A stretch of 64,000 nucleotides of DNA, from positions 1-64,000 of the forward strand of contig JAHDYR010000030.1 of the NCBI GenBank assembly GCA_019828565.1, given 5' to 3'. Below are positions 1 through 64,000 of the stretch, piece after piece. The stretch is from Carpediemonas membranifera BICM (lineage: Eukaryota; Protista; Fornicata). The stretch's first letter is position 1. Each line of letters starts with the position of its first letter. The position numbers and the translations under genes were made by a program. The notes under the pieces were generated by a model. The model saw only the letters and a program-made list of their open reading frames with translations, searched no databases and was not told where the DNA came from.

Positions 1-89
1 GACATTGTTAGGGTGAGATTAAACCCTGATTGCCAGCACCTTTATCGACGTGACGACGACGACGACGACGACGACGGACGACGACGACG

Positions 90-546
90 ACCTTTTACCC
101 ATCTTTATCTTAACATCTTTTACCCATCTTTACTCCATCTTTACCTTTTACCTTACCTTACCTTACCTTCTTACCTTACCTTACCTTACCTTACCCATCT
201 TTTACCTTTACCTTTTACCTTACCTTTACCTTTACCCTACCTTTACCTTTTACCCTTTTTACCTTTACTCCATCTTTACCTTACCTTTACCTTACCTTAC
301 CTTACCTTACCTTACCTTACCTTACCTTACCTTACCTTACCTTACCTTACCTTACCTTACCTTACCTTACCTTACCTTACCTTACCTTACCTTACCTTAC
401 CTTACCTTACCTTACCTTACCTTACCTTACCTTACCTTACCTTACCTTACCTTACCTTACCTTACCTTACCTTACCTTTTACCTTTACCTTTACCTTTTA
501 CCTTTTACCTTTACTCCATCTTTTACCTTTTACCTTTTTACCTTAC
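90..546 (+). repeat. Telomeric repeat tract (CCTTA)n, G-strand (TAAGG)n
   Basis: Perfect CCTTA array at about 287-477 with degenerate CCTTTA/CCTTTTA flanks, at the window start with the C-rich strand 5'. The same unit recurs at internal junctions. Confidence 0.9.
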
Positions 547-594
547 AGGTTTGGACCCTCCCAGGGATATTGGTAGATATTAATACTGACTACA
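547..594 (-). mobile_element. Telomere-capped remnant (48 of 84 bp) of the LTR of Gypsy family 1
   Basis: Identical to the right-hand 48 bp of the LTRs at 21529-21612 and 27480-27563, and followed by the same CCAG and 421-bp repeat flank as at 27564. Confidence 0.92.
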
Positions 595-3500
595 CCAGCC
601 CTCCAATGTCACGTATTGACGAGGTCGTCAAAGCATATCTTTACGCAATCTTTTGACCTCAAGTCGTGGACTGCCCGGGGGTAGTTCGGGGCGCTGAACA
701 CGCTGGTGAAGTCCCCTATGCTCCATCTCCGCCCCATCACCGCCAAATTCCGAGGATCGAATTCCGCGACTCAAATCCAGAGTTGCAGACCTCAGCGTTC
801 ACAACCACCCCCGGCTAGACACGTTCTAGGCCCCATAGAGCACATTTCACTCTTCACCTCGCTGAAACCATGGTCAAGTTGATCCAGCCACGTCGCTCAG
901 CTTCAATCACGCAAGGCGAGCGGACAACGAGTAGACCACACCCAGATGGAGGCTGAATCGCGACATGTGCGCTCTACAGCTGTCTATAAGCCCGCACGCA
1001 TGGGTGCGAAGTCCCAGCCCTCCAATGTCACGTATTGATGAGGTCGTCAAAGCATATCTTTACTCAATCTTTTTGACCTCAAGTCGTGGACTGCCCGGGG
1101 TAGTTCGGGGCGCTGAACACGCTGGTGAAGTCCCCTATGCTCCATCTCCGCCCCATCACCGCCAAATTCCGAGGATCGAATTCCGCGACTCAAACCCAGA
1201 GTTGCAGACCTCAGCGTTCACAACCACCCCCGGCTAGACACGTTCTAGGCCCCATAGAGCACATTTCACTCTTCACCCTCGCTGAAACCATGGTCAAGTT
1301 GATCCAGCCACGTCGCTCAGCTTCAATCACGCAAGGCGAGCGGACAACGAGTAGACCACACCCAGATGAAGGCTGAATCGCGACATGTGCGCTCTACAGC
1401 TGTCTATAAGCCCGCACGCATACATGGGTGCGAAGTCCCAGCCCTCAAATGTCACGTATTGACGAGGTCGTAAAAGCATATCTTTACTCAATCTTTTGAC
1501 CTCAAGTCGTGGACTGCCCGGGGTAGTTCGGGGCGCTGAACACGCTGGTGAAGTCCCCTATGCTCCATCTCCGCCCCATCACCGCCAAATTCCGAGGATC
1601 GAATTCCGCGACTCAAATCCAGAGTTGCAGACCTCAGCGTTCACAACCACCCCCGGCTAGACACGTTCTAGGCCCCATAGAGCACATTTCACTCTTCACC
1701 TCGCTGAAACCATGGTCAAGTTGATCCAGCCACGTCGCTCAGCTTCAATCACGCAAGGCGAGCGGACAACGAGTAGACCACACCCAGATGAAGGCTGAAT
1801 CGCGACATGTGCGCTCTACAGCTGTCTATAAGCCCGCACGCATACATGGGTGCGAAGTCCCAGCCCTCAAATGTCACGTATTGACGAGGTCGTAAAAGCA
1901 TATCTTTACTCAATCTTTTGACCTCAAGTCGTGGACTGCCCGGGGTAGTTCGGGGCGCTGAACACGCTGGTGAAGTCCCCTATGCTCCATCTCCGCCCCA
2001 TCACCGCCAAATTCCGAGGATCGAATTCCGCGACTCAAATCCAGAGTTGCAGACCTCAGCGTTCACAACCACCCCCGGCTAGACACGTTCTAGGCCCCAT
2101 AGAGCACATTTCACTCTTCACCTCGCTGAAACCATGGTCAAGTTGATCCAGCCACGTCGCTCAGCTTCAATCACGCAAGGCGAGCGGACAACGAGTAGAC
2201 CACACCCAGATGGAGGCTGAATCGCGACATGTGCGCTCTACAGCTGTCTATAAGCCCGCACGCATACATGGGTGCGAAGTCCCAGCCCTCCAATGTCACG
2301 TATTGATGAGGTCGTCAAAGCATATCTTTACTCAATCTTTTTGACCTCAAGTCGTGGACTGCCCGGGGGTAGTTCGGGGCGCTGAACACGCTGGTGAAGT
2401 CCCCTATGCTCCATCTCCGCCCCATCACCGCCAAATTCCGAGGATCGAATTCCGCGACTCAAATCCAGAGTTGCAGACCTCAGCGTTCACAACCACCCCC
2501 GGCTAGACACGTTCTAGGCCCCATAGAGCACATTTCACTCTTCACCTCGCTGAAACCATGGTCAAGTTGATCCAGCCACGTCGCTCAGCTTCAATCACGC
2601 AAGGCGAGCGGACAACGAGTAGACCACACCCAGATGGAGGCTGAATCGCGACATGTGCGCTCTACAGCTGTCTATAAGCCCGCACGCATGGGTGCGAAGT
2701 CCCAGCCCTCCAATGTCACGTATTGATGAGGTCGTCAAAGCATATCTTTACTCAATCTTTTGACCTCAAGTCGTGGACTGCCCGGGGGTAGTTCGGGGCG
2801 CTGAACACGCTGGTGAAGTCCCCTATGCTCCATCTCCGCCCCATCACCGCCAAATTCCGAGGATCGAATTCCGCGACTCAAACCCAGAGTTGCAGACCTC
2901 AGCGTTCACAACCACCCCCGGCTAGACACGTTCTAGGCCCCATAGAGCACATTTCACTCTTCACCTCGCTGAAACCATGGTCAAGTTGATCCAGCCACGT
3001 CGCTCAGCTTCAATCACGCAAGGCGAGCGGACAACGAGTAGACCACACCCAGATGAAGGCTGAATCGCGACATGTGCGCTCTACAGCTGTCTATAAGCCC
3101 GCACGCATACATGGGTGCGAAGTCCCAGCCCCTCAAATGTCACGTATTGACGAGGTCGTAAAAGCATATCTTTACTCAATCTTTTGACCTCAAGTCGTGG
3201 ACTGCCCGGGGTAGTTCGGGGCGCTGAACACGCTGGTGAAGTCCCCTATGCTCCATCTCCGCCCCATCACCGCCAAATTCCGAGGATCGAATTCCGCGAC
3301 TCAAATCCAGAGTTGCAGACCCTCAGCGTTCACAACCACCCCCGGCTAGACACGTTCTAGGCCCCATAGAGCACATTTCACTCTTCACCTCGCTGAAACC
3401 ATGGTCAAGTTGATCCAGCCACGTCGCTCAGCTTCAATCACGCAAGGCGAGCGGACAACGAGTAGACCACACCCAGATGGAGGCTGAATCGCGACATGTG

Positions 3501-5806
3501 CGCTCTACAGCTGTCTATAAGCCCGCACGCATACATGGGTGCGAAGTCCCAGCCCTCCAATGTCACGTATTGATGAGGTCGTCAAAGCATATCTTTACTC
3601 AATCTTTTGACCTCAAGTCGTGGACTGCCCGGGGGTAGTTCGGGGCGCTGAACACGCTGGTGAAGTCCCCTATGCTCCATCTCCGCCCCATCACCGCCAA
3701 ATTCCGAGGATCGAATTCCGCGACTCAAATCCAGAGTTGCAGACCTCAGCGTTCACAACCACCCCCCGGCTAGACACGTTCTAGGCCCCATAGAGCACAT
3801 TTCACTCTTCACCTCGCTGAAACCATGGTCAAGTTGATCCAGCCACGTCGCTCAGCTTCAATCACGCAAGGCGAGCGGACAACGAGTAGACCACACCCAG
3901 ATGGAGGCTGAATCGCGACATGTGCGCTCTACAGCTGTCTATAGGCCCGCACGCATACATGGGTGCGAAGTCCCAGCCCTCCAATGTCACGTATTGACGA
4001 GGTCGTCAAAGCATATCTTTACGCAATCTTTTGACCTCAAGTCGTGGACTGCCCGGGGTAGTTCGGGGCGCTGAACACGCTGGTGAAGTCCCCTATGCTC
4101 CATCTCCGCCCCATCACCGCCAAATTCCGAGGATCGAATTCCGCGACTCAAACCCAGAGTTGCAGACCTCAGCGTTCACAACCACCCCCGGCTAGACACG
4201 TTCTAGGCCCCATAGAGCACATTTCACTCTTCACCTCGCTGAAACCATGGTCAAGTTGATCCAGCCACGTCGCTCAGCTTCAATCACGCAAGGCGAGCGG
4301 ACAACGAGTAGACCACACCCAGATGGAGGCTGAATCGCGACATGTGCGCTCTACAGCTGTCTATAAGCCCGCACGCATACATGGGTGCGAAGTCCCAGCC
4401 CTCCAATGTCACGTATTGATGAGGTCGTCAAAGCATATCTTTACTCAATCTTTTGACCTCAAGTCGTGGACTGCCCGGGGGTAGTTCGGGGCGCTGAACA
4501 CGCTGGTGAAGTCCCCTATGCTCCATCTCCGCCCCATCACCGCCAAATTCCGAGGATCGAATTCCGCGACTCAAATCCAGAGTTGCAGACCTCAGCGTTC
4601 ACAACCACCCCCGGCTAGACACGTTCTAGGCCCCATAGAGCACATTTCACTCTTCACCTCGCTGAAACCATGGTCAAGTTGATCCAGCCACGTCGCTCAG
4701 CTTCAATCACGCAAGGCGAGCGGACAACGAGTAGACCACACCCAGATGGAGGCTGAATCGCGACATGTGCGCTCTACAGCTGTCTATAGGCCCGCACGCA
4801 TACATGGGTGCGAAGTCCCAGCCCTCCAATGTCACGTATTGACGAGGTCGTCAAAGCATATCTTTACGCAATCTTTTGACCTCAAGTCGTGGACTGCCCG
4901 GGGTAGTTCGGGGCGCTGAACACGCTGGTGAAGTCCCCTATGCTCCATCTCCGCCCCATCACCGCCAAATTCCGAGGATCGAATTCCGCGACTCAAATCC
5001 AGAGTTGCAGACCTCAGCGTTCACAACCACCCCCGGCTAGACACGTTCTAGGCCCCATAGAGCACATTTCACTCTTCACCTCGCTGAAACCATGGTCAAG
5101 TTGATCCAGCCACGTCGCTCAGCTTCAATCACGCAAGGCGAGCGGACAACGAGTAGACCACACCCAGATGGAGGCTGAATCGCGACATGTGCGCTCTACA
5201 GCTGTCTATAGGCCCGCACGCATACATGGGTGCGAAGTCCCAGCCCTCCAATGTCACGTATTGACGAGGTCGTCAAAGCATATCTTTACGCAATCTTTTT
5301 GACCTCAAGTCGTGGACTGCCCGGGGTAGTTCGGGGCGCTGAACACGCTGGTGAAGTCCCCTATGCTCCATCTCCGCCCCATCACCGCCAAATCCCGGGG
5401 ATCGAATTCCGCGACTCAAACCCAGAGTTGCAGACCTCAGCGTTCACAACCACCCCCGGCTAGACACGTTCTAGGCCCCATAGAGCACATTTCACTCTTC
5501 ACCTCGCTGAAACCATGGTCAAGTTGATCCAGTCACGTCGCTCAGCTTCAATCACGCAAGGCGAGCGGACAACGAGTAGACCACACCCAGATGAAGGCTG
5601 AATCGCGACATGTGCGCTCTACAGCTGTCTATAGGCCCGCACGCATACATGGGTGCGAAGTCCCAGCCCTCCAAATGTCACGTATTGACGAGGTCGTCAA
5701 AGCATATCTTTACTCAATCTTTTGACCTCAAGTCGTGGACTGCCCGGGGTAGTTCGGGGCGCTGAACACGCTGGTGAAGTCCCCTATGCTCCATCTCCGC
5801 CCCATC
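595..5806 (+). repeat. ~421-bp tandem repeat array (~12.4 copies), 5' part of subfamily A units
   Basis: Near-identical copies with a period of about 418-423 bp. Shorter arrays of the same monomer at about 14026-16052, 17941-19522, 21399-21528 plus 27564-28131, 33117-33429, 35302-35635, 37510-38670 and 40540-41275. Confidence 0.97.
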
Positions 5807-5879
5807 TCCGCCTGGCCAGATCATGATGCGTCAATTGTCACATATCTGGAAGTCAAGTCTGTTGTAACGCGTCAGGTTT

Positions 5880-5960
5880 GAGCCATGGTGTAGATGGTAT
5901 AGCAGATGTTGGTGAATACAAGAGGTGGTAGGTTCGAATCCCTCCTGGCACATCCTTTTT
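5880..5960 (+). pseudogene. tRNA-like / Pol III type-2 promoter module (degenerate cloverleaf)
   Basis: A-box-like TGGTGTAGATGG, B-box GGTTCGAATCCC, partial acceptor pairing GCCA/TGGC and a downstream T-run. Stems are imperfect and no anticodon can be called. Copies start near 16126, 19596, 28205, 33503, 35709, 38744 and 41349, with a partial copy at 12279. Confidence 0.6.
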
Positions 5961-7683
5961 GGACCTCGGCCATATCTCAGTCAATATTGGTCGTCATGCC
6001 TTGCAACTGCCCAGATTAGCTTGACTAGCCCTAAAGAACACATGGCAGTCAGATTTATTCAAGTTGTTTGGACATGACGAACGCTAAGCCGTTCAGGACT
6101 GAGCCACTGGCGCCGAGCGCAAACAGCGCATCCACGACCGCCCAATAGCGGTCCGGGTTCTTGGACAGCACCTTGGCGCGCTGGAGTGCCTTGTGCATGA
6201 CCTGGGACGGTACAGCAGCCGCAGCGCCCCCCTGCACCCCACCAACGCATAGCCATGAGATGTCCACCCCAGGCCAAGCCAGTGCCCGCCCCTCAGCCCG
6301 CGTCTCCTATTGTGCACGACATCGAGAGCATATCGATCAGCTCGCCCTCTGCCTCGCCGTCCTCGCAAGGATACGTGCCCCCAAAGCGTTTGCGGACTAC
6401 ACCACCGCGCCGTATCCTCCCCAAGCGCTCGACTAGGGCCGCACCATCTCCCCTGAGAGAGTCAGCCCCCGCACCTGCCCGCAAGCTCGGCCGCCCTCGC
6501 TCTACCAAGTTCATCATCTACTCGGACAGCGAGGACGACGACGAACATCCCAAGAAGCCGAAGGGGTGCATCACACCGAAGAAGGAAGGACGGACTTGCT
6601 TCAATCGTAAGAACTATTAGTATCGAAGTGGCAGTGGCCACATGTAAATGATTAACGAACGTAGAATGGGTAGGCGGGGCTACGGTCGGCTGCGCCTCCC
6701 TCTGCCCCCCCTGCACCCCCCGGATTGAGACGGGGCTCCGTTCCTCCGGCTTCGTTGGCTTGCTCTGCTCGGGCGCTCGTCGCGTTGCTCCTCCCGCCCT
6801 CCGCTACGCTACGCCTCTCTACGCCTCCGTCACTCTCTCTGCCCCCCTGCGACCCCCCCGCGGACTCCGCCCATGGCCTGTAACTACGTCAGATCACCCC
6901 ACAAATTTTTGAATCTCGGGCTGTGATTTACATATGAAAAATATAAATACCCCCATCCTCCTCAGAGCATGTAATTATGTATTGTAGTGCGCACCCGTGT
7001 TCTCTTCCATTCCATACGCGTCACTCTAGACGTATTCACTCACCATGGACACAAAAAGGCTCTATAAAAATTTGTTGAGGGCCTAAATCAAAAATCGGGG
7101 AAAATAACGTTCCTACACGTACGCAACATGATACAGCAGTATACTCTGTTTAGCTCCAGCATCAATCCTTGAGGCCAGTAAAACCGGTCTTTGAACGCGG
7201 TTCGCCAGATTCGGATGGATATCGTGACTCAATCACACTGCGAGAGACTTTCAAAAATTCCAAATCCAGCAGCCCGGAAGCCTCAGGCCTCGTGCTGTAC
7301 TGCACAAGAAGTTAGCGATCGCGACTTTTGTCCTATAACTATTTATGCATAATTCAATGTAAAGACGACGGAGTTGAATAGAGCTTAGGGCGGCGCCTCC
7401 GAGCTGACACGCACAGCTATCCAGAGAAGCAATCCGCAGCCCTGAACGCCGTCTGTAAGCATGTGCTCTGACCTCAAAGTCCAATTTTGAGGTCCCGTTT
7501 TTGAGCGGGAAAATTTAGTATAAAATATTTGCGTTGTCCCAGATTTCAATGCATGTTCGAAGGACCCCTGGGGTAGGCTACACGCTGCATGTGTCGCCTT
7601 CCCTGGCAGGGGCCCAGGGGTCCCGTACCGGGACCCCCCAAAATCCGCAATACCTTACCATAACTTACCTTACCTTACCTTAC

Positions 7684-7711
7684 AAATCCGCAATACCTTA
7701 CCATAACTTAC
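7684..7711 (+). mobile_element. 28-nt stub consisting only of the unit's 3' tail
   Basis: AAATCCGCAATACCTTACCATAACTTAC between (CTTAC)3 at 7669-7683 and the next unit. Confidence 0.85.
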
Positions 7712-9160
7712 CCCCTGCACCCCACCAACGCATAGCCATGAGATGTCCACCCCAGGCCAAGCCAGTGCCCGCCCCTCAGCCCGCGTCTCCTATTGTGCAC
7801 GACATCGAGAGCATATCGATCAGCTCGCCCTCTGCCTCGCCGTCCTCGCAAGGATACGTGCCCCCAAAGCGTTTGCGGACTACACCACCGCGCCGTATCC
7901 TCCCCAAGCGCTCGACTAGGGCCGCACCATCTCCCCTGAGAGAGTCAGCCCCCGCACCTGCCCGCAAGCTCGGCCGCCCTCGCTCTACCAAGTTCATCAT
8001 CTACTCGGACAGCGAGGACGACGACGAACATCCCAAGAAGCCGAAGGGGTGCATCACACCGAAGAAGGAAGGACGGACTTGCTTCAATCGTAAGAACTAT
8101 TAGTATCGAAGTGGCAGTGGCCACATGTAAATGATTAACGAACGTAGAATGGGTAGAGCGGGCTACGGTCGGCTGCGCCTCCCTCTGCCCCCCTGCACCC
8201 CCCGGACTGAGACGGGGGTCTGCCTCGTTCCCTCCGGCTTCGTTCGGCTTCGCTCTGCTCCGGGCGCTCGTCGCGTTGCTCCTCCCGCCCTCCGCTACGC
8301 TACGCCTCTCTACGCCTCCGTCACTCTCTCTGCCCCCCTGCGACCCCCCCGCGGACTCCGCCCATGGCCTGTAACTACGTCAGATCACCCCACAAATTTT
8401 TTGAATCTCGGGCTGTGATTTACATATGAAAAAATAAATACCCCCATCCTCCTCAGAGCATGTAATTATGTATTGTAGTGCGCACCCGTGTTCTCTTCCA
8501 TTCCATACGCGTCACTCTAGACGTATTCACTCACCATGGACACAAAAAGGCTCTATAAAAAATTTGTTGAGGGCCTAAATCAAAAATCGGGGAAAATAAC
8601 GTTCCTACACGTACGCAACATGATACAGCAGTATACTCTGTTTAGCTCCAGCATCAATCCTTGAGGCCAGTAAAACCGGTCTTTGAACGCGGTTCGCCAG
8701 ATTCGGATGGATATCGTGACTCAATCACACTGCGAGAGACTTTCAAAAATTCCAAATCCAGCAGCCCGGAAGCCTCAGGCCTCGTGCTGTACTGCACAAG
8801 AAGTTAGCGATCGCGACTTTTGTCCTATAACTATTTATGCATAATTCAATGTAAAGACGACGGAGTTGAATAGAGCTTAGGGCGGCGCCTCCGAGCTGAC
8901 ACGCACAGCTATCCAGAGAAGCAATCCGCAGCCCTGAACGCCGTCTGTAAGCATGTGCTCTGACCTCAAAGTCCAATTTTGAGGTCCCGTTTTTGAGCGG
9001 GAAAATTTAGTATAAAATATTTGCGTTGTCCCAGATTTCAATGCATGTTCGAAGGACCCCTGGGGTAGGCTACACGCTGCATGTGTCGCCTTTCCCTGGT
9101 AGGGCTCCAGGGTCCCGTACCGGGACCCCCCAAAATCCGCAATACCTTACCATAACTTAC
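7712..9160 (+). mobile_element. Telomeric array unit 2 (shared 3' region only, 5'-truncated)
   Basis: Starts at CCCCTGCACCCC, ends in the conserved tail, followed by (CTTAC)3. Confidence 0.8.
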
Positions 9161-9175
9161 CTTACCTTACCTTAC

Positions 9176-12100
9176 CTTCCTGCACAGGAAGATGCTTCCC
9201 CCGACCGACATGATCGTCAGGCACACCACTCGAGAGGCCTTCATCGACAACTCAGGCGTCAGCGTCGACGACAACACCAACGAGGTCGTCCGCAAGATGC
9301 TCAAGGTCAAAGACTGGATCAGGTTCGCCAACGCAGCGACCATGTACGCCAAGCGCAGCACCACCCGCGGCCCAGCCCTGCCCCCGCAAGCGCCTCATCC
9401 CCGTTGCTCCGAAGCTGAAGAAGACTAAGCGCAAGCAGACCAAGCGTAACCCCCGCAAGCCCGGCGCGAAGAGCAAGCCCAGAGTGAGACACATAGACAC
9501 GGCCTTCAGCGACGCAGAGCTCGAATCAGACGTCGAACTCGAGGCGCTGACCGACTATGAGTGCGAAGACAACGTCGCTGCCATTGGGTTCGAGCATCTC
9601 AACGCCACGTACCGCTCACTACACGAGCTGAATCTCACCCGCGTCCAGCGGAGCCTCGTACAGCGCTTCCGTCGCGACAACTTCTACCGCATCGAGAAAC
9701 AGAACGAGGTGCACGAGCTCGCCGCAGCAGGCATCATCAGCGCGGAGGAGACCACTGCCATTGACCAATGGGTGCAGGAGGCGTCAAGCAAAGACCCTGG
9801 CACAGTCATATCGATCATCAGCAACGACACCGACGCGGCGAAAGAACTCCTCGACACAGCAGAGGCCGAGGACGCCAACGAGGCAATCCAGACTATTCTC
9901 TCCCGCATCGAAGAAGCACGCCGCGCCCAAGAGCATCCTCCAGCCGCCCACAAGCCTGCCCAGCCCAAGACCACGACCAAGCGCAAGGACAAGCGGAAGC
10001 ACAAACGCAAGAACAAGCCCACCATCGTCTTCGACATGGGCTCTCCCGAGTCCCCGCCTACACCTGACTACAGCAAGGGAGACGCGACATACGCGCTCAC
10101 TGTCCAACACCGCCGTAAGTCCCGCGAGAGAACAGAGCCGCCCACGCCCACCATTCCGGTAGTCGAGCCTCCAACGCAGCCAGAGGACGAGATGGCCAGC
10201 AAGTGCCCGCTGCTCAACCCCAGAAAGATCACGACCCGGGACTACAGCAACGCTCGGCTCTACGACAACGACGGCGGTGGCGACTGCGCCATCTTTGCCC
10301 TCGCCATGCGCACCAAGGCGTTCTACGACTTCTTCATGTCGCTTGGCACCGGCGACGACGTGGATGGACGCGTCAAGGTCTTCCGGCAGCGGTTCAGGCA
10401 GTACTGCTGTGACTACAGAGACCCCCACTCCCTCATATTCCTCGGCTTTGCCCCCCGAGAGAGCTCACACGATCACGCTCGAGGGAACGTTCTTGAATAT
10501 TCCCACCGTGTGGGCTTTCTACTGTCACGAGTGCGGCATCAAGAACGACTCGCTGATTCTGTACAAGAATCAGAACACGATTGAGTACACCATCAGGCCT
10601 GCAGACGATGACCCCGACCGCCGCGTGCCCAAGTGCCAAGACGTCATCAACCCAGACAAGGCCATTCTCGCGACCGGCATCCGCTACAACGACGGCATTC
10701 ACTTTATGTGTGTCTTCCCCGAAGACGGGATCGAACGCCAGCTCGAGTACGTGGACTACTCGGCTGCAACGAGAGAAAGCGCCCTGAATCCAATCGAGAT
10801 CTCTGACGATGACGAGCCGCCGCAGCGCCCCCCTGCACCCCACCAACGCATAGCCATGAGACGTCCACCCCAGGCCAAGCCAGTGCCCGCCCCTCAGCCC
10901 GCGTCTCCTATTGTGCACGACATCGAGAGCATATCGATCAGCTCGCCCTCTGCCTCGCCGTCCTCGCAAGGATACGTGCCCCCAAAGCGTTTGCGGACTA
11001 CACCACCGCGCCGTATCCTCCCCAAGCGCTCGACTAGGGCCGCACCATCTCCCCTGAGAGAGTCAGCCCCCGCACCTGCCCGCAAGCTCGGCCGCCCTCG
11101 CTCTACCAAGTTCATCATCTACTCGGACAGCGAGGACGACGACGAACATCCCAAGAAGCCGAAGGGGTGCATCACACCGAAGAAGGAAGGACGGACTTGC
11201 TTCAATCGTAAGAACTATTAGTATCGAAGTGGCAGTGGCCACATGTAAATGATTAACGAACGTAGAATGGGTAGAGCGGGGGCTACGGTCGGCTGCGCCT
11301 CCCTCTGCCCCCCTGCACCCCCCGGAATTGAAGACGGGGGCTCATTCATTCCTCCGGCTTCGTTCGGCTTCGCTCCGCTCGGGCGCTCGTCGCTACGCTC
11401 CTCCCGCCCTCCGCTACGCTACGCCTCTCTACGCCTCCGTCACTCTCTGCCCCCCTGCGACCCCCCGCGGACTCCGCCCATGGCCTGTAACTCCGTCAGA
11501 TCACCCCACAAATTTTTTGAATCTCGGGCTGTGATTTACATATGAAAAAAATAAATACCCCCATCCTCCTCAGAGCATGTAATTATGTATTTTAGTGCGC
11601 ACCCGTGTTCTCTTCCATTCCATACGCGTCACTCTAGACGTATTCACTCACCATGGACACAAAAAGGCTCTATAAAAAAATTTGTTGAGGGCCTAAATCA
11701 AAAATCGGGGAAAAATAACGTTCCTACACGTACGCAACATGATACAGCAGTATACTCTGTTTAGCTCCAGCATCAATCCTTGAGGCCAGTAAAACCGGTC
11801 TTTGAACGCGGTTCGCCAGATTCGGATGGATATCGTGACTCAATCACACTGCGAGAGACTTTCAAAAATTCCAAATCCCGCAGCCCTGAAGCCTCAGGCC
11901 TCGTGCTGTACTGCACAAGAAGTTAGCGATCGCGACTTTTGTCCTATAACTATTTATGCATAATTCAATGTAAAGACGACGGAGTTGAATAGAGCTTAGG
12001 GCGGCGCCTCCGAGCTGACACGCACAGCTATCCAGAGAAGCAATCCGCAGCCCTGAACGCCGTCTGTAAGCATGTGCTCTGACCTCAAAGTCCAATTTTG

Positions 12101-12278
12101 AGGTCCCGTTTTTGAGCGGGAAAATTTAGTATAAAATATTTGCGTTGTCCCAGATTTCAATGCATGTTCGAAGGACCCCTGGGGTAGGCTACACGCTGCA
12201 TGTGTCGCCTTCCCTGGCAGGGGCCCAGGGTCCCGTACCGGGACCCCCCAAAAATCCGCAATACCTTACCATAACTTA
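9176..12278 (+). mobile_element. Telomeric array unit 3 (subfamily B, OTU-like ORF)
   Basis: Near-identical to 30017-33118 and ends in the conserved tail. Confidence 0.8.
9192..11221 (+). CDS. OTU-like cysteine protease-domain protein (copy with two C-run frameshifts, probably read errors)
   Basis: ORF pieces 9192-9428, 9484-10584 and 10277-11221 join into the protein encoded at 30033-32061. Confidence 0.65.
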
Positions 12279-14026
12279 GGTTCGAATCCCTCCTGGCACA
12301 TCCTTTTTTTGGACCTCGGCCATATCTCAGTCAATATTGGTCGTCATGCCTTGCAACTGCCCAGATTAGCTTGGCTAGCCCTAAAGAACACATGGCAGTC
12401 AGATTTATTCAAGTTGTTTGGACATGACGAACGCTAAGCCGTTCAGGACTGAGCCACTGGCGCCGAGCGCAAACAGCGCATCCACGACCGCCCAATAGCG
12501 GTCCGGGTTCTGGACAGCACCTTGGCGCGCTGGAGTGCCTTGTGCATGACCTGGGACGGTACAGCAGCCGCAGCGCCCCCTGCACCCCACCAACGCATAG
12601 CCATGAGATGTCCACCCCAGGCCAAGCCAGTGCCCGCCCCTCAGCCCGCGTCTCCTATTGTGCACGACATCGAGAGCATATCGATCAGCTCGCCCTCTGC
12701 CTCGCCGTCCTCGCAAGGATACGTGCCCCCAAAGCGTTTGCGGACTACACCACCGCGCCGTATCCTCCCCAAGCGCTCGACTAGGGCCGCACCATCTCCC
12801 CTGAGAGAGTCAGCCCCCGCACCTGCCCGCAAGCTCGGCCGCCCTCGCTCTACCAAGTTCATCATCTACTCGGACAGCGAGGACGACGACGAACATCCCA
12901 AGAAGCCGAAGGGGTGCATCACACCGAAGAAGGAAGGACGGACTTGCTTCAATCGTAAGAACTATTAGTATCGAAGTGGCAGTGGCCACATGTAAATGAT
13001 TAACGAACGTAGAATGGGTAGAGCGGGGGCTACGGTCGGCTGCGCCTCCCTCTGCCCCCCTGCACCCCCCCGGAATTGAAGACGGGGGCTCCGTCGTTCC
13101 TCCGGCTTCGTTCGGCTTCGCTCCGCTCCGGGCGCTCGTCGCGTTGCTCCTCCCGCCCTCCGCTACGCTACGCCTCTCTACGCCTCCGTCACTCTCTCTG
13201 CCCCCCTGCGACCCCCCGCGGACTCCGCCCATGGCCTGTAACTACGTCAGATCACCCCACAAATTTTTGAATCTCGGGCTGTGATTTACATATGAAAAAA
13301 TAAATACCCCCATCCTCCTCAGAGCATGTAATTATGTATTGTAGTGCGCACCCGTGTTCTCTTCCATTCCATACGCGTCACTCTAGACGTATTCACTCAC
13401 CATGGACACAAAAAGGCTCTATAAAAATTTGTTGAGGGCCTAAATCAAAAATCGGGGAAAATAACGTTCCTACACGTACGCAACATGATACAGCAGTATA
13501 CTCTGTTTAGCTCCAGCATCAATCCTTGAGGCCAGTAAAACCGGTCTTTGAACGCGGTTCGCCAGATTCGGATGGATATCGTGACTCAATCACACTGCGA
13601 GAGACTTTCAAAAATTCCAAATCCAGCAGCCCGGAAGCCTCAGGCCTCGTGCTGTACTGCACAAGAAGTTAGCGATCGCGACTTTTGTCCTATAACTATT
13701 TATGCATAATTCAATGTAAAGACGACGGAGTTGAATAGAGCTTAGGGCGGCGCCTCCGAGCTGACACGCACAGCTATCCAGAGAAGCAATCCGCAGCCCT
13801 GAACGCCGTCTGTAAGCATGTGCTCTGACCTCAAAGTCCAATTTTGAGGTCCCGTTTTTGAGCGGGAAAATTTAGTATAAAATATTTGCGTTGTCCCAGA
13901 TTTCAATGCATGTTCGAAGGACCCCTGGGGTAGGCTACACGCTGCATGTGTCGCCTTCCCTGGCAGGGGCCCAGGGGTCCCGTACCGGGACCCCCCAAAA
14001 TCCGCAATACCTTACCATAACTTACA
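12279..14026 (+). mobile_element. Telomeric array unit 4 (subfamily A, truncated inside the tRNA-like module)
   Basis: Begins at GGTTCGAATCCC and ends in the tail CTTACA. Confidence 0.8.
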
Positions 14027-17000
14027 GGCCCCATAGAGCACATTTCACTCTTCACCTCGCTGAAACCATGGTCAAGTTGATCCAGCCACGTCGCTCAGCT
14101 TCAATCACGCAAGGCGAGCGGACAACGAGTAGACCACACCCAGATGGAGGCTGAATCGCGACATGTGCGCTCTACAGCTGTCTATAGGCCCGCACGCATA
14201 CATGGGTGCGAAGTCCCAGCCCTCCAATGTCACGTATTGACGAGGTCGTAAAAGCATATCTTTACTCAATCTTTTGACCTCAAGTCGTGGACTGCCCGGG
14301 GGTAGTTCGGGGCGCTGAACACGCTGGTGAAGTCCCCTATGCTCCATCTCCGCCCCATCACCGCCAAATTCCGAGGATCGAATTCCGCGACTCAAACCCA
14401 GAGTTGCAGACCTCAGCGTTCACAACCACCCCCGGCTAGACACGTTCTAGGCCCCATAGAGCACATTTCACTCTTCATCTCGCTGAAACCATGGTCAAGT
14501 TGATCCAGCCACGTCGCTCAGCTTCAATCACGCAAGGCGAGCGGACAACGAGTAGACCACACCCAGATGGAGGCTGAATCGCGACATGTGCGCTCTACAG
14601 CTGTCTATAAGCCCGCACGCATACATGGGTGCGAAGTCCCAGCCCTCCAATGTCACGTATTGACGAGGTCGTCAAAGCATATCTTTACGCAATCTTTTGA
14701 CCTCAAGTCGTGGACTGCCCGGGGGTAGTTCGGGGCGCTGAACACGCTGGTGAAGTCCCCTATGCTCCATCTCCGCCCCATCACCGCCAAATTCCGAGGA
14801 TCGAATTCCGCGACTCAAACCCAGAGTTGCAGACCTCAGCGTTCACAACCACCCCCGGCTAGACACGTTCTAGGCCCCATAGAGCACATTTCACTCTTCA
14901 TCTCGCTGAAACCATGGTCAAGTTGATCCAGCCACGTCGCTCAGCTTCAATCACGCAAGGCGAGCGGACAACGAGTAGACCACACCCAGATGGAGGCTGA
15001 ATCGCGACATGTGCGCTCTACAGCTGTCTATAGGCCCGCACGCATACATGGGTGCGAAGTCCCAGCCCTCAAATGTCACGTATTGACGAGGTCGTAAAAG
15101 CATATCTTTACTCAATCTTTTGACCTCAAGTCGTGGACTGCCCGGGGGTAGTTCGGGGCGCTGAACACGCTGGTGAAGTCCCCTATGCTCCATCTCCGCC
15201 CCATCACCGCCAAATTCCGAGGATCGAATTCCGCGACTCAAACCCAGAGTTGCAGACCTCAGCGTTCACAACCACCCCCGGCTAGACACGTTCTAGGCCC
15301 CATAGAGCACATTTCACTCTTCACCTCGCTGAAACCATGGTCAAGTTGATCCAGCCACGTCGCTCAGCTTCAATCACGCAAGGCGAGCGGACAACGAGTA
15401 GACCACACCCAGATGAAGGCTGAATCGCGACATGTGCGCTCTACAGCTGTCTATAGGCCCGCACGCATACATGGGTGCGAAGTCCCAGCCCTCCAATGTC
15501 ACGTATTGACGAGGTCGTCAAAGCATATCTTTACGCAATCTTTTGACCTCAAGTCGTGGACTGCCCGGGGGTAGTTCGGGGCGCTGAACACGCTGGTGAA
15601 GTCCCCTATGCTCCATCTCCGCCCCATCACCGCCAAATCCCGGGGATCGAATTCCGCGACTCAAACCCAGAGTTGCAGACCTCAGCGTTCACAACCACCC
15701 CCGGCTAGACACGTTCTAGGCCCCATAGAGCACATTTCACTCTTCACCTCGCTGAAACCATGGTCAAGTTGATCCAGTCACGTCGCTCAGCTTCAATCAC
15801 GCAAGGCGAGCGGACAACGAGTAGACCACACCCAGATGGAGGCTGAATCGCGACATGTGCGCTCTACAGCTGTCTATAGGCCCGCACGCATACATGGGTG
15901 CGAAGTCCCAACCCTCCAATGTCACGTATTGACGAGGTCGTCAAAGCATATCTTTACTCAATCTTTTTGACCTCAAGTCGTGGACTGCCCGGGGGTAGTT
16001 CGGGGCGCTGAACACGCTGGTGAAGTCCCCTATGCTCCATCTCCGCCCCATCTCCGCCTGGCCAGATCATGATGCGTCAATTGTCACATATCTGGAAGTC
16101 AAGTCTGTTGTAACGCGTCAGGTTTGAGCCATGGTGTAGATGGTATAGCAGATGTTGGTGAATACAAGAGGTGGTAGGTTCGAATCCCTCCTGGCACATC
16201 CTTTTTTTGGACCTCGGCCATATCTCAGTCAATATTGGTCGTCATGCCTTGCAACTGCCCAGATTAGCTTGACTAGCCCTAAAGAACACATGGCAGTCAG
16301 ATTTATTCAAGTTGTTTGGACATGACGAACGCTAAGCCGTTCAGGACTGAGCCACTGGCGCCGAGCGCAAACAGCGCATCCACGACCGCCCAATAGCGGT
16401 CCGGGTTCTTGGACAGCACCTTGGCGCGCTGGAGTGCCTTGTGCATGACCTGGGACGGTACAGCAGCCGCAGCGCCCCCCTGCACCCCACCAACGCATAG
16501 CCATGAGATGTCCACCCCAGGCCAAGCCAGTGCCCGCCCCTCAGCCCGCGTCTCCTATTGTGCACGACATCGAGAGCATATCGATCAGCTCGCCCTCTGC
16601 CTCGCCGTCCTCGCAAGGATACGTGCCCCCAAAGCGTTTGCGGACTACACCACCGCGCCGTATCCTCCCCAAGCGCTCGACTAGGGCCGCACCATCTCCC
16701 CTGAGAGAGTCAGCCCCCGCACCTGCCCGCAAGCTCGGCCGCCCTCGCTCTACCAAGTTCATCATCTACTCGGACAGCGAGGACGACGACGAACATCCCA
16801 AGAAGCCGAAGGGGTGCATCACACCGAAGAAGGAAGGACGGACTTGCTTCAATCGTAAGAACTATTAGTATCGAAGTGGCAGTGGCCACATGTAAATGAT
16901 TAACGAACGTAGAATGGGTAGAGGCAGGGGCTACGGTCGGCTGCGCCTCCCTCTGCCCCCCTGCACCCCCCGGAATTGAAGACGGGGGGCTCCATTCATT

Positions 17001-17927
17001 CCTCCGGCTTCGTTCGGCTTCGCTCCGCTCGGGCGCTCGTCGCGTTGCTCCTCCCGCCCTCCGCTACGCTACGCCTCTCTACGCCTCCGTCACTCTCTCT
17101 GCCCCCCTGCGACCCCCCGCGGACTCCGCCCATGGCCTGTAACTACGTCAGATCACCCCACAAATTTTTGAATCTCGGGCTGTGATTTACATATGAAAAA
17201 ATAAATACCCCCATCCTCCTCAGAGCATGTAATTATGTATTGTAGTGCGCACCCGTGTTCTCTTCCATTCCATACGCGTCACTCTAGACGTATTCACTCA
17301 CCATGGACACAAAAAGGCTCTATAAAAAATTTGTTGAGGGCCTAAATCAAAAATCGGGGAAAATAACGTTCCTACACGTACGCAACATGATACAGCAGTA
17401 TACTCTGTTTAGCTCCAGCATCAATCCTTGAGGCCAGTAAAACCGGTCTTTGAACGCGGTTCGCCAGATTCGGATGGATATCGTGACTCAATCACACTGC
17501 GAGAGACTTTCAAAAATTCCAAATCCAGCAGCCCGGAAGCCTCAGGCCTCGTGCTGTACTGCACAAGAAGTTAGCGATCGCGACTTTTGTCCTATAACTA
17601 TTTATGCATAATTCAATGTAAAGACGACGGAGTTGAATAGAGCTTAGGGCGGCGCCTCCGAGCTGACACGCACAGCTATCCAGAGAAGCAATCCGCAGCC
17701 CTGAACGCCGTCTGTAAGCATGTGCTCTGACCTCAAAGTCCAATTTTGAGGTCCCGTTTTTGAGCGGGAAAATTTAGTATAAAATATTTGCGTTGTCCCA
17801 GATTTCAATGCATGTTCGAAGGACCCCTGGGGTAGGCTACACGCTGCATGTGTCGCCTTCCCTGGCAGGGGCCCAGGGGTCCCGTACCGGGACCCCCCAA
17901 AATCCGCAATACCTTACCATAACTTAC
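14027..17927 (+). mobile_element. Telomeric array unit 5 (subfamily A)
   Basis: About 4.8 monomers, A segment, shared 3' region, followed by (CTTAC)3. Confidence 0.8.
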
Positions 17928-17940
17928 CTTACCTTACCTT

Positions 17941-20900
17941 ACTCTTCATCTCGCTGAAACCATGGTCAAGTTGATCCAGCCACGTCGCTCAGCTTCAATC
18001 ACGCAAGGCGAGCGGACAACGAGTAGACCACACCCAGATGGAGGCTGAATCGCGACATGTGCGCTCTACAGCTGTCTATAGGCCCGCACGCATACATGGG
18101 TGCGAAGTCCCAGCCCTCCAATGTCACGTATTGACGAGGTCGTCAAAGCATATCTTTACGCAATCTTTTGACCTCAAGTCGTGGACTGCCCGGGGGTAGT
18201 TCGGGGCGCTGAACACGCTGGTGAAGTCCCCTATGCTCCATCTCCGCCCCATCACCGCCAAATCCCGGGGATCGAATTCCGCGACTCAAACCCAGAGTTG
18301 CAGACCTCAGCGTTCACAACCACCCCCGGCTAGACACGTTCTAGGCCCCATAGAGCACATTTCACTCTTCACCTCGCTGAAACCATGGTCAAGTTGATCC
18401 AGCCACGTCGCTCAGCTTCAATCACGCAAGGCGAGCGGACAACGAGTAGACCACACCCAGATGGAGGCTGAATCGCGACATGTGCGCTCTACAGCTGTCT
18501 ATAGGCCCGCACGCATACATGGGTGCGAAGTCCCAGCCCTCAAATGTCACGTATTGACGAGGTCGTAAAAGCATATCTTTACTCAATCTTTTGACCTCAA
18601 GTCGTGGACTGCCCGGGGGTAGTTCGGGGCGCTGAACACGCTGGTGAAGTCCCCTATGCTCCATCTCCGCCCCATCACCGCCAAATCCCGGGGATCGAAT
18701 TCCGCGACTCAAACCCAGAGTTGCAGACCTCAGCGTTCACAACCACCCCCGGCTAGACACGTTCTAGGCCCCATAGAGCACATTTCACTCTTCACCTCGC
18801 TGAAACCATGGTCAAGTTGATCCAGCCACGTCGCTCAGCTTCAATCACGCAAGGCGAGCGGACAACGAGTAGACCACACCCAGATGAAGGCTGAATCGCG
18901 ACATGTGCGCTCTACAGCTGTCTATAAGCCCGCACGCATACATGGGTGCGAAGTCCCAGCCCTCCAATGTCACGTATTGACGAGGTCGTCAAAGCATATC
19001 TTTACGCAATCTTTTGACCTCAAGTCGTGGACTGCCCGGGGGTAGTTCGGGGCGCTGAACACGCTGGTGAAGTCCCCTATGCTCCATCTCCGCCCCATCA
19101 CCGCCAAATCCCGGGGATCGAATTCCGCGACTCAAACCCAGAGTTGCAGACCTCAGCGTTCACAACCACCCCCGGCTAGACACGTTCTAGGCCCCATAGA
19201 GCACATTTCACTCTTCACCTCGCTGAAACCATGGTCAAGTTGATCCAGTCACGTCGCTCAGCTTCAATCACGCAAGGCGAGCGGACAACGAGTAGACCAC
19301 ACCCAGATGAAGGCTGAATCGCGACATGTGCGCTCTACAGCTGTCTATAGGCCCGCACGCATACATGGGTGCGAAGTCCCAGCCCTCCAATGTCACGTAT
19401 TGACGAGGTCGTCAAAGCATATCTTTACTCAATCTTTTGACCTCAAGTCGTGGACTGCCCGGGGGTAGTTCGGGGCGCTGAACACGCTGGTGAAGTCCCC
19501 TATGCTCCATCTCCGCCCCATCTCCGCCTGGCCAGATCATGATGCGTCAATTGTCACATATCTGGAAGTCAAGTCTGTTGTAACGCGTCAGGTTTGAGCC
19601 ATGGTGTAGATGGTATAGCAGATGTTGGTGAATACAAGAGGTGGTAGGTTCGAATCCCTCCTGGCACATCCTTTTTTTGGACCTCGGCCATATCTCAGTC
19701 AATATTGGTCGTCATGCCTTGCAACTGCCCAGATTAGCTTGACTAGCCCTAAAGAACACATGGCAGTCAGATTTATTCAAGTTGTTTGGACATGACGAAC
19801 GCTAAGCCGTTCAGGACTGAGCCACTGGCGCCGAGCGCAAACAGCGCATCCACGACCGCCCAATAGCGGTCCGGGTTCTTGGACAGCACCTTGGCGCGCT
19901 GGAGTGCCTTGTGCATGACCTGGGACGGTACAGCAGCCGCAGCGCCCCCCTGCACCCCACCAACGCATAGCCATGAGATGTCCACCCCAGGCCAAGCCAG
20001 TGCCCGCCCCTCAGCCCGCGTCTCCTATTGTGCACGACATCGAGAGCATATCGATCAGCTCGCCCTCTGCCTCGCCGTCCTCGCAAGGATACGTGCCCCC
20101 AAAGCGTTTGCGGACTACACCACCGCGCCGTATCCTCCCCAAGCGCTCGACTAGGGCCGCACCATCTCCCCTGAGAGAGTCAGCCCCCGCACCTGCCCGC
20201 AAGCTCGGCCGCCCTCGCTCTACCAAGTTCATCATCTACTCGGACAGCGAGGACGACGACGAACATCCCAAGAAGCCGAAGGGGTGCATCACACCGAAGA
20301 AGGAAGGACGGACTTGCTTCAATCGTAAGAACTATTAGTATCGAAGTGGCAGTGGCCACATGTAAATGATTAACGAACGTAGAATGGGTAGGCAGGGGCT
20401 ACGGTCGGCTGCGCCTCCCTCTGCCCCCCTGCACCCCCCGGAATTGAAGACGGGGGGGCTCCGTTCGTTCCTCCGGCTTCGTTCGGCTTCGCTCCGCTCC
20501 GGGCGCTCGTCGCGTTGCTCCTCCCGCCCTCCGCTACGCTACGCCTCTCTACGCCTCCGTCACTCTCTCTGCCCCCCTGCGACCCCCCGCGGACTCCGCC
20601 CATGGCCTGTAACTACGTCAGATCACCCCACAAATTTTTGAATCTCGGGCTGTGATTTACATATGAAAAAATAAATACCCCCATCCTCCTCAGAGCATGT
20701 AATTATGTATTGTAGTGCGCACCCGTGTTCTCTTCCATTCCATACGCGTCACTCTAGACGTATTCACTCACCATGGACACAAAAAGGCTCTATAAAAAAT
20801 TTGTTGAGGGCCTAAATCAAAAATCGGGGAAAATAACGTTCCTACACGTACGCAACATGATACAGCAGTATACTCTGTTTAGCTCCAGCATCAATCCTTG

Positions 20901-21398
20901 AGGCCAGTAAAACCGGTCTTTGAACGCGGTTCGCCAGATTCGGATGGATATCGTGACTCAATCACACTGCGAGAGACTTTCAAAAATTCCAAATCCAGCA
21001 GCCCGGAAGCCTCAGGCCTCGTGCTGTACTGCACAAGAAGTTAGCGATCGCGACTTTTGTCCTATAACTATTTATGCATAATTCAATGTAAAGACGACGG
21101 AGTTGAATAGAGCTTAGGGCGGCGCCTCTGAGCTGACACGCACAGCTATCCAGAGAAGCAATCCGCAGCCCTGAACGCCGTCTGTAAGCATGTGCTCTGA
21201 CCTCAAAGTCCAATTTTGAGGTCCCGTTTTTGAGCGGGAAAATTTAGTATAAAATATTTGCGTTGTCCCAGATTTCAATGCATGTTCGAAGGACCCCTGG
21301 GGTAGGCTACACGCTGCATGTGTCGCCTTCCCTGGCAGGGGCCCAGGGGTCCCGTACCGGGACCCCCCAAAATCCGCAATACCTTACCATAACTTACA
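17941..21398 (+). mobile_element. Telomeric array unit 6 (subfamily A)
   Basis: Starts at ACTCTTCATCTCG and ends in the tail CTTACA. Confidence 0.8.
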
Positions 21399-22282
21399 GT
21401 CGCTCAGCTTCAATCACGCAAGGCGAGCGGACAACGAGTAGACCACACCCAGATGAAGGCTGAATCGCGACATGTGCGCTCTACAGCTGTCTATAGGCCC
21501 GCACGCATACATGGGTGCGAAGTCCCAGTGTGGTTTGGAAGAGAAAGAGTTTACGAGTAAAAAGAGGTTTGGACCCTCCCAGGGATATTGGTAGATATTA
21601 ATACTGACTACACTTCCCCCCCATGGCCAAGCAGTCGCGCGGCCATCACCACAACCAACATCTGGTATTACGTGGGGCTAGAGCCACCAATCGAACTTGG
21701 GATTACGCTCGCTCATGCCGAACCACTATTGGAATTATCGACGGGATAACGACAACCAACTTCTGGGATTACGTCTTATTGCAACCTCCAGGTGAGGTAT
21801 TATGCGTAGTAAGGTGTGACCGAAAGATTCGAGGATGATATCAAAAAGATTCGGAAAAGATCTATGCAGCGCTGCTAATTAAGATATGGGTTCAGGAGCT
21901 CCTGTATAAGTATAAAAAGGACGTACCACAGCCCCGCCCCCTCGCGGGCACTCTGGGGCTCGCGCTCGACTCGGGAATTCTGGCCCCGAGCATTTTTAGG
22001 CATTTCGCCATCGCTCATACAGAAAGTTCTGGTACGTTGGGCTGATCCGCCCCATTCTTACACAGTGCCCGAAAAAGGGGTTTTCGAGCCCCAATTCGGC
22101 TTCGTTGGCGAGTTCTGACTCTTTTTGTTCTGCGCTGTACCGAAAGTTAACCAACATCATAAGCACTGCTCCACGGACGGTAGAAGTCTCGTGGACTGTG
22201 TTTGAGATATAAATATTGTGAATAGTCCGTCATGGGGATCACTATGGGCACTTCCATTCGTCATTTGGGAAAAGTGCAGGAT

Positions 22283-23403
22283 ATGTCGCTTTTTCCTGAG
22301 GAAAAGCGGCCAAACATGGCGGATACGCGTGCGCTCGACCAAATTCGTGAGCTTTCGATGGAGTTAACTGATGACGATTATCGCAAGGTGCTCGAAAATG
22401 CCCTTGCGACGATTGCTCGGACGCAACGCTATAAGGCCCGCACGATGAGCGCCCTGCAGAAGAGGGCCATCCGCAAGAGCGGCGGGAATGCCTCCCAGAT
22501 GCCCATGATGCGGTTTGTGCGCCTCTATTCTTCTTACCTAGGATCTTCACCGTGCCGGCAACTTCCGCTCGGGAGCTCTGCCGTGTGCCGGTGGGGGGTG
22601 TGATGGAGGGGTGCTTCACGAAGCAGGCAGACCAGCTCGCCGATGTGGTTCGACGGTGCTTGGCTGGCTACGTTAACTTCGTTGAGGTGCCCCTCGAGGG
22701 GATCTTCGATCACCTCTCCACCGGCACGCTGTGGAGCAAGGACGCAGGCGGCTTGCTCGATCTGTCAGCCGGCCTGCTGGTCCAGCTCCAGCGAGAGCAT
22801 CGTGCGCTCCGCTTCCTGCGGGAGGCGTCTCGCAGCCGTGCCGAAACCGACTCCGGCATAGTCCGCGACGCCGTTGACGCCGGCGTTTTCGATCTCAAGG
22901 GCAACGGCTCAAACAGGTACGTCACCCCGGAGACCCTGTTCTCGCTCTCCCGCGCTCTCGGCTGCGGCCAGAGCCTGGCCCGCCGCACCCTGTACCGGGT
23001 CGCCGTCTTGGCCCTCGCCCCAGACTACTACCGCTTGTTCCTCCACGGGGAGCGTAGCGAGAACGTCTCAGTCACCGCCACTCACTGGGCCGCCCTGGTC
23101 GCTAACCTCCGCGCCATGGACGAGCTTCCGTCCCTGCCGGAGCGGCTCGGTCTGGCCATGCAGGTCTCTGACCCTGAGCGCGAGTACGAGGTCCTTGACG
23201 TGCTGGGTCACGAGATCCTGACGGCTGGATCCGACCGCCGACTCATTCTTCACGTTCAGTACGCGGGCTACACTGCCCCTACCTGCACTGGTCTGGACGA
23301 GACCCTCGCTGCCGTCAGCGTGGCTCGCGAGTATCTGATCGACTTTGAGCTCGAGGACTGGATCAAGGGCCCTGACGACGAGTCCGATGACGACTACCAA
23401 TAA
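22283..23403 (+). CDS. Antisense accessory gene of Gypsy 1, predicted spliced (exons 22283-22512 and 22542-23403, ~363 aa), with a C-terminal chromo-like domain
   Basis: A 29-nt GT...TAG intron joins ORFs 22232-22603 and 22552-23403 in frame. Homologous to 42926-44031 (LAPDY, QVSDP, QYxGY motifs). Confidence 0.75.
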
Positions 23404-23422
23404 ATCTTGATTGAGAATCCGT

Positions 23423-26400
23423 TTACTGCCTGGAGTGCGCAGCACGGTGTAGTTCTCTCTGCTCAAGAAAGTCCTCAAACTTGTCACAGCCATCGACATT
23501 CTCGAATGGCTCCCACGAAGCTTCGTCCGGCTCATAGCCCAGCCACTCAACCAAGTATTCGCGATTCTCGACCGGACCGGAGTCGGGCCGGGACTTCACA
23601 ATCTTGCTCGGTATATACTCGGCCGCAACAGTGTTAGCCAAGCGAGTAACTTGCTCCACGGACATGTCGCCGTGATCGAACGGGAGGACCCGGGAAGCGT
23701 CGACCCTGAACTGCTTCAGAGATTCAAGGTCACGCACAGTATAGGCAACAACCTTGTTGTACTCCTGGTGCACCGACACTAGTGCCATTGGGCCACGCAG
23801 GCCGGCGGCGAATTTGTCGGGTGGTCTGTCGGGGTAAGCCACCAGGACGTACGGAGTCGAAACCGTGGCACGGGCGTCCGGCCTGTACTGCTGTAGGAGC
23901 CGCTTGCTCTTAATGCGCTCGGCAGCCATGAGCCGGTACGCCTTGGCCTCGGACAGCCAGTCCTCTTGCTGGTCAACGATATACGTCTCACCCGGCGCGA
24001 TAACGGTAATGTCCTTTGGCACTCGCATCTCGGTGCCATACAGGATCTCGGCTGGGGAGAGTCGAGTAGGGACTCGAGGGGTCGAGTTAACAAGGTATTG
24101 GGCAATCGGTAAGCTGTGGACCCAATCATTGGATCTAAACTGGTAACGACGTGCTGTCAGGATGGACTTAACCGACACATTCGCTCGCTCTACTAACCCA
24201 TTCGACTGGGGATGATGAGCCGTCGTCTTTCTCGTTGTAAACCCGAGTCGGGCACTCAGGTCGTTAAAGACTGCGTTGACGAACTGGGATCCTCCATCCG
24301 TCTGCAGTACCTTCGGTACGCCGTATCGGAGGACCCAGTTATTGACAAACGCCCTGGACGTCTCGACCGCTCGGGTAGTCTGGAGCGGGACAAGCTCAGT
24401 CCAACGTGAGCACATGTCTATTACAACGAGGATATACTTATAGGTCGTGCCGTCGACCGTGCACGAGGTAGCGGACATAGTGTCCATGGCCACTCGGTCG
24501 AAGGGGTGCTCGACCGCGGTGTGCAAACCCGCATCGGAAGAGGCCGGGGGCTTACGCCTTAACTGGCATATTGGGCACTTGGCGATATAGTCGTCCACGT
24601 CCTTCTGGCGGACACGTACGCCCCAGTCTCGAAGAAGGTTCTTGGTCGCCCAGGCGGACAAGTGAGCCCCGGCGAAGTGATGCGCCTTCTGCAGCCTGTC
24701 CGCGACTTGGGTATCGAGGGTGTTAGCGAACACGCGAGAAAGGCCATCTGCTGCCCCGTTGTCAACACCCGGAACGTGACGTATGGTGAAATCGAGGTCA
24801 GCTAGTTGGTCGTACCATCTACGGACCTTGGGGTTGATGGACTTGGCCATGAACAGCAGGTTGCGGTGATCAGTACGGATGGTAAAGTGCGTCCACGAGA
24901 GGAATTTCCGCCAACGCTGGACGGCCAGGATGATTGCGTAGGCTTCCTGCTCTGTGGTACTCCACCTAGTCTGGACCGCGGAGAATGCGTGGGACATGAA
25001 AGCGATCGGCTGCCCGTCCTGTAGTAATACGGCGCCGCATCCCACGTCTGAGGCATCGGTCATGAGGACATGTGTCGCGTCCGTCTTGAAGTGAACGAGG
25101 GAGACCCGCTTAAGGAGCTCGGCGATAACGTCGCCCAGGGCCGCTTGCTGACCCGGCCCACCGGGTTCGGCCTTGCCAGCCGACACCTGCAACAGAGGAT
25201 GAGCTCGGGACGCGAAGTTGGGCACGAAGTCACGGAAATAATTGAGGAAACCGACGAGTGCCTGTGCGGACCGCTTGCTGGTCGGTAGTTTCAGCTTCTT
25301 AATGTCGTCGATGCGGTCTTCGGCAATCCTCACGGTGTCTCCGGACACGAGTCGACCCAGGAACTCGACCTCAGCCGCGGCGAAGACGCACTTATCGCGA
25401 CCTAGGTGTAGGTCATACTCTTGGCAACGTTTCAGGACGTCCCATAGGTTCCTTATGTAGGAAGGCTCGTCCCGACCCATGACAATAATGTCATCGATGT
25501 AAATAAGGCACTTCCCTGCCGAGATCAGGTCGGAGAAAGCCTGCTCCATGGCCCACTGGAAATGAGAACCAGCGTTACGCAGACCAAAGGGCATAGTCGT
25601 GTACTCAAACCGTCCAAGGGGAGTCCCGAAGGCGGTCAGAGGACGAGAACGGTCCGTCAGTGCCACCTGATGGTAGCCGGCCTTGCAGTCGAGCGTAGCA
25701 AAGATGGTATTACCCCTGAGCTTAGCTAGACAATCCTCTATGATCGGGATAGGGTAGTTGAACGGGGGAGTCTTCGCGTTGACCAAACGGAAGTCGATAA
25801 CGAACCGGGTACGGTCCTTCCCCTTTGGGACCAAGAATGCCGGTGAGGAGTAAGCCGATGCTGATGGCTGGATGAAGCCATGTCGGGACAGGTCGTCAAG
25901 GTGTTCCTGGAGAAGTGTCTTCTTCTCCGGCGGCATGAAGAACTCGCGGCTAAAGACGGGTTCATCATCAGACAAGACTAGATCGTAAGGGATGAGCTTA
26001 CTCGGACGCCCTACTCTGTCCTCGAACAGGCCGACAAACCGCGCGAGCAGTCTGTCCTGAAGGGAAGACGACTTGTCAGACAAGGTGAATAGGCTCAACT
26101 TCTGGGGAGTAATGACCGTTGAGACGTCTTCAGCCTGCTCGGCGTCATTGGCGTCAGACTCCTCGCAGTCGTCAATCTGAGGAAGGATCCCCAGGGTGAC
26201 CATATCAGGGTACCCAATGATTAGATCGTACTCTGAGGGTAGGAGGTACGCACGAGTAGTAAAGGTGCACCCACGGGGGACCAGAGCTGATTTGGCAAAG
26301 GTTACTTCGGTGGAAATAGTCTGGTCGACTGTGATGACTCCAGCCGGTGTCGTCACCTCGACCGGGTCACAATGCAGGATCTTTTCGCCGGACCTCTCGG

Positions 26401-27463
26401 CCACTTGCGGCGATATGAAGGTTGCTGACGCGCCACAGTCGAACAACATCGACTCTGCGCTGGTCCTGTATATGGATCCTGACACAATCGGAAGAGCCTG
26501 CGCTCTGCGTTTGCTAGACGCCGCGAAACAAGACAAATAAGAATAGTTCTGGACCTTTATACGGTCACAGAACTCTCTCTTGTGGCCCTCGCGCCCGCAC
26601 TTCTCACACTTGGACTTGGGCTTCCGGCACTCGGGGCTGAAATGGCCCTTGCCCCCGCAGTTGTAACAGGTTGGGGTCGTGCTGGTAGGGCGAGCCCGAT
26701 CGCGGGACCGCTTGTCCGGGCGGTGATGGTCATGCGGGCGGTCACGACGGTCGTAGGGGCGGTCTCGGCGGTCATCTCGGCGGTCACGACGGTCGCGCTG
26801 GTTACGGCTCTGGCCGCGTTGCGGATGGGCGCCTGGCACGGGCGCTGTCGGACGGCGCGACTGATCGGAGCGGATCGCCTCGGTGAACGGAGCAAGGTAC
26901 TCAGCCGACTCGGCTACGTCGCGTGCCGTCTTCATGGTGTATTGCTGGGTCTCCGCCAGTGAGCAACCCTCAGTCTGCTCCTTCAGTCTGTAGTAGAGGG
27001 ATTGGCCCTTCACAGCAAAGGCCCGCAAGTAGGCTTCACGAATGGTGTCATCCTCGTCCATGTTAAGGCACTCCAACAAGGTGTTGAACTGCGAGTTGAG
27101 CTTCGACACCTCGAGCGGCGTGAACGCCGCGATGCGCAGCCTGATAAGGTTCAGGCATTGTTCCTTTCTGGTGGGGCGCAAGGCAGCGGCGAGTCGCTGC
27201 ATGATGATCTTCTCTCTGAGCTTGCGTGATGAAGTGGAAGGTTCGTCGTCATGTTGGTCACCCTGAGGAAGCGGAACCTCCTCTAGGGTCTCTAAGCCTA
27301 GCACTTGTGATGCATAGGACTGGATCTCCGGGCTTATAAGCTTGCGGAGCTTCGCCTTACCTCCTCTAGCCTTAAAGTCACGCAGTGACGTCGTAAAAGC
27401 TACGAAAGCGCTGAATGTTGCCTCTTTCAGGAGCGGCGCTTGTTTTTTCTGTTCTCTACCCAT
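23423..27463 (-). CDS. Gag-Pol polyprotein, 1346 aa (2x CCHC, protease, RT, RNase H, integrase, chromodomain)
   Basis: CYNCGGKGHFSPEC and CEKCGREGHKREFC knuckles, LFDCGA, YIDD, TDAS, integrase core (QTDGGSQF, SNGLVER), C-terminal EYLVEWLGY...SWEP. PR-RT-RH-IN order is Gypsy type. Confidence 0.96.
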   Translation of the reverse strand: MGREQKKQAPLLKEATFSAFVAFTTSLRDFKARGGKAKLRKLISPEIQSYASQVLGLETLEEVPLPQGDQHDDEPSTSSRKLREKIIMQRLAAALRPTRKEQCLNLIRLRIAAFTPLEVSKLNSQFNTLLECLNMDEDDTIREAYLRAFAVKGQSLYYRLKEQTEGCSLAETQQYTMKTARDVAESAEYLAPFTEAIRSDQSRRPTAPVPGAHPQRGQSRNQRDRRDRRDDRRDRPYDRRDRPHDHHRPDKRSRDRARPTSTTPTCYNCGGKGHFSPECRKPKSKCEKCGREGHKREFCDRIKVQNYSYLSCFAASSKRRAQALPIVSGSIYRTSAESMLFDCGASATFISPQVAERSGEKILHCDPVEVTTPAGVITVDQTISTEVTFAKSALVPRGCTFTTRAYLLPSEYDLIIGYPDMVTLGILPQIDDCEESDANDAEQAEDVSTVITPQKLSLFTLSDKSSSLQDRLLARFVGLFEDRVGRPSKLIPYDLVLSDDEPVFSREFFMPPEKKTLLQEHLDDLSRHGFIQPSASAYSSPAFLVPKGKDRTRFVIDFRLVNAKTPPFNYPIPIIEDCLAKLRGNTIFATLDCKAGYHQVALTDRSRPLTAFGTPLGRFEYTTMPFGLRNAGSHFQWAMEQAFSDLISAGKCLIYIDDIIVMGRDEPSYIRNLWDVLKRCQEYDLHLGRDKCVFAAAEVEFLGRLVSGDTVRIAEDRIDDIKKLKLPTSKRSAQALVGFLNYFRDFVPNFASRAHPLLQVSAGKAEPGGPGQQAALGDVIAELLKRVSLVHFKTDATHVLMTDASDVGCGAVLLQDGQPIAFMSHAFSAVQTRWSTTEQEAYAIILAVQRWRKFLSWTHFTIRTDHRNLLFMAKSINPKVRRWYDQLADLDFTIRHVPGVDNGAADGLSRVFANTLDTQVADRLQKAHHFAGAHLSAWATKNLLRDWGVRVRQKDVDDYIAKCPICQLRRKPPASSDAGLHTAVEHPFDRVAMDTMSATSCTVDGTTYKYILVVIDMCSRWTELVPLQTTRAVETSRAFVNNWVLRYGVPKVLQTDGGSQFVNAVFNDLSARLGFTTRKTTAHHPQSNGLVERANVSVKSILTARRYQFRSNDWVHSLPIAQYLVNSTPRVPTRLSPAEILYGTEMRVPKDITVIAPGETYIVDQQEDWLSEAKAYRLMAAERIKSKRLLQQYRPDARATVSTPYVLVAYPDRPPDKFAAGLRGPMALVSVHQEYNKVVAYTVRDLESLKQFRVDASRVLPFDHGDMSVEQVTRLANTVAAEYIPSKIVKSRPDSGPVENREYLVEWLGYEPDEASWEPFENVDGCDKFEDFLEQRELHRAAHSRQ

Positions 27464-27468
27464 AGGTA

Positions 27469-27480
27469 AGTACTAGTACT
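27469..27480. promoter_or_regulatory. 12-bp palindrome AGTACTAGTACT at the primer-binding-site position of Gypsy 1
   Basis: Overlaps the last base of the 5' LTR. There is no TGG tRNA-type PBS. Identical in Gypsy 2. Confidence 0.7.
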
Positions 27481-30016
27481 GTGGTTTGGAAGAGAAAGAG
27501 TTTACGAGTAAAAAGAGGTTTGGACCCTCCCAGGGATATTGGTAGATATTAATACTGACTACACCAGCCCTCCAATGTCACGTATTGACGAGGTCGTCAA
27601 AGCATATCTTTACGCAATCTTTTGACCTCAAGTCGTGGACTGCCCGGGGGTAGTTCGGGGCGCTGAACACGCTGGTGAAGTCCCCTATGCTCCATCTCCG
27701 CCCCATCACCGCCAAATCCCGGGGATCGAATTCCGCGACTCAAACCCAGAGTTGCAGACCTCAGCGTTCACAACCACCCCCGGCTAGACACGTTCTAGGC
27801 CCCATAGAGCACATTTCACTCTTCACCTCGCTGAAACCATGGTCAAGTTGATCCAGTCACGTCGCTCAGCTTCAATCACGCAAGGCGAGCGGACAACGAG
27901 TAGACCACACCCAGATGAAGGCTGAATCGCGACATGTGCGCTCTACAGCTGTCTATAGGCCCGCACGCATACATGGGTGCGAAGTCCCAGCCCTCCAATG
28001 TCACGTATTGACGAGGTCGTCAAAGCATATCTTTACTCAATCTTTTTGACCTCAAGTCGTGGACTGCCCGGGGGTAGTTCGGGGCGCTGAACACGCTGGT
28101 GAAGTCCCCTATGCTCCATCTCCGCCCCATCTCCGCCTGGCCAGATCATGATGCGTCAATTGTCACATATCTGGAAGTCAAGTCTGTTGTAACGCGTCAG
28201 GTTTGAGCCATGGTGTAGATGGTATAGCAGATGTTGGTGAATACAAGAGGTGGTAGGTTCGAATCCCTCCTGGCACATCCTTTTTTGGACCTCGGCCATA
28301 TCTCAGTCAATATTGGTCGTCATGCCTTGCAACTGCCCAGATTAGCTTGACTAGCCCTAAAGAACACATGGCAGTCAGATTTATTCAAGTTGTTTGGACA
28401 TGACGAACGCTAAGCCGTTCAGGACTGAGCCACTGGCGCCGAGCGCAAACAGCGCATCCACGACCGCCCAATAGCGGTCCGGGTTCTTGGACAGCACCTT
28501 GGCGCGCTGGAGTGCCTTGTGCATGACCTGGGACGGTACAGCAGCCGCAGCGCCCCCTGCACCCCACCAACGCATAGCCATGAGATGTCCACCCCAGGCC
28601 AAGCCAGTGCCCGCCCCTCAGCCCGCGTCTCCTATTGTGCACGACATCGAGAGCATATCGATCAGCTCGCCCTCTGCCTCGCCGTCCTCGCAAGGATACG
28701 TGCCCCCAAAGCGTTTGCGGACTACACCACCGCGCCGTATCCTCCCCAAGCGCTCGACTAGGGCCGCACCATCTCCCCCTGAGAGAGTCAGCCCCCGCAC
28801 CTGCCCGCAAGCTCGGCCGCCCTCGCTCTACCAAGTTCATCATCTACTCGGACAGCGAGGACGACGACGAACATCCCAAGAAGCCGAAGGGGTGCATCAC
28901 ACCGAAGAAGGAAGGACGGACTTGCTTCAATCGTAAGAACTATTAGTATCGAAGTGGCAGTGGCCACATGTAAATGATTAACGAACGTAGAATGGGTAGG
29001 CAGGGGCTACGGTCGGCTGCGCCTCCCTCTGCCCCCCTGCACCCCCCGGAATTGAAGACGGGGGGCTCCGTCATTCCTCCGGCTTCGTTCGGCTTCGCTC
29101 CGCTCGGGCGCTCGTCGCGTTGCTCCTCCCGCCCTCCGCTACGCTACGCCTCTCTACGCCTCCGTCACTCTCTCTGCCCCCTGCGACCCCCCGCGGACTC
29201 CGCCCATGGCCTGTAACTCCGTCAGATCACCCCACAAATTTTTTGAATCTCGGGCTGTGATTTACATATGAAAAAATAAATACCCCCATCCTCCTCAGAG
29301 CATGTAATTATGTATTGTAGTGCGCACCCGTGTTCTCTTCCATTCCATACGCGTCACTCTAGACGTATTCACTCACCATGGACACAAAAAGGCTCTATAA
29401 AAATTTGTTGAGGGCCTAAATCAAAAATCGGGGAAAATAACGTTCCTACACGTACGCAACATGATACAGCAGTATACTCTGTTTAGCTCCAGCATCAATC
29501 CTTGAGGCCAGTAAAACCGGTCTTTGAACGCGGTTCGCCAGATTCGGATGGATATCGTGACTCAATCACACTGCGAGAGACTTTCAAAAATTCCAAATCC
29601 AGCAGCCCGGAAGCCTCAGGCCTCGTGCTGTACTGCACAAGAAGTTAGCGATCGCGACTTTTGTCCTATAACTATTTATGCATAATTCAATGTAAAGACG
29701 ACGGAGTTGAATAGAGCTTAGGGCGGCGCCTCCGAGCTGACACGCACAGCTATCCAGAGAAGCAATCCGCAGCCCTGAACGCCGTCTGTAAGCATGTGCT
29801 CTGACCTCAAAGTCCAATTTTGAGGTCCCGTTTTTGAGCGGGAAAATTTAGTATAAAATATTTGCGTTGTCCCAGATTTCAATGCATGTTCGAAGGACCC
29901 CTGGGGTAGGCTACACGCTGCATGTGTCGCCTTCCCTGGCAGGGGCCCAGGGGTCCCGTACCGGGACCCCCCAAAATCCGCAATACCTTACCATAACTTA
30001 CCTTACCTTACCTTAC

Positions 30017-33000
30017 CTTCCTGCACAGGAAGATGCTTCCCCTGACCGACATGATCGTCAGGCACACCACTCGAGAGGCCTTCATCGACAACTCAGGCGT
30101 CAGCGTCGACGACAACACCAACGAGGTCGTCCGCAAGATGCTCAAGGTCAAAGACTGGATCAGGTTCGCCAACGCAGCGACCATGTACGCCAAGCGCAGC
30201 ACCACCCGCGGCCCAGCCCTGCCCCGCAAGCGCCTCATCCCCGTTGCTCCGAAGCTGAAGAAGACTAAGCGCAAGCAGACCAAGCGTAACCCCCGCAAGC
30301 CCGGCGCGAAGAGCAAGCCCAGAGTGAGACACATAGACACGGCCTTCAGCGACGCAGAGCTCGAATCAGACGTCGAACTCGAGGCGCTGACCGACTATGA
30401 GTGCGAAGACAACGTCGCTGCCATTGGGTTCGAGCATCTCAACGCCACGTACCGCTCACTACACGAGCTGAATCTCACCCGCGTCCAGCGGAGCCTCGTA
30501 CAGCGCTTCCGTCGCGACAACTTCTACCGCATCGAGAAACAGAACGAGGTGCACGAGCTCGCCGCAGCAGGCATCATCAGCGCGGAGGAGACCACTGCCA
30601 TTGACCAATGGGTGCAGGAGGCGTCAAGCAAAGACCCTGGCACAGTCATATCGATCATCAGCAACGACACCGACGCGGCGAAAGAACTCCTCGACACAGC
30701 AGAGGCCGAGGACGCCAACGAGGCAATCCAGACTATTCTCTCCCGCATCGAAGAAGCACGCCGCGCCCAAGAGCATCCTCCAGCCGCCCACAAGCCTGCC
30801 CAGCCCAAGACCACGACCAAGCGCAAGGACAAGCGGAAGCACAAACGCAAGAACAAGCCCACCATCGTCTTCGACATGGGCTCTCCCGAGTCCCCGCCTA
30901 CACCTGACTACAGCAAGGGAGACGCGACATACGCGCTCACTGTCCAACACCGCCGCAAGTCCCGCGAGAGAACAGAGCCGCCCACGCCCACCATTCCGGT
31001 AGTCGAGCCTCCAACGCAGCCAGAGGACGAGATGGCCAGCAAGTGCCCGCTGCTCAACCCCAGAAAGATCACGACCCGGGACTACAGCAACGCTCGGCTC
31101 TACGACAACGACGGCGGTGGCGACTGCGCCATCTTTGCCCTCGCCATGCGCACCAAGGCGTTCTACGACTTCTTCATGTCGCTTGGCACCGGCGACGACG
31201 TGGATGGACGCGTCAAGGTCTTCCGGCAGCGGTTCAGGCAGTACTGCTGTGACTACAGAGACCCCCACTCCCTCATATTCCTCGGCTTTGCCCCCGAGAG
31301 AGCTCACACGATCACGCTCGAGGGAACGTTCTTGAATATTCCCACCGTGTGGGCTTTCTACTGTCACGAGTGCGGCATCAAGAACGACTCGCTGATTCTG
31401 TACAAGAATCAGAACACGATTGAGTACACCATCAGGCCTGCAGACGATGACCCCGACCGCCGCGTGCCCAAGTGCCAAGACGTCATCAACCCAGACAAGG
31501 CCATTCTCGCGACCGGCATCCGCTACAACGACGGCATTCACTTTATGTGTGTCTTCCCCGAAGACGGGATCGAACGCCAGCTCGAGTACGTGGACTACTC
31601 GGCTGCAACGAGAGAAAGCGCCCTGAATCCAATCGAGATCTCTGACGATGACGAGCCGCCGCAGCGCCCCCCTGCACCCCACCAACGCATAGCCATGAGA
31701 CGTCCACCCCAGGCCAAGCCAGTGCCCGCCCCTCAGCCCGCGTCTCCTATTGTGCACGACATCGAGAGCATATCGATCAGCTCGCCCTCTGCCTCGCCGT
31801 CCTCGCAAGGATACGTGCCCCCAAAGCGTTTGCGGACTACACCACCGCGCCGTATCCTCCCCAAGCGCTCGACTAGGGCCGCACCATCTCCCCCTGAGAG
31901 AGTCAGCCCCCGCACCTGCCCGCAAGCTCGGCCGCCCTCGCTCTACCAAGTTCATCATCTACTCGGACAGCGAGGACGACGACGAACATCCCAAGAAGCC
32001 GAAGGGGTGCATCACACCGAAGAAGGAAGGACGGACTTGCTTCAATCGTAAGAACTATTAGTATCGAAGTGGCAGTGGCCACATGTAAATGATTAACGAA
32101 CGTAGAATGGGTAGAGCGGGGGCTACGGTCGGCTGCGCCTCCCTCTGCCCCCCTGCACCCCCCGGAATTGAAGACGGGGGGGCTCCGTCATTCCTCCGGC
32201 TTCGTTCGGCTTCGCTCCGCTCGGGCGCTCGTCGCTACGCTCCTCCCGCCCTCCGCTACGCTACGCCTCTCTACGCCTCCGTCACTCTCTCTGCCCCCCT
32301 GCGACCCCCCGCGGACTCCGCCCATGGCCTGTAACTCCGTCAGATCACCCCACAAATTTTTGAATCTCGGGCTGTGATTTACATATGAAAAAATAAATAC
32401 CCCCATCCTCCTCAGAGCATGTAATTATGTATTTTAGTGCGCACCCGTGTTCTCTTCCATTCCATACGCGTCACTCTAGACGTATTCACTCACCATGGAC
32501 ACAAAAAGGCTCTATAAAAATTTGTTGAGGGCCTAAATCAAAAATCGGGGAAAATAACGTTCCTACACGTACGCAACATGATACAGCAGTATACTCTGTT
32601 TAGCTCCAGCATCAATCCTTGAGGCCAGTAAAACCGGTCTTTGAACGCGGTTCGCCAGATTCGGATGGATATCGTGACTCAATCACACTGCGAGAGACTT
32701 TCAAAAATTCCAAATCCCGCAGCCCTGAAGCCTCAGGCCTCGTGCTGTACTGCACAAGAAGTTAGCGATCGCGACTTTTGTCCTATAACTATTTATGCAT
32801 AATTCAATGTAAAGACGACGGATTTGAATGGAGCTTAGGGCGGCGCCTCCGAGCTGACACGCACAGCTATCCAGAGAAGCAATCCGCAGCCCTGAACGCC
32901 GTCTGTAAGCATGTGCTCTGACCTCAAAGTCCAATTTTGAGGTCCCGTTTTTGAGCGGGAAAATTTAGTATAAAATATTTGCGTTGTCCCAGATTTCAAT

Positions 33001-33118
33001 GCATGTTCGAAGGACCCCTGGGGTAGGCTACACGCTGCATGTGTCGCCTTCCCTGGCAGGGGCCCAGGGGTCCCGTACCGGGACCCCCCAAAATCCGCAA
33101 TACCTTACCATAACTTAC
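30017..33118 (+). mobile_element. Telomeric array unit 8 (subfamily B)
   Basis: Starts CTTCCTGCACAGGAAGATG, carries the OTU-like ORF and ends in the conserved tail. Confidence 0.8.
30033..32061 (+). CDS. ~675-aa protein with an OTU-like cysteine protease domain and basic NLS-like tracts
   Basis: Long ORF with one extra C near 31891 relative to most copies, which end ...FNRKNY*. Motifs DNDGGGDCAIFAL and YNDGIHF resemble the OTU catalytic Cys and His loops. Confidence 0.72.
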
Positions 33119-35302
33119 TCTTCATCTCGCTGAAACCATGGTCAAGTTGATCCAGCCACGTCGCTCAGCTTCAATCACGCAAGGCGAGCGGACAACGAGT
33201 AGACCACACCCAGATGGAGGCTGAATCGCGACATGTGCGCTCTACAGCTGTCTATAAGCCCGCACGCATACATGGGTGCGAAGTCCCAGCCCTCCAATGT
33301 CACGTATTGACGAGGTCGTCAAAGCATATCTTTACTCAATCTTTTGACCTCAAGTCGTGGACTGCCCGGGGGTAGTTCGGGGCGCTGAACACGCTGGTGA
33401 AGTCCCCTATGCTCCATCTCCGCCCCATCTCCGCCTGGCCAGATCATGATGCGTCAATTGTCACATATCTGGAAGTCAAGTCTGTTGTAACGCGTCAGGT
33501 TTGAGCCATGGTGTAGATGGTATAGCAGATGTTGGTGAATACAAGAGGTGGTAGGTTCGAATCCCTCCTGGCACATCCTTTTTTGGACCTCGGCCATATC
33601 TCAGTCAATATTGGTCGTCATGCCTTGCAACTGCCCAGATTAGCTTGGCTAGCCCTAAAGAACACATGGCAGTCAGATTTATTCAAGTTGTTTGGACATG
33701 ACGAACGCTAAGCCGTTCAGGACTGAGCCACTGGCGCCGAGCGCAAACAGCGCATCCACGACCGCCCAATAGCGGTCCGGGTTCTTGGACAGCACCTTGG
33801 CGCGCTGGAGTGCCTTGTGCATGACCTGGGACGGTACAGCAGCCGCAGCGCCCCCCTGCACCCCACCAACGCATAGCCATGAGATGTCCACCCCAGGCCA
33901 AGCCAGTGCCCGCCCCTCAGCCCGCGTCTCCTATTGTGCACGACATCGAGAGCATATCGATCAGCTCGCCCTCTGCCTCGCCGTCCTCGCAAGGATACGT
34001 GCCCCCAAAGCGTTTGCGGACTACACCACCGCGCCGTATCCTCCCCAAGCGCTCGACTAGGGCCGCACCATCTCCCCTGAGAGAGTCAGCCCCCGCACCT
34101 GCCCGCAAGCTCGGCCGCCCTCGCTCTACCAAGTTCATCATCTACTCGGACAGCGAGGACGACGACGAACATCCCAAGAAGCCGAAGGGGTGCATCACAC
34201 CGAAGAAGGAAGGACGGACTTGCTTCAATCGTAAGAACTATTAGTATCGAAGTGGCAGTGGCCACATGTAAATGATTAACGAACGTAGAATGGGTAGAGC
34301 GGGGGCTACGGTCGGCTGCGCCTCCCTCTGCCCCCCTGCACCCCCCGGAATTGAAGACGGGGGGCTCATTCATTCCTCCGGCTTCGTTCGGCTTCGCTCC
34401 GCTCGGGCGCTCGTCGCGTTGCTCCTCCCGCCCTCCGCTACGCTACGCCTCTCTACGCCTCCGTCACTCTCTCTGCCCCCCTGCGACCCCCCGCGGACTC
34501 CGCCCATGGCCTGTAACTCCGTCAGATCACCCCACAAATTTTTGAATCTCGGGCTGTGATTTACATATGAAAAAATAAATACCCCCATCCTCCTCAGAGC
34601 ATGTAATTATGTATTGTAGTGCGCACCCGTGTTCTCTTCCATTCCATACGCGTCACTCTAGACGTATTCACTCACCATGGACACAAAAAGGCTCTATAAA
34701 AAATTTGTTGAGGGCCTAAATCAAAAATCGGGGAAAATAACGTTCCTACACGTACGCAACATGATACAGCAGTATACTCTGTTTAGCTCCAGCATCAATC
34801 CTTGAGGCCAGTAAAACCGGTCTTTGAACGCGGTTCGCCAGATTCGGATGGATATCGTGACTCAATCACACTGCGAGAGACTTTCAAAAATTCCAAATCC
34901 AGCAGCCCGGAAGCCTCAGGCCTCGTGCTGTACTGCACAAGAAGTTAGCGATCGCGACTTTTGTCCTATAACTATTTATGCATAATTCAATGTAAAGACG
35001 ACGGAGTTGAATAGAGCTTAGGGCGGCGCCTCCGAGCTGACACGCACAGCTATCCAGAGAAGCAATCCGCAGCCCTGAACGCCGTCTGTAAGCATGTGCT
35101 CTGACCTCAAAGTCCAATTTTGAGGTCCCGTTTTTGAGCGGGAAAATTTAGTATAAAATATTTGCGTTGTCCCAGATTTCAATGCATGTTCGAAGGACCC
35201 CTGGGGTAGGCTACACGCTGCATGTGTCGCCTTCCCTGGCAGGGAGCCCAGGGTCCCGTACCGGGACCCCCCAAAATCCGCAATACCTTACCATAACTTA
35301 CA
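33119..35302 (+). mobile_element. Telomeric array unit 9 (subfamily A)
   Basis: Partial monomer, A segment, shared 3' region and tail. Confidence 0.8.
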
Positions 35303-37511
35303 GGCCCCATAGAGCACATTTCACTCTTCACCTCGCTGAAACCATGGTCAAGTTGATCCAGTCACGTCGCTCAGCTTCAATCACGCAAGGCGAGCGGACA
35401 ACGAGTAGACCACACCCAGATGAAGGCTGAATCGCGACATGTGCGCTCTACAGCTGTCTATAAGCCCGCACGCATACATGGGTGCGAAGTCCCAGCCCTC
35501 CAATGTCACGTATTGACGAGGTCGTCAAAGCATATCTTTACGCAATCTTTTGACCTCAAGTCGTGGACTGCCCGGGGGTAGTTCGGGGCGCTGAACACGC
35601 TGGTGAAGTCCCCTATGCTCCATCTCCGCCCCATCTCCGCCTGGCCAGATCATGATGCGTCAATTGTCACATATCTGGAAGTCAAGTCTGTTGTAACGCG
35701 TCAGGTTTGAGCCATGGTGTAGATGGTATAGCAGATGTTGGTGAATACAAGAGGTGGTAGGTTCGAATCCCTCCTGGCACATCCTTTTTTGGACCTCGGC
35801 CATATCTCAGTCAATATTGGTCGTCATGCCTTGCAACTGCCCAGATTAGCTTGACTAGCCCTAAAGAACACATGGCAGTCAGATTTATTCAAGTTGTTTG
35901 GACATGACGAACGCTAAGCCGTTCAGGACTGAGCCACTGGCGCCGAGCGCAAACAGCGCATCCACGACCGCCCAATAGCGGTCCGGGTTCTTGGACAGCA
36001 CCTTGGCGCGCTGGAGTGCCTTGTGCATGACCTGGGACGGTACAGCAGCCGCAGCGCCCCCCTGCACCCCACCAACGCATAGCCATGAGATGTCCACCCC
36101 AGGCCAAGCCAGTGCCCGCCCCTCAGCCCGCGTCTCCTATTGTGCACGACATCGAGAGCATATCGATCAGCTCGCCCTCTGCCTCGCCGTCCTCGCAAGG
36201 ATACGTGCCCCCAAAGCGTTTGCGGACTACACCACCGCGCCGTATCCTCCCCAAGCGCTCGACTAGGGCCGCACCATCTCCCCTGAGAGAGTCAGCCCCC
36301 GCACCTGCCCGCAAGCTCGGCCGCCCTCGCTCTACCAAGTTCATCATCTACTCGGACAGCGAGGACGACGACGAACATCCCAAGAAGCCGAAGGGGTGCA
36401 TCACACCGAAGAAGGAAGGACGGACTTGCTTCAATCGTAAGAACTATTAGTATCGAAGTGGCAGTGGCCACATGTAAATGATTAACGAACGTAGAATGGG
36501 TAGAGCGGGGGCTACGGTCGGCTGCGCCTCCCTCTGCCCCCCTGCACCCCCCCGGAATTGAAGACGGGGGGGCTCCGTTCGTTCCTCCGGCTTCGTTCGG
36601 CTTCGCTCCGCTCCGGGCGCTCGTCGCGTTGCTCCTCCCGCCCTCCGCTACGCTACGCCTCTCTACGCCTCCGTCACTCTCTCTGCCCCCCTGCGACCCC
36701 CCGCGGACTCCGCCCATGGCCTGTAACTACGTCAGATCACCCCACAAATTTTTGAATCTCGGGCTGTGATTTACATATGAAAAAATAAATACCCCCATCC
36801 TCCTCAGAGCATGTAATTATGTATTGTAGTGCGCACCCGTGTTCTCTTCCATTCCATACGCGTCACTCTAGACGTATTCACTCACCATGGACACAAAAAG
36901 GCTCTATAAAAAATTTGTTGAGGGCCTAAATCAAAAATCGGGGAAAATAACGTTCCTACACGTACGCAACATGATACAGCAGTATACTCTGTTTAGCTCC
37001 AGCATCAATCCTTGAGGCCAGTAAAACCGGTCTTTGAACGCGGTTCGCCAGATTCGGATGGATATCGTGACTCAATCACACTGCGAGAGACTTTCAAAAA
37101 TTCCAAATCCAGCAGCCCGGAAGCCTCAGGCCTCGTGCTGTACTGCACAAGAAGTTAGCGATCGCGACTTTTGTCCTATAACTATTTATGCATAATTCAA
37201 TGTAAAGACGACGGAGTTGAATAGAGCTTAGGGCGGCGCCTCCGAGCTGACACGCACAGCTATCCAGAGAAGCAATCCGCAGCCCTGAACGCCGTCTGTA
37301 AGCATGTGCTCTGACCTCAAAGTCCAATTTTGAGGTCCCGTTTTTGAGCGGGAAAATTTAGTATAAAATATTTGCGTTGTCCCAGATTTCAATGCATGTT
37401 CGAAGGACCCCTGGGGTAGGCTACACGCTGCATGTGTCGCCTTCCCTGGCAGGGGCCCAGGGGTCCCGTACCGGGACCCCCCAAAATCCGCAATACCTTA
37501 CCATAACTTAC
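35303..37511 (+). mobile_element. Telomeric array unit 10 (subfamily A)
   Basis: Same 5' breakpoint as unit 5, conserved tail. Confidence 0.8.
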
Positions 37512-40500
37512 TCTTCATCTCGCTGAAACCATGGTCAAGTTGATCCAGCCACGTCGCTCAGCTTCAATCACGCAAGGCGAGCGGACAACGAGTAGACCAC
37601 ACCCAGATGGAGGCTGAATCGCGACATGTGCGCTCTACAGCTGTCTATAGGCCCGCACGCATACATGGGTGCGAAGTCCCAGCCCTCCAATGTCACGTAT
37701 TGACGTGGTCGTCAAAGCATATCTTTACGCAATCTTTTGACCTCAAGTCGTGGACTGCCCGGGGGTAGTTCGGGGCGCTGAACACGCTGGTGAAGTCCCC
37801 TATGCTCCATCTCCGCCCCATCACCGCCAAATCCCGGGGATCGAATTCCGCGACTCAAACCCAGAGTTGCAGACCTCAGCGTTCACAACCACCCCCCGGC
37901 TAGACACGTTCTAGGCCCCATAGAGCACATTTCACTCTTCACCTCGCTGAAACCATGGTCAAGTTGATCCAGCCACGTCGCTCAGCTTCAATCACGCAAG
38001 GCGAGCGGACAACGAGTAGACCACACCCAGATGAAGGCTGAATCGCGACATGTGCGCTCTACAGCTGTCTATAAGCCCGCACGCATACATGGGTGCGAAG
38101 TCCCAGCCCTCCAATGTCACGTATTGACGAGGTCGTCAAAGCATATCTTTACGCAATCTTTTTGACCTCAAGTCGTGGACTGCCCGGGGGTAGTTCGGGG
38201 CGCTGAACACGCTGGTGAAGTCCCCTATGCTCCATCTCCGCCCCATCACCGCCAAATCCCGGGGATCGAATTCCGCGACTCAAACCCAGAGTTGCAGACC
38301 TCAGCGTTCACAACCACCCCCGGCTAGACACGTTCTAGGCCCCATAGAGCACATTTCACTCTTCACCTCGCTGAAACCATGGTCAAGTTGATCCAGTCAC
38401 GTCGCTCAGCTTCAATCACGCAAGGCGAGCGGACAACGAGTAGACCACACCCAGATGAAGGCTGAATCGCGACATGTGCGCTCTACAGCTGTCTATAGGC
38501 CCGCACGCATACATGGGTGCGAAGTCCCAGCCCTCCAATGTCACGTATTGACGAGGTCGTCAAAGCATATCTTTACTCAATCTTTTGACCTCAAGTCGTG
38601 GACTGCCCGGGGGTAGTTCGGGGCGCTGAACACGCTGGTGAAGTCCCCTATGCTCCATCTCCGCCCCATCTCCGCCTGGCCAGATCATGATGCGTCAATT
38701 GTCACATATCTGGAAGTCAAGTCTGTTGTAACGCGTCAGGTTTGAGCCATGGTGTAGATGGTATAGCAGATGTTGGTGAATACAAGAGGTGGTAGGTTCG
38801 AATCCCTCCTGGCACATCCTTTTTTTGGACCTCGGCCATATCTCAGTCAATATTGGTCGTCATGCCTTGCAACTGCCCAGATTAGCTTGGCTAGCCCTAA
38901 AGAACACATGGCAGTCAGATTTATTCAAGTTGTTTGGACATGACGAACGCTAAGCCGTTCAGGACTGAGCCACTGGCGCCGAGCGCAAACAGCGCATCCA
39001 CGACCGCCCAATAGCGGTCCGGGTTCTTGGACAGCACCTTGGCGCGCTGGAGTGCCTTGTGCATGACCTGGGACGGTACAGCAGCCGCAGCGCCCCCCTG
39101 CACCCCACCAACGCATAGCCATGAGATGTCCACCCCAGGCCAAGCCAGTGCCCGCCCCTCAGCCCGCGTCTCCTATTGTGCACGACATCGAGAGCATATC
39201 GATCAGCTCGCCCTCTGCCTCGCCGTCCTCGCAAGGATACGTGCCCCCAAAGCGTTTGCGGACTACACCACCGCGCCGTATCCTCCCCAAGCGCTCGACT
39301 AGGGCCGCACCATCTCCCCTGAGAGAGTCAGCCCCCGCACCTGCCCGCAAGCTCGGCCGCCCTCGCTCTACCAAGTTCATCATCTACTCGGACAGCGAGG
39401 ACGACGACGAACATCCCAAGAAGCCGAAGGGGTGCATCACACCGAAGAAGGAAGGACGGACTTGCTTCAATCGTAAGAACTATTAGTATCGAAGTGGCAG
39501 TGGCCACATGTAAATGATTAACGAACGTAGAATGGGTAGGCAGGGCTACGGTCGGCTGCGCCTCCCTCTGCCCCCCCTGCACCCCCCGGAATTGAAGACG
39601 GGGGCTCCGTCATTCCTCCGGCTTCGTTCGGCTTCGCTCCGCTCCGGGCGCTCGTCGCGTTGCTCCTCCCGCCCTCCGCTACGCTACGCCTCTCTACGCC
39701 TCCGTCACTCTCTCTGCCCCCCTGCGACCCCCCGCGGACTCCGCCCATGGCCTGTAACTACGTCAGATCACCCCACAAATTTTTTGAATCTCGGGCTGTG
39801 ATTTACATATGAAAAAATAAATACCCCCATCCTCCTCAGAGCATGTAATTATGTATTGTAGTGCGCACCCGTGTTCTCTTCCATTCCATACGCGTCACTC
39901 TAGACGTATTCACTCACCATGGACACAAAAAGGCTCTATAAAAAATTTGTTGAGGGCCTAAATCAAAAATCGGGGAAAATAACGTTCCTACACGTACGCA
40001 ACATGATACAGCAGTATACTCTGTTTAGCTCCAGCATCAATCCTTGAGGCCAGTAAAACCGGTCTTTGAACGCGGTTCGCCAGATTCGGATGGATATCGT
40101 GACTCAATCACACTGCGAGAGACTTTCAAAAATTCCAAATCCAGCAGCCCGGAAGCCTCAGGCCTCGTGCTGTACTGCACAAGAAGTTAGCGATCGCGAC
40201 TTTTGTCCTATAACTATTTATGCATAATTCAATGTAAAGACGACGGAGTTGAATAGAGCTTAGGGCGGCGCCTCCGAGCTGACACGCACAGCTATCCAGA
40301 GAAGCAATCCGCAGCCCTGAACGCCGTCTGTAAGCATGTGCTCTGACCTCAAAGTCCAATTTTGAGGTCCCGTTTTTGAGCGGGAAAATTTAGTATAAAA
40401 TATTTGCGTTGTCCCAGATTTCAATGCATGTTCGAAGGACCCCTGGGGTAGGCTACACGCTGCATGTGTCGCCTTCCCTGGCAGGGCCCAGGGTCCCGTA

Positions 40501-40541
40501 CCGGGACCCCCCAAAATCCGCAATACCTTACCATAACTTAC
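37512..40541 (+). mobile_element. Telomeric array unit 11 (subfamily A)
   Basis: About 2.7 monomers, same 5' breakpoint as units 6, 9 and 12. Confidence 0.8.
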
Positions 40542-42925
40542 TCTTCATCTCGCTGAAACCATGGTCAAGTTGATCCAGCCACGTCGCTCAGCTTCAATCA
40601 CGCAAGGCGAGCGGACAACGAGTAGACCACACCCAGATGGAGGCTGAATCGCGACATGTGCGCTCTACAGCTGTCTATAGGCCCGCACGCATACATGGGT
40701 GCGAAGTCCCAGCCCTCCAATGTCACGTATTGACGTGGTCGTCAAAGCATATCTTTACGCAATCTTTTGACCTCAAGTCGTGGACTGCCCGGGGGTAGTT
40801 CGGGGCGCTGAACACGCTGGTGAAGTCCCCTATGCTCCATCTCCGCCCCATCACCGCCAAATCCCGGGGATCGAATTCCGCGACTCAAACCCAGAGTTGC
40901 AGACCTCAGCGTTCACAACCACCCCCGGCTAGACACGTTCTAGGCCCCATAGAGCACATTTCACTCTTCACCTCGCTGAAACCATGGTCAAGTTGATCCA
41001 GCCACGTCGCTCAGCTTCAATCACGCAAGGCGAGCGGACAACGAGTAGACCACACCCAGATGAAGGCTGAATCGCGACATGTGCGCTCTACAGCTGTCTA
41101 TAAGCCCGCACGCATACATGGGTGCGAAGTCCCAGCCCTCCAATGTCACGTATTGACGAGGTCGTCAAAGCATATCTTTACGCAATCTTTTGACCTCAAG
41201 TCGTGGACTGCCCGGGGGTAGTTCGGGGCGCTGAACACGCTGGTGAAGTCCCCTATGCTCCATCTCCGCCCCATCTCCGCCTGGCCAGATCATGATGCGT
41301 CAATTGTCACATATCTGGAAGTCAAGTCTGTTGTAACGCGTCAGGTTTGAGCCATGGTGTAGATGGTATAGCAGATGTTGGTGAATACAAGAGGTGGTAG
41401 GTTCGAATCCCTCCTGGCACATCCTTTTTTGGACCTCGGCCATATCTCAGTCAATATTGGTCGTCATGCCTTGCAACTGCCCAGATTAGCTTGGCTAGCC
41501 CTAAAGAACACATGGCAGTCAGATTTATTCAAGTTGTTTGGACATGACGAACGCTAAGCCGTTCAGGACTGAGCCACTGGCGCCGAGCGCAAACAGCGCA
41601 TCCACGACCGCCCAATAGCGGTCCGGGTTCTTGGACAGCACCTTGGCGCGCTGGAGTGCCTTGTGCATGACCTGGGACGGTACAGCAGCCGCAGCGCCCC
41701 CCTGCACCCCACCAACGCATAGCCATGAGATGTCCACCCCAGGCCAAGCCAGTGCCCGCCCCTCAGCCCGCGTCTCCTATTGTGCACGACATCGAGAGCA
41801 TATCGATCAGCTCGCCCTCTGCCTCGCCGTCCTCGCAAGGATACGTGCCCCCAAAGCGTTTGCGGACTACACCACCGCGCCGTATCCTCCCCAAGCGCTC
41901 GACTAGGGCCGCACCATCTCCCCTGAGAGAGTCAGCCCCCGCACCTGCCCGCAAGCTCGGCCGCCCTCGCTCTACCAAGTTCATCATCTACTCGGACAGC
42001 GAGGACGACGACGAACATCCCAAGAAGCCGAAGGGGTGCATCACACCGAAGAAGGAAGGACGGACTTGCTTCAATCGTAAGAACTATTAGTATCGAAGTG
42101 GCAGTGGCCACATGTAAATGATTAACGAACGTAGAATGGGTAGAGCGGGGGCTACGGTCGGCTGCGCCTCCCTCTGCCCCCCTGCACCCCCCGGAATTGA
42201 AGACGGGGTGTGGTTCAATGGGTGTTGAACTTTTACTGAGGAGAAGACTCGACACAAGGGTGTCGAGGAGAAACTCCTTGACTATTAAATATAACGTAAA
42301 TCTGTGTAACTTTGGGTAGGACCCACAACACTGCCCCTCCATGCCTGGTATAGGCATGACAGAGAGACTTGACGTCAGCATTTCACCAAAGGCCTGGACG
42401 GTGCCACCCGACCGCCAACGGTGACTCATAGGGCTGGCAACCCCATGGCCTGAGTGCTTTCGCATCTAGCTGAACGAAATCAAAATGATGGTATCATGAT
42501 CTAACTGCGGTACCGCTATGTGAGCTCTGTTTCAAAAATGGTGAAACGTGACGGAAAGGCTTACCACTGCCCCTCCACGGCCTTCCTAGGCCGTCTTCAC
42601 AAACCTTATACGTGTTATATGCCATTCCATGTAATTCGAAGGCCAAGAACGATTGCTCTAGCAAACACTGCCAATGCTGAGCCCTTATCGCTCATAATCA
42701 CACAGACGCCGAAAAACGTACTTAGAAGCTCCAATTCGGCTCCGTTGAGGAGTTCTGAGGCTTCTAATTTTCTGCGTCCAACTGTACTTGAATAACAACA
42801 TCAAACTGACCGGAAGGAGCACTAGGAAGCTCCTAATGCCTTATTACCGACAATAAATGCATGCTTGAAGACTAAGATGACCTTGTTAGTTGTTCCTTCG
42901 ACCGTTTCCGAGAAATGTGCAGGAT

Positions 42926-44031
42926 ATGTCGCCGTCAACTCATTTGATGTCGGACAACACAGCCGTAGAGGCCGTTCTGAAGGAAATTCGTGCCAAAAAT
43001 CACCGAACTTGGTGATGACGATCTGGCTAGGCCACTTATTGTTGCCCATACGTCCGTTTGTCGTTCCCTTCGCGCTCAGAAGTATCGTGGACGCAAGCGC
43101 ATGGTCACCGACAATCTGTAAGTAACAAACATCAACCGTGAGGTTATATAGTCACCGCGTGCAAGCCTCAGAACGCATCACTCGCACCCTGACGATGACG
43201 ACTCTGATGCCCCACGACATCAAGGCCGAGGTTGCCCGACGCCTGGAAGGTTACACCAACTCCATCGAGCTGCCGCTCCAGCGAATCTTTGACGCTATTG
43301 AGCAAGGTCGTCTGAACGACGCAGCCGTAGTGCAGGACGTGAAGCTGACCCAGCAGGTCTTGGCTCTCGTGGCTCATTGCCAGGTCGCGCTTGCCGGTGT
43401 GAGGGCCCACCTCAAGCTCGGCAGGAAGCGCTTGTCCGATGGCGACATCGTGTCGGCCGCGATCCGGGGCCGCGACATCACGCTGGGTGGATCTTCACCC
43501 GGTAATGGTCACTACTCTGCAGCTCTCGTGGCGGCTGTGCGGACTGCCGGCGGGGTCAAGTCGGACACTACAGCGCGCGGATATCTTAACCGCCTGTTGG
43601 TCCTCGTCCTCGCACCGGACTACTTCCGTGTCGCTGTCTACGGCATCAGCCGGCGCATCCCGGCTCCCAACGACTTCTGGGCAACCCTGGTCAGCCGCTT
43701 GTGCCACGACGGCTACCTGCCCGCCATTGGCGATGAGGCTCACTGGGAGCCGCTTCAGGTCTCTGATCCGGACCGCTACTACACTGTCACGTGCGTAGTC
43801 CGTCACGAGTATCTGAAGACGACTTGTGGTCCCGGGTCTTTTGTGTTGATCCTGCAGTATGACGGATACTCGGGACTCAGCATCGTGTCCCTCAACGCTG
43901 ATCTCTGCCTTGTCCGGTGTGTGCGAGAGTACTTGGCTGAGAACGCCCTTGAGCGCCACGCTGACCCGACTTGGTTGGTCGAGCTGACGGACACGGAGGA
44001 GACGGAAGACGAGGAATCTAGCTCTGAATAA
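42926..44031 (+). CDS. Antisense accessory gene of Gypsy 2, predicted spliced (intron 43118-43151, ~356 aa after removing one A from the run at 42995-42999)
   Basis: 34-nt GTAAGT...TAG phase-2 intron. Corrected exon 1 (LKEIRAKITELGDDD) aligns with Gypsy 1 exon 1 (LDQIRELSMELTDDD). Exon 2 is the 43138-44031 ORF. Confidence 0.72.
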
Positions 44032-44073
44032 ATCGTTTGTTCCTCGAGGATACAGCTTCGATGTTGAGAAGTT

Positions 44074-47000
44074 TTACAGACCGTCACGCTTGGCTTGGTC
44101 AGACTTCAAATATGTATCGAGGGCTTCCAAATCTTTGACGTGCGAATAAGGTTCGAATGAAGCCTCTGAATCCTCGAATCCGACCCAGTGTACGAGGTAC
44201 TCGCGCCTTGACTTGGGGCCCGAGCCTCTAGAGCGTGAGATGCGCTCGACATGCCACTCATCGACGGAAGCGGCTGCGAGGTCATAGATCTGTTGCTCCG
44301 AGAGCTTGCCTGGGTCAAATCTTCGCACACGTGCCGCGTCTACCTTGATAGTTGGACCGTCCGCTGACTGACTGAGGTCTTGTACCTCATATGCGACGAC
44401 AACACCATCACGTTTGACGGCTGCGACACGCCTCATGGGGCCGCGCCAGCCCGGGGCTAGCTTGCTCGGTGGTCTTGGGTAGTATTTGACCAGCACGAAA
44501 CGGCTCAATATCTCGCTTCTCGATGAGGTTGCCTTTGCGAGAGCGTCTTCGCGCATGGCTCTAATCCTTGCTTTGGCGAGTTGGATGGCGGCATCGGCTG
44601 CGGCTAGCTTCGACTGTGGCGGACCAGCCGAGGCGGCATCCGTGATATAGATCGATGACGGTATTGATAAATTGGCGCCAAACATGATCTCGGCCGGAGT
44701 CAACCGGGTCGGGATCCTGGGCATTGAGTTGACCAAGAATTGGGCGACTGGTAGGTGTGCTACCCAATCGTTATTCCTTAACTCCAGCTTCCTGGCTCTG
44801 AGGATGCGTTCGACCTCCTTGTTCGCGCGTTCGACGACACCGTTGCTCTGGGGATGGTATGCTGTCGTTATGTGGACGTCGAACCCCATCTCTTCGGAGA
44901 GGCGTTTGAACAGAGCGTTTTTGAACTCTGAGCCCCCATCCGATTGGACGACTTCGGGGCATCCGTATCGTAGAATCCAGGTGTTGACCAATGCGTTGGC
45001 TGCGTCTTTGGCTGAGGTGCTGTTGACCGGGACTAGCTCTGTCCAGCGGGAGCACATGTCGATCATTACTGTCACGTAGGACAGGCCGTTGACCGTCGGT
45101 AGCGGACCCATGGTGTCAATGGCCACACGCCGGAACGGGAGGTCTACAGCTGTATGCAGGCCGTCGGGTGTATCAACAGGAGGGCGGGCCAAGACTTGGC
45201 ACTCTGGACACGCGGTAATCACGTCGTCTACGACTTGACGGGAGACAGACAAACCGTCGGCCCTAAGTTGCTCGGTTGTCATCCGGCGAGACAGATGAGC
45301 TCCTGCTGTGAGATGAGCGCGGGATACCTGATCCCTCGACGCCTGTTGCATGGAGAATACTCGAGAGACCGTCGGCTCCACCGTTGTCCAGACCGGCGAT
45401 GTGCTGTAGGGTGAAATCTAAATCGGCGATCGAATCAGCCCACCGGCGGACCTTGGCGTTGGTGGACCGGTACATATAGAGTAGGTTCCGGTGATCCGTG
45501 AGAATAGTAAAGCTCTCCCAGCACAGGAACTTGCGCCATCGTTGTAACGCTGCCACGATAGCGTAGGCTTCTTTCTCACCGGTACACCAGCGTGACTGGA
45601 CGTCGTTGAACGCACGCGACATATAGCAAACTGGTCGGCCCTCTTGGAGTAAGACTGCTCCGTACCCGACATCGGATGCGTCAGTCATGACGGTGTGAGG
45701 CTTAGTCGCGTCGAACATGGCTAGAGCGTCGGCCGAACATAAAGCTTGTTTCAGATCGTCCAGCGACTTCTGAAGAACGTCTCGAGGGGGTCTGCCGACC
45801 GGACATGGCGTCTAGCAGAGGCTTAGCTCGGACCGCGAAGTTGGGTATGTAATCGCGGAAATAGTTGAGGAATCCGTTGAGACCCTGCATGCCCTTCGTG
45901 GATGAAGACAGCTTGAGGTTCGCGATATCTTCGGTCCGCTGGGGTGAGATCTTCACGCTGCCTTGGGATATGATCCACCCGAGGAACTCGACCTCTTGCC
46001 GACCGAACTGGCACTTATCTCGGCCGAGCTGAAGGTTAAGCTTGTCAACGCGTTGCATGACTTTTTCGAGGTTTCCCAGGTACTCGTCCTCATCCGCACC
46101 CATGACGATGATGTCATCAATGTATATGACACAGGCGGAGCCCACCAGACCCTTGAACCCGTCTTCCATCGCCCTCTGGAAGTACGCTCCGGCGTTACGT
46201 AAGCCGAAGGGCATCCGTGTATATTGGTATTGACCAAAAACAGTACGGAAGGCGGTTAGGTGACGGCACCGTTCAGTAAGAGGGATCTGATGGTATCCTG
46301 CTGACAAGTCTAGGGTAGCGAACACAGACTTTCCGGACAGTTGAGTGAGAACTTCGTCTATGCGAGGGATGGGGTAGTCGAATGGTTCCGTTAGTTGATT
46401 GATCTCGCGGAAGTCGACGACAAAACGCGTCTTTCCCCCCTTCTTTGGAACTATGATGGTAGGGCTCGCGTATTGAGACTGGCATGCCTCGATGTAGCGC
46501 TTTGCCAGGAGCGTATTAATGTGCTCTTGAATGATCGGGACTTTCGGCGGGGGAACATAGTACGGCCGAATGTGTACGACTCTGTCGCCCTTGAGGACCA
46601 AATCATACGGTTCGAGCCGGCTTGGCTCGGTACGGTCCACGAATGTCCGGGCGTAACGCTTGAGGATGTCGGCCTGCCTCTGAGAAAAGGGAAGAGGACA
46701 TGGCTCTGGCTTGCGCGACGTACTTCTCGAATGTAGGTGGTTCGTCGCTGGCTGCGAGCTCGCTGGTAGGCTCAGACAACGAAGGGAGAAGGCCGATCTC
46801 CACCATCTGAGGGTAACCCAGGCATACATCGAAAGCGGTCGACAGGACGTAGGCCTTAATAGTGATAGAGCATCCGCGCGGAGTGAATGGCGAGGGCGCT
46901 AAGACGAGGCGGAAGGATACCTGACCCTCGGCCTCTCTGACGCCGCCCACTGTCTCGATAAGTGTCTTCTCGTGTGAGATCCACTTCACTGCCTTGCCGT

Positions 47001-48009
47001 AGCAGAGCTTGGGGTCAATGGTTGCGCAGTCAGCGCCCGAGTCGAACAGGACGGACACGACTTGCTTAAGAATGCTAGCCTTGACGGTGGGAAGGACACT
47101 CTGACGGGAACCGAGAGAAAACACACAACGAGCTGAATTTACCTCAGAACGGCAGAATTCAGCTCGGTGGCCCGGCTTCTGGCACTTGGAACAGGTTGTC
47201 TTCGGAGCAGGGCATCGGCGAGCGGAGTGACCGACCTTACCGCAGTTGAAGCACACGAATGGCTTCTTCTCGTGCTTGGGCTTGTCGATCGGCTTGCCTT
47301 TTGAGGGGGCTACGTTCGTGCGGTCAGGCTCGCGTCGATGAGGGTTCTTCGGACCGCTCCCCGTGTGCCGTGTATGGGAGGGCGTGGTGTTGGTACGCTG
47401 TGAGTCGGAGACCCCCGCAGCGCCGAAGGAAGCGATCATCTCCTTGGACTCCTTGAGGTCGCGTGACATGACGAGGACATCAGCCATTGCGTCCTTGAGA
47501 TCCTTGCGCTCCGTTGATTCTCTGACTCGATACATGATGCGACTGTTGTTGGGGAACTTGAAGCAGCGGCTGTACGTCTCCTTCAAGACGTCCTCGGGAT
47601 CTTCGGGTTGAACGAGCTTCAAGAGCAGATTGAATCGGCGGTTCACTCGAGCAACCTCATCAGGCTCGAAGGACTTGGCGGGGACTCGGAAGAGCTGTAG
47701 ACGCATGCTCGGGCGAGAAGGTCGAAGGGCAGCACCGAGGCGCTTGAGGACTCGTTCATCTTGGGCTGCGACACGACGTTTCTTACGGAGCTTCGCGGAG
47801 AGCAGGAGAGGAGTGTCTTCAACCTCTTCGTCGTCGTTAAGGCCTGCTAGCTCTGCTATGCTAGGCTCGATGAGGTCAATAACATCATCGCGGCCGCCTA
47901 AGGCGCGATGATCGTGGAGGTTATCCGCAAAGTCCAAAAGAGCGTCCATGGAGGACTTCTTCAGGAGAGGCGGATTCTTCTTCAGGCTTCTGTAAGTTTC
48001 CGTACCCAT
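44074..48009 (-). CDS. Gag-Pol polyprotein of Gypsy 2, split into four ORFs by frameshifts (errors or decay)
   Basis: 46603-48009 gag/CCHC/LFDSGA protease; 45702-46829 RT (YIDD); 45263-45718 RNase H (TDAS); 44074-45381 integrase plus chromodomain (EYLVHWVGF...SFEP). Confidence 0.9.
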
Positions 48010-48019
48010 ATGTTTTGGT

Positions 48020-48031
48020 AGTACTAGTACT
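48020..48031. promoter_or_regulatory. 12-bp palindrome AGTACTAGTACT at the primer-binding-site position of Gypsy 2
   Basis: Same sequence and position as in Gypsy 1 although the LTR bodies differ. Confidence 0.7.
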
Positions 48032-49099
48032 GTGGTTCAATGGGTGTTGAACTTTTACTGAGGAGAAGACTCGACACAAGGGTGTCGAGGAGAAACTCCT
48101 TGACTATTAAATATAACGTAAATCTGTGTAACTTTGGGTAGGACCCACAACAGGGGGGGCTCCGTTCGTTCCTCCGGCTTCGTTCGGCTTCGCTCCGCTC
48201 CGGGCGCTCGTCGCGTTGCTCCTCCCGCCCTCCGCTACGCTACGCCTCTCTACGCCTCCGTCACTCTCTCTGCCCCCCTGCGACCCCCCGCGGACTCCGC
48301 CCATGGCCTGTAACTCCGTCAGATCACCCCACAAATTTTTGAATCTCGGGCTGTGATTTACATATGAAAAAATAAATACCCCCATCCTCCTCAGAGCATG
48401 TAATTATGTATTGTAGTGCGCACCCGTGTTCTCTTCCATTCCATACGCGTCACTCTAGACGTATTCACTCACCATGGACACAAAAAGGCTCTATAAAAAA
48501 TTTGTTGAGGGCCTAAATCAAAAATCGGGGAAAATAACGTTCCTACACGTACGCAACATGATACAGCAGTATACTCTGTTTAGCTCCAGCATCAATCCTT
48601 GAGGCCAGTAAAACCGGTCTTTGAACGCGGTTCGCCAGATTCGGATGGATATCGTGACTCAATCACACTGCGAGAGACTTTCAAAAATTCCAAATCCAGC
48701 AGCCCGGAAGCCTCAGGCCTCGTGCTGTACTGCACAAGAAGTTAGCGATCGCGACTTTTGTCCTATAACTATTTATGCATAATTCAATGTAAAGACGACG
48801 GAGTTGAATAGAGCTTAGGGCGGCGCCTCCGAGCTGACACGCACAGCTATCCAGAGAAGCAATCCGCAGCCCTGAACGCCGTCTGTAAGCATGTGCTCTG
48901 ACCTCAAAGTCCAATTTTGAGGTCCCGTTTTTGAGCGGGAAAATTTAGTATAAAATATTTGCGTTGTCCCAGATTTCAATGCATGTTCGAAGGACCCCTG
49001 GGGTAGGCTACACGCTGCATGTGTCGCCTTCCCTGGCAGGGGCCCAGGGGTCCCGTACCGGGACCCCCCAAAATCCGCAATACCTTACCATAACTTACA

Positions 49100-52064
49100 G
49101 AGGCCTCCAGCATCTCGCCTGTGGGCCCCGATCCCGAGGCCAACTGGATCGGGCACCGCATCGTTGACCACACCAACGCTTCATTCCCGCAGCGGATCAC
49201 ATACAATGGCGCTGAGGCCACCATGCGGCGGCTTACAACCAAGAAGAAGCCTTGGCAACACACCATCCGGCTCTACTCCAAGCATGACGGCGGCACCATC
49301 GCCTTTTGCCGGCGATGCCAGCGTATCTTGCTGGACACTGGGACTCACGGCCAAACCGTCCCACTCAGGCATCTCCACGGGGCCCAGCACCTAGCTAACG
49401 AACACAACACCGAGGCCACCCCAGCCTACTCGGCGTTTATTCACGAGTACGTCCACAAGCACGTGAAGGGCGAAGACCTGGCCCGCTTGCAGGAGCGCGT
49501 GGCCCAAAAGCGCTCTCAGCAACGCCCCGCAGATGCTGAGCCGGAGTCCCCCGCCCCCAGCTCGGCCCCGAGAATCAAGGCTCCGCCTAACCTCCTTCAT
49601 TCCAGACAAGTCCGGAGTAAGGAGCAGGAGCTCCTCCGTACCATCATCGGCCTGTCATCTGCCCCTGCCCCGGAGTGGCAAGGCACGCGAACCATCTACG
49701 AACAATATGGCCGGGAGATCATCCCACGCAGTCAGAGACGCGATTCAGCAGCCCACAAGCGCTCCCAAGTGTCCAGGGCAAAGTTCTTCACTAAGCATGG
49801 TCGTATGGGCAAGGCCATGTCGGCCTTCACCGCCCCCTTCTGTGAGGACTCCGCCACTATTGCAGACGCCCAAGAGCTGCATAGCCCCGCGCCAACCGAT
49901 TCACACTTCACAGCGAACGTGCCTTCAACCGCCGATCTCCCGTGCGACCACATAACCGTCGAAGAGGTCGAGCTCGCATGCCGCCGCATAGATAAGACAA
50001 GTGCGGCAGGCCTTGATTGGTTACGCCCCCAGTGCGTCCAATCCTTGGCGAAGAAGGCTGCCGGCGCCAAGGCCCTCGCTGAGCTGCTCAACTACTGGAT
50101 TACGCAGCCCCGGGCCATCCCCGACATCTGCTTACAGGGTCGGCTGGTCCTCATTCCCAAGGAGTCCCAGCCGCGCCGCTGGCGCCCGATTGCCGTCGAG
50201 TCAGCCTTGGTGCGGCTTCTACACTACATTCTTGCCCGCCGTTGGGCCCCAAGCTTCCCTGGGCTTCTGGGCCGCAACCAATACGGCTTCAAGGCCGACG
50301 GCGCCGCCCTCGCGGCCTTTTCCATCCAGCACGCATTAGTCGCTGACCCCCTCTCGGACGCGATCTTCGTGCTAGATTGGCAGAATGCCTTCAACAGCGT
50401 GTCGGCTCAGGCCATCGAGGCCGCTCTGGACGCCTTGCCTCTCAGCCCGGCAGCCAGAGCCCTGCTCAAGCGCTCAGTGGCGCCTAACACGGTGTACTTC
50501 CGTGGTGAACCCGTCGTTGTCCACCGGGGAGTGAAGCAGGGCGACCCCCTCTCGCCTTTCCTCTTTAGTGTTGTCCTCTCTTCGGTCTTCAGGTCGGCGT
50601 CCACCGAGGCTCCCAACCTCATTGCGCAATGGGATGCCTACCTGGATGATTCCAGTATCTCCGCCCCTTCCCACGAGGGCGTGCTGAGTTTCCTGCCGGC
50701 GCTGGAGCGCCACGCTGCCAGCGCGGGCCTACACTTGAACCGCAGCAAGTGCTTCTGGCTCGGCGAGCGGGAGCTCCCGGAGTTCCCGACCCATTCCTGC
50801 CGGAAGGTCCTGGGTCACTACCTCGGCACGGACCCCGAGGCGCGAGCCCTTGCAACCATTAAGGGCATCCGCGACCGCCAGGCCGTCATCAACGACCTGT
50901 TTGAACGCCTGCCCCTGCAGGTAGCGAGCCTGTTGGCTCGCGTCTGTGTGCTCCAGGCGAGCACCTATTCCTTGAGGGCACCAGAAGAGCTGGACCCACT
51001 ACTACTGACCTGTCACGTCCGTGACCTCGAAGGCATCGACGCCGAGAAGAACTCCATTATTGCTCGTGCCTTCTGCCTATCGGACGCGACCGCTAAGTGG
51101 ATCCTCCCAGCCCCCCATCTCCAAGGGCGGCCTGGGCTTCGTCAACCTCCGGGACATTCATCACGCCGCCTCGACTGCCTTCACCGAGTTCTGGGCAGCC
51201 AGGCACCACGCCTCTCCTTCCTTCCCCCGCCAGTGTGAGCTGTTTGAGCTCCTTTGGGACGAGAAGCTGTCCGATTTCCCCCGACCCTGCGGGGAGCCCT
51301 GTGACGTCCTTTCCGATGGCGTTGCGGGCAACAGGTGGCTCCACCACTTCCCTGAGACGAGGGATACGCAGTTCTCCAACAACGAGTACCGCGAAGCAGT
51401 GTGCGCCCGTTACGCCCTTGGTAACGCCCCCGCCGGTACAACGTGCGCCAGGTGCGGTCGCAACTGTTCTCGCGAGCCGAACCACGGCGTCACCTGCCCC
51501 CATCTCGGCGGCTTTCAAGTCCCGATGCCACGATAAGATCCGCGACATCTTGTCTGAGGCTCTGCGGGCCTCCTCTCGCTTCGACACCGTCCTAGTTGAG
51601 AACACAGCCACACGTGACCCCACTGGGTACAAGTGCCACGACATTCAGGCTCAAGAGGGGGACACTCACACCGCCATCGACGTGACGGTTGTGAGTCCCC
51701 TCGCTACCCCCGCTCGCGTCGACACCCGCCTGGCCGAGAAAGCCAGACAGCACCAAGCCTCGACCTCCAAGCCACTGATATTCTTAGTGTCATCATCCGG
51801 TTCATTACACGCTGACGCTGAGGACATTCTCAGCTGGCTGCCCGTCTGGCACCGCGAACACGCAGTCGTCGCCATCCAACGCGAGCTCTTCAGCGCACAC
51901 CGCCATGTGAAGCTCCTCGCATCAGCATATCTGCGTCACACTTAAGCAGTGCCTTAAACTGCACCGTGGTCCGAACGGATTCGCGCTCTAGCGGTCCTTA
52001 CACCGCAAGTCTTCTGCCACTGACCAGTCCTTCGCTTTTCCCAGTCAGGCTCGCTCCGCTCGCC
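49100..52064 (+). mobile_element. 5'-truncated RLE-type non-LTR retrotransposon (CRE-like), copy 1
   Basis: Matches 53721-56684. Encodes RT, CCHC and RLE with two homopolymer indels, stop at 51945. Confidence 0.92.
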
Positions 52065-52255
52065 CAATAAACGTCATACGCTTCAGGAGCTGGAATTACC
52101 GCGGCTGCTGGCACCAGACTTTCCCTCCTGTAGCTCCTCGTTAAGGTTTTTAGATTGTACTCATTTCGATTGCATGACTGAAAAGCCACGCATCGATATT
52201 TCTTGTCACTACCTCGCCCTGTGGGCATTGGGTATTTGCGCGCCTGCTGCTTTCC
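52065..52255 (-). rRNA. Duplicated 18S rRNA fragment (spacer/TSD 1)
   Basis: Reverse complement contains GCAGCAGGCGCGCAAAT and GTGCCAGCAGCCGCGGTAATTCCAGCTCC. Matches 61069-61260 except for a 1-nt deletion. Confidence 0.92.
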
Positions 52256-52268
52256 CGGCTTTTTCGTC

Positions 52269-55200
52269 ATGAAGGAGCCCAGAAAGCGCAGAAGAGGTAA
52301 GGAATTACCTAAGAAACCGTCTGATCGCTCTTTTGCCGCGATTCCCGGTGCCTCACTGTCCACGTCGTCGAATCATCTAGAAGTCCCCGACAAATCCGCC
52401 GTAGACCGCCAAAGAAGCCAGAAGCGAGCACAACCTATTGCACCTAGCAGTTCTGCCGAGCCCATTCCGTCCCCGAACGCCACTACGAGTCGTCTTCACG
52501 ACGATCCCCTCCAAAAATGCGAAGAACCCCGAAAGAACCTCCGAATTCCCCAGAAGCTCCGTAACTTCGCTCCAAACAAGAACGACAGCTCTAATACAGT
52601 GGTTATTCCACCGAACGAGCGTTCTTCTTGCCGCATTCCCGGTGATCGCTCGATCAATTCCAAGAATCAGCCGTCCAACGCCACGAAGGCCCACAAGACG
52701 CAGAGACAAGCATCAATGAAGGCATTTACCGCTTCCAATGCATCAGCAAGCAATTCAGCCGCCACCGCCTCGCCTTCTCATCCCGCCGCCACTAAAGCCG
52801 CCACCACCAAGGCCGCCGCCGAGGCTGAGGGCTCCGGCCCGAAGGCCACAACTCTTGTCTATCCTGCTGGCACCACGGGCACGCCCGTAGACGCCGCCAC
52901 CAACGACACTTCCACAGCCGCTGCCACTAAGGCCGCCGCCGAGGCTGAGGGCTCCGGCCCGAAGGCCACAACTCTTGTCTATCCTGCTGGCACCACGGGC
53001 ACGCCCGTAGACGCCGCCACCAACGACACTTCCACAGCCGCTGCCACTAAGGCCGCCGCCGAGGCTGAGGGCTCCGGCCCGAAGGCCACAACTCTTGTCT
53101 ATCCTGCTGGCACCACGGGCACGCCCGTAGACGCCGCCACCAACGACACTTCCACAGCCGCTGCCACTAAGGCCGCCGCCGAGGCTGAGGGCTCCGGCCC
53201 GAAGGCCACAACTCTTGTCTATCCTGCTGGCACCACGGGCACGCCCGTAGACGCCGCCACCAACGACACTTCCACAGCCGCTGCCACTAAGGCCGCCGCC
53301 GAGGCTGAGGGCTCCGGCCCGAAGGCCACAACTCTTGTCTATCCTGCTGGCACCACGGGCACGCCCGTAGACGCCGCCACCAACGACACTTCCACAGCCG
53401 CTGCCTCTAAGGCCGCCGCCGAGGCTGAGGGCTCCGGCCCGAAGGCCACAACTCTTGTCTATCCTGCTGGCACCACGGGCACGCCCGTAGACGCCGCCAC
53501 CAACGACACTTCCACAGCCGCTGCCACTAAGGCCGCCGCCGAGGCTGAGGGCTCCGGCCCGAAGGCCACAACTCTTGTCTATCCTGCTGGCACCACGGGC
53601 ACGCCCGTAGACGCCGCCACCAACGACACTTCCACAGCCGCTGCCACTAAGGCCGCCGCCAGCCCGAAGGCCGCCAGCAACACCGAGGCCGCCGCCGGCT
53701 CGAAGGCCGCCAGCAACACCGAGGCCTCCAGCATCTCGCCTGTGGGCCCCGATCCCGAGGCCAACTGGATCGGGCACCGCATCGTTGACCACACCAACGC
53801 TTCATTCCCGCAGCGGATCACATACAATGGCGCTGAGGCCACCATGCGGCGGCTTACAACCAAGAAGAAGCCTTGGCAACACACCATCCGGCTCTACTCC
53901 AAGCATGACGGCGGCACCATCGCCTTTTGCCGGCGATGCCAGCGTATCTTGCTGGACACTGGGACTCACGGCCAAACCGTCCCACTCAGGCATCTCCACG
54001 GGGCCCAGCACCTAGCTAACGAACACAACACCGAGGCCACCCCAGCCTACTCGGCGTTTATTCACGAGTACGTCCACAAGCACGTGAAGGGCGAAGACCT
54101 GGCCCGCTTGCAGGAGCGCGTGGCCCAAAAGCGCTCTCAGCAACGCCCCGCAGATGCTGAGCCGGAGTCCCCCGCCCCCAGCTCGGCCCCGAGAATCAAG
54201 GCTCCGCCTAACCTCCTTCATTCCAGACAAGTCCGGAGTAAGGAGCAGGAGCTCCTCCGTACCATCATCGGCCTGTCATCTGCCCCTGCCCCGGAGTGGC
54301 AAGGCACGCGAACCATCTACGAACAATATGGCCGGGAGATCATCCCACGCAGTCAGAGACGCGATTCAGCAGCCCACAAGCGCTCCCAAGTGTCCAGGGC
54401 AAAGTTCTTCACTAAGCATGGTCGTATGGGCAAGGCCATGTCGGCCTTCACCGCCCCCTTCTGTGAGGACTCCGCCACTATTGCAGACGCCCAAGAGCTG
54501 CATAGCCCCGCGCCAACCGATTCACACTTCACAGCGAACGTGCCTTCAACCGCCGATCTCCCGTGCGACCACATAACCGTCGAAGAGGTCGAGCTCGCAT
54601 GCCGCCGCATAGATAAGACAAGTGCGGCAGGCCTTGATTGGTTACGCCCCCAGTGCGTCCAATCCTTGGCGAAGAAGGCTGCCGGCGCCAAGGCCCTCGC
54701 TGAGCTGCTCAACTACTGGATTACGCAGCCCCGGGCCATCCCCGACATCTGCTTACAGGGTCGGCTGGTCCTCATTCCCAAGGAGTCCCAGCCGCGCCGC
54801 TGGCGCCCGATTGCCGTCGAGTCAGCCTTGGTGCGGCTTCTACACTACATTCTTGCCCGCCGTTGGGCCCCAAGCTTCCCTGGGCTTCTGGGCCGCAACC
54901 AATACGGCTTCAAGGCCGACGGCGCCGCCCTCGCGGCCTTTTCCATCCAGCACGCATTAGTCGCTGACCCCCTCTCGGACGCGATCTTCGTGCTAGATTG
55001 GCAGAATGCCTTCAACAGCGTGTCGGCTCAGGCCATCGAGGCCGCTCTGGACGCCTTGCCTCTCAGCCCGGCAGCCAGAGCCCTGCTCAAGCGCTCAGTG
55101 GCGCCTAACACGGTGTACTTCCGTGGTGAACCCGTCGTTGTCCACCGGGGAGTGAAGCAGGGCGACCCCCTCTCGCCTTTCCTCTTTAGTGTTGTCCTCT

Positions 55201-56565
55201 CTTCGGTCTTCAGGTCGGCGTCCACCGAGGCTCCCAACCTCATTGCGCAATGGGATGCCTACCTGGATGATTCCAGTATCTCCGCCCCTTCCCACGAGGG
55301 CGTGCTGAGTTTCCTGCCGGCGCTGGAGCGCCACGCTGCCAGCGCGGGCCTACACTTGAACCGCAGCAAGTGCTTCTGGCTCGGCGAGCGGGAGCTCCCG
55401 GAGTTCCCGACCCATTCCTGCCGGAAGGTCCTGGGTCACTACCTCGGCACGGACCCCGAGGCGCGAGCCCTTGCAACCATTAAGGGCATCCGCGACCGCC
55501 AGGCCGTCATCAACGACCTGTTTGAACGCCTGCCCCTGCAGGTAGCGAGCCTGTTGGCTCGCGTCTGTGTGCTCCAGGCGAGCACCTATTCCTTGAGGGC
55601 ACCAGAAGAGCTGGACCCACTACTACTGACCTGTCACGTCCGTGACCTCGAAGGCATCGACGCCGAGAAGAACTCCATTATTGCTCGTGCCTTCTGCCTA
55701 TCGGACGCGACCGCTAAGTGGATCCTCCCAGCCCCCATCTCCAAGGGCGGCCTGGGCTTCGTCAACCTCCGGGACATTCATCACGCCGCCTCGACTGCCT
55801 TCACCGAGTTCTGGGCAGCCAGGCACCACGCCTCTCCTTCCTTCCCCCGCCAGTGTGAGCTGTTTGAGCTCCTTTGGGACGAGAAGCTGTCCGATTTCCC
55901 CCCGACCCTGCGGGGAGCCCTGTGACGTCCTTTCCGATGGCGTTGCGGGCAACAGGTGGCTCCACCACTTCCCTGAGACGAGGGATACGCAGTTCTCCAA
56001 CAACGAGTACCGCGAAGCAGTGTGCGCCCGTTACGCCCTTGGTAACGCCCCCGCCGGTACAACGTGCGCCAGGTGCGGTCGCAACTGTTCTCGCGAGCCG
56101 AACCACGGCGTCACCTGCCCCCATCTCGGCGGCTTCAAGTCCCGATGCCACGATAAGATCCGCGACATCTTGTCTGAGGCTCTGCGGGCCTCCTCTCGCT
56201 TCGACACCGTCCTAGTTGAGAACACAGCCACACGTGACCCCACTGGGTACAAGTGCCACGACATTCAGGCTCAAGAGGGGGACACTCACACCGCCATCGA
56301 CGTGACGGTTGTGAGTCCCCTCGCTACCCCCGCTCGCGTCGACACCCGCCTGGCCGAGAAAGCCAGACAGCACCAAGCCTCGACCTCCAAGCCACTGATA
56401 TTCTTAGTGTCATCATCCGGTTCATTACACGCTGACGCTGAGGACATTCTCAGCTGGCTGCCCGTCTGGCACCGCGAACACGCAGTCGTCGCCATCCAAC
56501 GCGAGCTCTTCAGCGCACACCGCCATGTGAAGCTCCTCGCATCAGCATATCTGCGTCACACTTAA
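52269..56565 (+). CDS. Non-LTR polyprotein of ~1430 aa: repeat region, C2H2 finger, RT, CCHC, restriction-like endonuclease (one C-run frameshift near 55900)
   Basis: CRRC...HLHGAQH; LIPK...RPIAV; LDWQNAFNSV; GVKQGDPLSP; AYLDD; KGGLG; CARC...HGVTC; RCHD...HDI...IDVTV...EK. The first ATG after the 18S junction is at 52269. Confidence 0.9.
52809..53660 (+). repeat. In-frame 120-bp (40-aa) tandem repeat, 7 copies
   Basis: KAAAEAEGSGPKATTLVYPAGTTGTPVDAATNDTSTAAAT x7. Only 5 copies at about 57430-58041. Confidence 0.97.
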
Positions 56566-56684
56566 GCAGTGCCTTAAACTGCACCGTGGTCCGAACGGAT
56601 TCGCGCTCTAGCGGTCCTTACACCGCAAGTCTTCTGCCACTGACCAGTCCTTCGCTTTTCCCAGTCAGGCTCGCTCCGCTCGCC

Positions 56685-56876
56685 CAATAAACGTCATACG
56701 CTTCAGGAGCTGGAATTACCGCGGCTGCTGGCACCAGACTTTCCCTCCTGTAGCTCCTCGTTAAGGTTTTTAGATTGTACTCATTTCGATTGCATGACTG
56801 AAAAGCCACGCATCGATATTTCTTGTCACTACCTCGCCCTGTGGGCATTGGGTAATTTGCGCGCCTGCTGCTTTCC
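56685..56876 (-). rRNA. Duplicated 18S rRNA fragment (spacer/TSD 2), 192 bp
   Basis: Matches 61069-61260. Confidence 0.92.
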
Positions 56877-59800
56877 CGGCTTTTTCGTCATGAAGGAGCC
56901 CAGAAAGCGCAGAAGAGGTAAGGAATTACCTAAGAAACCGTCTGATCGCTCTTTTGCCGCGATTCCCGGTGCCTCACTGTCCACGTCGTCGAATCATCTA
57001 GAAGTCCCCGACAAATCCGCCGTAGACCGCCAAAGAAGCCAGAAGCGAGCACAACCTATTGCACCTAGCAGTTCTGCCGAGCCCATTCCGTCCCCGAACG
57101 CCACTACGAGTCGTCTTCACGACGATCCCCTCCAAAAATGCGAAGAACCCCGAAAGAACCTCCGAATTCCCCAGAAGCTCCGTAACTTCGCTCCAAACAA
57201 GAACGACAGCTCTAATACAGTGGTTATTCCACCGAACGAGCGTTCTTCTTGCCGCATTCCCGGTGATCGCTCGATCAATTCCAAGAATCAGCCGTCCAAC
57301 GCCACGAAGGCCCACAAGACGCAGAGACAAGCATCAATGAAGGCATTTACCGCTTCCAATGCATCAGCAAGCAATTCAGCCGCCACCGCCTCGCCTTCTC
57401 ATCCCGCCGCCACTAAAGCCGCCACCACCAAGGCCGCCGCCGAGGCTGAGGGCTCCGGCCCGAAGGCCACAACTCTTGTCTATCCTGCTGGCACCACGGG
57501 CACGCCCGTAGACGCCGCCACCAACGACACTTCCACAGCCGCTGCCACTAAGGCCGCCGCCGAGGCTGAGGGCTCCGGCCCGAAGGCCACAACTCTTGTC
57601 TATCCTGCTGGCACCACGGGCACGCCCGTAGACGCCGCCACCAACGACACTTCCACAGCCGCTGCCACTAAGGCCGCCGCCGAGGCTGAGGGCTCCGGCC
57701 CGAAGGCCACAACTCTTGTCTATCCTGCTGGCACCACGGGCACGCCCGTAGACGCCGCCACCAACGACACTTCCACAGCCGCTGCCACTAAGGCCGCCGC
57801 CGAGGCTGAGGGCTCCGGCCCGAAGGCCACAACTCTTGTCTATCCTGCTGGCACCACGGGCACGCCCGTAGACGCCGCCACCAACGACACTTCCACAGCC
57901 GCTGCCACTAAGGCCGCCGCCGAGGCTGAGGGGCTCCGGCCCGAAGGCCACAACTCTTGTCTATCCTGCTGGCACCACGGGCACGCCCGTAGACGCCGCC
58001 ACCAACGACACTTCCACAGCCGCTGCCACTAAGGCCGCCGCCAGCCCGAAGGCCGCCAGCAACACCGAGGCCGCCGCCGGCTCGAAGGCCGCCAGCAACA
58101 CCGAGGCCTCCAGCATCTCGCCTGTGGGCCCCGATCCCGAGGCCAACTGGATCGGGCACCGCATCGTTGACCACACCAACGCTTCATTCCCGTAGCGGAT
58201 CACATACAATGGCGCTGAGGCCACCATGCGGCGGCTTACAACCAAGAAGAAGCCTTGGCAACACACCATCCGGCTCTACTCCAAGCATGACGGCGGCACC
58301 ATCGCCTTTTGCCGGCGATGCCAGCGTATCTTGCTGGACACTGGGACTCACGGCCAAACCGTCCCACTCAGGCATCTCCACGGGGCCCAGCACCTAGCTA
58401 ACGAACACAACACCGAGGCCACCCCAGCCTACTCGGCGTTTATTCACGAGTACGTCCACAAGCACGTGAAGGGCGAAGACCTGGCCCGCTTGCAGGAGCG
58501 CGTGGCCCAAAAGCGCTCTCAGCAACGCCCCGCAGATGCTGAGCCGGAGTCCCCCGCCCCCAGCTCGGCCCCCGAGAATCAAGGCTCCGCCTAACCTCCT
58601 TCATTCCAGACAAGTCCGGAGTAAGGAGCAGGAGCTCCTCCGTACCATCATCGGCCTGTCATCTGCCCCCTGCCCCGGAGTGGCAAGGCACGCGAACCAT
58701 CTACGAACAATATGGCCGGGAGATCATCCCACGCAGTCAGAGACGCGATTCAGCAGCCCACAAGCGCTCCCAAGTGTCCAGGGCAAAGTTCTTCACTAAG
58801 CATGGTCGTATGGGCAAGGCCATGTCGGCCTTCACCGCCCCCTTCTGTGAGGACTCCGCCACTATTGCAGACGCCCAAGAGCTGCATAGCCCCGCGCCAA
58901 CCGATTCACACTTCACAGCGAACGTGCCTTCAACCGCCGATCTCCCGTGCGACCACATAACCGTCGAAGAGGTCGAGCTCGCATGCCGCCGCATAGATAA
59001 GACAAGTGCGGCAGGCCTTGATTGGTTACGCCCCCAGTGCGTCCAATCCTTGGCGAAGAAGGCTGCCGGCGCCAAGGCCCTCGCTGAGCTGCTCAACTAC
59101 TGGATTACGCAGCCCCGGGCCATCCCCGACATCTGCTTACAGGGTCGGCTGGTCCTCATTCCCAAGGAGTCCCAGCCGCGCCGCTGGCGCCCGATTGCCG
59201 TCGAGTCAGCCTTGGTGCGGCTTCTACACTACATTCTTGCCCGCCGTTGGGCCCCAAGCTTCCCTGGGCTTCTGGGCCGCAACCAATACGGCTTCAAGGC
59301 CGACGGCGCCGCCCTCGCGGCCTTTTCCATCCAGCACGCATTAGTCGCTGACCCCCTCTCGGACGCGATCTTCGTGCTAGATTGGCAGAATGCCTTCAAC
59401 AGCGTGTCGGCTCAGGCCATCGAGGCCGCTCTGGACGCCTTGCCTCTCAGCCCGGCAGCCAGAGCCCTGCTCAAGCGCTCAGTGGCGCCTAACACGGTGT
59501 ACTTCCGTGGTGAACCCGTCGTTGTCCACCGGGGGAGTGAAGCAGGGCGACCCCCTCTCGCCTTTCCTCTTTAGTGTTGTCCTCTCTTCGGTCTTCAGGT
59601 CGGCGTCCACCGAGGCTCCCAACCTCATTGCGCAATGGGATGCCTACCTGGATGATTCCAGTATCTCCGCCCCTTCCCACGAGGGCGTGCTGAGTTTCCT
59701 GCCGGCGCTGGAGCGCCACGCTGCCAGCGCGGGCCTACACTTGAACCGCAGCAAGTGCTTCTGGCTCGGCGAGCGGGAGCTCCCGGAGTTCCCGACCCAT

Positions 59801-61068
59801 TCCTGCCGGAAGGTCCTGGGTCACTACCTCGGCACGGACCCCGAGGCGCGAGCCCTTGCAACCATTAAGGGCATCCGCGACCGCCAGGCCGTCATCAACG
59901 ACCTGTTTGAACGCCTGCCCCTGCAGGTAGCGAGCCTGTTGGCTCGCGTCTGTGTGCTCCAGGCGAGCACCTATTCCTTGAGGGCACCAGAAGAGCTGGA
60001 CCCACTACTACTGACCTGTCACGTCCGTGACCTCGAAGGCATCGACGCCGAGAAGAACTCCATTATTGCTCGTGCCTTCTGCCTATCGGACGCGACCGCT
60101 AAGTGGATCCTCCCAGCCCCCATCTCCAAGGGCGGCCTGGGCTTCGTCAACCTCCGGGACATTCATCACGCCGCCTCGACTGCCTTCACCGAGTTCTGGG
60201 CAGCCAGGCACCACGCCTCTCCTTCCTTCCCCCGCCAGTGTGAGCTGTTTGAGCTCCTTTGGGACGAGAAGCTGTCCGATTTCCCCCCCGCCCTGCGGGA
60301 GCCCTGTGACGTCCTTTCCGATGGCGTTGCGGGCAACAGGTGGCTCCACCACTTCCCTGAGACGAGGGATACGCAGTTCTCCAACAACGAGTACCGCGAA
60401 GCAGTGTGCGCCCGTTACGCCCTTGGTAACGCCCCCGCCGGTACAACGTGCGCCAGGTGCGGTCGCAACTGTTCTCGCGAGCCGAACCACGGCGTCACCT
60501 GCCCCCATCTCGGCGGCTTCAAGTCCCGATGCCACGATAAGATCCGCGACATCTTGTCTGAGGCTCTGCGGGCCTCCTCTCGCTTCGACACCGTCCTAGT
60601 TGAGAACACAGCCACACGTGACCCCACTGGGTACAAGTGCCACGACATTCAGGCTCAAGAGGGGGACACTCACACCGCCATCGACGTGACGGTTGTGAGT
60701 CCCCTCGCTACCCCCGCTCGCGTCGACACCCGCCTGGCCGAGAAAGCCAGACAGCACCAAGCCTCGACCTCCAAGCCACTGATATTCTTAGTGTCATCAT
60801 CCGGTTCATTACACGCTGACGCTGAGGACATTCTCAGCTGGCTGCCCGTCTGGCACCGCGAACACGCAGTCGTCGCCATCCAACGCGAGCTCTTCAGCGC
60901 ACACCGCCATGTGAAGCTCCTCGCATCAGCATATCTGCGTCACACTTAAGCAGTGCCTTAAACTGCACCGTGGTCCGAACGGATTCGCGCTCTAGCGGTC
61001 CTTACACCGCAAGTCTTCTGCCACTGACCAGTCCTTCGCTTTTCCCAGTCAGGCTCGCTCCGCTCGCC
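56877..61068 (+). mobile_element. Full-length RLE-type non-LTR retrotransposon (CRE-like), copy 3, probably inactive
   Basis: Same element with 5 repeats, a CAG>TAG change at 58193-58195 and several homopolymer indels. ORF end at 60949. Confidence 0.92.
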
Positions 61069-61665
61069 CAATAAACGTCATACGCTTCAGGAGCTGGAAT
61101 TACCGCGGCTGCTGGCACCAGACTTTCCCTCCTGTAGCTCCTCGTTAAGGTTTTTAGATTGTACTCATTTCGATTGCATGACTGAAAAGCCACGCATCGA
61201 TATTTCTTGTCACTACCTCGCCCTGTGGGCATTGGGTAATTTGCGCGCCTGCTGCTTTCCTTGGAAATGAAAGCTGAATCCCATGCTTTCTCTTCGGAGT
61301 CGTTCCCTAAAACCCCGTATCCGTCACAAGCTTGGTAGGCCCCGATCCTACCAACGGTACTTGATAGAGCAGAAGGTCGAGTGGCCCGTCGCCGCTCAAG
61401 GCGTGCGATCCGCTGAATTATTATGATTCACCAAACGCCCGAAGGCGGGAGGCTTAATCTAATAAGTGCCGAGGTTGCCCTCGTTTACAGCACGTATTAG
61501 CATCAGCTTTTCCGATGTTATCCACTTCGGAGTAGGGATGGCCACGGAGATTCCAACTGATTGCCCAGCTGTCCGCAGTTTCGACGTATAGAGTCTCATA
61601 CTTAGTTCACTTGCATGGCTTAATCTTTGAGACAAGCATATGACAACTGGCAGGATCAACCAGAT
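61069..61665 (-). rRNA. 5' ~600 nt of a eukaryotic 18S rRNA gene, interrupted by the non-LTR array
   Basis: Minus strand starts CTGGTTGATCCTGCCAGTTGTCATATGCTTGTCTCAAAGATTAAGCCATGCA and runs to the 530-loop-equivalent motif. Divergent, protist-like sequence. Confidence 0.95.
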
Positions 61666-64000
61666 GACGATCTGTGCCGACACTGTTTGCGAACAGCGAA
61701 TTACGACATGCACGCTGCGAAGGCCTCAAGGCCGTCCATTACGCGTGCTACGAACGTTTTCTAGCGTTTCCATCGCCGGCAAGCCGACCATGTTTCGTGA
61801 AGGTACGTTTCTCAACGTGCTGGAAGCTTCCGACGAACGATGTCCGCCGAAAACCACCCCAAGACGGTTCGCATTGAGCTTTCGCTCGGCGCTTTCCGTC
61901 CTGTTTCTTGCTAATAGCAACGCTACTAGCTAGCAATGCAACCAACCCGCGTTCAGCGCGCCCGTTTGTCGACGGTCGTCTTACGAACCATTCCTTACAG
62001 TCAGTCCGTAACTTTCGCTACGAACCTTTCCATTCGGAAAGTGGGTCTCTCAGAATTCCTTTCGGAACCCTAAGCATGAGAGAGCTTTTCGCTGTTTTTC
62101 ACTTTCGCTACTTCAGTTTACTAACTACCTCTCTCATAGGTACCAACGCGGAATTTTTGAAAACTCCAGTTTGATCGAGTACGCATGCTCACGGGGGAGC
62201 TGGGAGGTGCCCCATTGCCGATTCGGGAGCAATGTTGGGGTGAAAAAGAGGACTGTGATATTGCCGAGGCACAATTTTTAATTTAAGTGCCTTTTCCGGG
62301 CATAGTCAACGCTGGTCAAAAAAGTGACTCGGACCTCCCCCCCGTAGTTTTAGCTAGAAATGATCCTCAGGAACTCTCAGCTACCACTTCCGACTAGAAC
62401 TAGTCGAGTCGTTGCCCCCTCGGAGCGACCTAAAACTGCCATCGAGCTCAGCGGCCGGGGAAGTGCAGCCAGTGATTCGGGATTGAAACAAGCCCCGTCT
62501 AGTACATAACTACGCTTTATGGCAGTGGTAGTTGGTGGGCTGAGGTCCTTGTTGACCAAGGAAGACTGAAAAAATGTCTTTTCTTTGAATAACTCAGGCA
62601 GACCTGGAGCTGGCAACCGCTGTCTCACCCATCCTAGAGTGCTTATATAGCTCTAGTAATGGGTGCAGAGACAGCTCTATCACTTGCTTATTGGGTGAGC
62701 TGAGGTCGCTCAAAGTTGGGATCCGCGAGGTCGACCCCCCAATGAGGCTTCTTAGAACCATGCCAATTGCCGATCACACAACTACTATAGGTATAAGGAT
62801 GCATGGTAGAGTGGCTAGCCTCAGGTTTATTCCTGGCGGCCAGACTGGATGGTGCTTGCCTGTCACTTGACGCGATCAAAGATAATTAAAGAAAGCATCT
62901 GTATTGGGTGGCATGTGTACCATACGTCTTTCTATGTCCTATAGTGTTGTGTTTTGCCATTGGTTTGGCTCCAGCTCGCATCTGCCCGTCGTTGGAGATC
63001 GCTCTTGGCGGGACCAAAATCGACCTTGATCGCGACCGTGTGAACGCTGTAGACATTCTAGATGGCTTAAAGTGCCACCATCGCTCTAACTAAGCTTACT
63101 AACGGGGGTGGTGGTACTAGTTGTGTCAGCGGACACTTTGATTCAGTCAAACTGAAGTCAGCCTGGCGCTTCCAGAAATCGGTCAGTAGAGATGCCAGAC
63201 ACGAGCAAGTGCACAGATAATCCTAATACTGGCTCTAGAGCATGGATTCACTGCGTGTCCCGCGCTCCCACACCTCAAAGGTCTTGACTGGAACACGGAT
63301 TTCGACCATCTCAAAAGTGACCCGCCCAAGTGTCAGTATTCACTCAGTCCACTAACATCCCAGTGTTAGCCCAATCCAAGTCTATTGCCCCACTTTCAGC
63401 CCTCTACGACGTCCCAACTGAATTCCGAAAGTGGCTGTCCGAAGGCTCCGGGCCGCTGAACCGGGTGAAACTGACCATCGAGTTCAGGCCTGGCTCCTGG
63501 GCAAATGTACTCTATATGGCCCTAGATGGCGGCGTTATGGTCTGATCCGAGGTCTGAGGTCTGATGGAGTCAAGTCGAGTCGGTCGAAATTCACTTTTCG
63601 CCTAGAGCCGCTGGAGTGTCAGTGTGCACCCAGCCCACGTCCATCCTAGTTTTAGACGTATCTAAGGCTATTGCCCCACTTACAGTCTCTGGCTGGGTGT
63701 CATCCGAATTCAGTAGTGCCGAACTCGGTGCTCAGCGTCGCCACCGCGATCACGGCTGACACTGAGTTCAAAGCTGTTAGTGGGGCAACCGCACTCTATC
63801 CAGGCCTAGTAGCTGTAGTTACGCCAGTGGGTGCAGGCTGAGGGTGTATTGAGTCAAACTGAGTCGTCATTTTCGACGACTCCAGAAATTAAGGTTTGGA
63901 GTTTAAAAAATAAATATGGGTCAGCCATCCTGTATGAGCTTCTATTCTGATGCGATGGTGTGAGTTTCAGCCCTCTCCGACCTCTACTCGTCATGTTCGA
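61666..64000 (-). other. Probable 5' ETS / rDNA upstream spacer, non-coding
   Basis: Directly upstream of 18S with no convincing ORFs. Boundaries cannot be determined. Confidence 0.5.

What the first reader, a model, noticed from the sequence alone, without database searches (positions are those of the whole stretch)
49100..61260. 18S-specific, antisense CRE-like retrotransposon flanked by a ~192-bp target duplication
Seen: the order is element-T-element-T-element-T-rest of 18S, where T is the same 191-192 bp of 18S (GGAAAGCAGCAGGCGCG... to just past the GTGCCAGCAGCCGCGGTAA motif). The 5' and 3' junctions are identical between copies and the elements are opposite to rRNA transcription. Known: R7 and R8 target 18S, rotifer R9 inserts antisense in 28S with a 126-bp TSD, and CRE-clade elements usually target spliced-leader genes, microsatellites or telomeres. 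Inference: possibly a new rDNA target with a longer TSD than R9, or a 3' read-through of 18S carried by the RNA. The left boundary of T is uncertain by several bases without an intact 18S copy.
Basis: partly seen in the sequence, partly recalled or inferred. Interest (0 to 1): 0.8.

Follow-up and report, generated by a model that had tools for sequence, protein, structure and literature searches.

The report
Backwards jumping gene in truncated 18S
Near one chromosome end of the protist Carpediemonas membranifera, three head-to-tail copies of a previously undescribed copy-and-paste jumping gene sit backwards in a cut-off 18S ribosomal RNA gene, with the same 182 letters of 18S between copies; that spacer may be the longest insertion footprint known for this class, but this genome alone cannot prove it.

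Summary
The layout is real, with corrections. Three copies of one element lie on the + strand: E1 49100-52074 (5'-truncated), E2 52256-56694 and E3 56877-61078. They are antisense to a truncated 18S gene (61079-61666, positions 1-588). The copies are separated by exactly 18S positions 407-588. That is 182 bp (181 bp in T1), not 191-192. All junctions are identical.

The element is a non-LTR retrotransposon with a zinc finger, a reverse transcriptase (RT) and a C-terminal CCHC/restriction-like endonuclease. It evolved under purifying selection (dN/dS 0.12 against a paralog). It sits on an isolated deep branch, so "CRE-like" is neither shown nor excluded.

The 18S specificity and the target-site duplication (TSD) are not proven. 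This is the only locus in the 24-Mb assembly. No copy has uninterrupted 18S on both sides, and E1's 5' end abuts a telomere-primed repeat array. Older relatives elsewhere are not in rDNA.

A true 182-bp TSD, an 18S piece carried on the element's RNA, and DNA-level duplication all predict this same structure. I favour the TSD reading at about 0.4.

No repaired reading frame was built.

The parts
49100..52074 (+). E1: 5'-truncated copy, starting at the equivalent of E2 position 53721. It has RT and endonuclease regions, and its frame is interrupted at homopolymer runs.
52075..52255 (-). T1: 18S positions 588..407, 181 bp (one A fewer in an A run)
52256..56694 (+). E2: full-length copy, 4439 bp. 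It has a 13-nt leader, ATG at 52269, an open frame to 55925, and the endonuclease part in another frame up to the stop at 56563-56565.
52796..53660 (+). 7.2 copies of a 120-bp (40-codon) tandem repeat in the 5' third of E2. E3 has 5.2 copies at 57417-58042.
53928..53993 (+). CxxC...H...H zinc-finger motif. The paralog protein is named BED-type by UniRef.
54774..55439 (+). Reverse transcriptase domain (PF00078, E 3e-21), with YLDD at codon 998
56065..56310 (+). CCHC plus restriction-like (PD-(D/E)XK) endonuclease motifs in E2. The same motifs lie at 60449-60694 in E3 and from 51444 in E1.
56566..56694 (+). 3' UTR of 129 nt, with AATAAA at 56686. It has no poly(A), and its predicted fold is no better than shuffled sequence.
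56695..56876 (-). T2: 18S positions 588..407, 182 bp, 100% identical to the intact 18S
56877..61078 (+). E3: full-length copy, 4202 bp. The open frame 59390-60949 spans the RT C-terminal half and the endonuclease. Its upstream frame is interrupted at homopolymer runs.
61079..61666 (-). Truncated 18S rRNA gene, positions 1-588. The first 182 bp here (61079-61260) are the third copy of T.
61667..64000 (-). 5' ETS/IGS of the rDNA unit. Homology to the C23 rDNA array runs to C31:64906, followed by a flank shared with the edge of the C23 array.
48154..49099 (+). 3' part of a telomere-associated repeat unit 'U'. It ends ...CCATAACTTACA and is joined directly to the truncated 5' end of E1.

Best explanation
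E is a real member of a low-copy lineage of non-LTR retrotransposons whose ORF was kept under purifying selection. It carries a restriction-like endonuclease (RLE), so it belongs to the R2/CRE/NeSL/Genie kind of element. [quoted passage not shown]

Inferred steps:
1. The endonuclease nicks the rRNA-sense strand between 18S positions 588 and 589, and that 3' end primes cDNA synthesis.
2. The other strand is cut 182 bp away, between positions 406 and 407. Gap filling then duplicates positions 407-588 as a TSD.
3. The three-unit array arose either by re-insertion into the regenerated site or by unequal exchange between the 182-bp duplicates.
4. The distal rDNA was lost later. The break lay in or at E1, possibly from an abortive insertion, and the end was healed by telomere-primed 'U' elements.

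Shown: the element's nature, its orientation, the exact junctions, the near-identity of the copies, and the subtelomeric setting. Inferred: the two nick positions, the TSD origin of T, and the order of events.
For: - RT domain, YLDD and zinc finger.
- The CCHC...xHD...E...xHD...D spacing fits the published REL consensus. An endonuclease HMM matches at E 3.5e-44, though E's own sequence was in the seed, and it also matches 109 of 170 sequences scanned.
- dN/dS is 0.12 over 722 codons against the C27 paralog.
- All three 3' junctions are at 18S position 588, and both 5' junctions are at position 407, with no extra bases.
- The copies differ at 12 of 3164 aligned columns, mostly single-base length differences in short base runs.
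- Each of E2 and E3 has T on both sides.
- Long TSDs and tandem site-specific insertions have precedents in RLE elements. R9 has an 'exceptionally long' TSD (reference title). Utopia has a 20-bp TSD and tandem insertions. [quoted passage not shown]
- The insertion site lies about 30 nt downstream (3') of the universally conserved GTGCCAGCAGCCGCGGTAA motif.
Against: - There is only one locus in the assembly. All junctions could be copies of one event.
- No copy has uninterrupted 18S on both sides, and the seven intact 18S genes carry no insertion.
- Older family fragments on C27 and C33 are not next to rDNA.
- The element's 5'-outward orientation and the U element capping E1 would also fit a chromosome-end lifestyle.
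- rDNA pieces are joined to telomeric elements elsewhere by other routes (C46).
- Two canonical endonuclease residues are replaced: RHD becomes CHD, and K/RPD becomes CHD.
- No copy has one uninterrupted frame from the ATG through the endonuclease.
Confidence: 0.4

Rival explanations
1. T is carried on the element's RNA and is not made by staggered cuts.

Variant a: the transcript reads through the 3' end into antisense 18S as far as position 407. TPRT then starts at a nick between 406 and 407 with about 0-bp TSD, which recreates 18S 1-588 next to the element.

Variant b: the transcript starts upstream in antisense 18S, for example as read-through from the preceding unit. The homologous leader then guides joining of the 5' end to the target, as proposed for R2 co-transcripts.

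Either variant gives exactly the observed E-T-E-T-E-18S order.
For: The predicted DNA structure is identical (reasoning from the junctions). There is no poly(A) or other defined terminator at the E|T boundary, so read-through is plausible. In a head-to-tail array, every internal unit is preceded and followed by T. The reading frame stays open from inside T (52203) into the ORF.
Against: It needs a precise RNA end at position 407, or precise homology-guided joining, in every event. No ribozyme or other processing signal was found at the junctions. AATAAA lies 4 nt before the E|T boundary, which suggests that the element proper ends there. No transcript data are available.
Confidence: 0.3
2. E is not 18S-specific. 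Like GilM/GilT of Giardia, or like chromosome-healing elements, it was reverse-transcribed onto a broken or cleaved chromosome end that happened to lie in subtelomeric rDNA. The E+T unit was then multiplied by DNA-level events at an unstable chromosome end, such as unequal exchange, break-induced replication or slippage.
For: - The locus is 49-61 kb from a (CCTTA)n telomere.
- E points 5'-outward, like the U array.
- E1 was once terminal and was capped by a U element.
- C46 shows another 18S fragment (positions 1624-1277) fused to a truncated telomeric element.
- The older E-like copies are not in rDNA.
- The copies are nearly identical, including the whole 5' region.
- GilM/GilT are RLE elements found in telomeric arrays and were placed in the CRE clade.
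Against: - An intact, conserved endonuclease argues for site-specific cleavage.
- E-E junctions carry T, not telomere repeats, unlike the U junctions.
- E2 and E3 have identical complete 5' ends, with no erosion or truncation.
- An illegitimate duplication breakpoint falling 13 nt before the ATG would be a coincidence.
Confidence: 0.2
3. The tandem array is an assembly artefact, created when a long-read assembler expanded a single insertion.
For: The differences between copies are mostly homopolymer-length differences typical of long-read error. rDNA and subtelomeres are hard to assemble.
Against: E2 and E3 differ in the number of 120-bp repeats (7.2 against 5.2). E1 has a unique left junction. 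One clear substitution at 58193 distinguishes E3. Assemblers usually collapse repeats rather than expand them.
Confidence: 0.03

Closest known systems
R9 (bdelloid rotifer 28S; R2 clade) and R8 (Hydra 18S; R2 clade)
   Same: These are RLE non-LTR retrotransposons specific for rRNA genes. R9 is known for an exceptionally long TSD (126 bp from my memory of the abstract; the reference title is cited). R8 targets 18S.
   Different: E is not close to R2: it scores 21 bits against R2Bm and sits on an isolated branch. It is antisense to rRNA. No HDV-like ribozyme was found at the T2|E3 junction that was scanned, and no Myb domain was found in E2. The apparent duplication is 182 bp. The R8 and R7 insertion positions were not compared.
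CRE clade: CRE1/2, SLACS, CZAR (spliced-leader genes), MoTeR/FoTeR/Cnl1 (telomeres), and GilM/GilT, also called Genie-1, of Giardia
   Same: - The domain order is N-terminal zinc finger, RT, then C-terminal CCHC plus RLE, and the motif spacing fits the SLACS/CRE consensus quoted.
- SLACS and CZAR are strictly site-specific, with a long TSD (49 bp for SLACS, from memory).
- GilM/GilT occur in head-to-tail subtelomeric arrays in another fornicate and were placed in the CRE clade.
- Genie-1 makes tandem insertions in a chromosomal repeat.
   Different: Clade membership is untested, because no reference sequences were reachable. The target here is 18S. There is no poly(A). RHD and KPD are both replaced by CHD. 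The 5' third holds 40-codon tandem repeats.
Utopia / NeSL (U2 snRNA and spliced-leader targets)
   Same: These are RLE elements with precise 3' junctions. They occasionally occur as tandem copies separated by target fragments, and their TSD varies from 0 to 20 bp. One weak hit (P0009) is a NeSL-like nematode protein with a Ulp1 domain.
   Different: E has no Ulp1 protease, a different target, and a far longer duplicated segment.

Membership tests
Non-LTR retrotransposon with restriction-like endonuclease (RLE LINE) | Reverse transcriptase domain with a YxDD active site | tested here: met
   PF00078 at E 3e-21; YLDD at codon 998
Non-LTR retrotransposon with restriction-like endonuclease (RLE LINE) | C-terminal CCHC motif followed by PD-(D/E)XK motifs, with spacing C-x2-C-x7-8-H-x3-4-C-x9-10-RHD/N...E...R/KPD...D/E | tested here: met
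   The sequence CARC-x9-H-x3-C-x9-CHD-x21-E-x11-(K)CHD-x12-D fits the consensus quoted. It aligns with eight RLE proteins and weakly with the R2Bm endonuclease. Two canonical residues are replaced by Cys/His.
Non-LTR retrotransposon with restriction-like endonuclease (RLE LINE) | No AP-endonuclease domain, no LTRs, no integrase | tested here: met
   RVT_1 is the only Pfam family found. The only flanking direct repeat is the 18S piece.
Non-LTR retrotransposon with restriction-like endonuclease (RLE LINE) | TPRT signature: an invariant 3' junction and 5'-truncated copies | tested here: met
   There are three identical 3' junctions, and E1 is 5'-truncated. All of this comes from one locus.
CRE clade | RT phylogeny groups it with CRE1/2, SLACS, CZAR, MoTeR or GilM/GilT | not testable with these tools
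   No named reference sequences were reachable. In a tree of the 135 best RT hits, E and its paralog form an isolated branch, 3.2 substitutions per site from the nearest row.
rDNA-specific R2-clade elements (R2, R8, R9) | Inserted in the sense orientation, co-transcribed with rRNA, and released by a 5' HDV-like ribozyme | tested here: not met
   E is antisense. No ribozyme family scored up to E=1 in 56400-57500, the stretch around the T2|E3 junction.
Site-specific (18S-specific) element | Independent insertions at the same target position | tested here: inconclusive
   There are three identical junctions at one locus and no other copy in the 24-Mb assembly. Seven intact 18S genes are uninserted. 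The older fragments on C27 and C33 lack their ends and have no rDNA beside them. The metagenome junction search gave only chance 20-mers.
True target-site duplication | The same target segment on both flanks of one insertion, with the uninterrupted target continuing beyond both | tested here: inconclusive
   E2 and E3 have T on both flanks. However, each left T is bounded by another element, and the leftmost copy abuts a telomeric element.
Telomere-primed terminal-addition retroelements (HeT-A/TART, Athena, and GilM/GilT as described) | Head-to-tail arrays pointing 5'-outward, telomere repeats or variable 5' truncation at the junctions between units | tested here: not met
   The orientation and the array form fit. 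But the E-E junctions carry 182 bp of 18S and complete 5' ends, not telomere repeats. The neighbouring U array does meet this feature.

The most novel reading that the evidence does not exclude
E is a deep-branching, strictly 18S-specific RLE retrotransposon that cuts the two DNA strands 182 bp apart (588/589 and 406/407). That would be the longest target-site duplication reported for any target-primed element. It also inserts antisense, so unlike R2-type rDNA elements it cannot ride on Pol I transcription and must bring its own promoter, perhaps the 120-bp repeats. An abortive insertion may even have severed the chromosome end, which was then healed by the telomere-primed U elements.
Probability: 0.35. 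Interest if true: 0.65.

Novelty: new variant of a known kind. Interest (0 to 1): 0.45.

Why it matters
If T is a true TSD, the two strand cleavages of an RLE retrotransposon can lie about one nucleosome repeat apart (my rough comparison). This would extend the single R9 precedent and constrain models of how the two protein subunits find their sites. An antisense rDNA element would also show that rDNA can be a safe haven without Pol I co-transcription. The element also adds a new deep lineage from a free-living relative of Giardia. That is useful for the early history of RLE LINEs and their link to chromosome ends, since GilM/GilT are telomeric. If T is instead RNA-borne, or the locus is a healed break, the case becomes an ordinary low-copy LINE at an unstable subtelomere.

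Tried and rejected
- I looked for single insertions or other copies in the genome, using the 3' 400 bp, the 5' 420 bp and the protein pieces. The result was only this locus plus old fragments on C27, C33, C50 and C42, and a 30%-identical RLE fragment on C26 with no RNA gene nearby.
- I suspected that the C27 paralog was capped by a telomere-like element ending ...CCTTACAG. I rejected this: that sequence is the coding region of a truncated Ty3-like integrase on the other strand.
- A metagenome scan for the 5' junction 20-mer returned six chance matches with no further homology.
- Naming the nearest RT hits gave only 'hypothetical protein' entries or unnamed metagenome proteins.
- The ESM Atlas returned only generic RVT_1 clusters.
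- Pfam found nothing on the N-terminal and C-terminal pieces beyond noise.
- There is no ribozyme at the junctions, and the 3' UTR fold is not better than shuffles (z = -0.4).
- Arkhipova and Morrison 2001 and the SLACS and CRE2 papers are not held. The Gladyshev and Arkhipova 2009 (R9) paper was not found by search. Details of GilM/GilT arrays, the 49-bp SLACS TSD and R9's 126 bp and orientation therefore rest on memory or on secondary citations.
The pieces were searched separately.
Full report
**Where this is.** The window is C31:1-64000 of a 24.2-Mb, 69-contig assembly. The only close protein relative carries the NCBI name Carpediemonas membranifera, as earlier notes of this scan also say. 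The contig starts with a (CCTTA)n array. Long arrays of that repeat occur at only four contig positions. Three are at contig starts (C14, C31, C37). The fourth, at C24:491.5 kb on the opposite strand, would be the other end if that contig ends there. I therefore take (TAAGG)n to be the telomere repeat, and the window to be the last 64 kb of a chromosome.

**Checking the observation.**
- Rfam finds three eukaryotic SSU matches, all on the - strand: 52080-52278, 56700-56899 and 61077-61663.
- The genome has seven intact 18S genes on C23 and C26. Aligning one of them (L001) to the window fixes the boundaries to the base.
- Every element ends ...CCAATAAACGT and is followed by CATACGCTTCAGG..., which is 18S position 588 read backwards.
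- Every full 5' end, CGGCTTTTTCGTCATG..., is preceded by ...CTGCTGCTTTCC, which is 18S position 407.
- The repeated 18S piece T is therefore positions 407-588. It is 182 bp in T2 and in the gene itself, and 181 bp in T1 because of an A-run difference. It is not 191-192 bp.
- The layout is: E1 49100-52074, T1 52075-52255, E2 52256-56694, T2 56695-56876, E3 56877-61078, then 18S positions 588 down to 1 at 61079-61666, then ETS/IGS.
- The ORFs are on the + strand, so the elements are antisense to rRNA.
No 3' part of 18S and no 28S lies in the window or in the next 10 kb.

**What the element is.**
- E2 has a 13-nt leader, an ATG at 52269 and an open frame of 1218 codons.
- The frame encodes a basic low-complexity N-terminus and then 7.2 copies of a 40-codon (120-bp) repeat; E3 has 5.2 copies.
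- Next come a CxxC...H...H zinc finger (UniRef calls the paralog BED-type) and an RT domain (PF00078, E 3e-21) with YLDD.
- The C-terminal part is readable without interruption in E3 (59390-60949). Its motifs are CARC-x9-H-x3-C-x9-CHD-x21-E-x11-(K)CHD-x12-D. This fits the restriction-like endonuclease consensus quoted in PMC12857005, except that Cys/His replace the R of RHD and the P of KPD.
- This part aligns with eight RLE proteins and weakly with the R2Bm endonuclease (8gh6). An HMM of the domain matches 109 of the 170 sequences scanned, which were E's ORF-B plus the proteins returned by the searches.
- There is no APE domain, no LTR, no poly(A), no ribozyme in the stretch around the T2|E3 junction and no remarkable 3' UTR fold.
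- It is therefore an RLE-type non-LTR retrotransposon.

**State of the copies.**
- The three copies differ at 12 of 3164 aligned columns, nearly all single-base length differences in short runs of C, G, T or A, plus one substitution. The 545-bp 5' parts of E2 and E3 are identical.
- Each copy's frame is interrupted at different runs. No copy has one frame from the ATG through the endonuclease.
- These differences look like long-read errors, but real decay cannot be excluded. I built no repaired frame, and I searched the pieces separately.

**Is it a living lineage, and which clade?**
- A paralog on C27 (80034-82504, 82% nt identity, 872 open codons) gives dN/dS 0.12 and dS 0.85 over 722 codons. 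The family has therefore been kept under strong purifying selection for a long time.
- A full HMMER scan of 1.84 billion representative proteins found nothing outside this genome better than E 2e-29. Identity in the RT core was 24-37%.
- In a tree of the 135 best hits, E and its paralog form an isolated branch, 3.2 substitutions per site from any other row.
- Names for ten top hits were uninformative. No CRE, GilM or R2 reference sequences were reachable.
- 'CRE-like' therefore stays untested. PMC10088271 places Giardia's GilM/GilT in the CRE clade, which makes the idea reasonable for a fellow fornicate, but that is a lead, not a test.
- E is not R8, which lies inside the R2A clade. It is not R7 either, which is an APE-type element of the R1 clade (from my own knowledge).

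**The surroundings change the story.**
- To the right, 61079-64906 matches an rDNA unit of C23 at 98.7% (18S 1-588 plus the whole spacer). After that comes a flank shared with the outer edge of the C23 array. This is therefore the first unit of a subtelomeric rDNA array, transcribed towards the telomere and cut off at 18S position 588.
- To the left, positions 600-49099 hold a head-to-tail array of a 1.8-kb unit 'U' with 423-bp satellites. Ty3/chromovirus elements interrupt this array.
- Every U ends ...AATACCTTACCATAACTTAC(A), followed by zero to about four telomere repeats, and then by a variably 5'-truncated next unit. This is the signature of addition onto a telomeric 3' end.
- The last U, itself split by a Ty3 insertion, is joined directly to the truncated 5' end of E1. 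The E array was therefore once the chromosome terminus.

**Can 18S specificity and the TSD be shown?** Not with this assembly.
- DNA searches with the element's 3' 400 bp and 5' 420 bp find only this locus, plus an 81%-identical 106-bp fragment on C27.
- The seven intact 18S genes are uninserted.
- The older fragments on C27 and C33 lack their ends and have no 18S beside them. The apparent telomere-like cap on C27 turned out to be Ty3 integrase sequence.
- Another small contig, C46, shows 18S positions 1624-1277 fused to a truncated telomeric element. rDNA pieces and telomeric elements therefore do get joined by other routes in this genome.

**Mechanism.** Three mechanisms predict the same DNA.
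1. A true TSD. The rRNA-sense strand is nicked at 588/589 and primes cDNA synthesis. The other strand is cut at 406/407, and fill-in duplicates 407-588. Tandem units then arise by re-insertion into the regenerated site or by unequal exchange between the 182-bp repeats.
2. T is carried on the RNA. In one version, read-through to position 407 plus a nick at 406/407 with about 0-bp TSD recreates 18S 1-588. In the other, a 5' leader copied from the upstream T guides 5' joining by homology, as proposed for R2 co-transcripts (from my own knowledge of the R2 literature).
3. A single junction at a healed break in rDNA was multiplied by DNA-level events.

I favour the first (about 0.4) for these reasons:
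- The endonuclease is conserved.
- Both junctions are base-exact, with complete 5' ends 13 nt before the ATG.
- The E-E junctions carry target sequence rather than telomere repeats.
- There are precedents: R9's exceptionally long TSD (title cited), Utopia's 20-bp TSD and tandem insertions, and Genie-1's site-specific tandem insertions.

The second mechanism (about 0.3) cannot be separated from the first without RNA ends or nick mapping. The third (about 0.2) is favoured by the chromosome-end setting but needs coincidences. An assembly artefact is unlikely (0.03), because the copies differ in repeat number, in one substitution and in their flanks.

**Verdict.** This is a real and probably young array of a new, deep-branching RLE retrotransposon, lying antisense in a truncated subtelomeric 18S gene, with a 182-bp 18S spacer between copies. 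The length and the 'rest of 18S' needed correction, and the claims '18S-specific', 'CRE-like' and 'TSD' remain unproven. It is a new variant of a known kind. The interest is moderate, and would be higher if a single long read or one PCR shows 18S continuing beyond the left copy of T.

Noticed in passing
window 1-560; also the starts of C14 and C37, and C24:491.5 kb: Long (CCTTA)n arrays occur only at four contig positions: three contig starts and C24:491.5 kb on the opposite strand. The orientation fits a telomere C-strand, so the telomere repeat of this organism appears to be TAAGG.
   Followed up: partly
window 600-49099 (junctions near 7683, 9179, 12278, 14027, 17927, 21397, 30020, 49098): A head-to-tail array of a 1.8-kb unit with 423-bp satellites. 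Each unit ends in a telomere-like tail, followed by 0 to about 4 CCTTA repeats and then a variably 5'-truncated next unit. This is the signature of telomere-primed additions of an element without an RT. Which RT copies it is unknown. E's 3' UTR gave no BLAST match to it.
   Followed up: partly
L053 (C46:1-2900): The 12.7-kb contig C46 starts with 18S positions 1624 down to 1277 (antisense). This is fused directly to a 5'-truncated copy (91% identical) of the element found at window 9215-11031. It is a second rDNA-to-telomeric-element joint at a different 18S position, or else a chimeric contig.
   Followed up: partly
window 42209-48152: A 5.9-kb Ty3/chromovirus with unusually short 122-bp LTRs (42209-42330 and 48031-48152) splits a U unit. 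The U coordinates on its two sides overlap by 4 bp, which fits a 4-bp duplication.
   Followed up: partly
window 61079-64000 and L019 (C31:64001-65674), compared with C23:52760-57597: The truncated rDNA unit on C31 and the outermost unit of the six-unit C23 array share the spacer (98.7%) and about 770 bp of flank beyond it (96%). Two chromosome ends therefore appear to carry paralogous rDNA-array edges.
   Followed up: partly
C33:85531-88483 (protein P0002): The annotated gene J8273_5837 is a chimera. Residues 76-364 are an E-like zinc-finger region (78% identical). Residues 367-776 belong to a different family, with a dozen or more copies at 79-91% identity across the genome and many more distant ones.
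   Followed up: partly
window 12279-12300: One U junction continues with GGTTCGAATCC..., which looks like the T-arm and 3' end of a tRNA.
   Followed up: no
C27:82504 and C27:95703: Two pieces of E-like sequence about 13 kb apart overlap by about 220 bp of element coordinates (55939-56161). They are either two different old copies or a large duplication around an insert.
   Followed up: no
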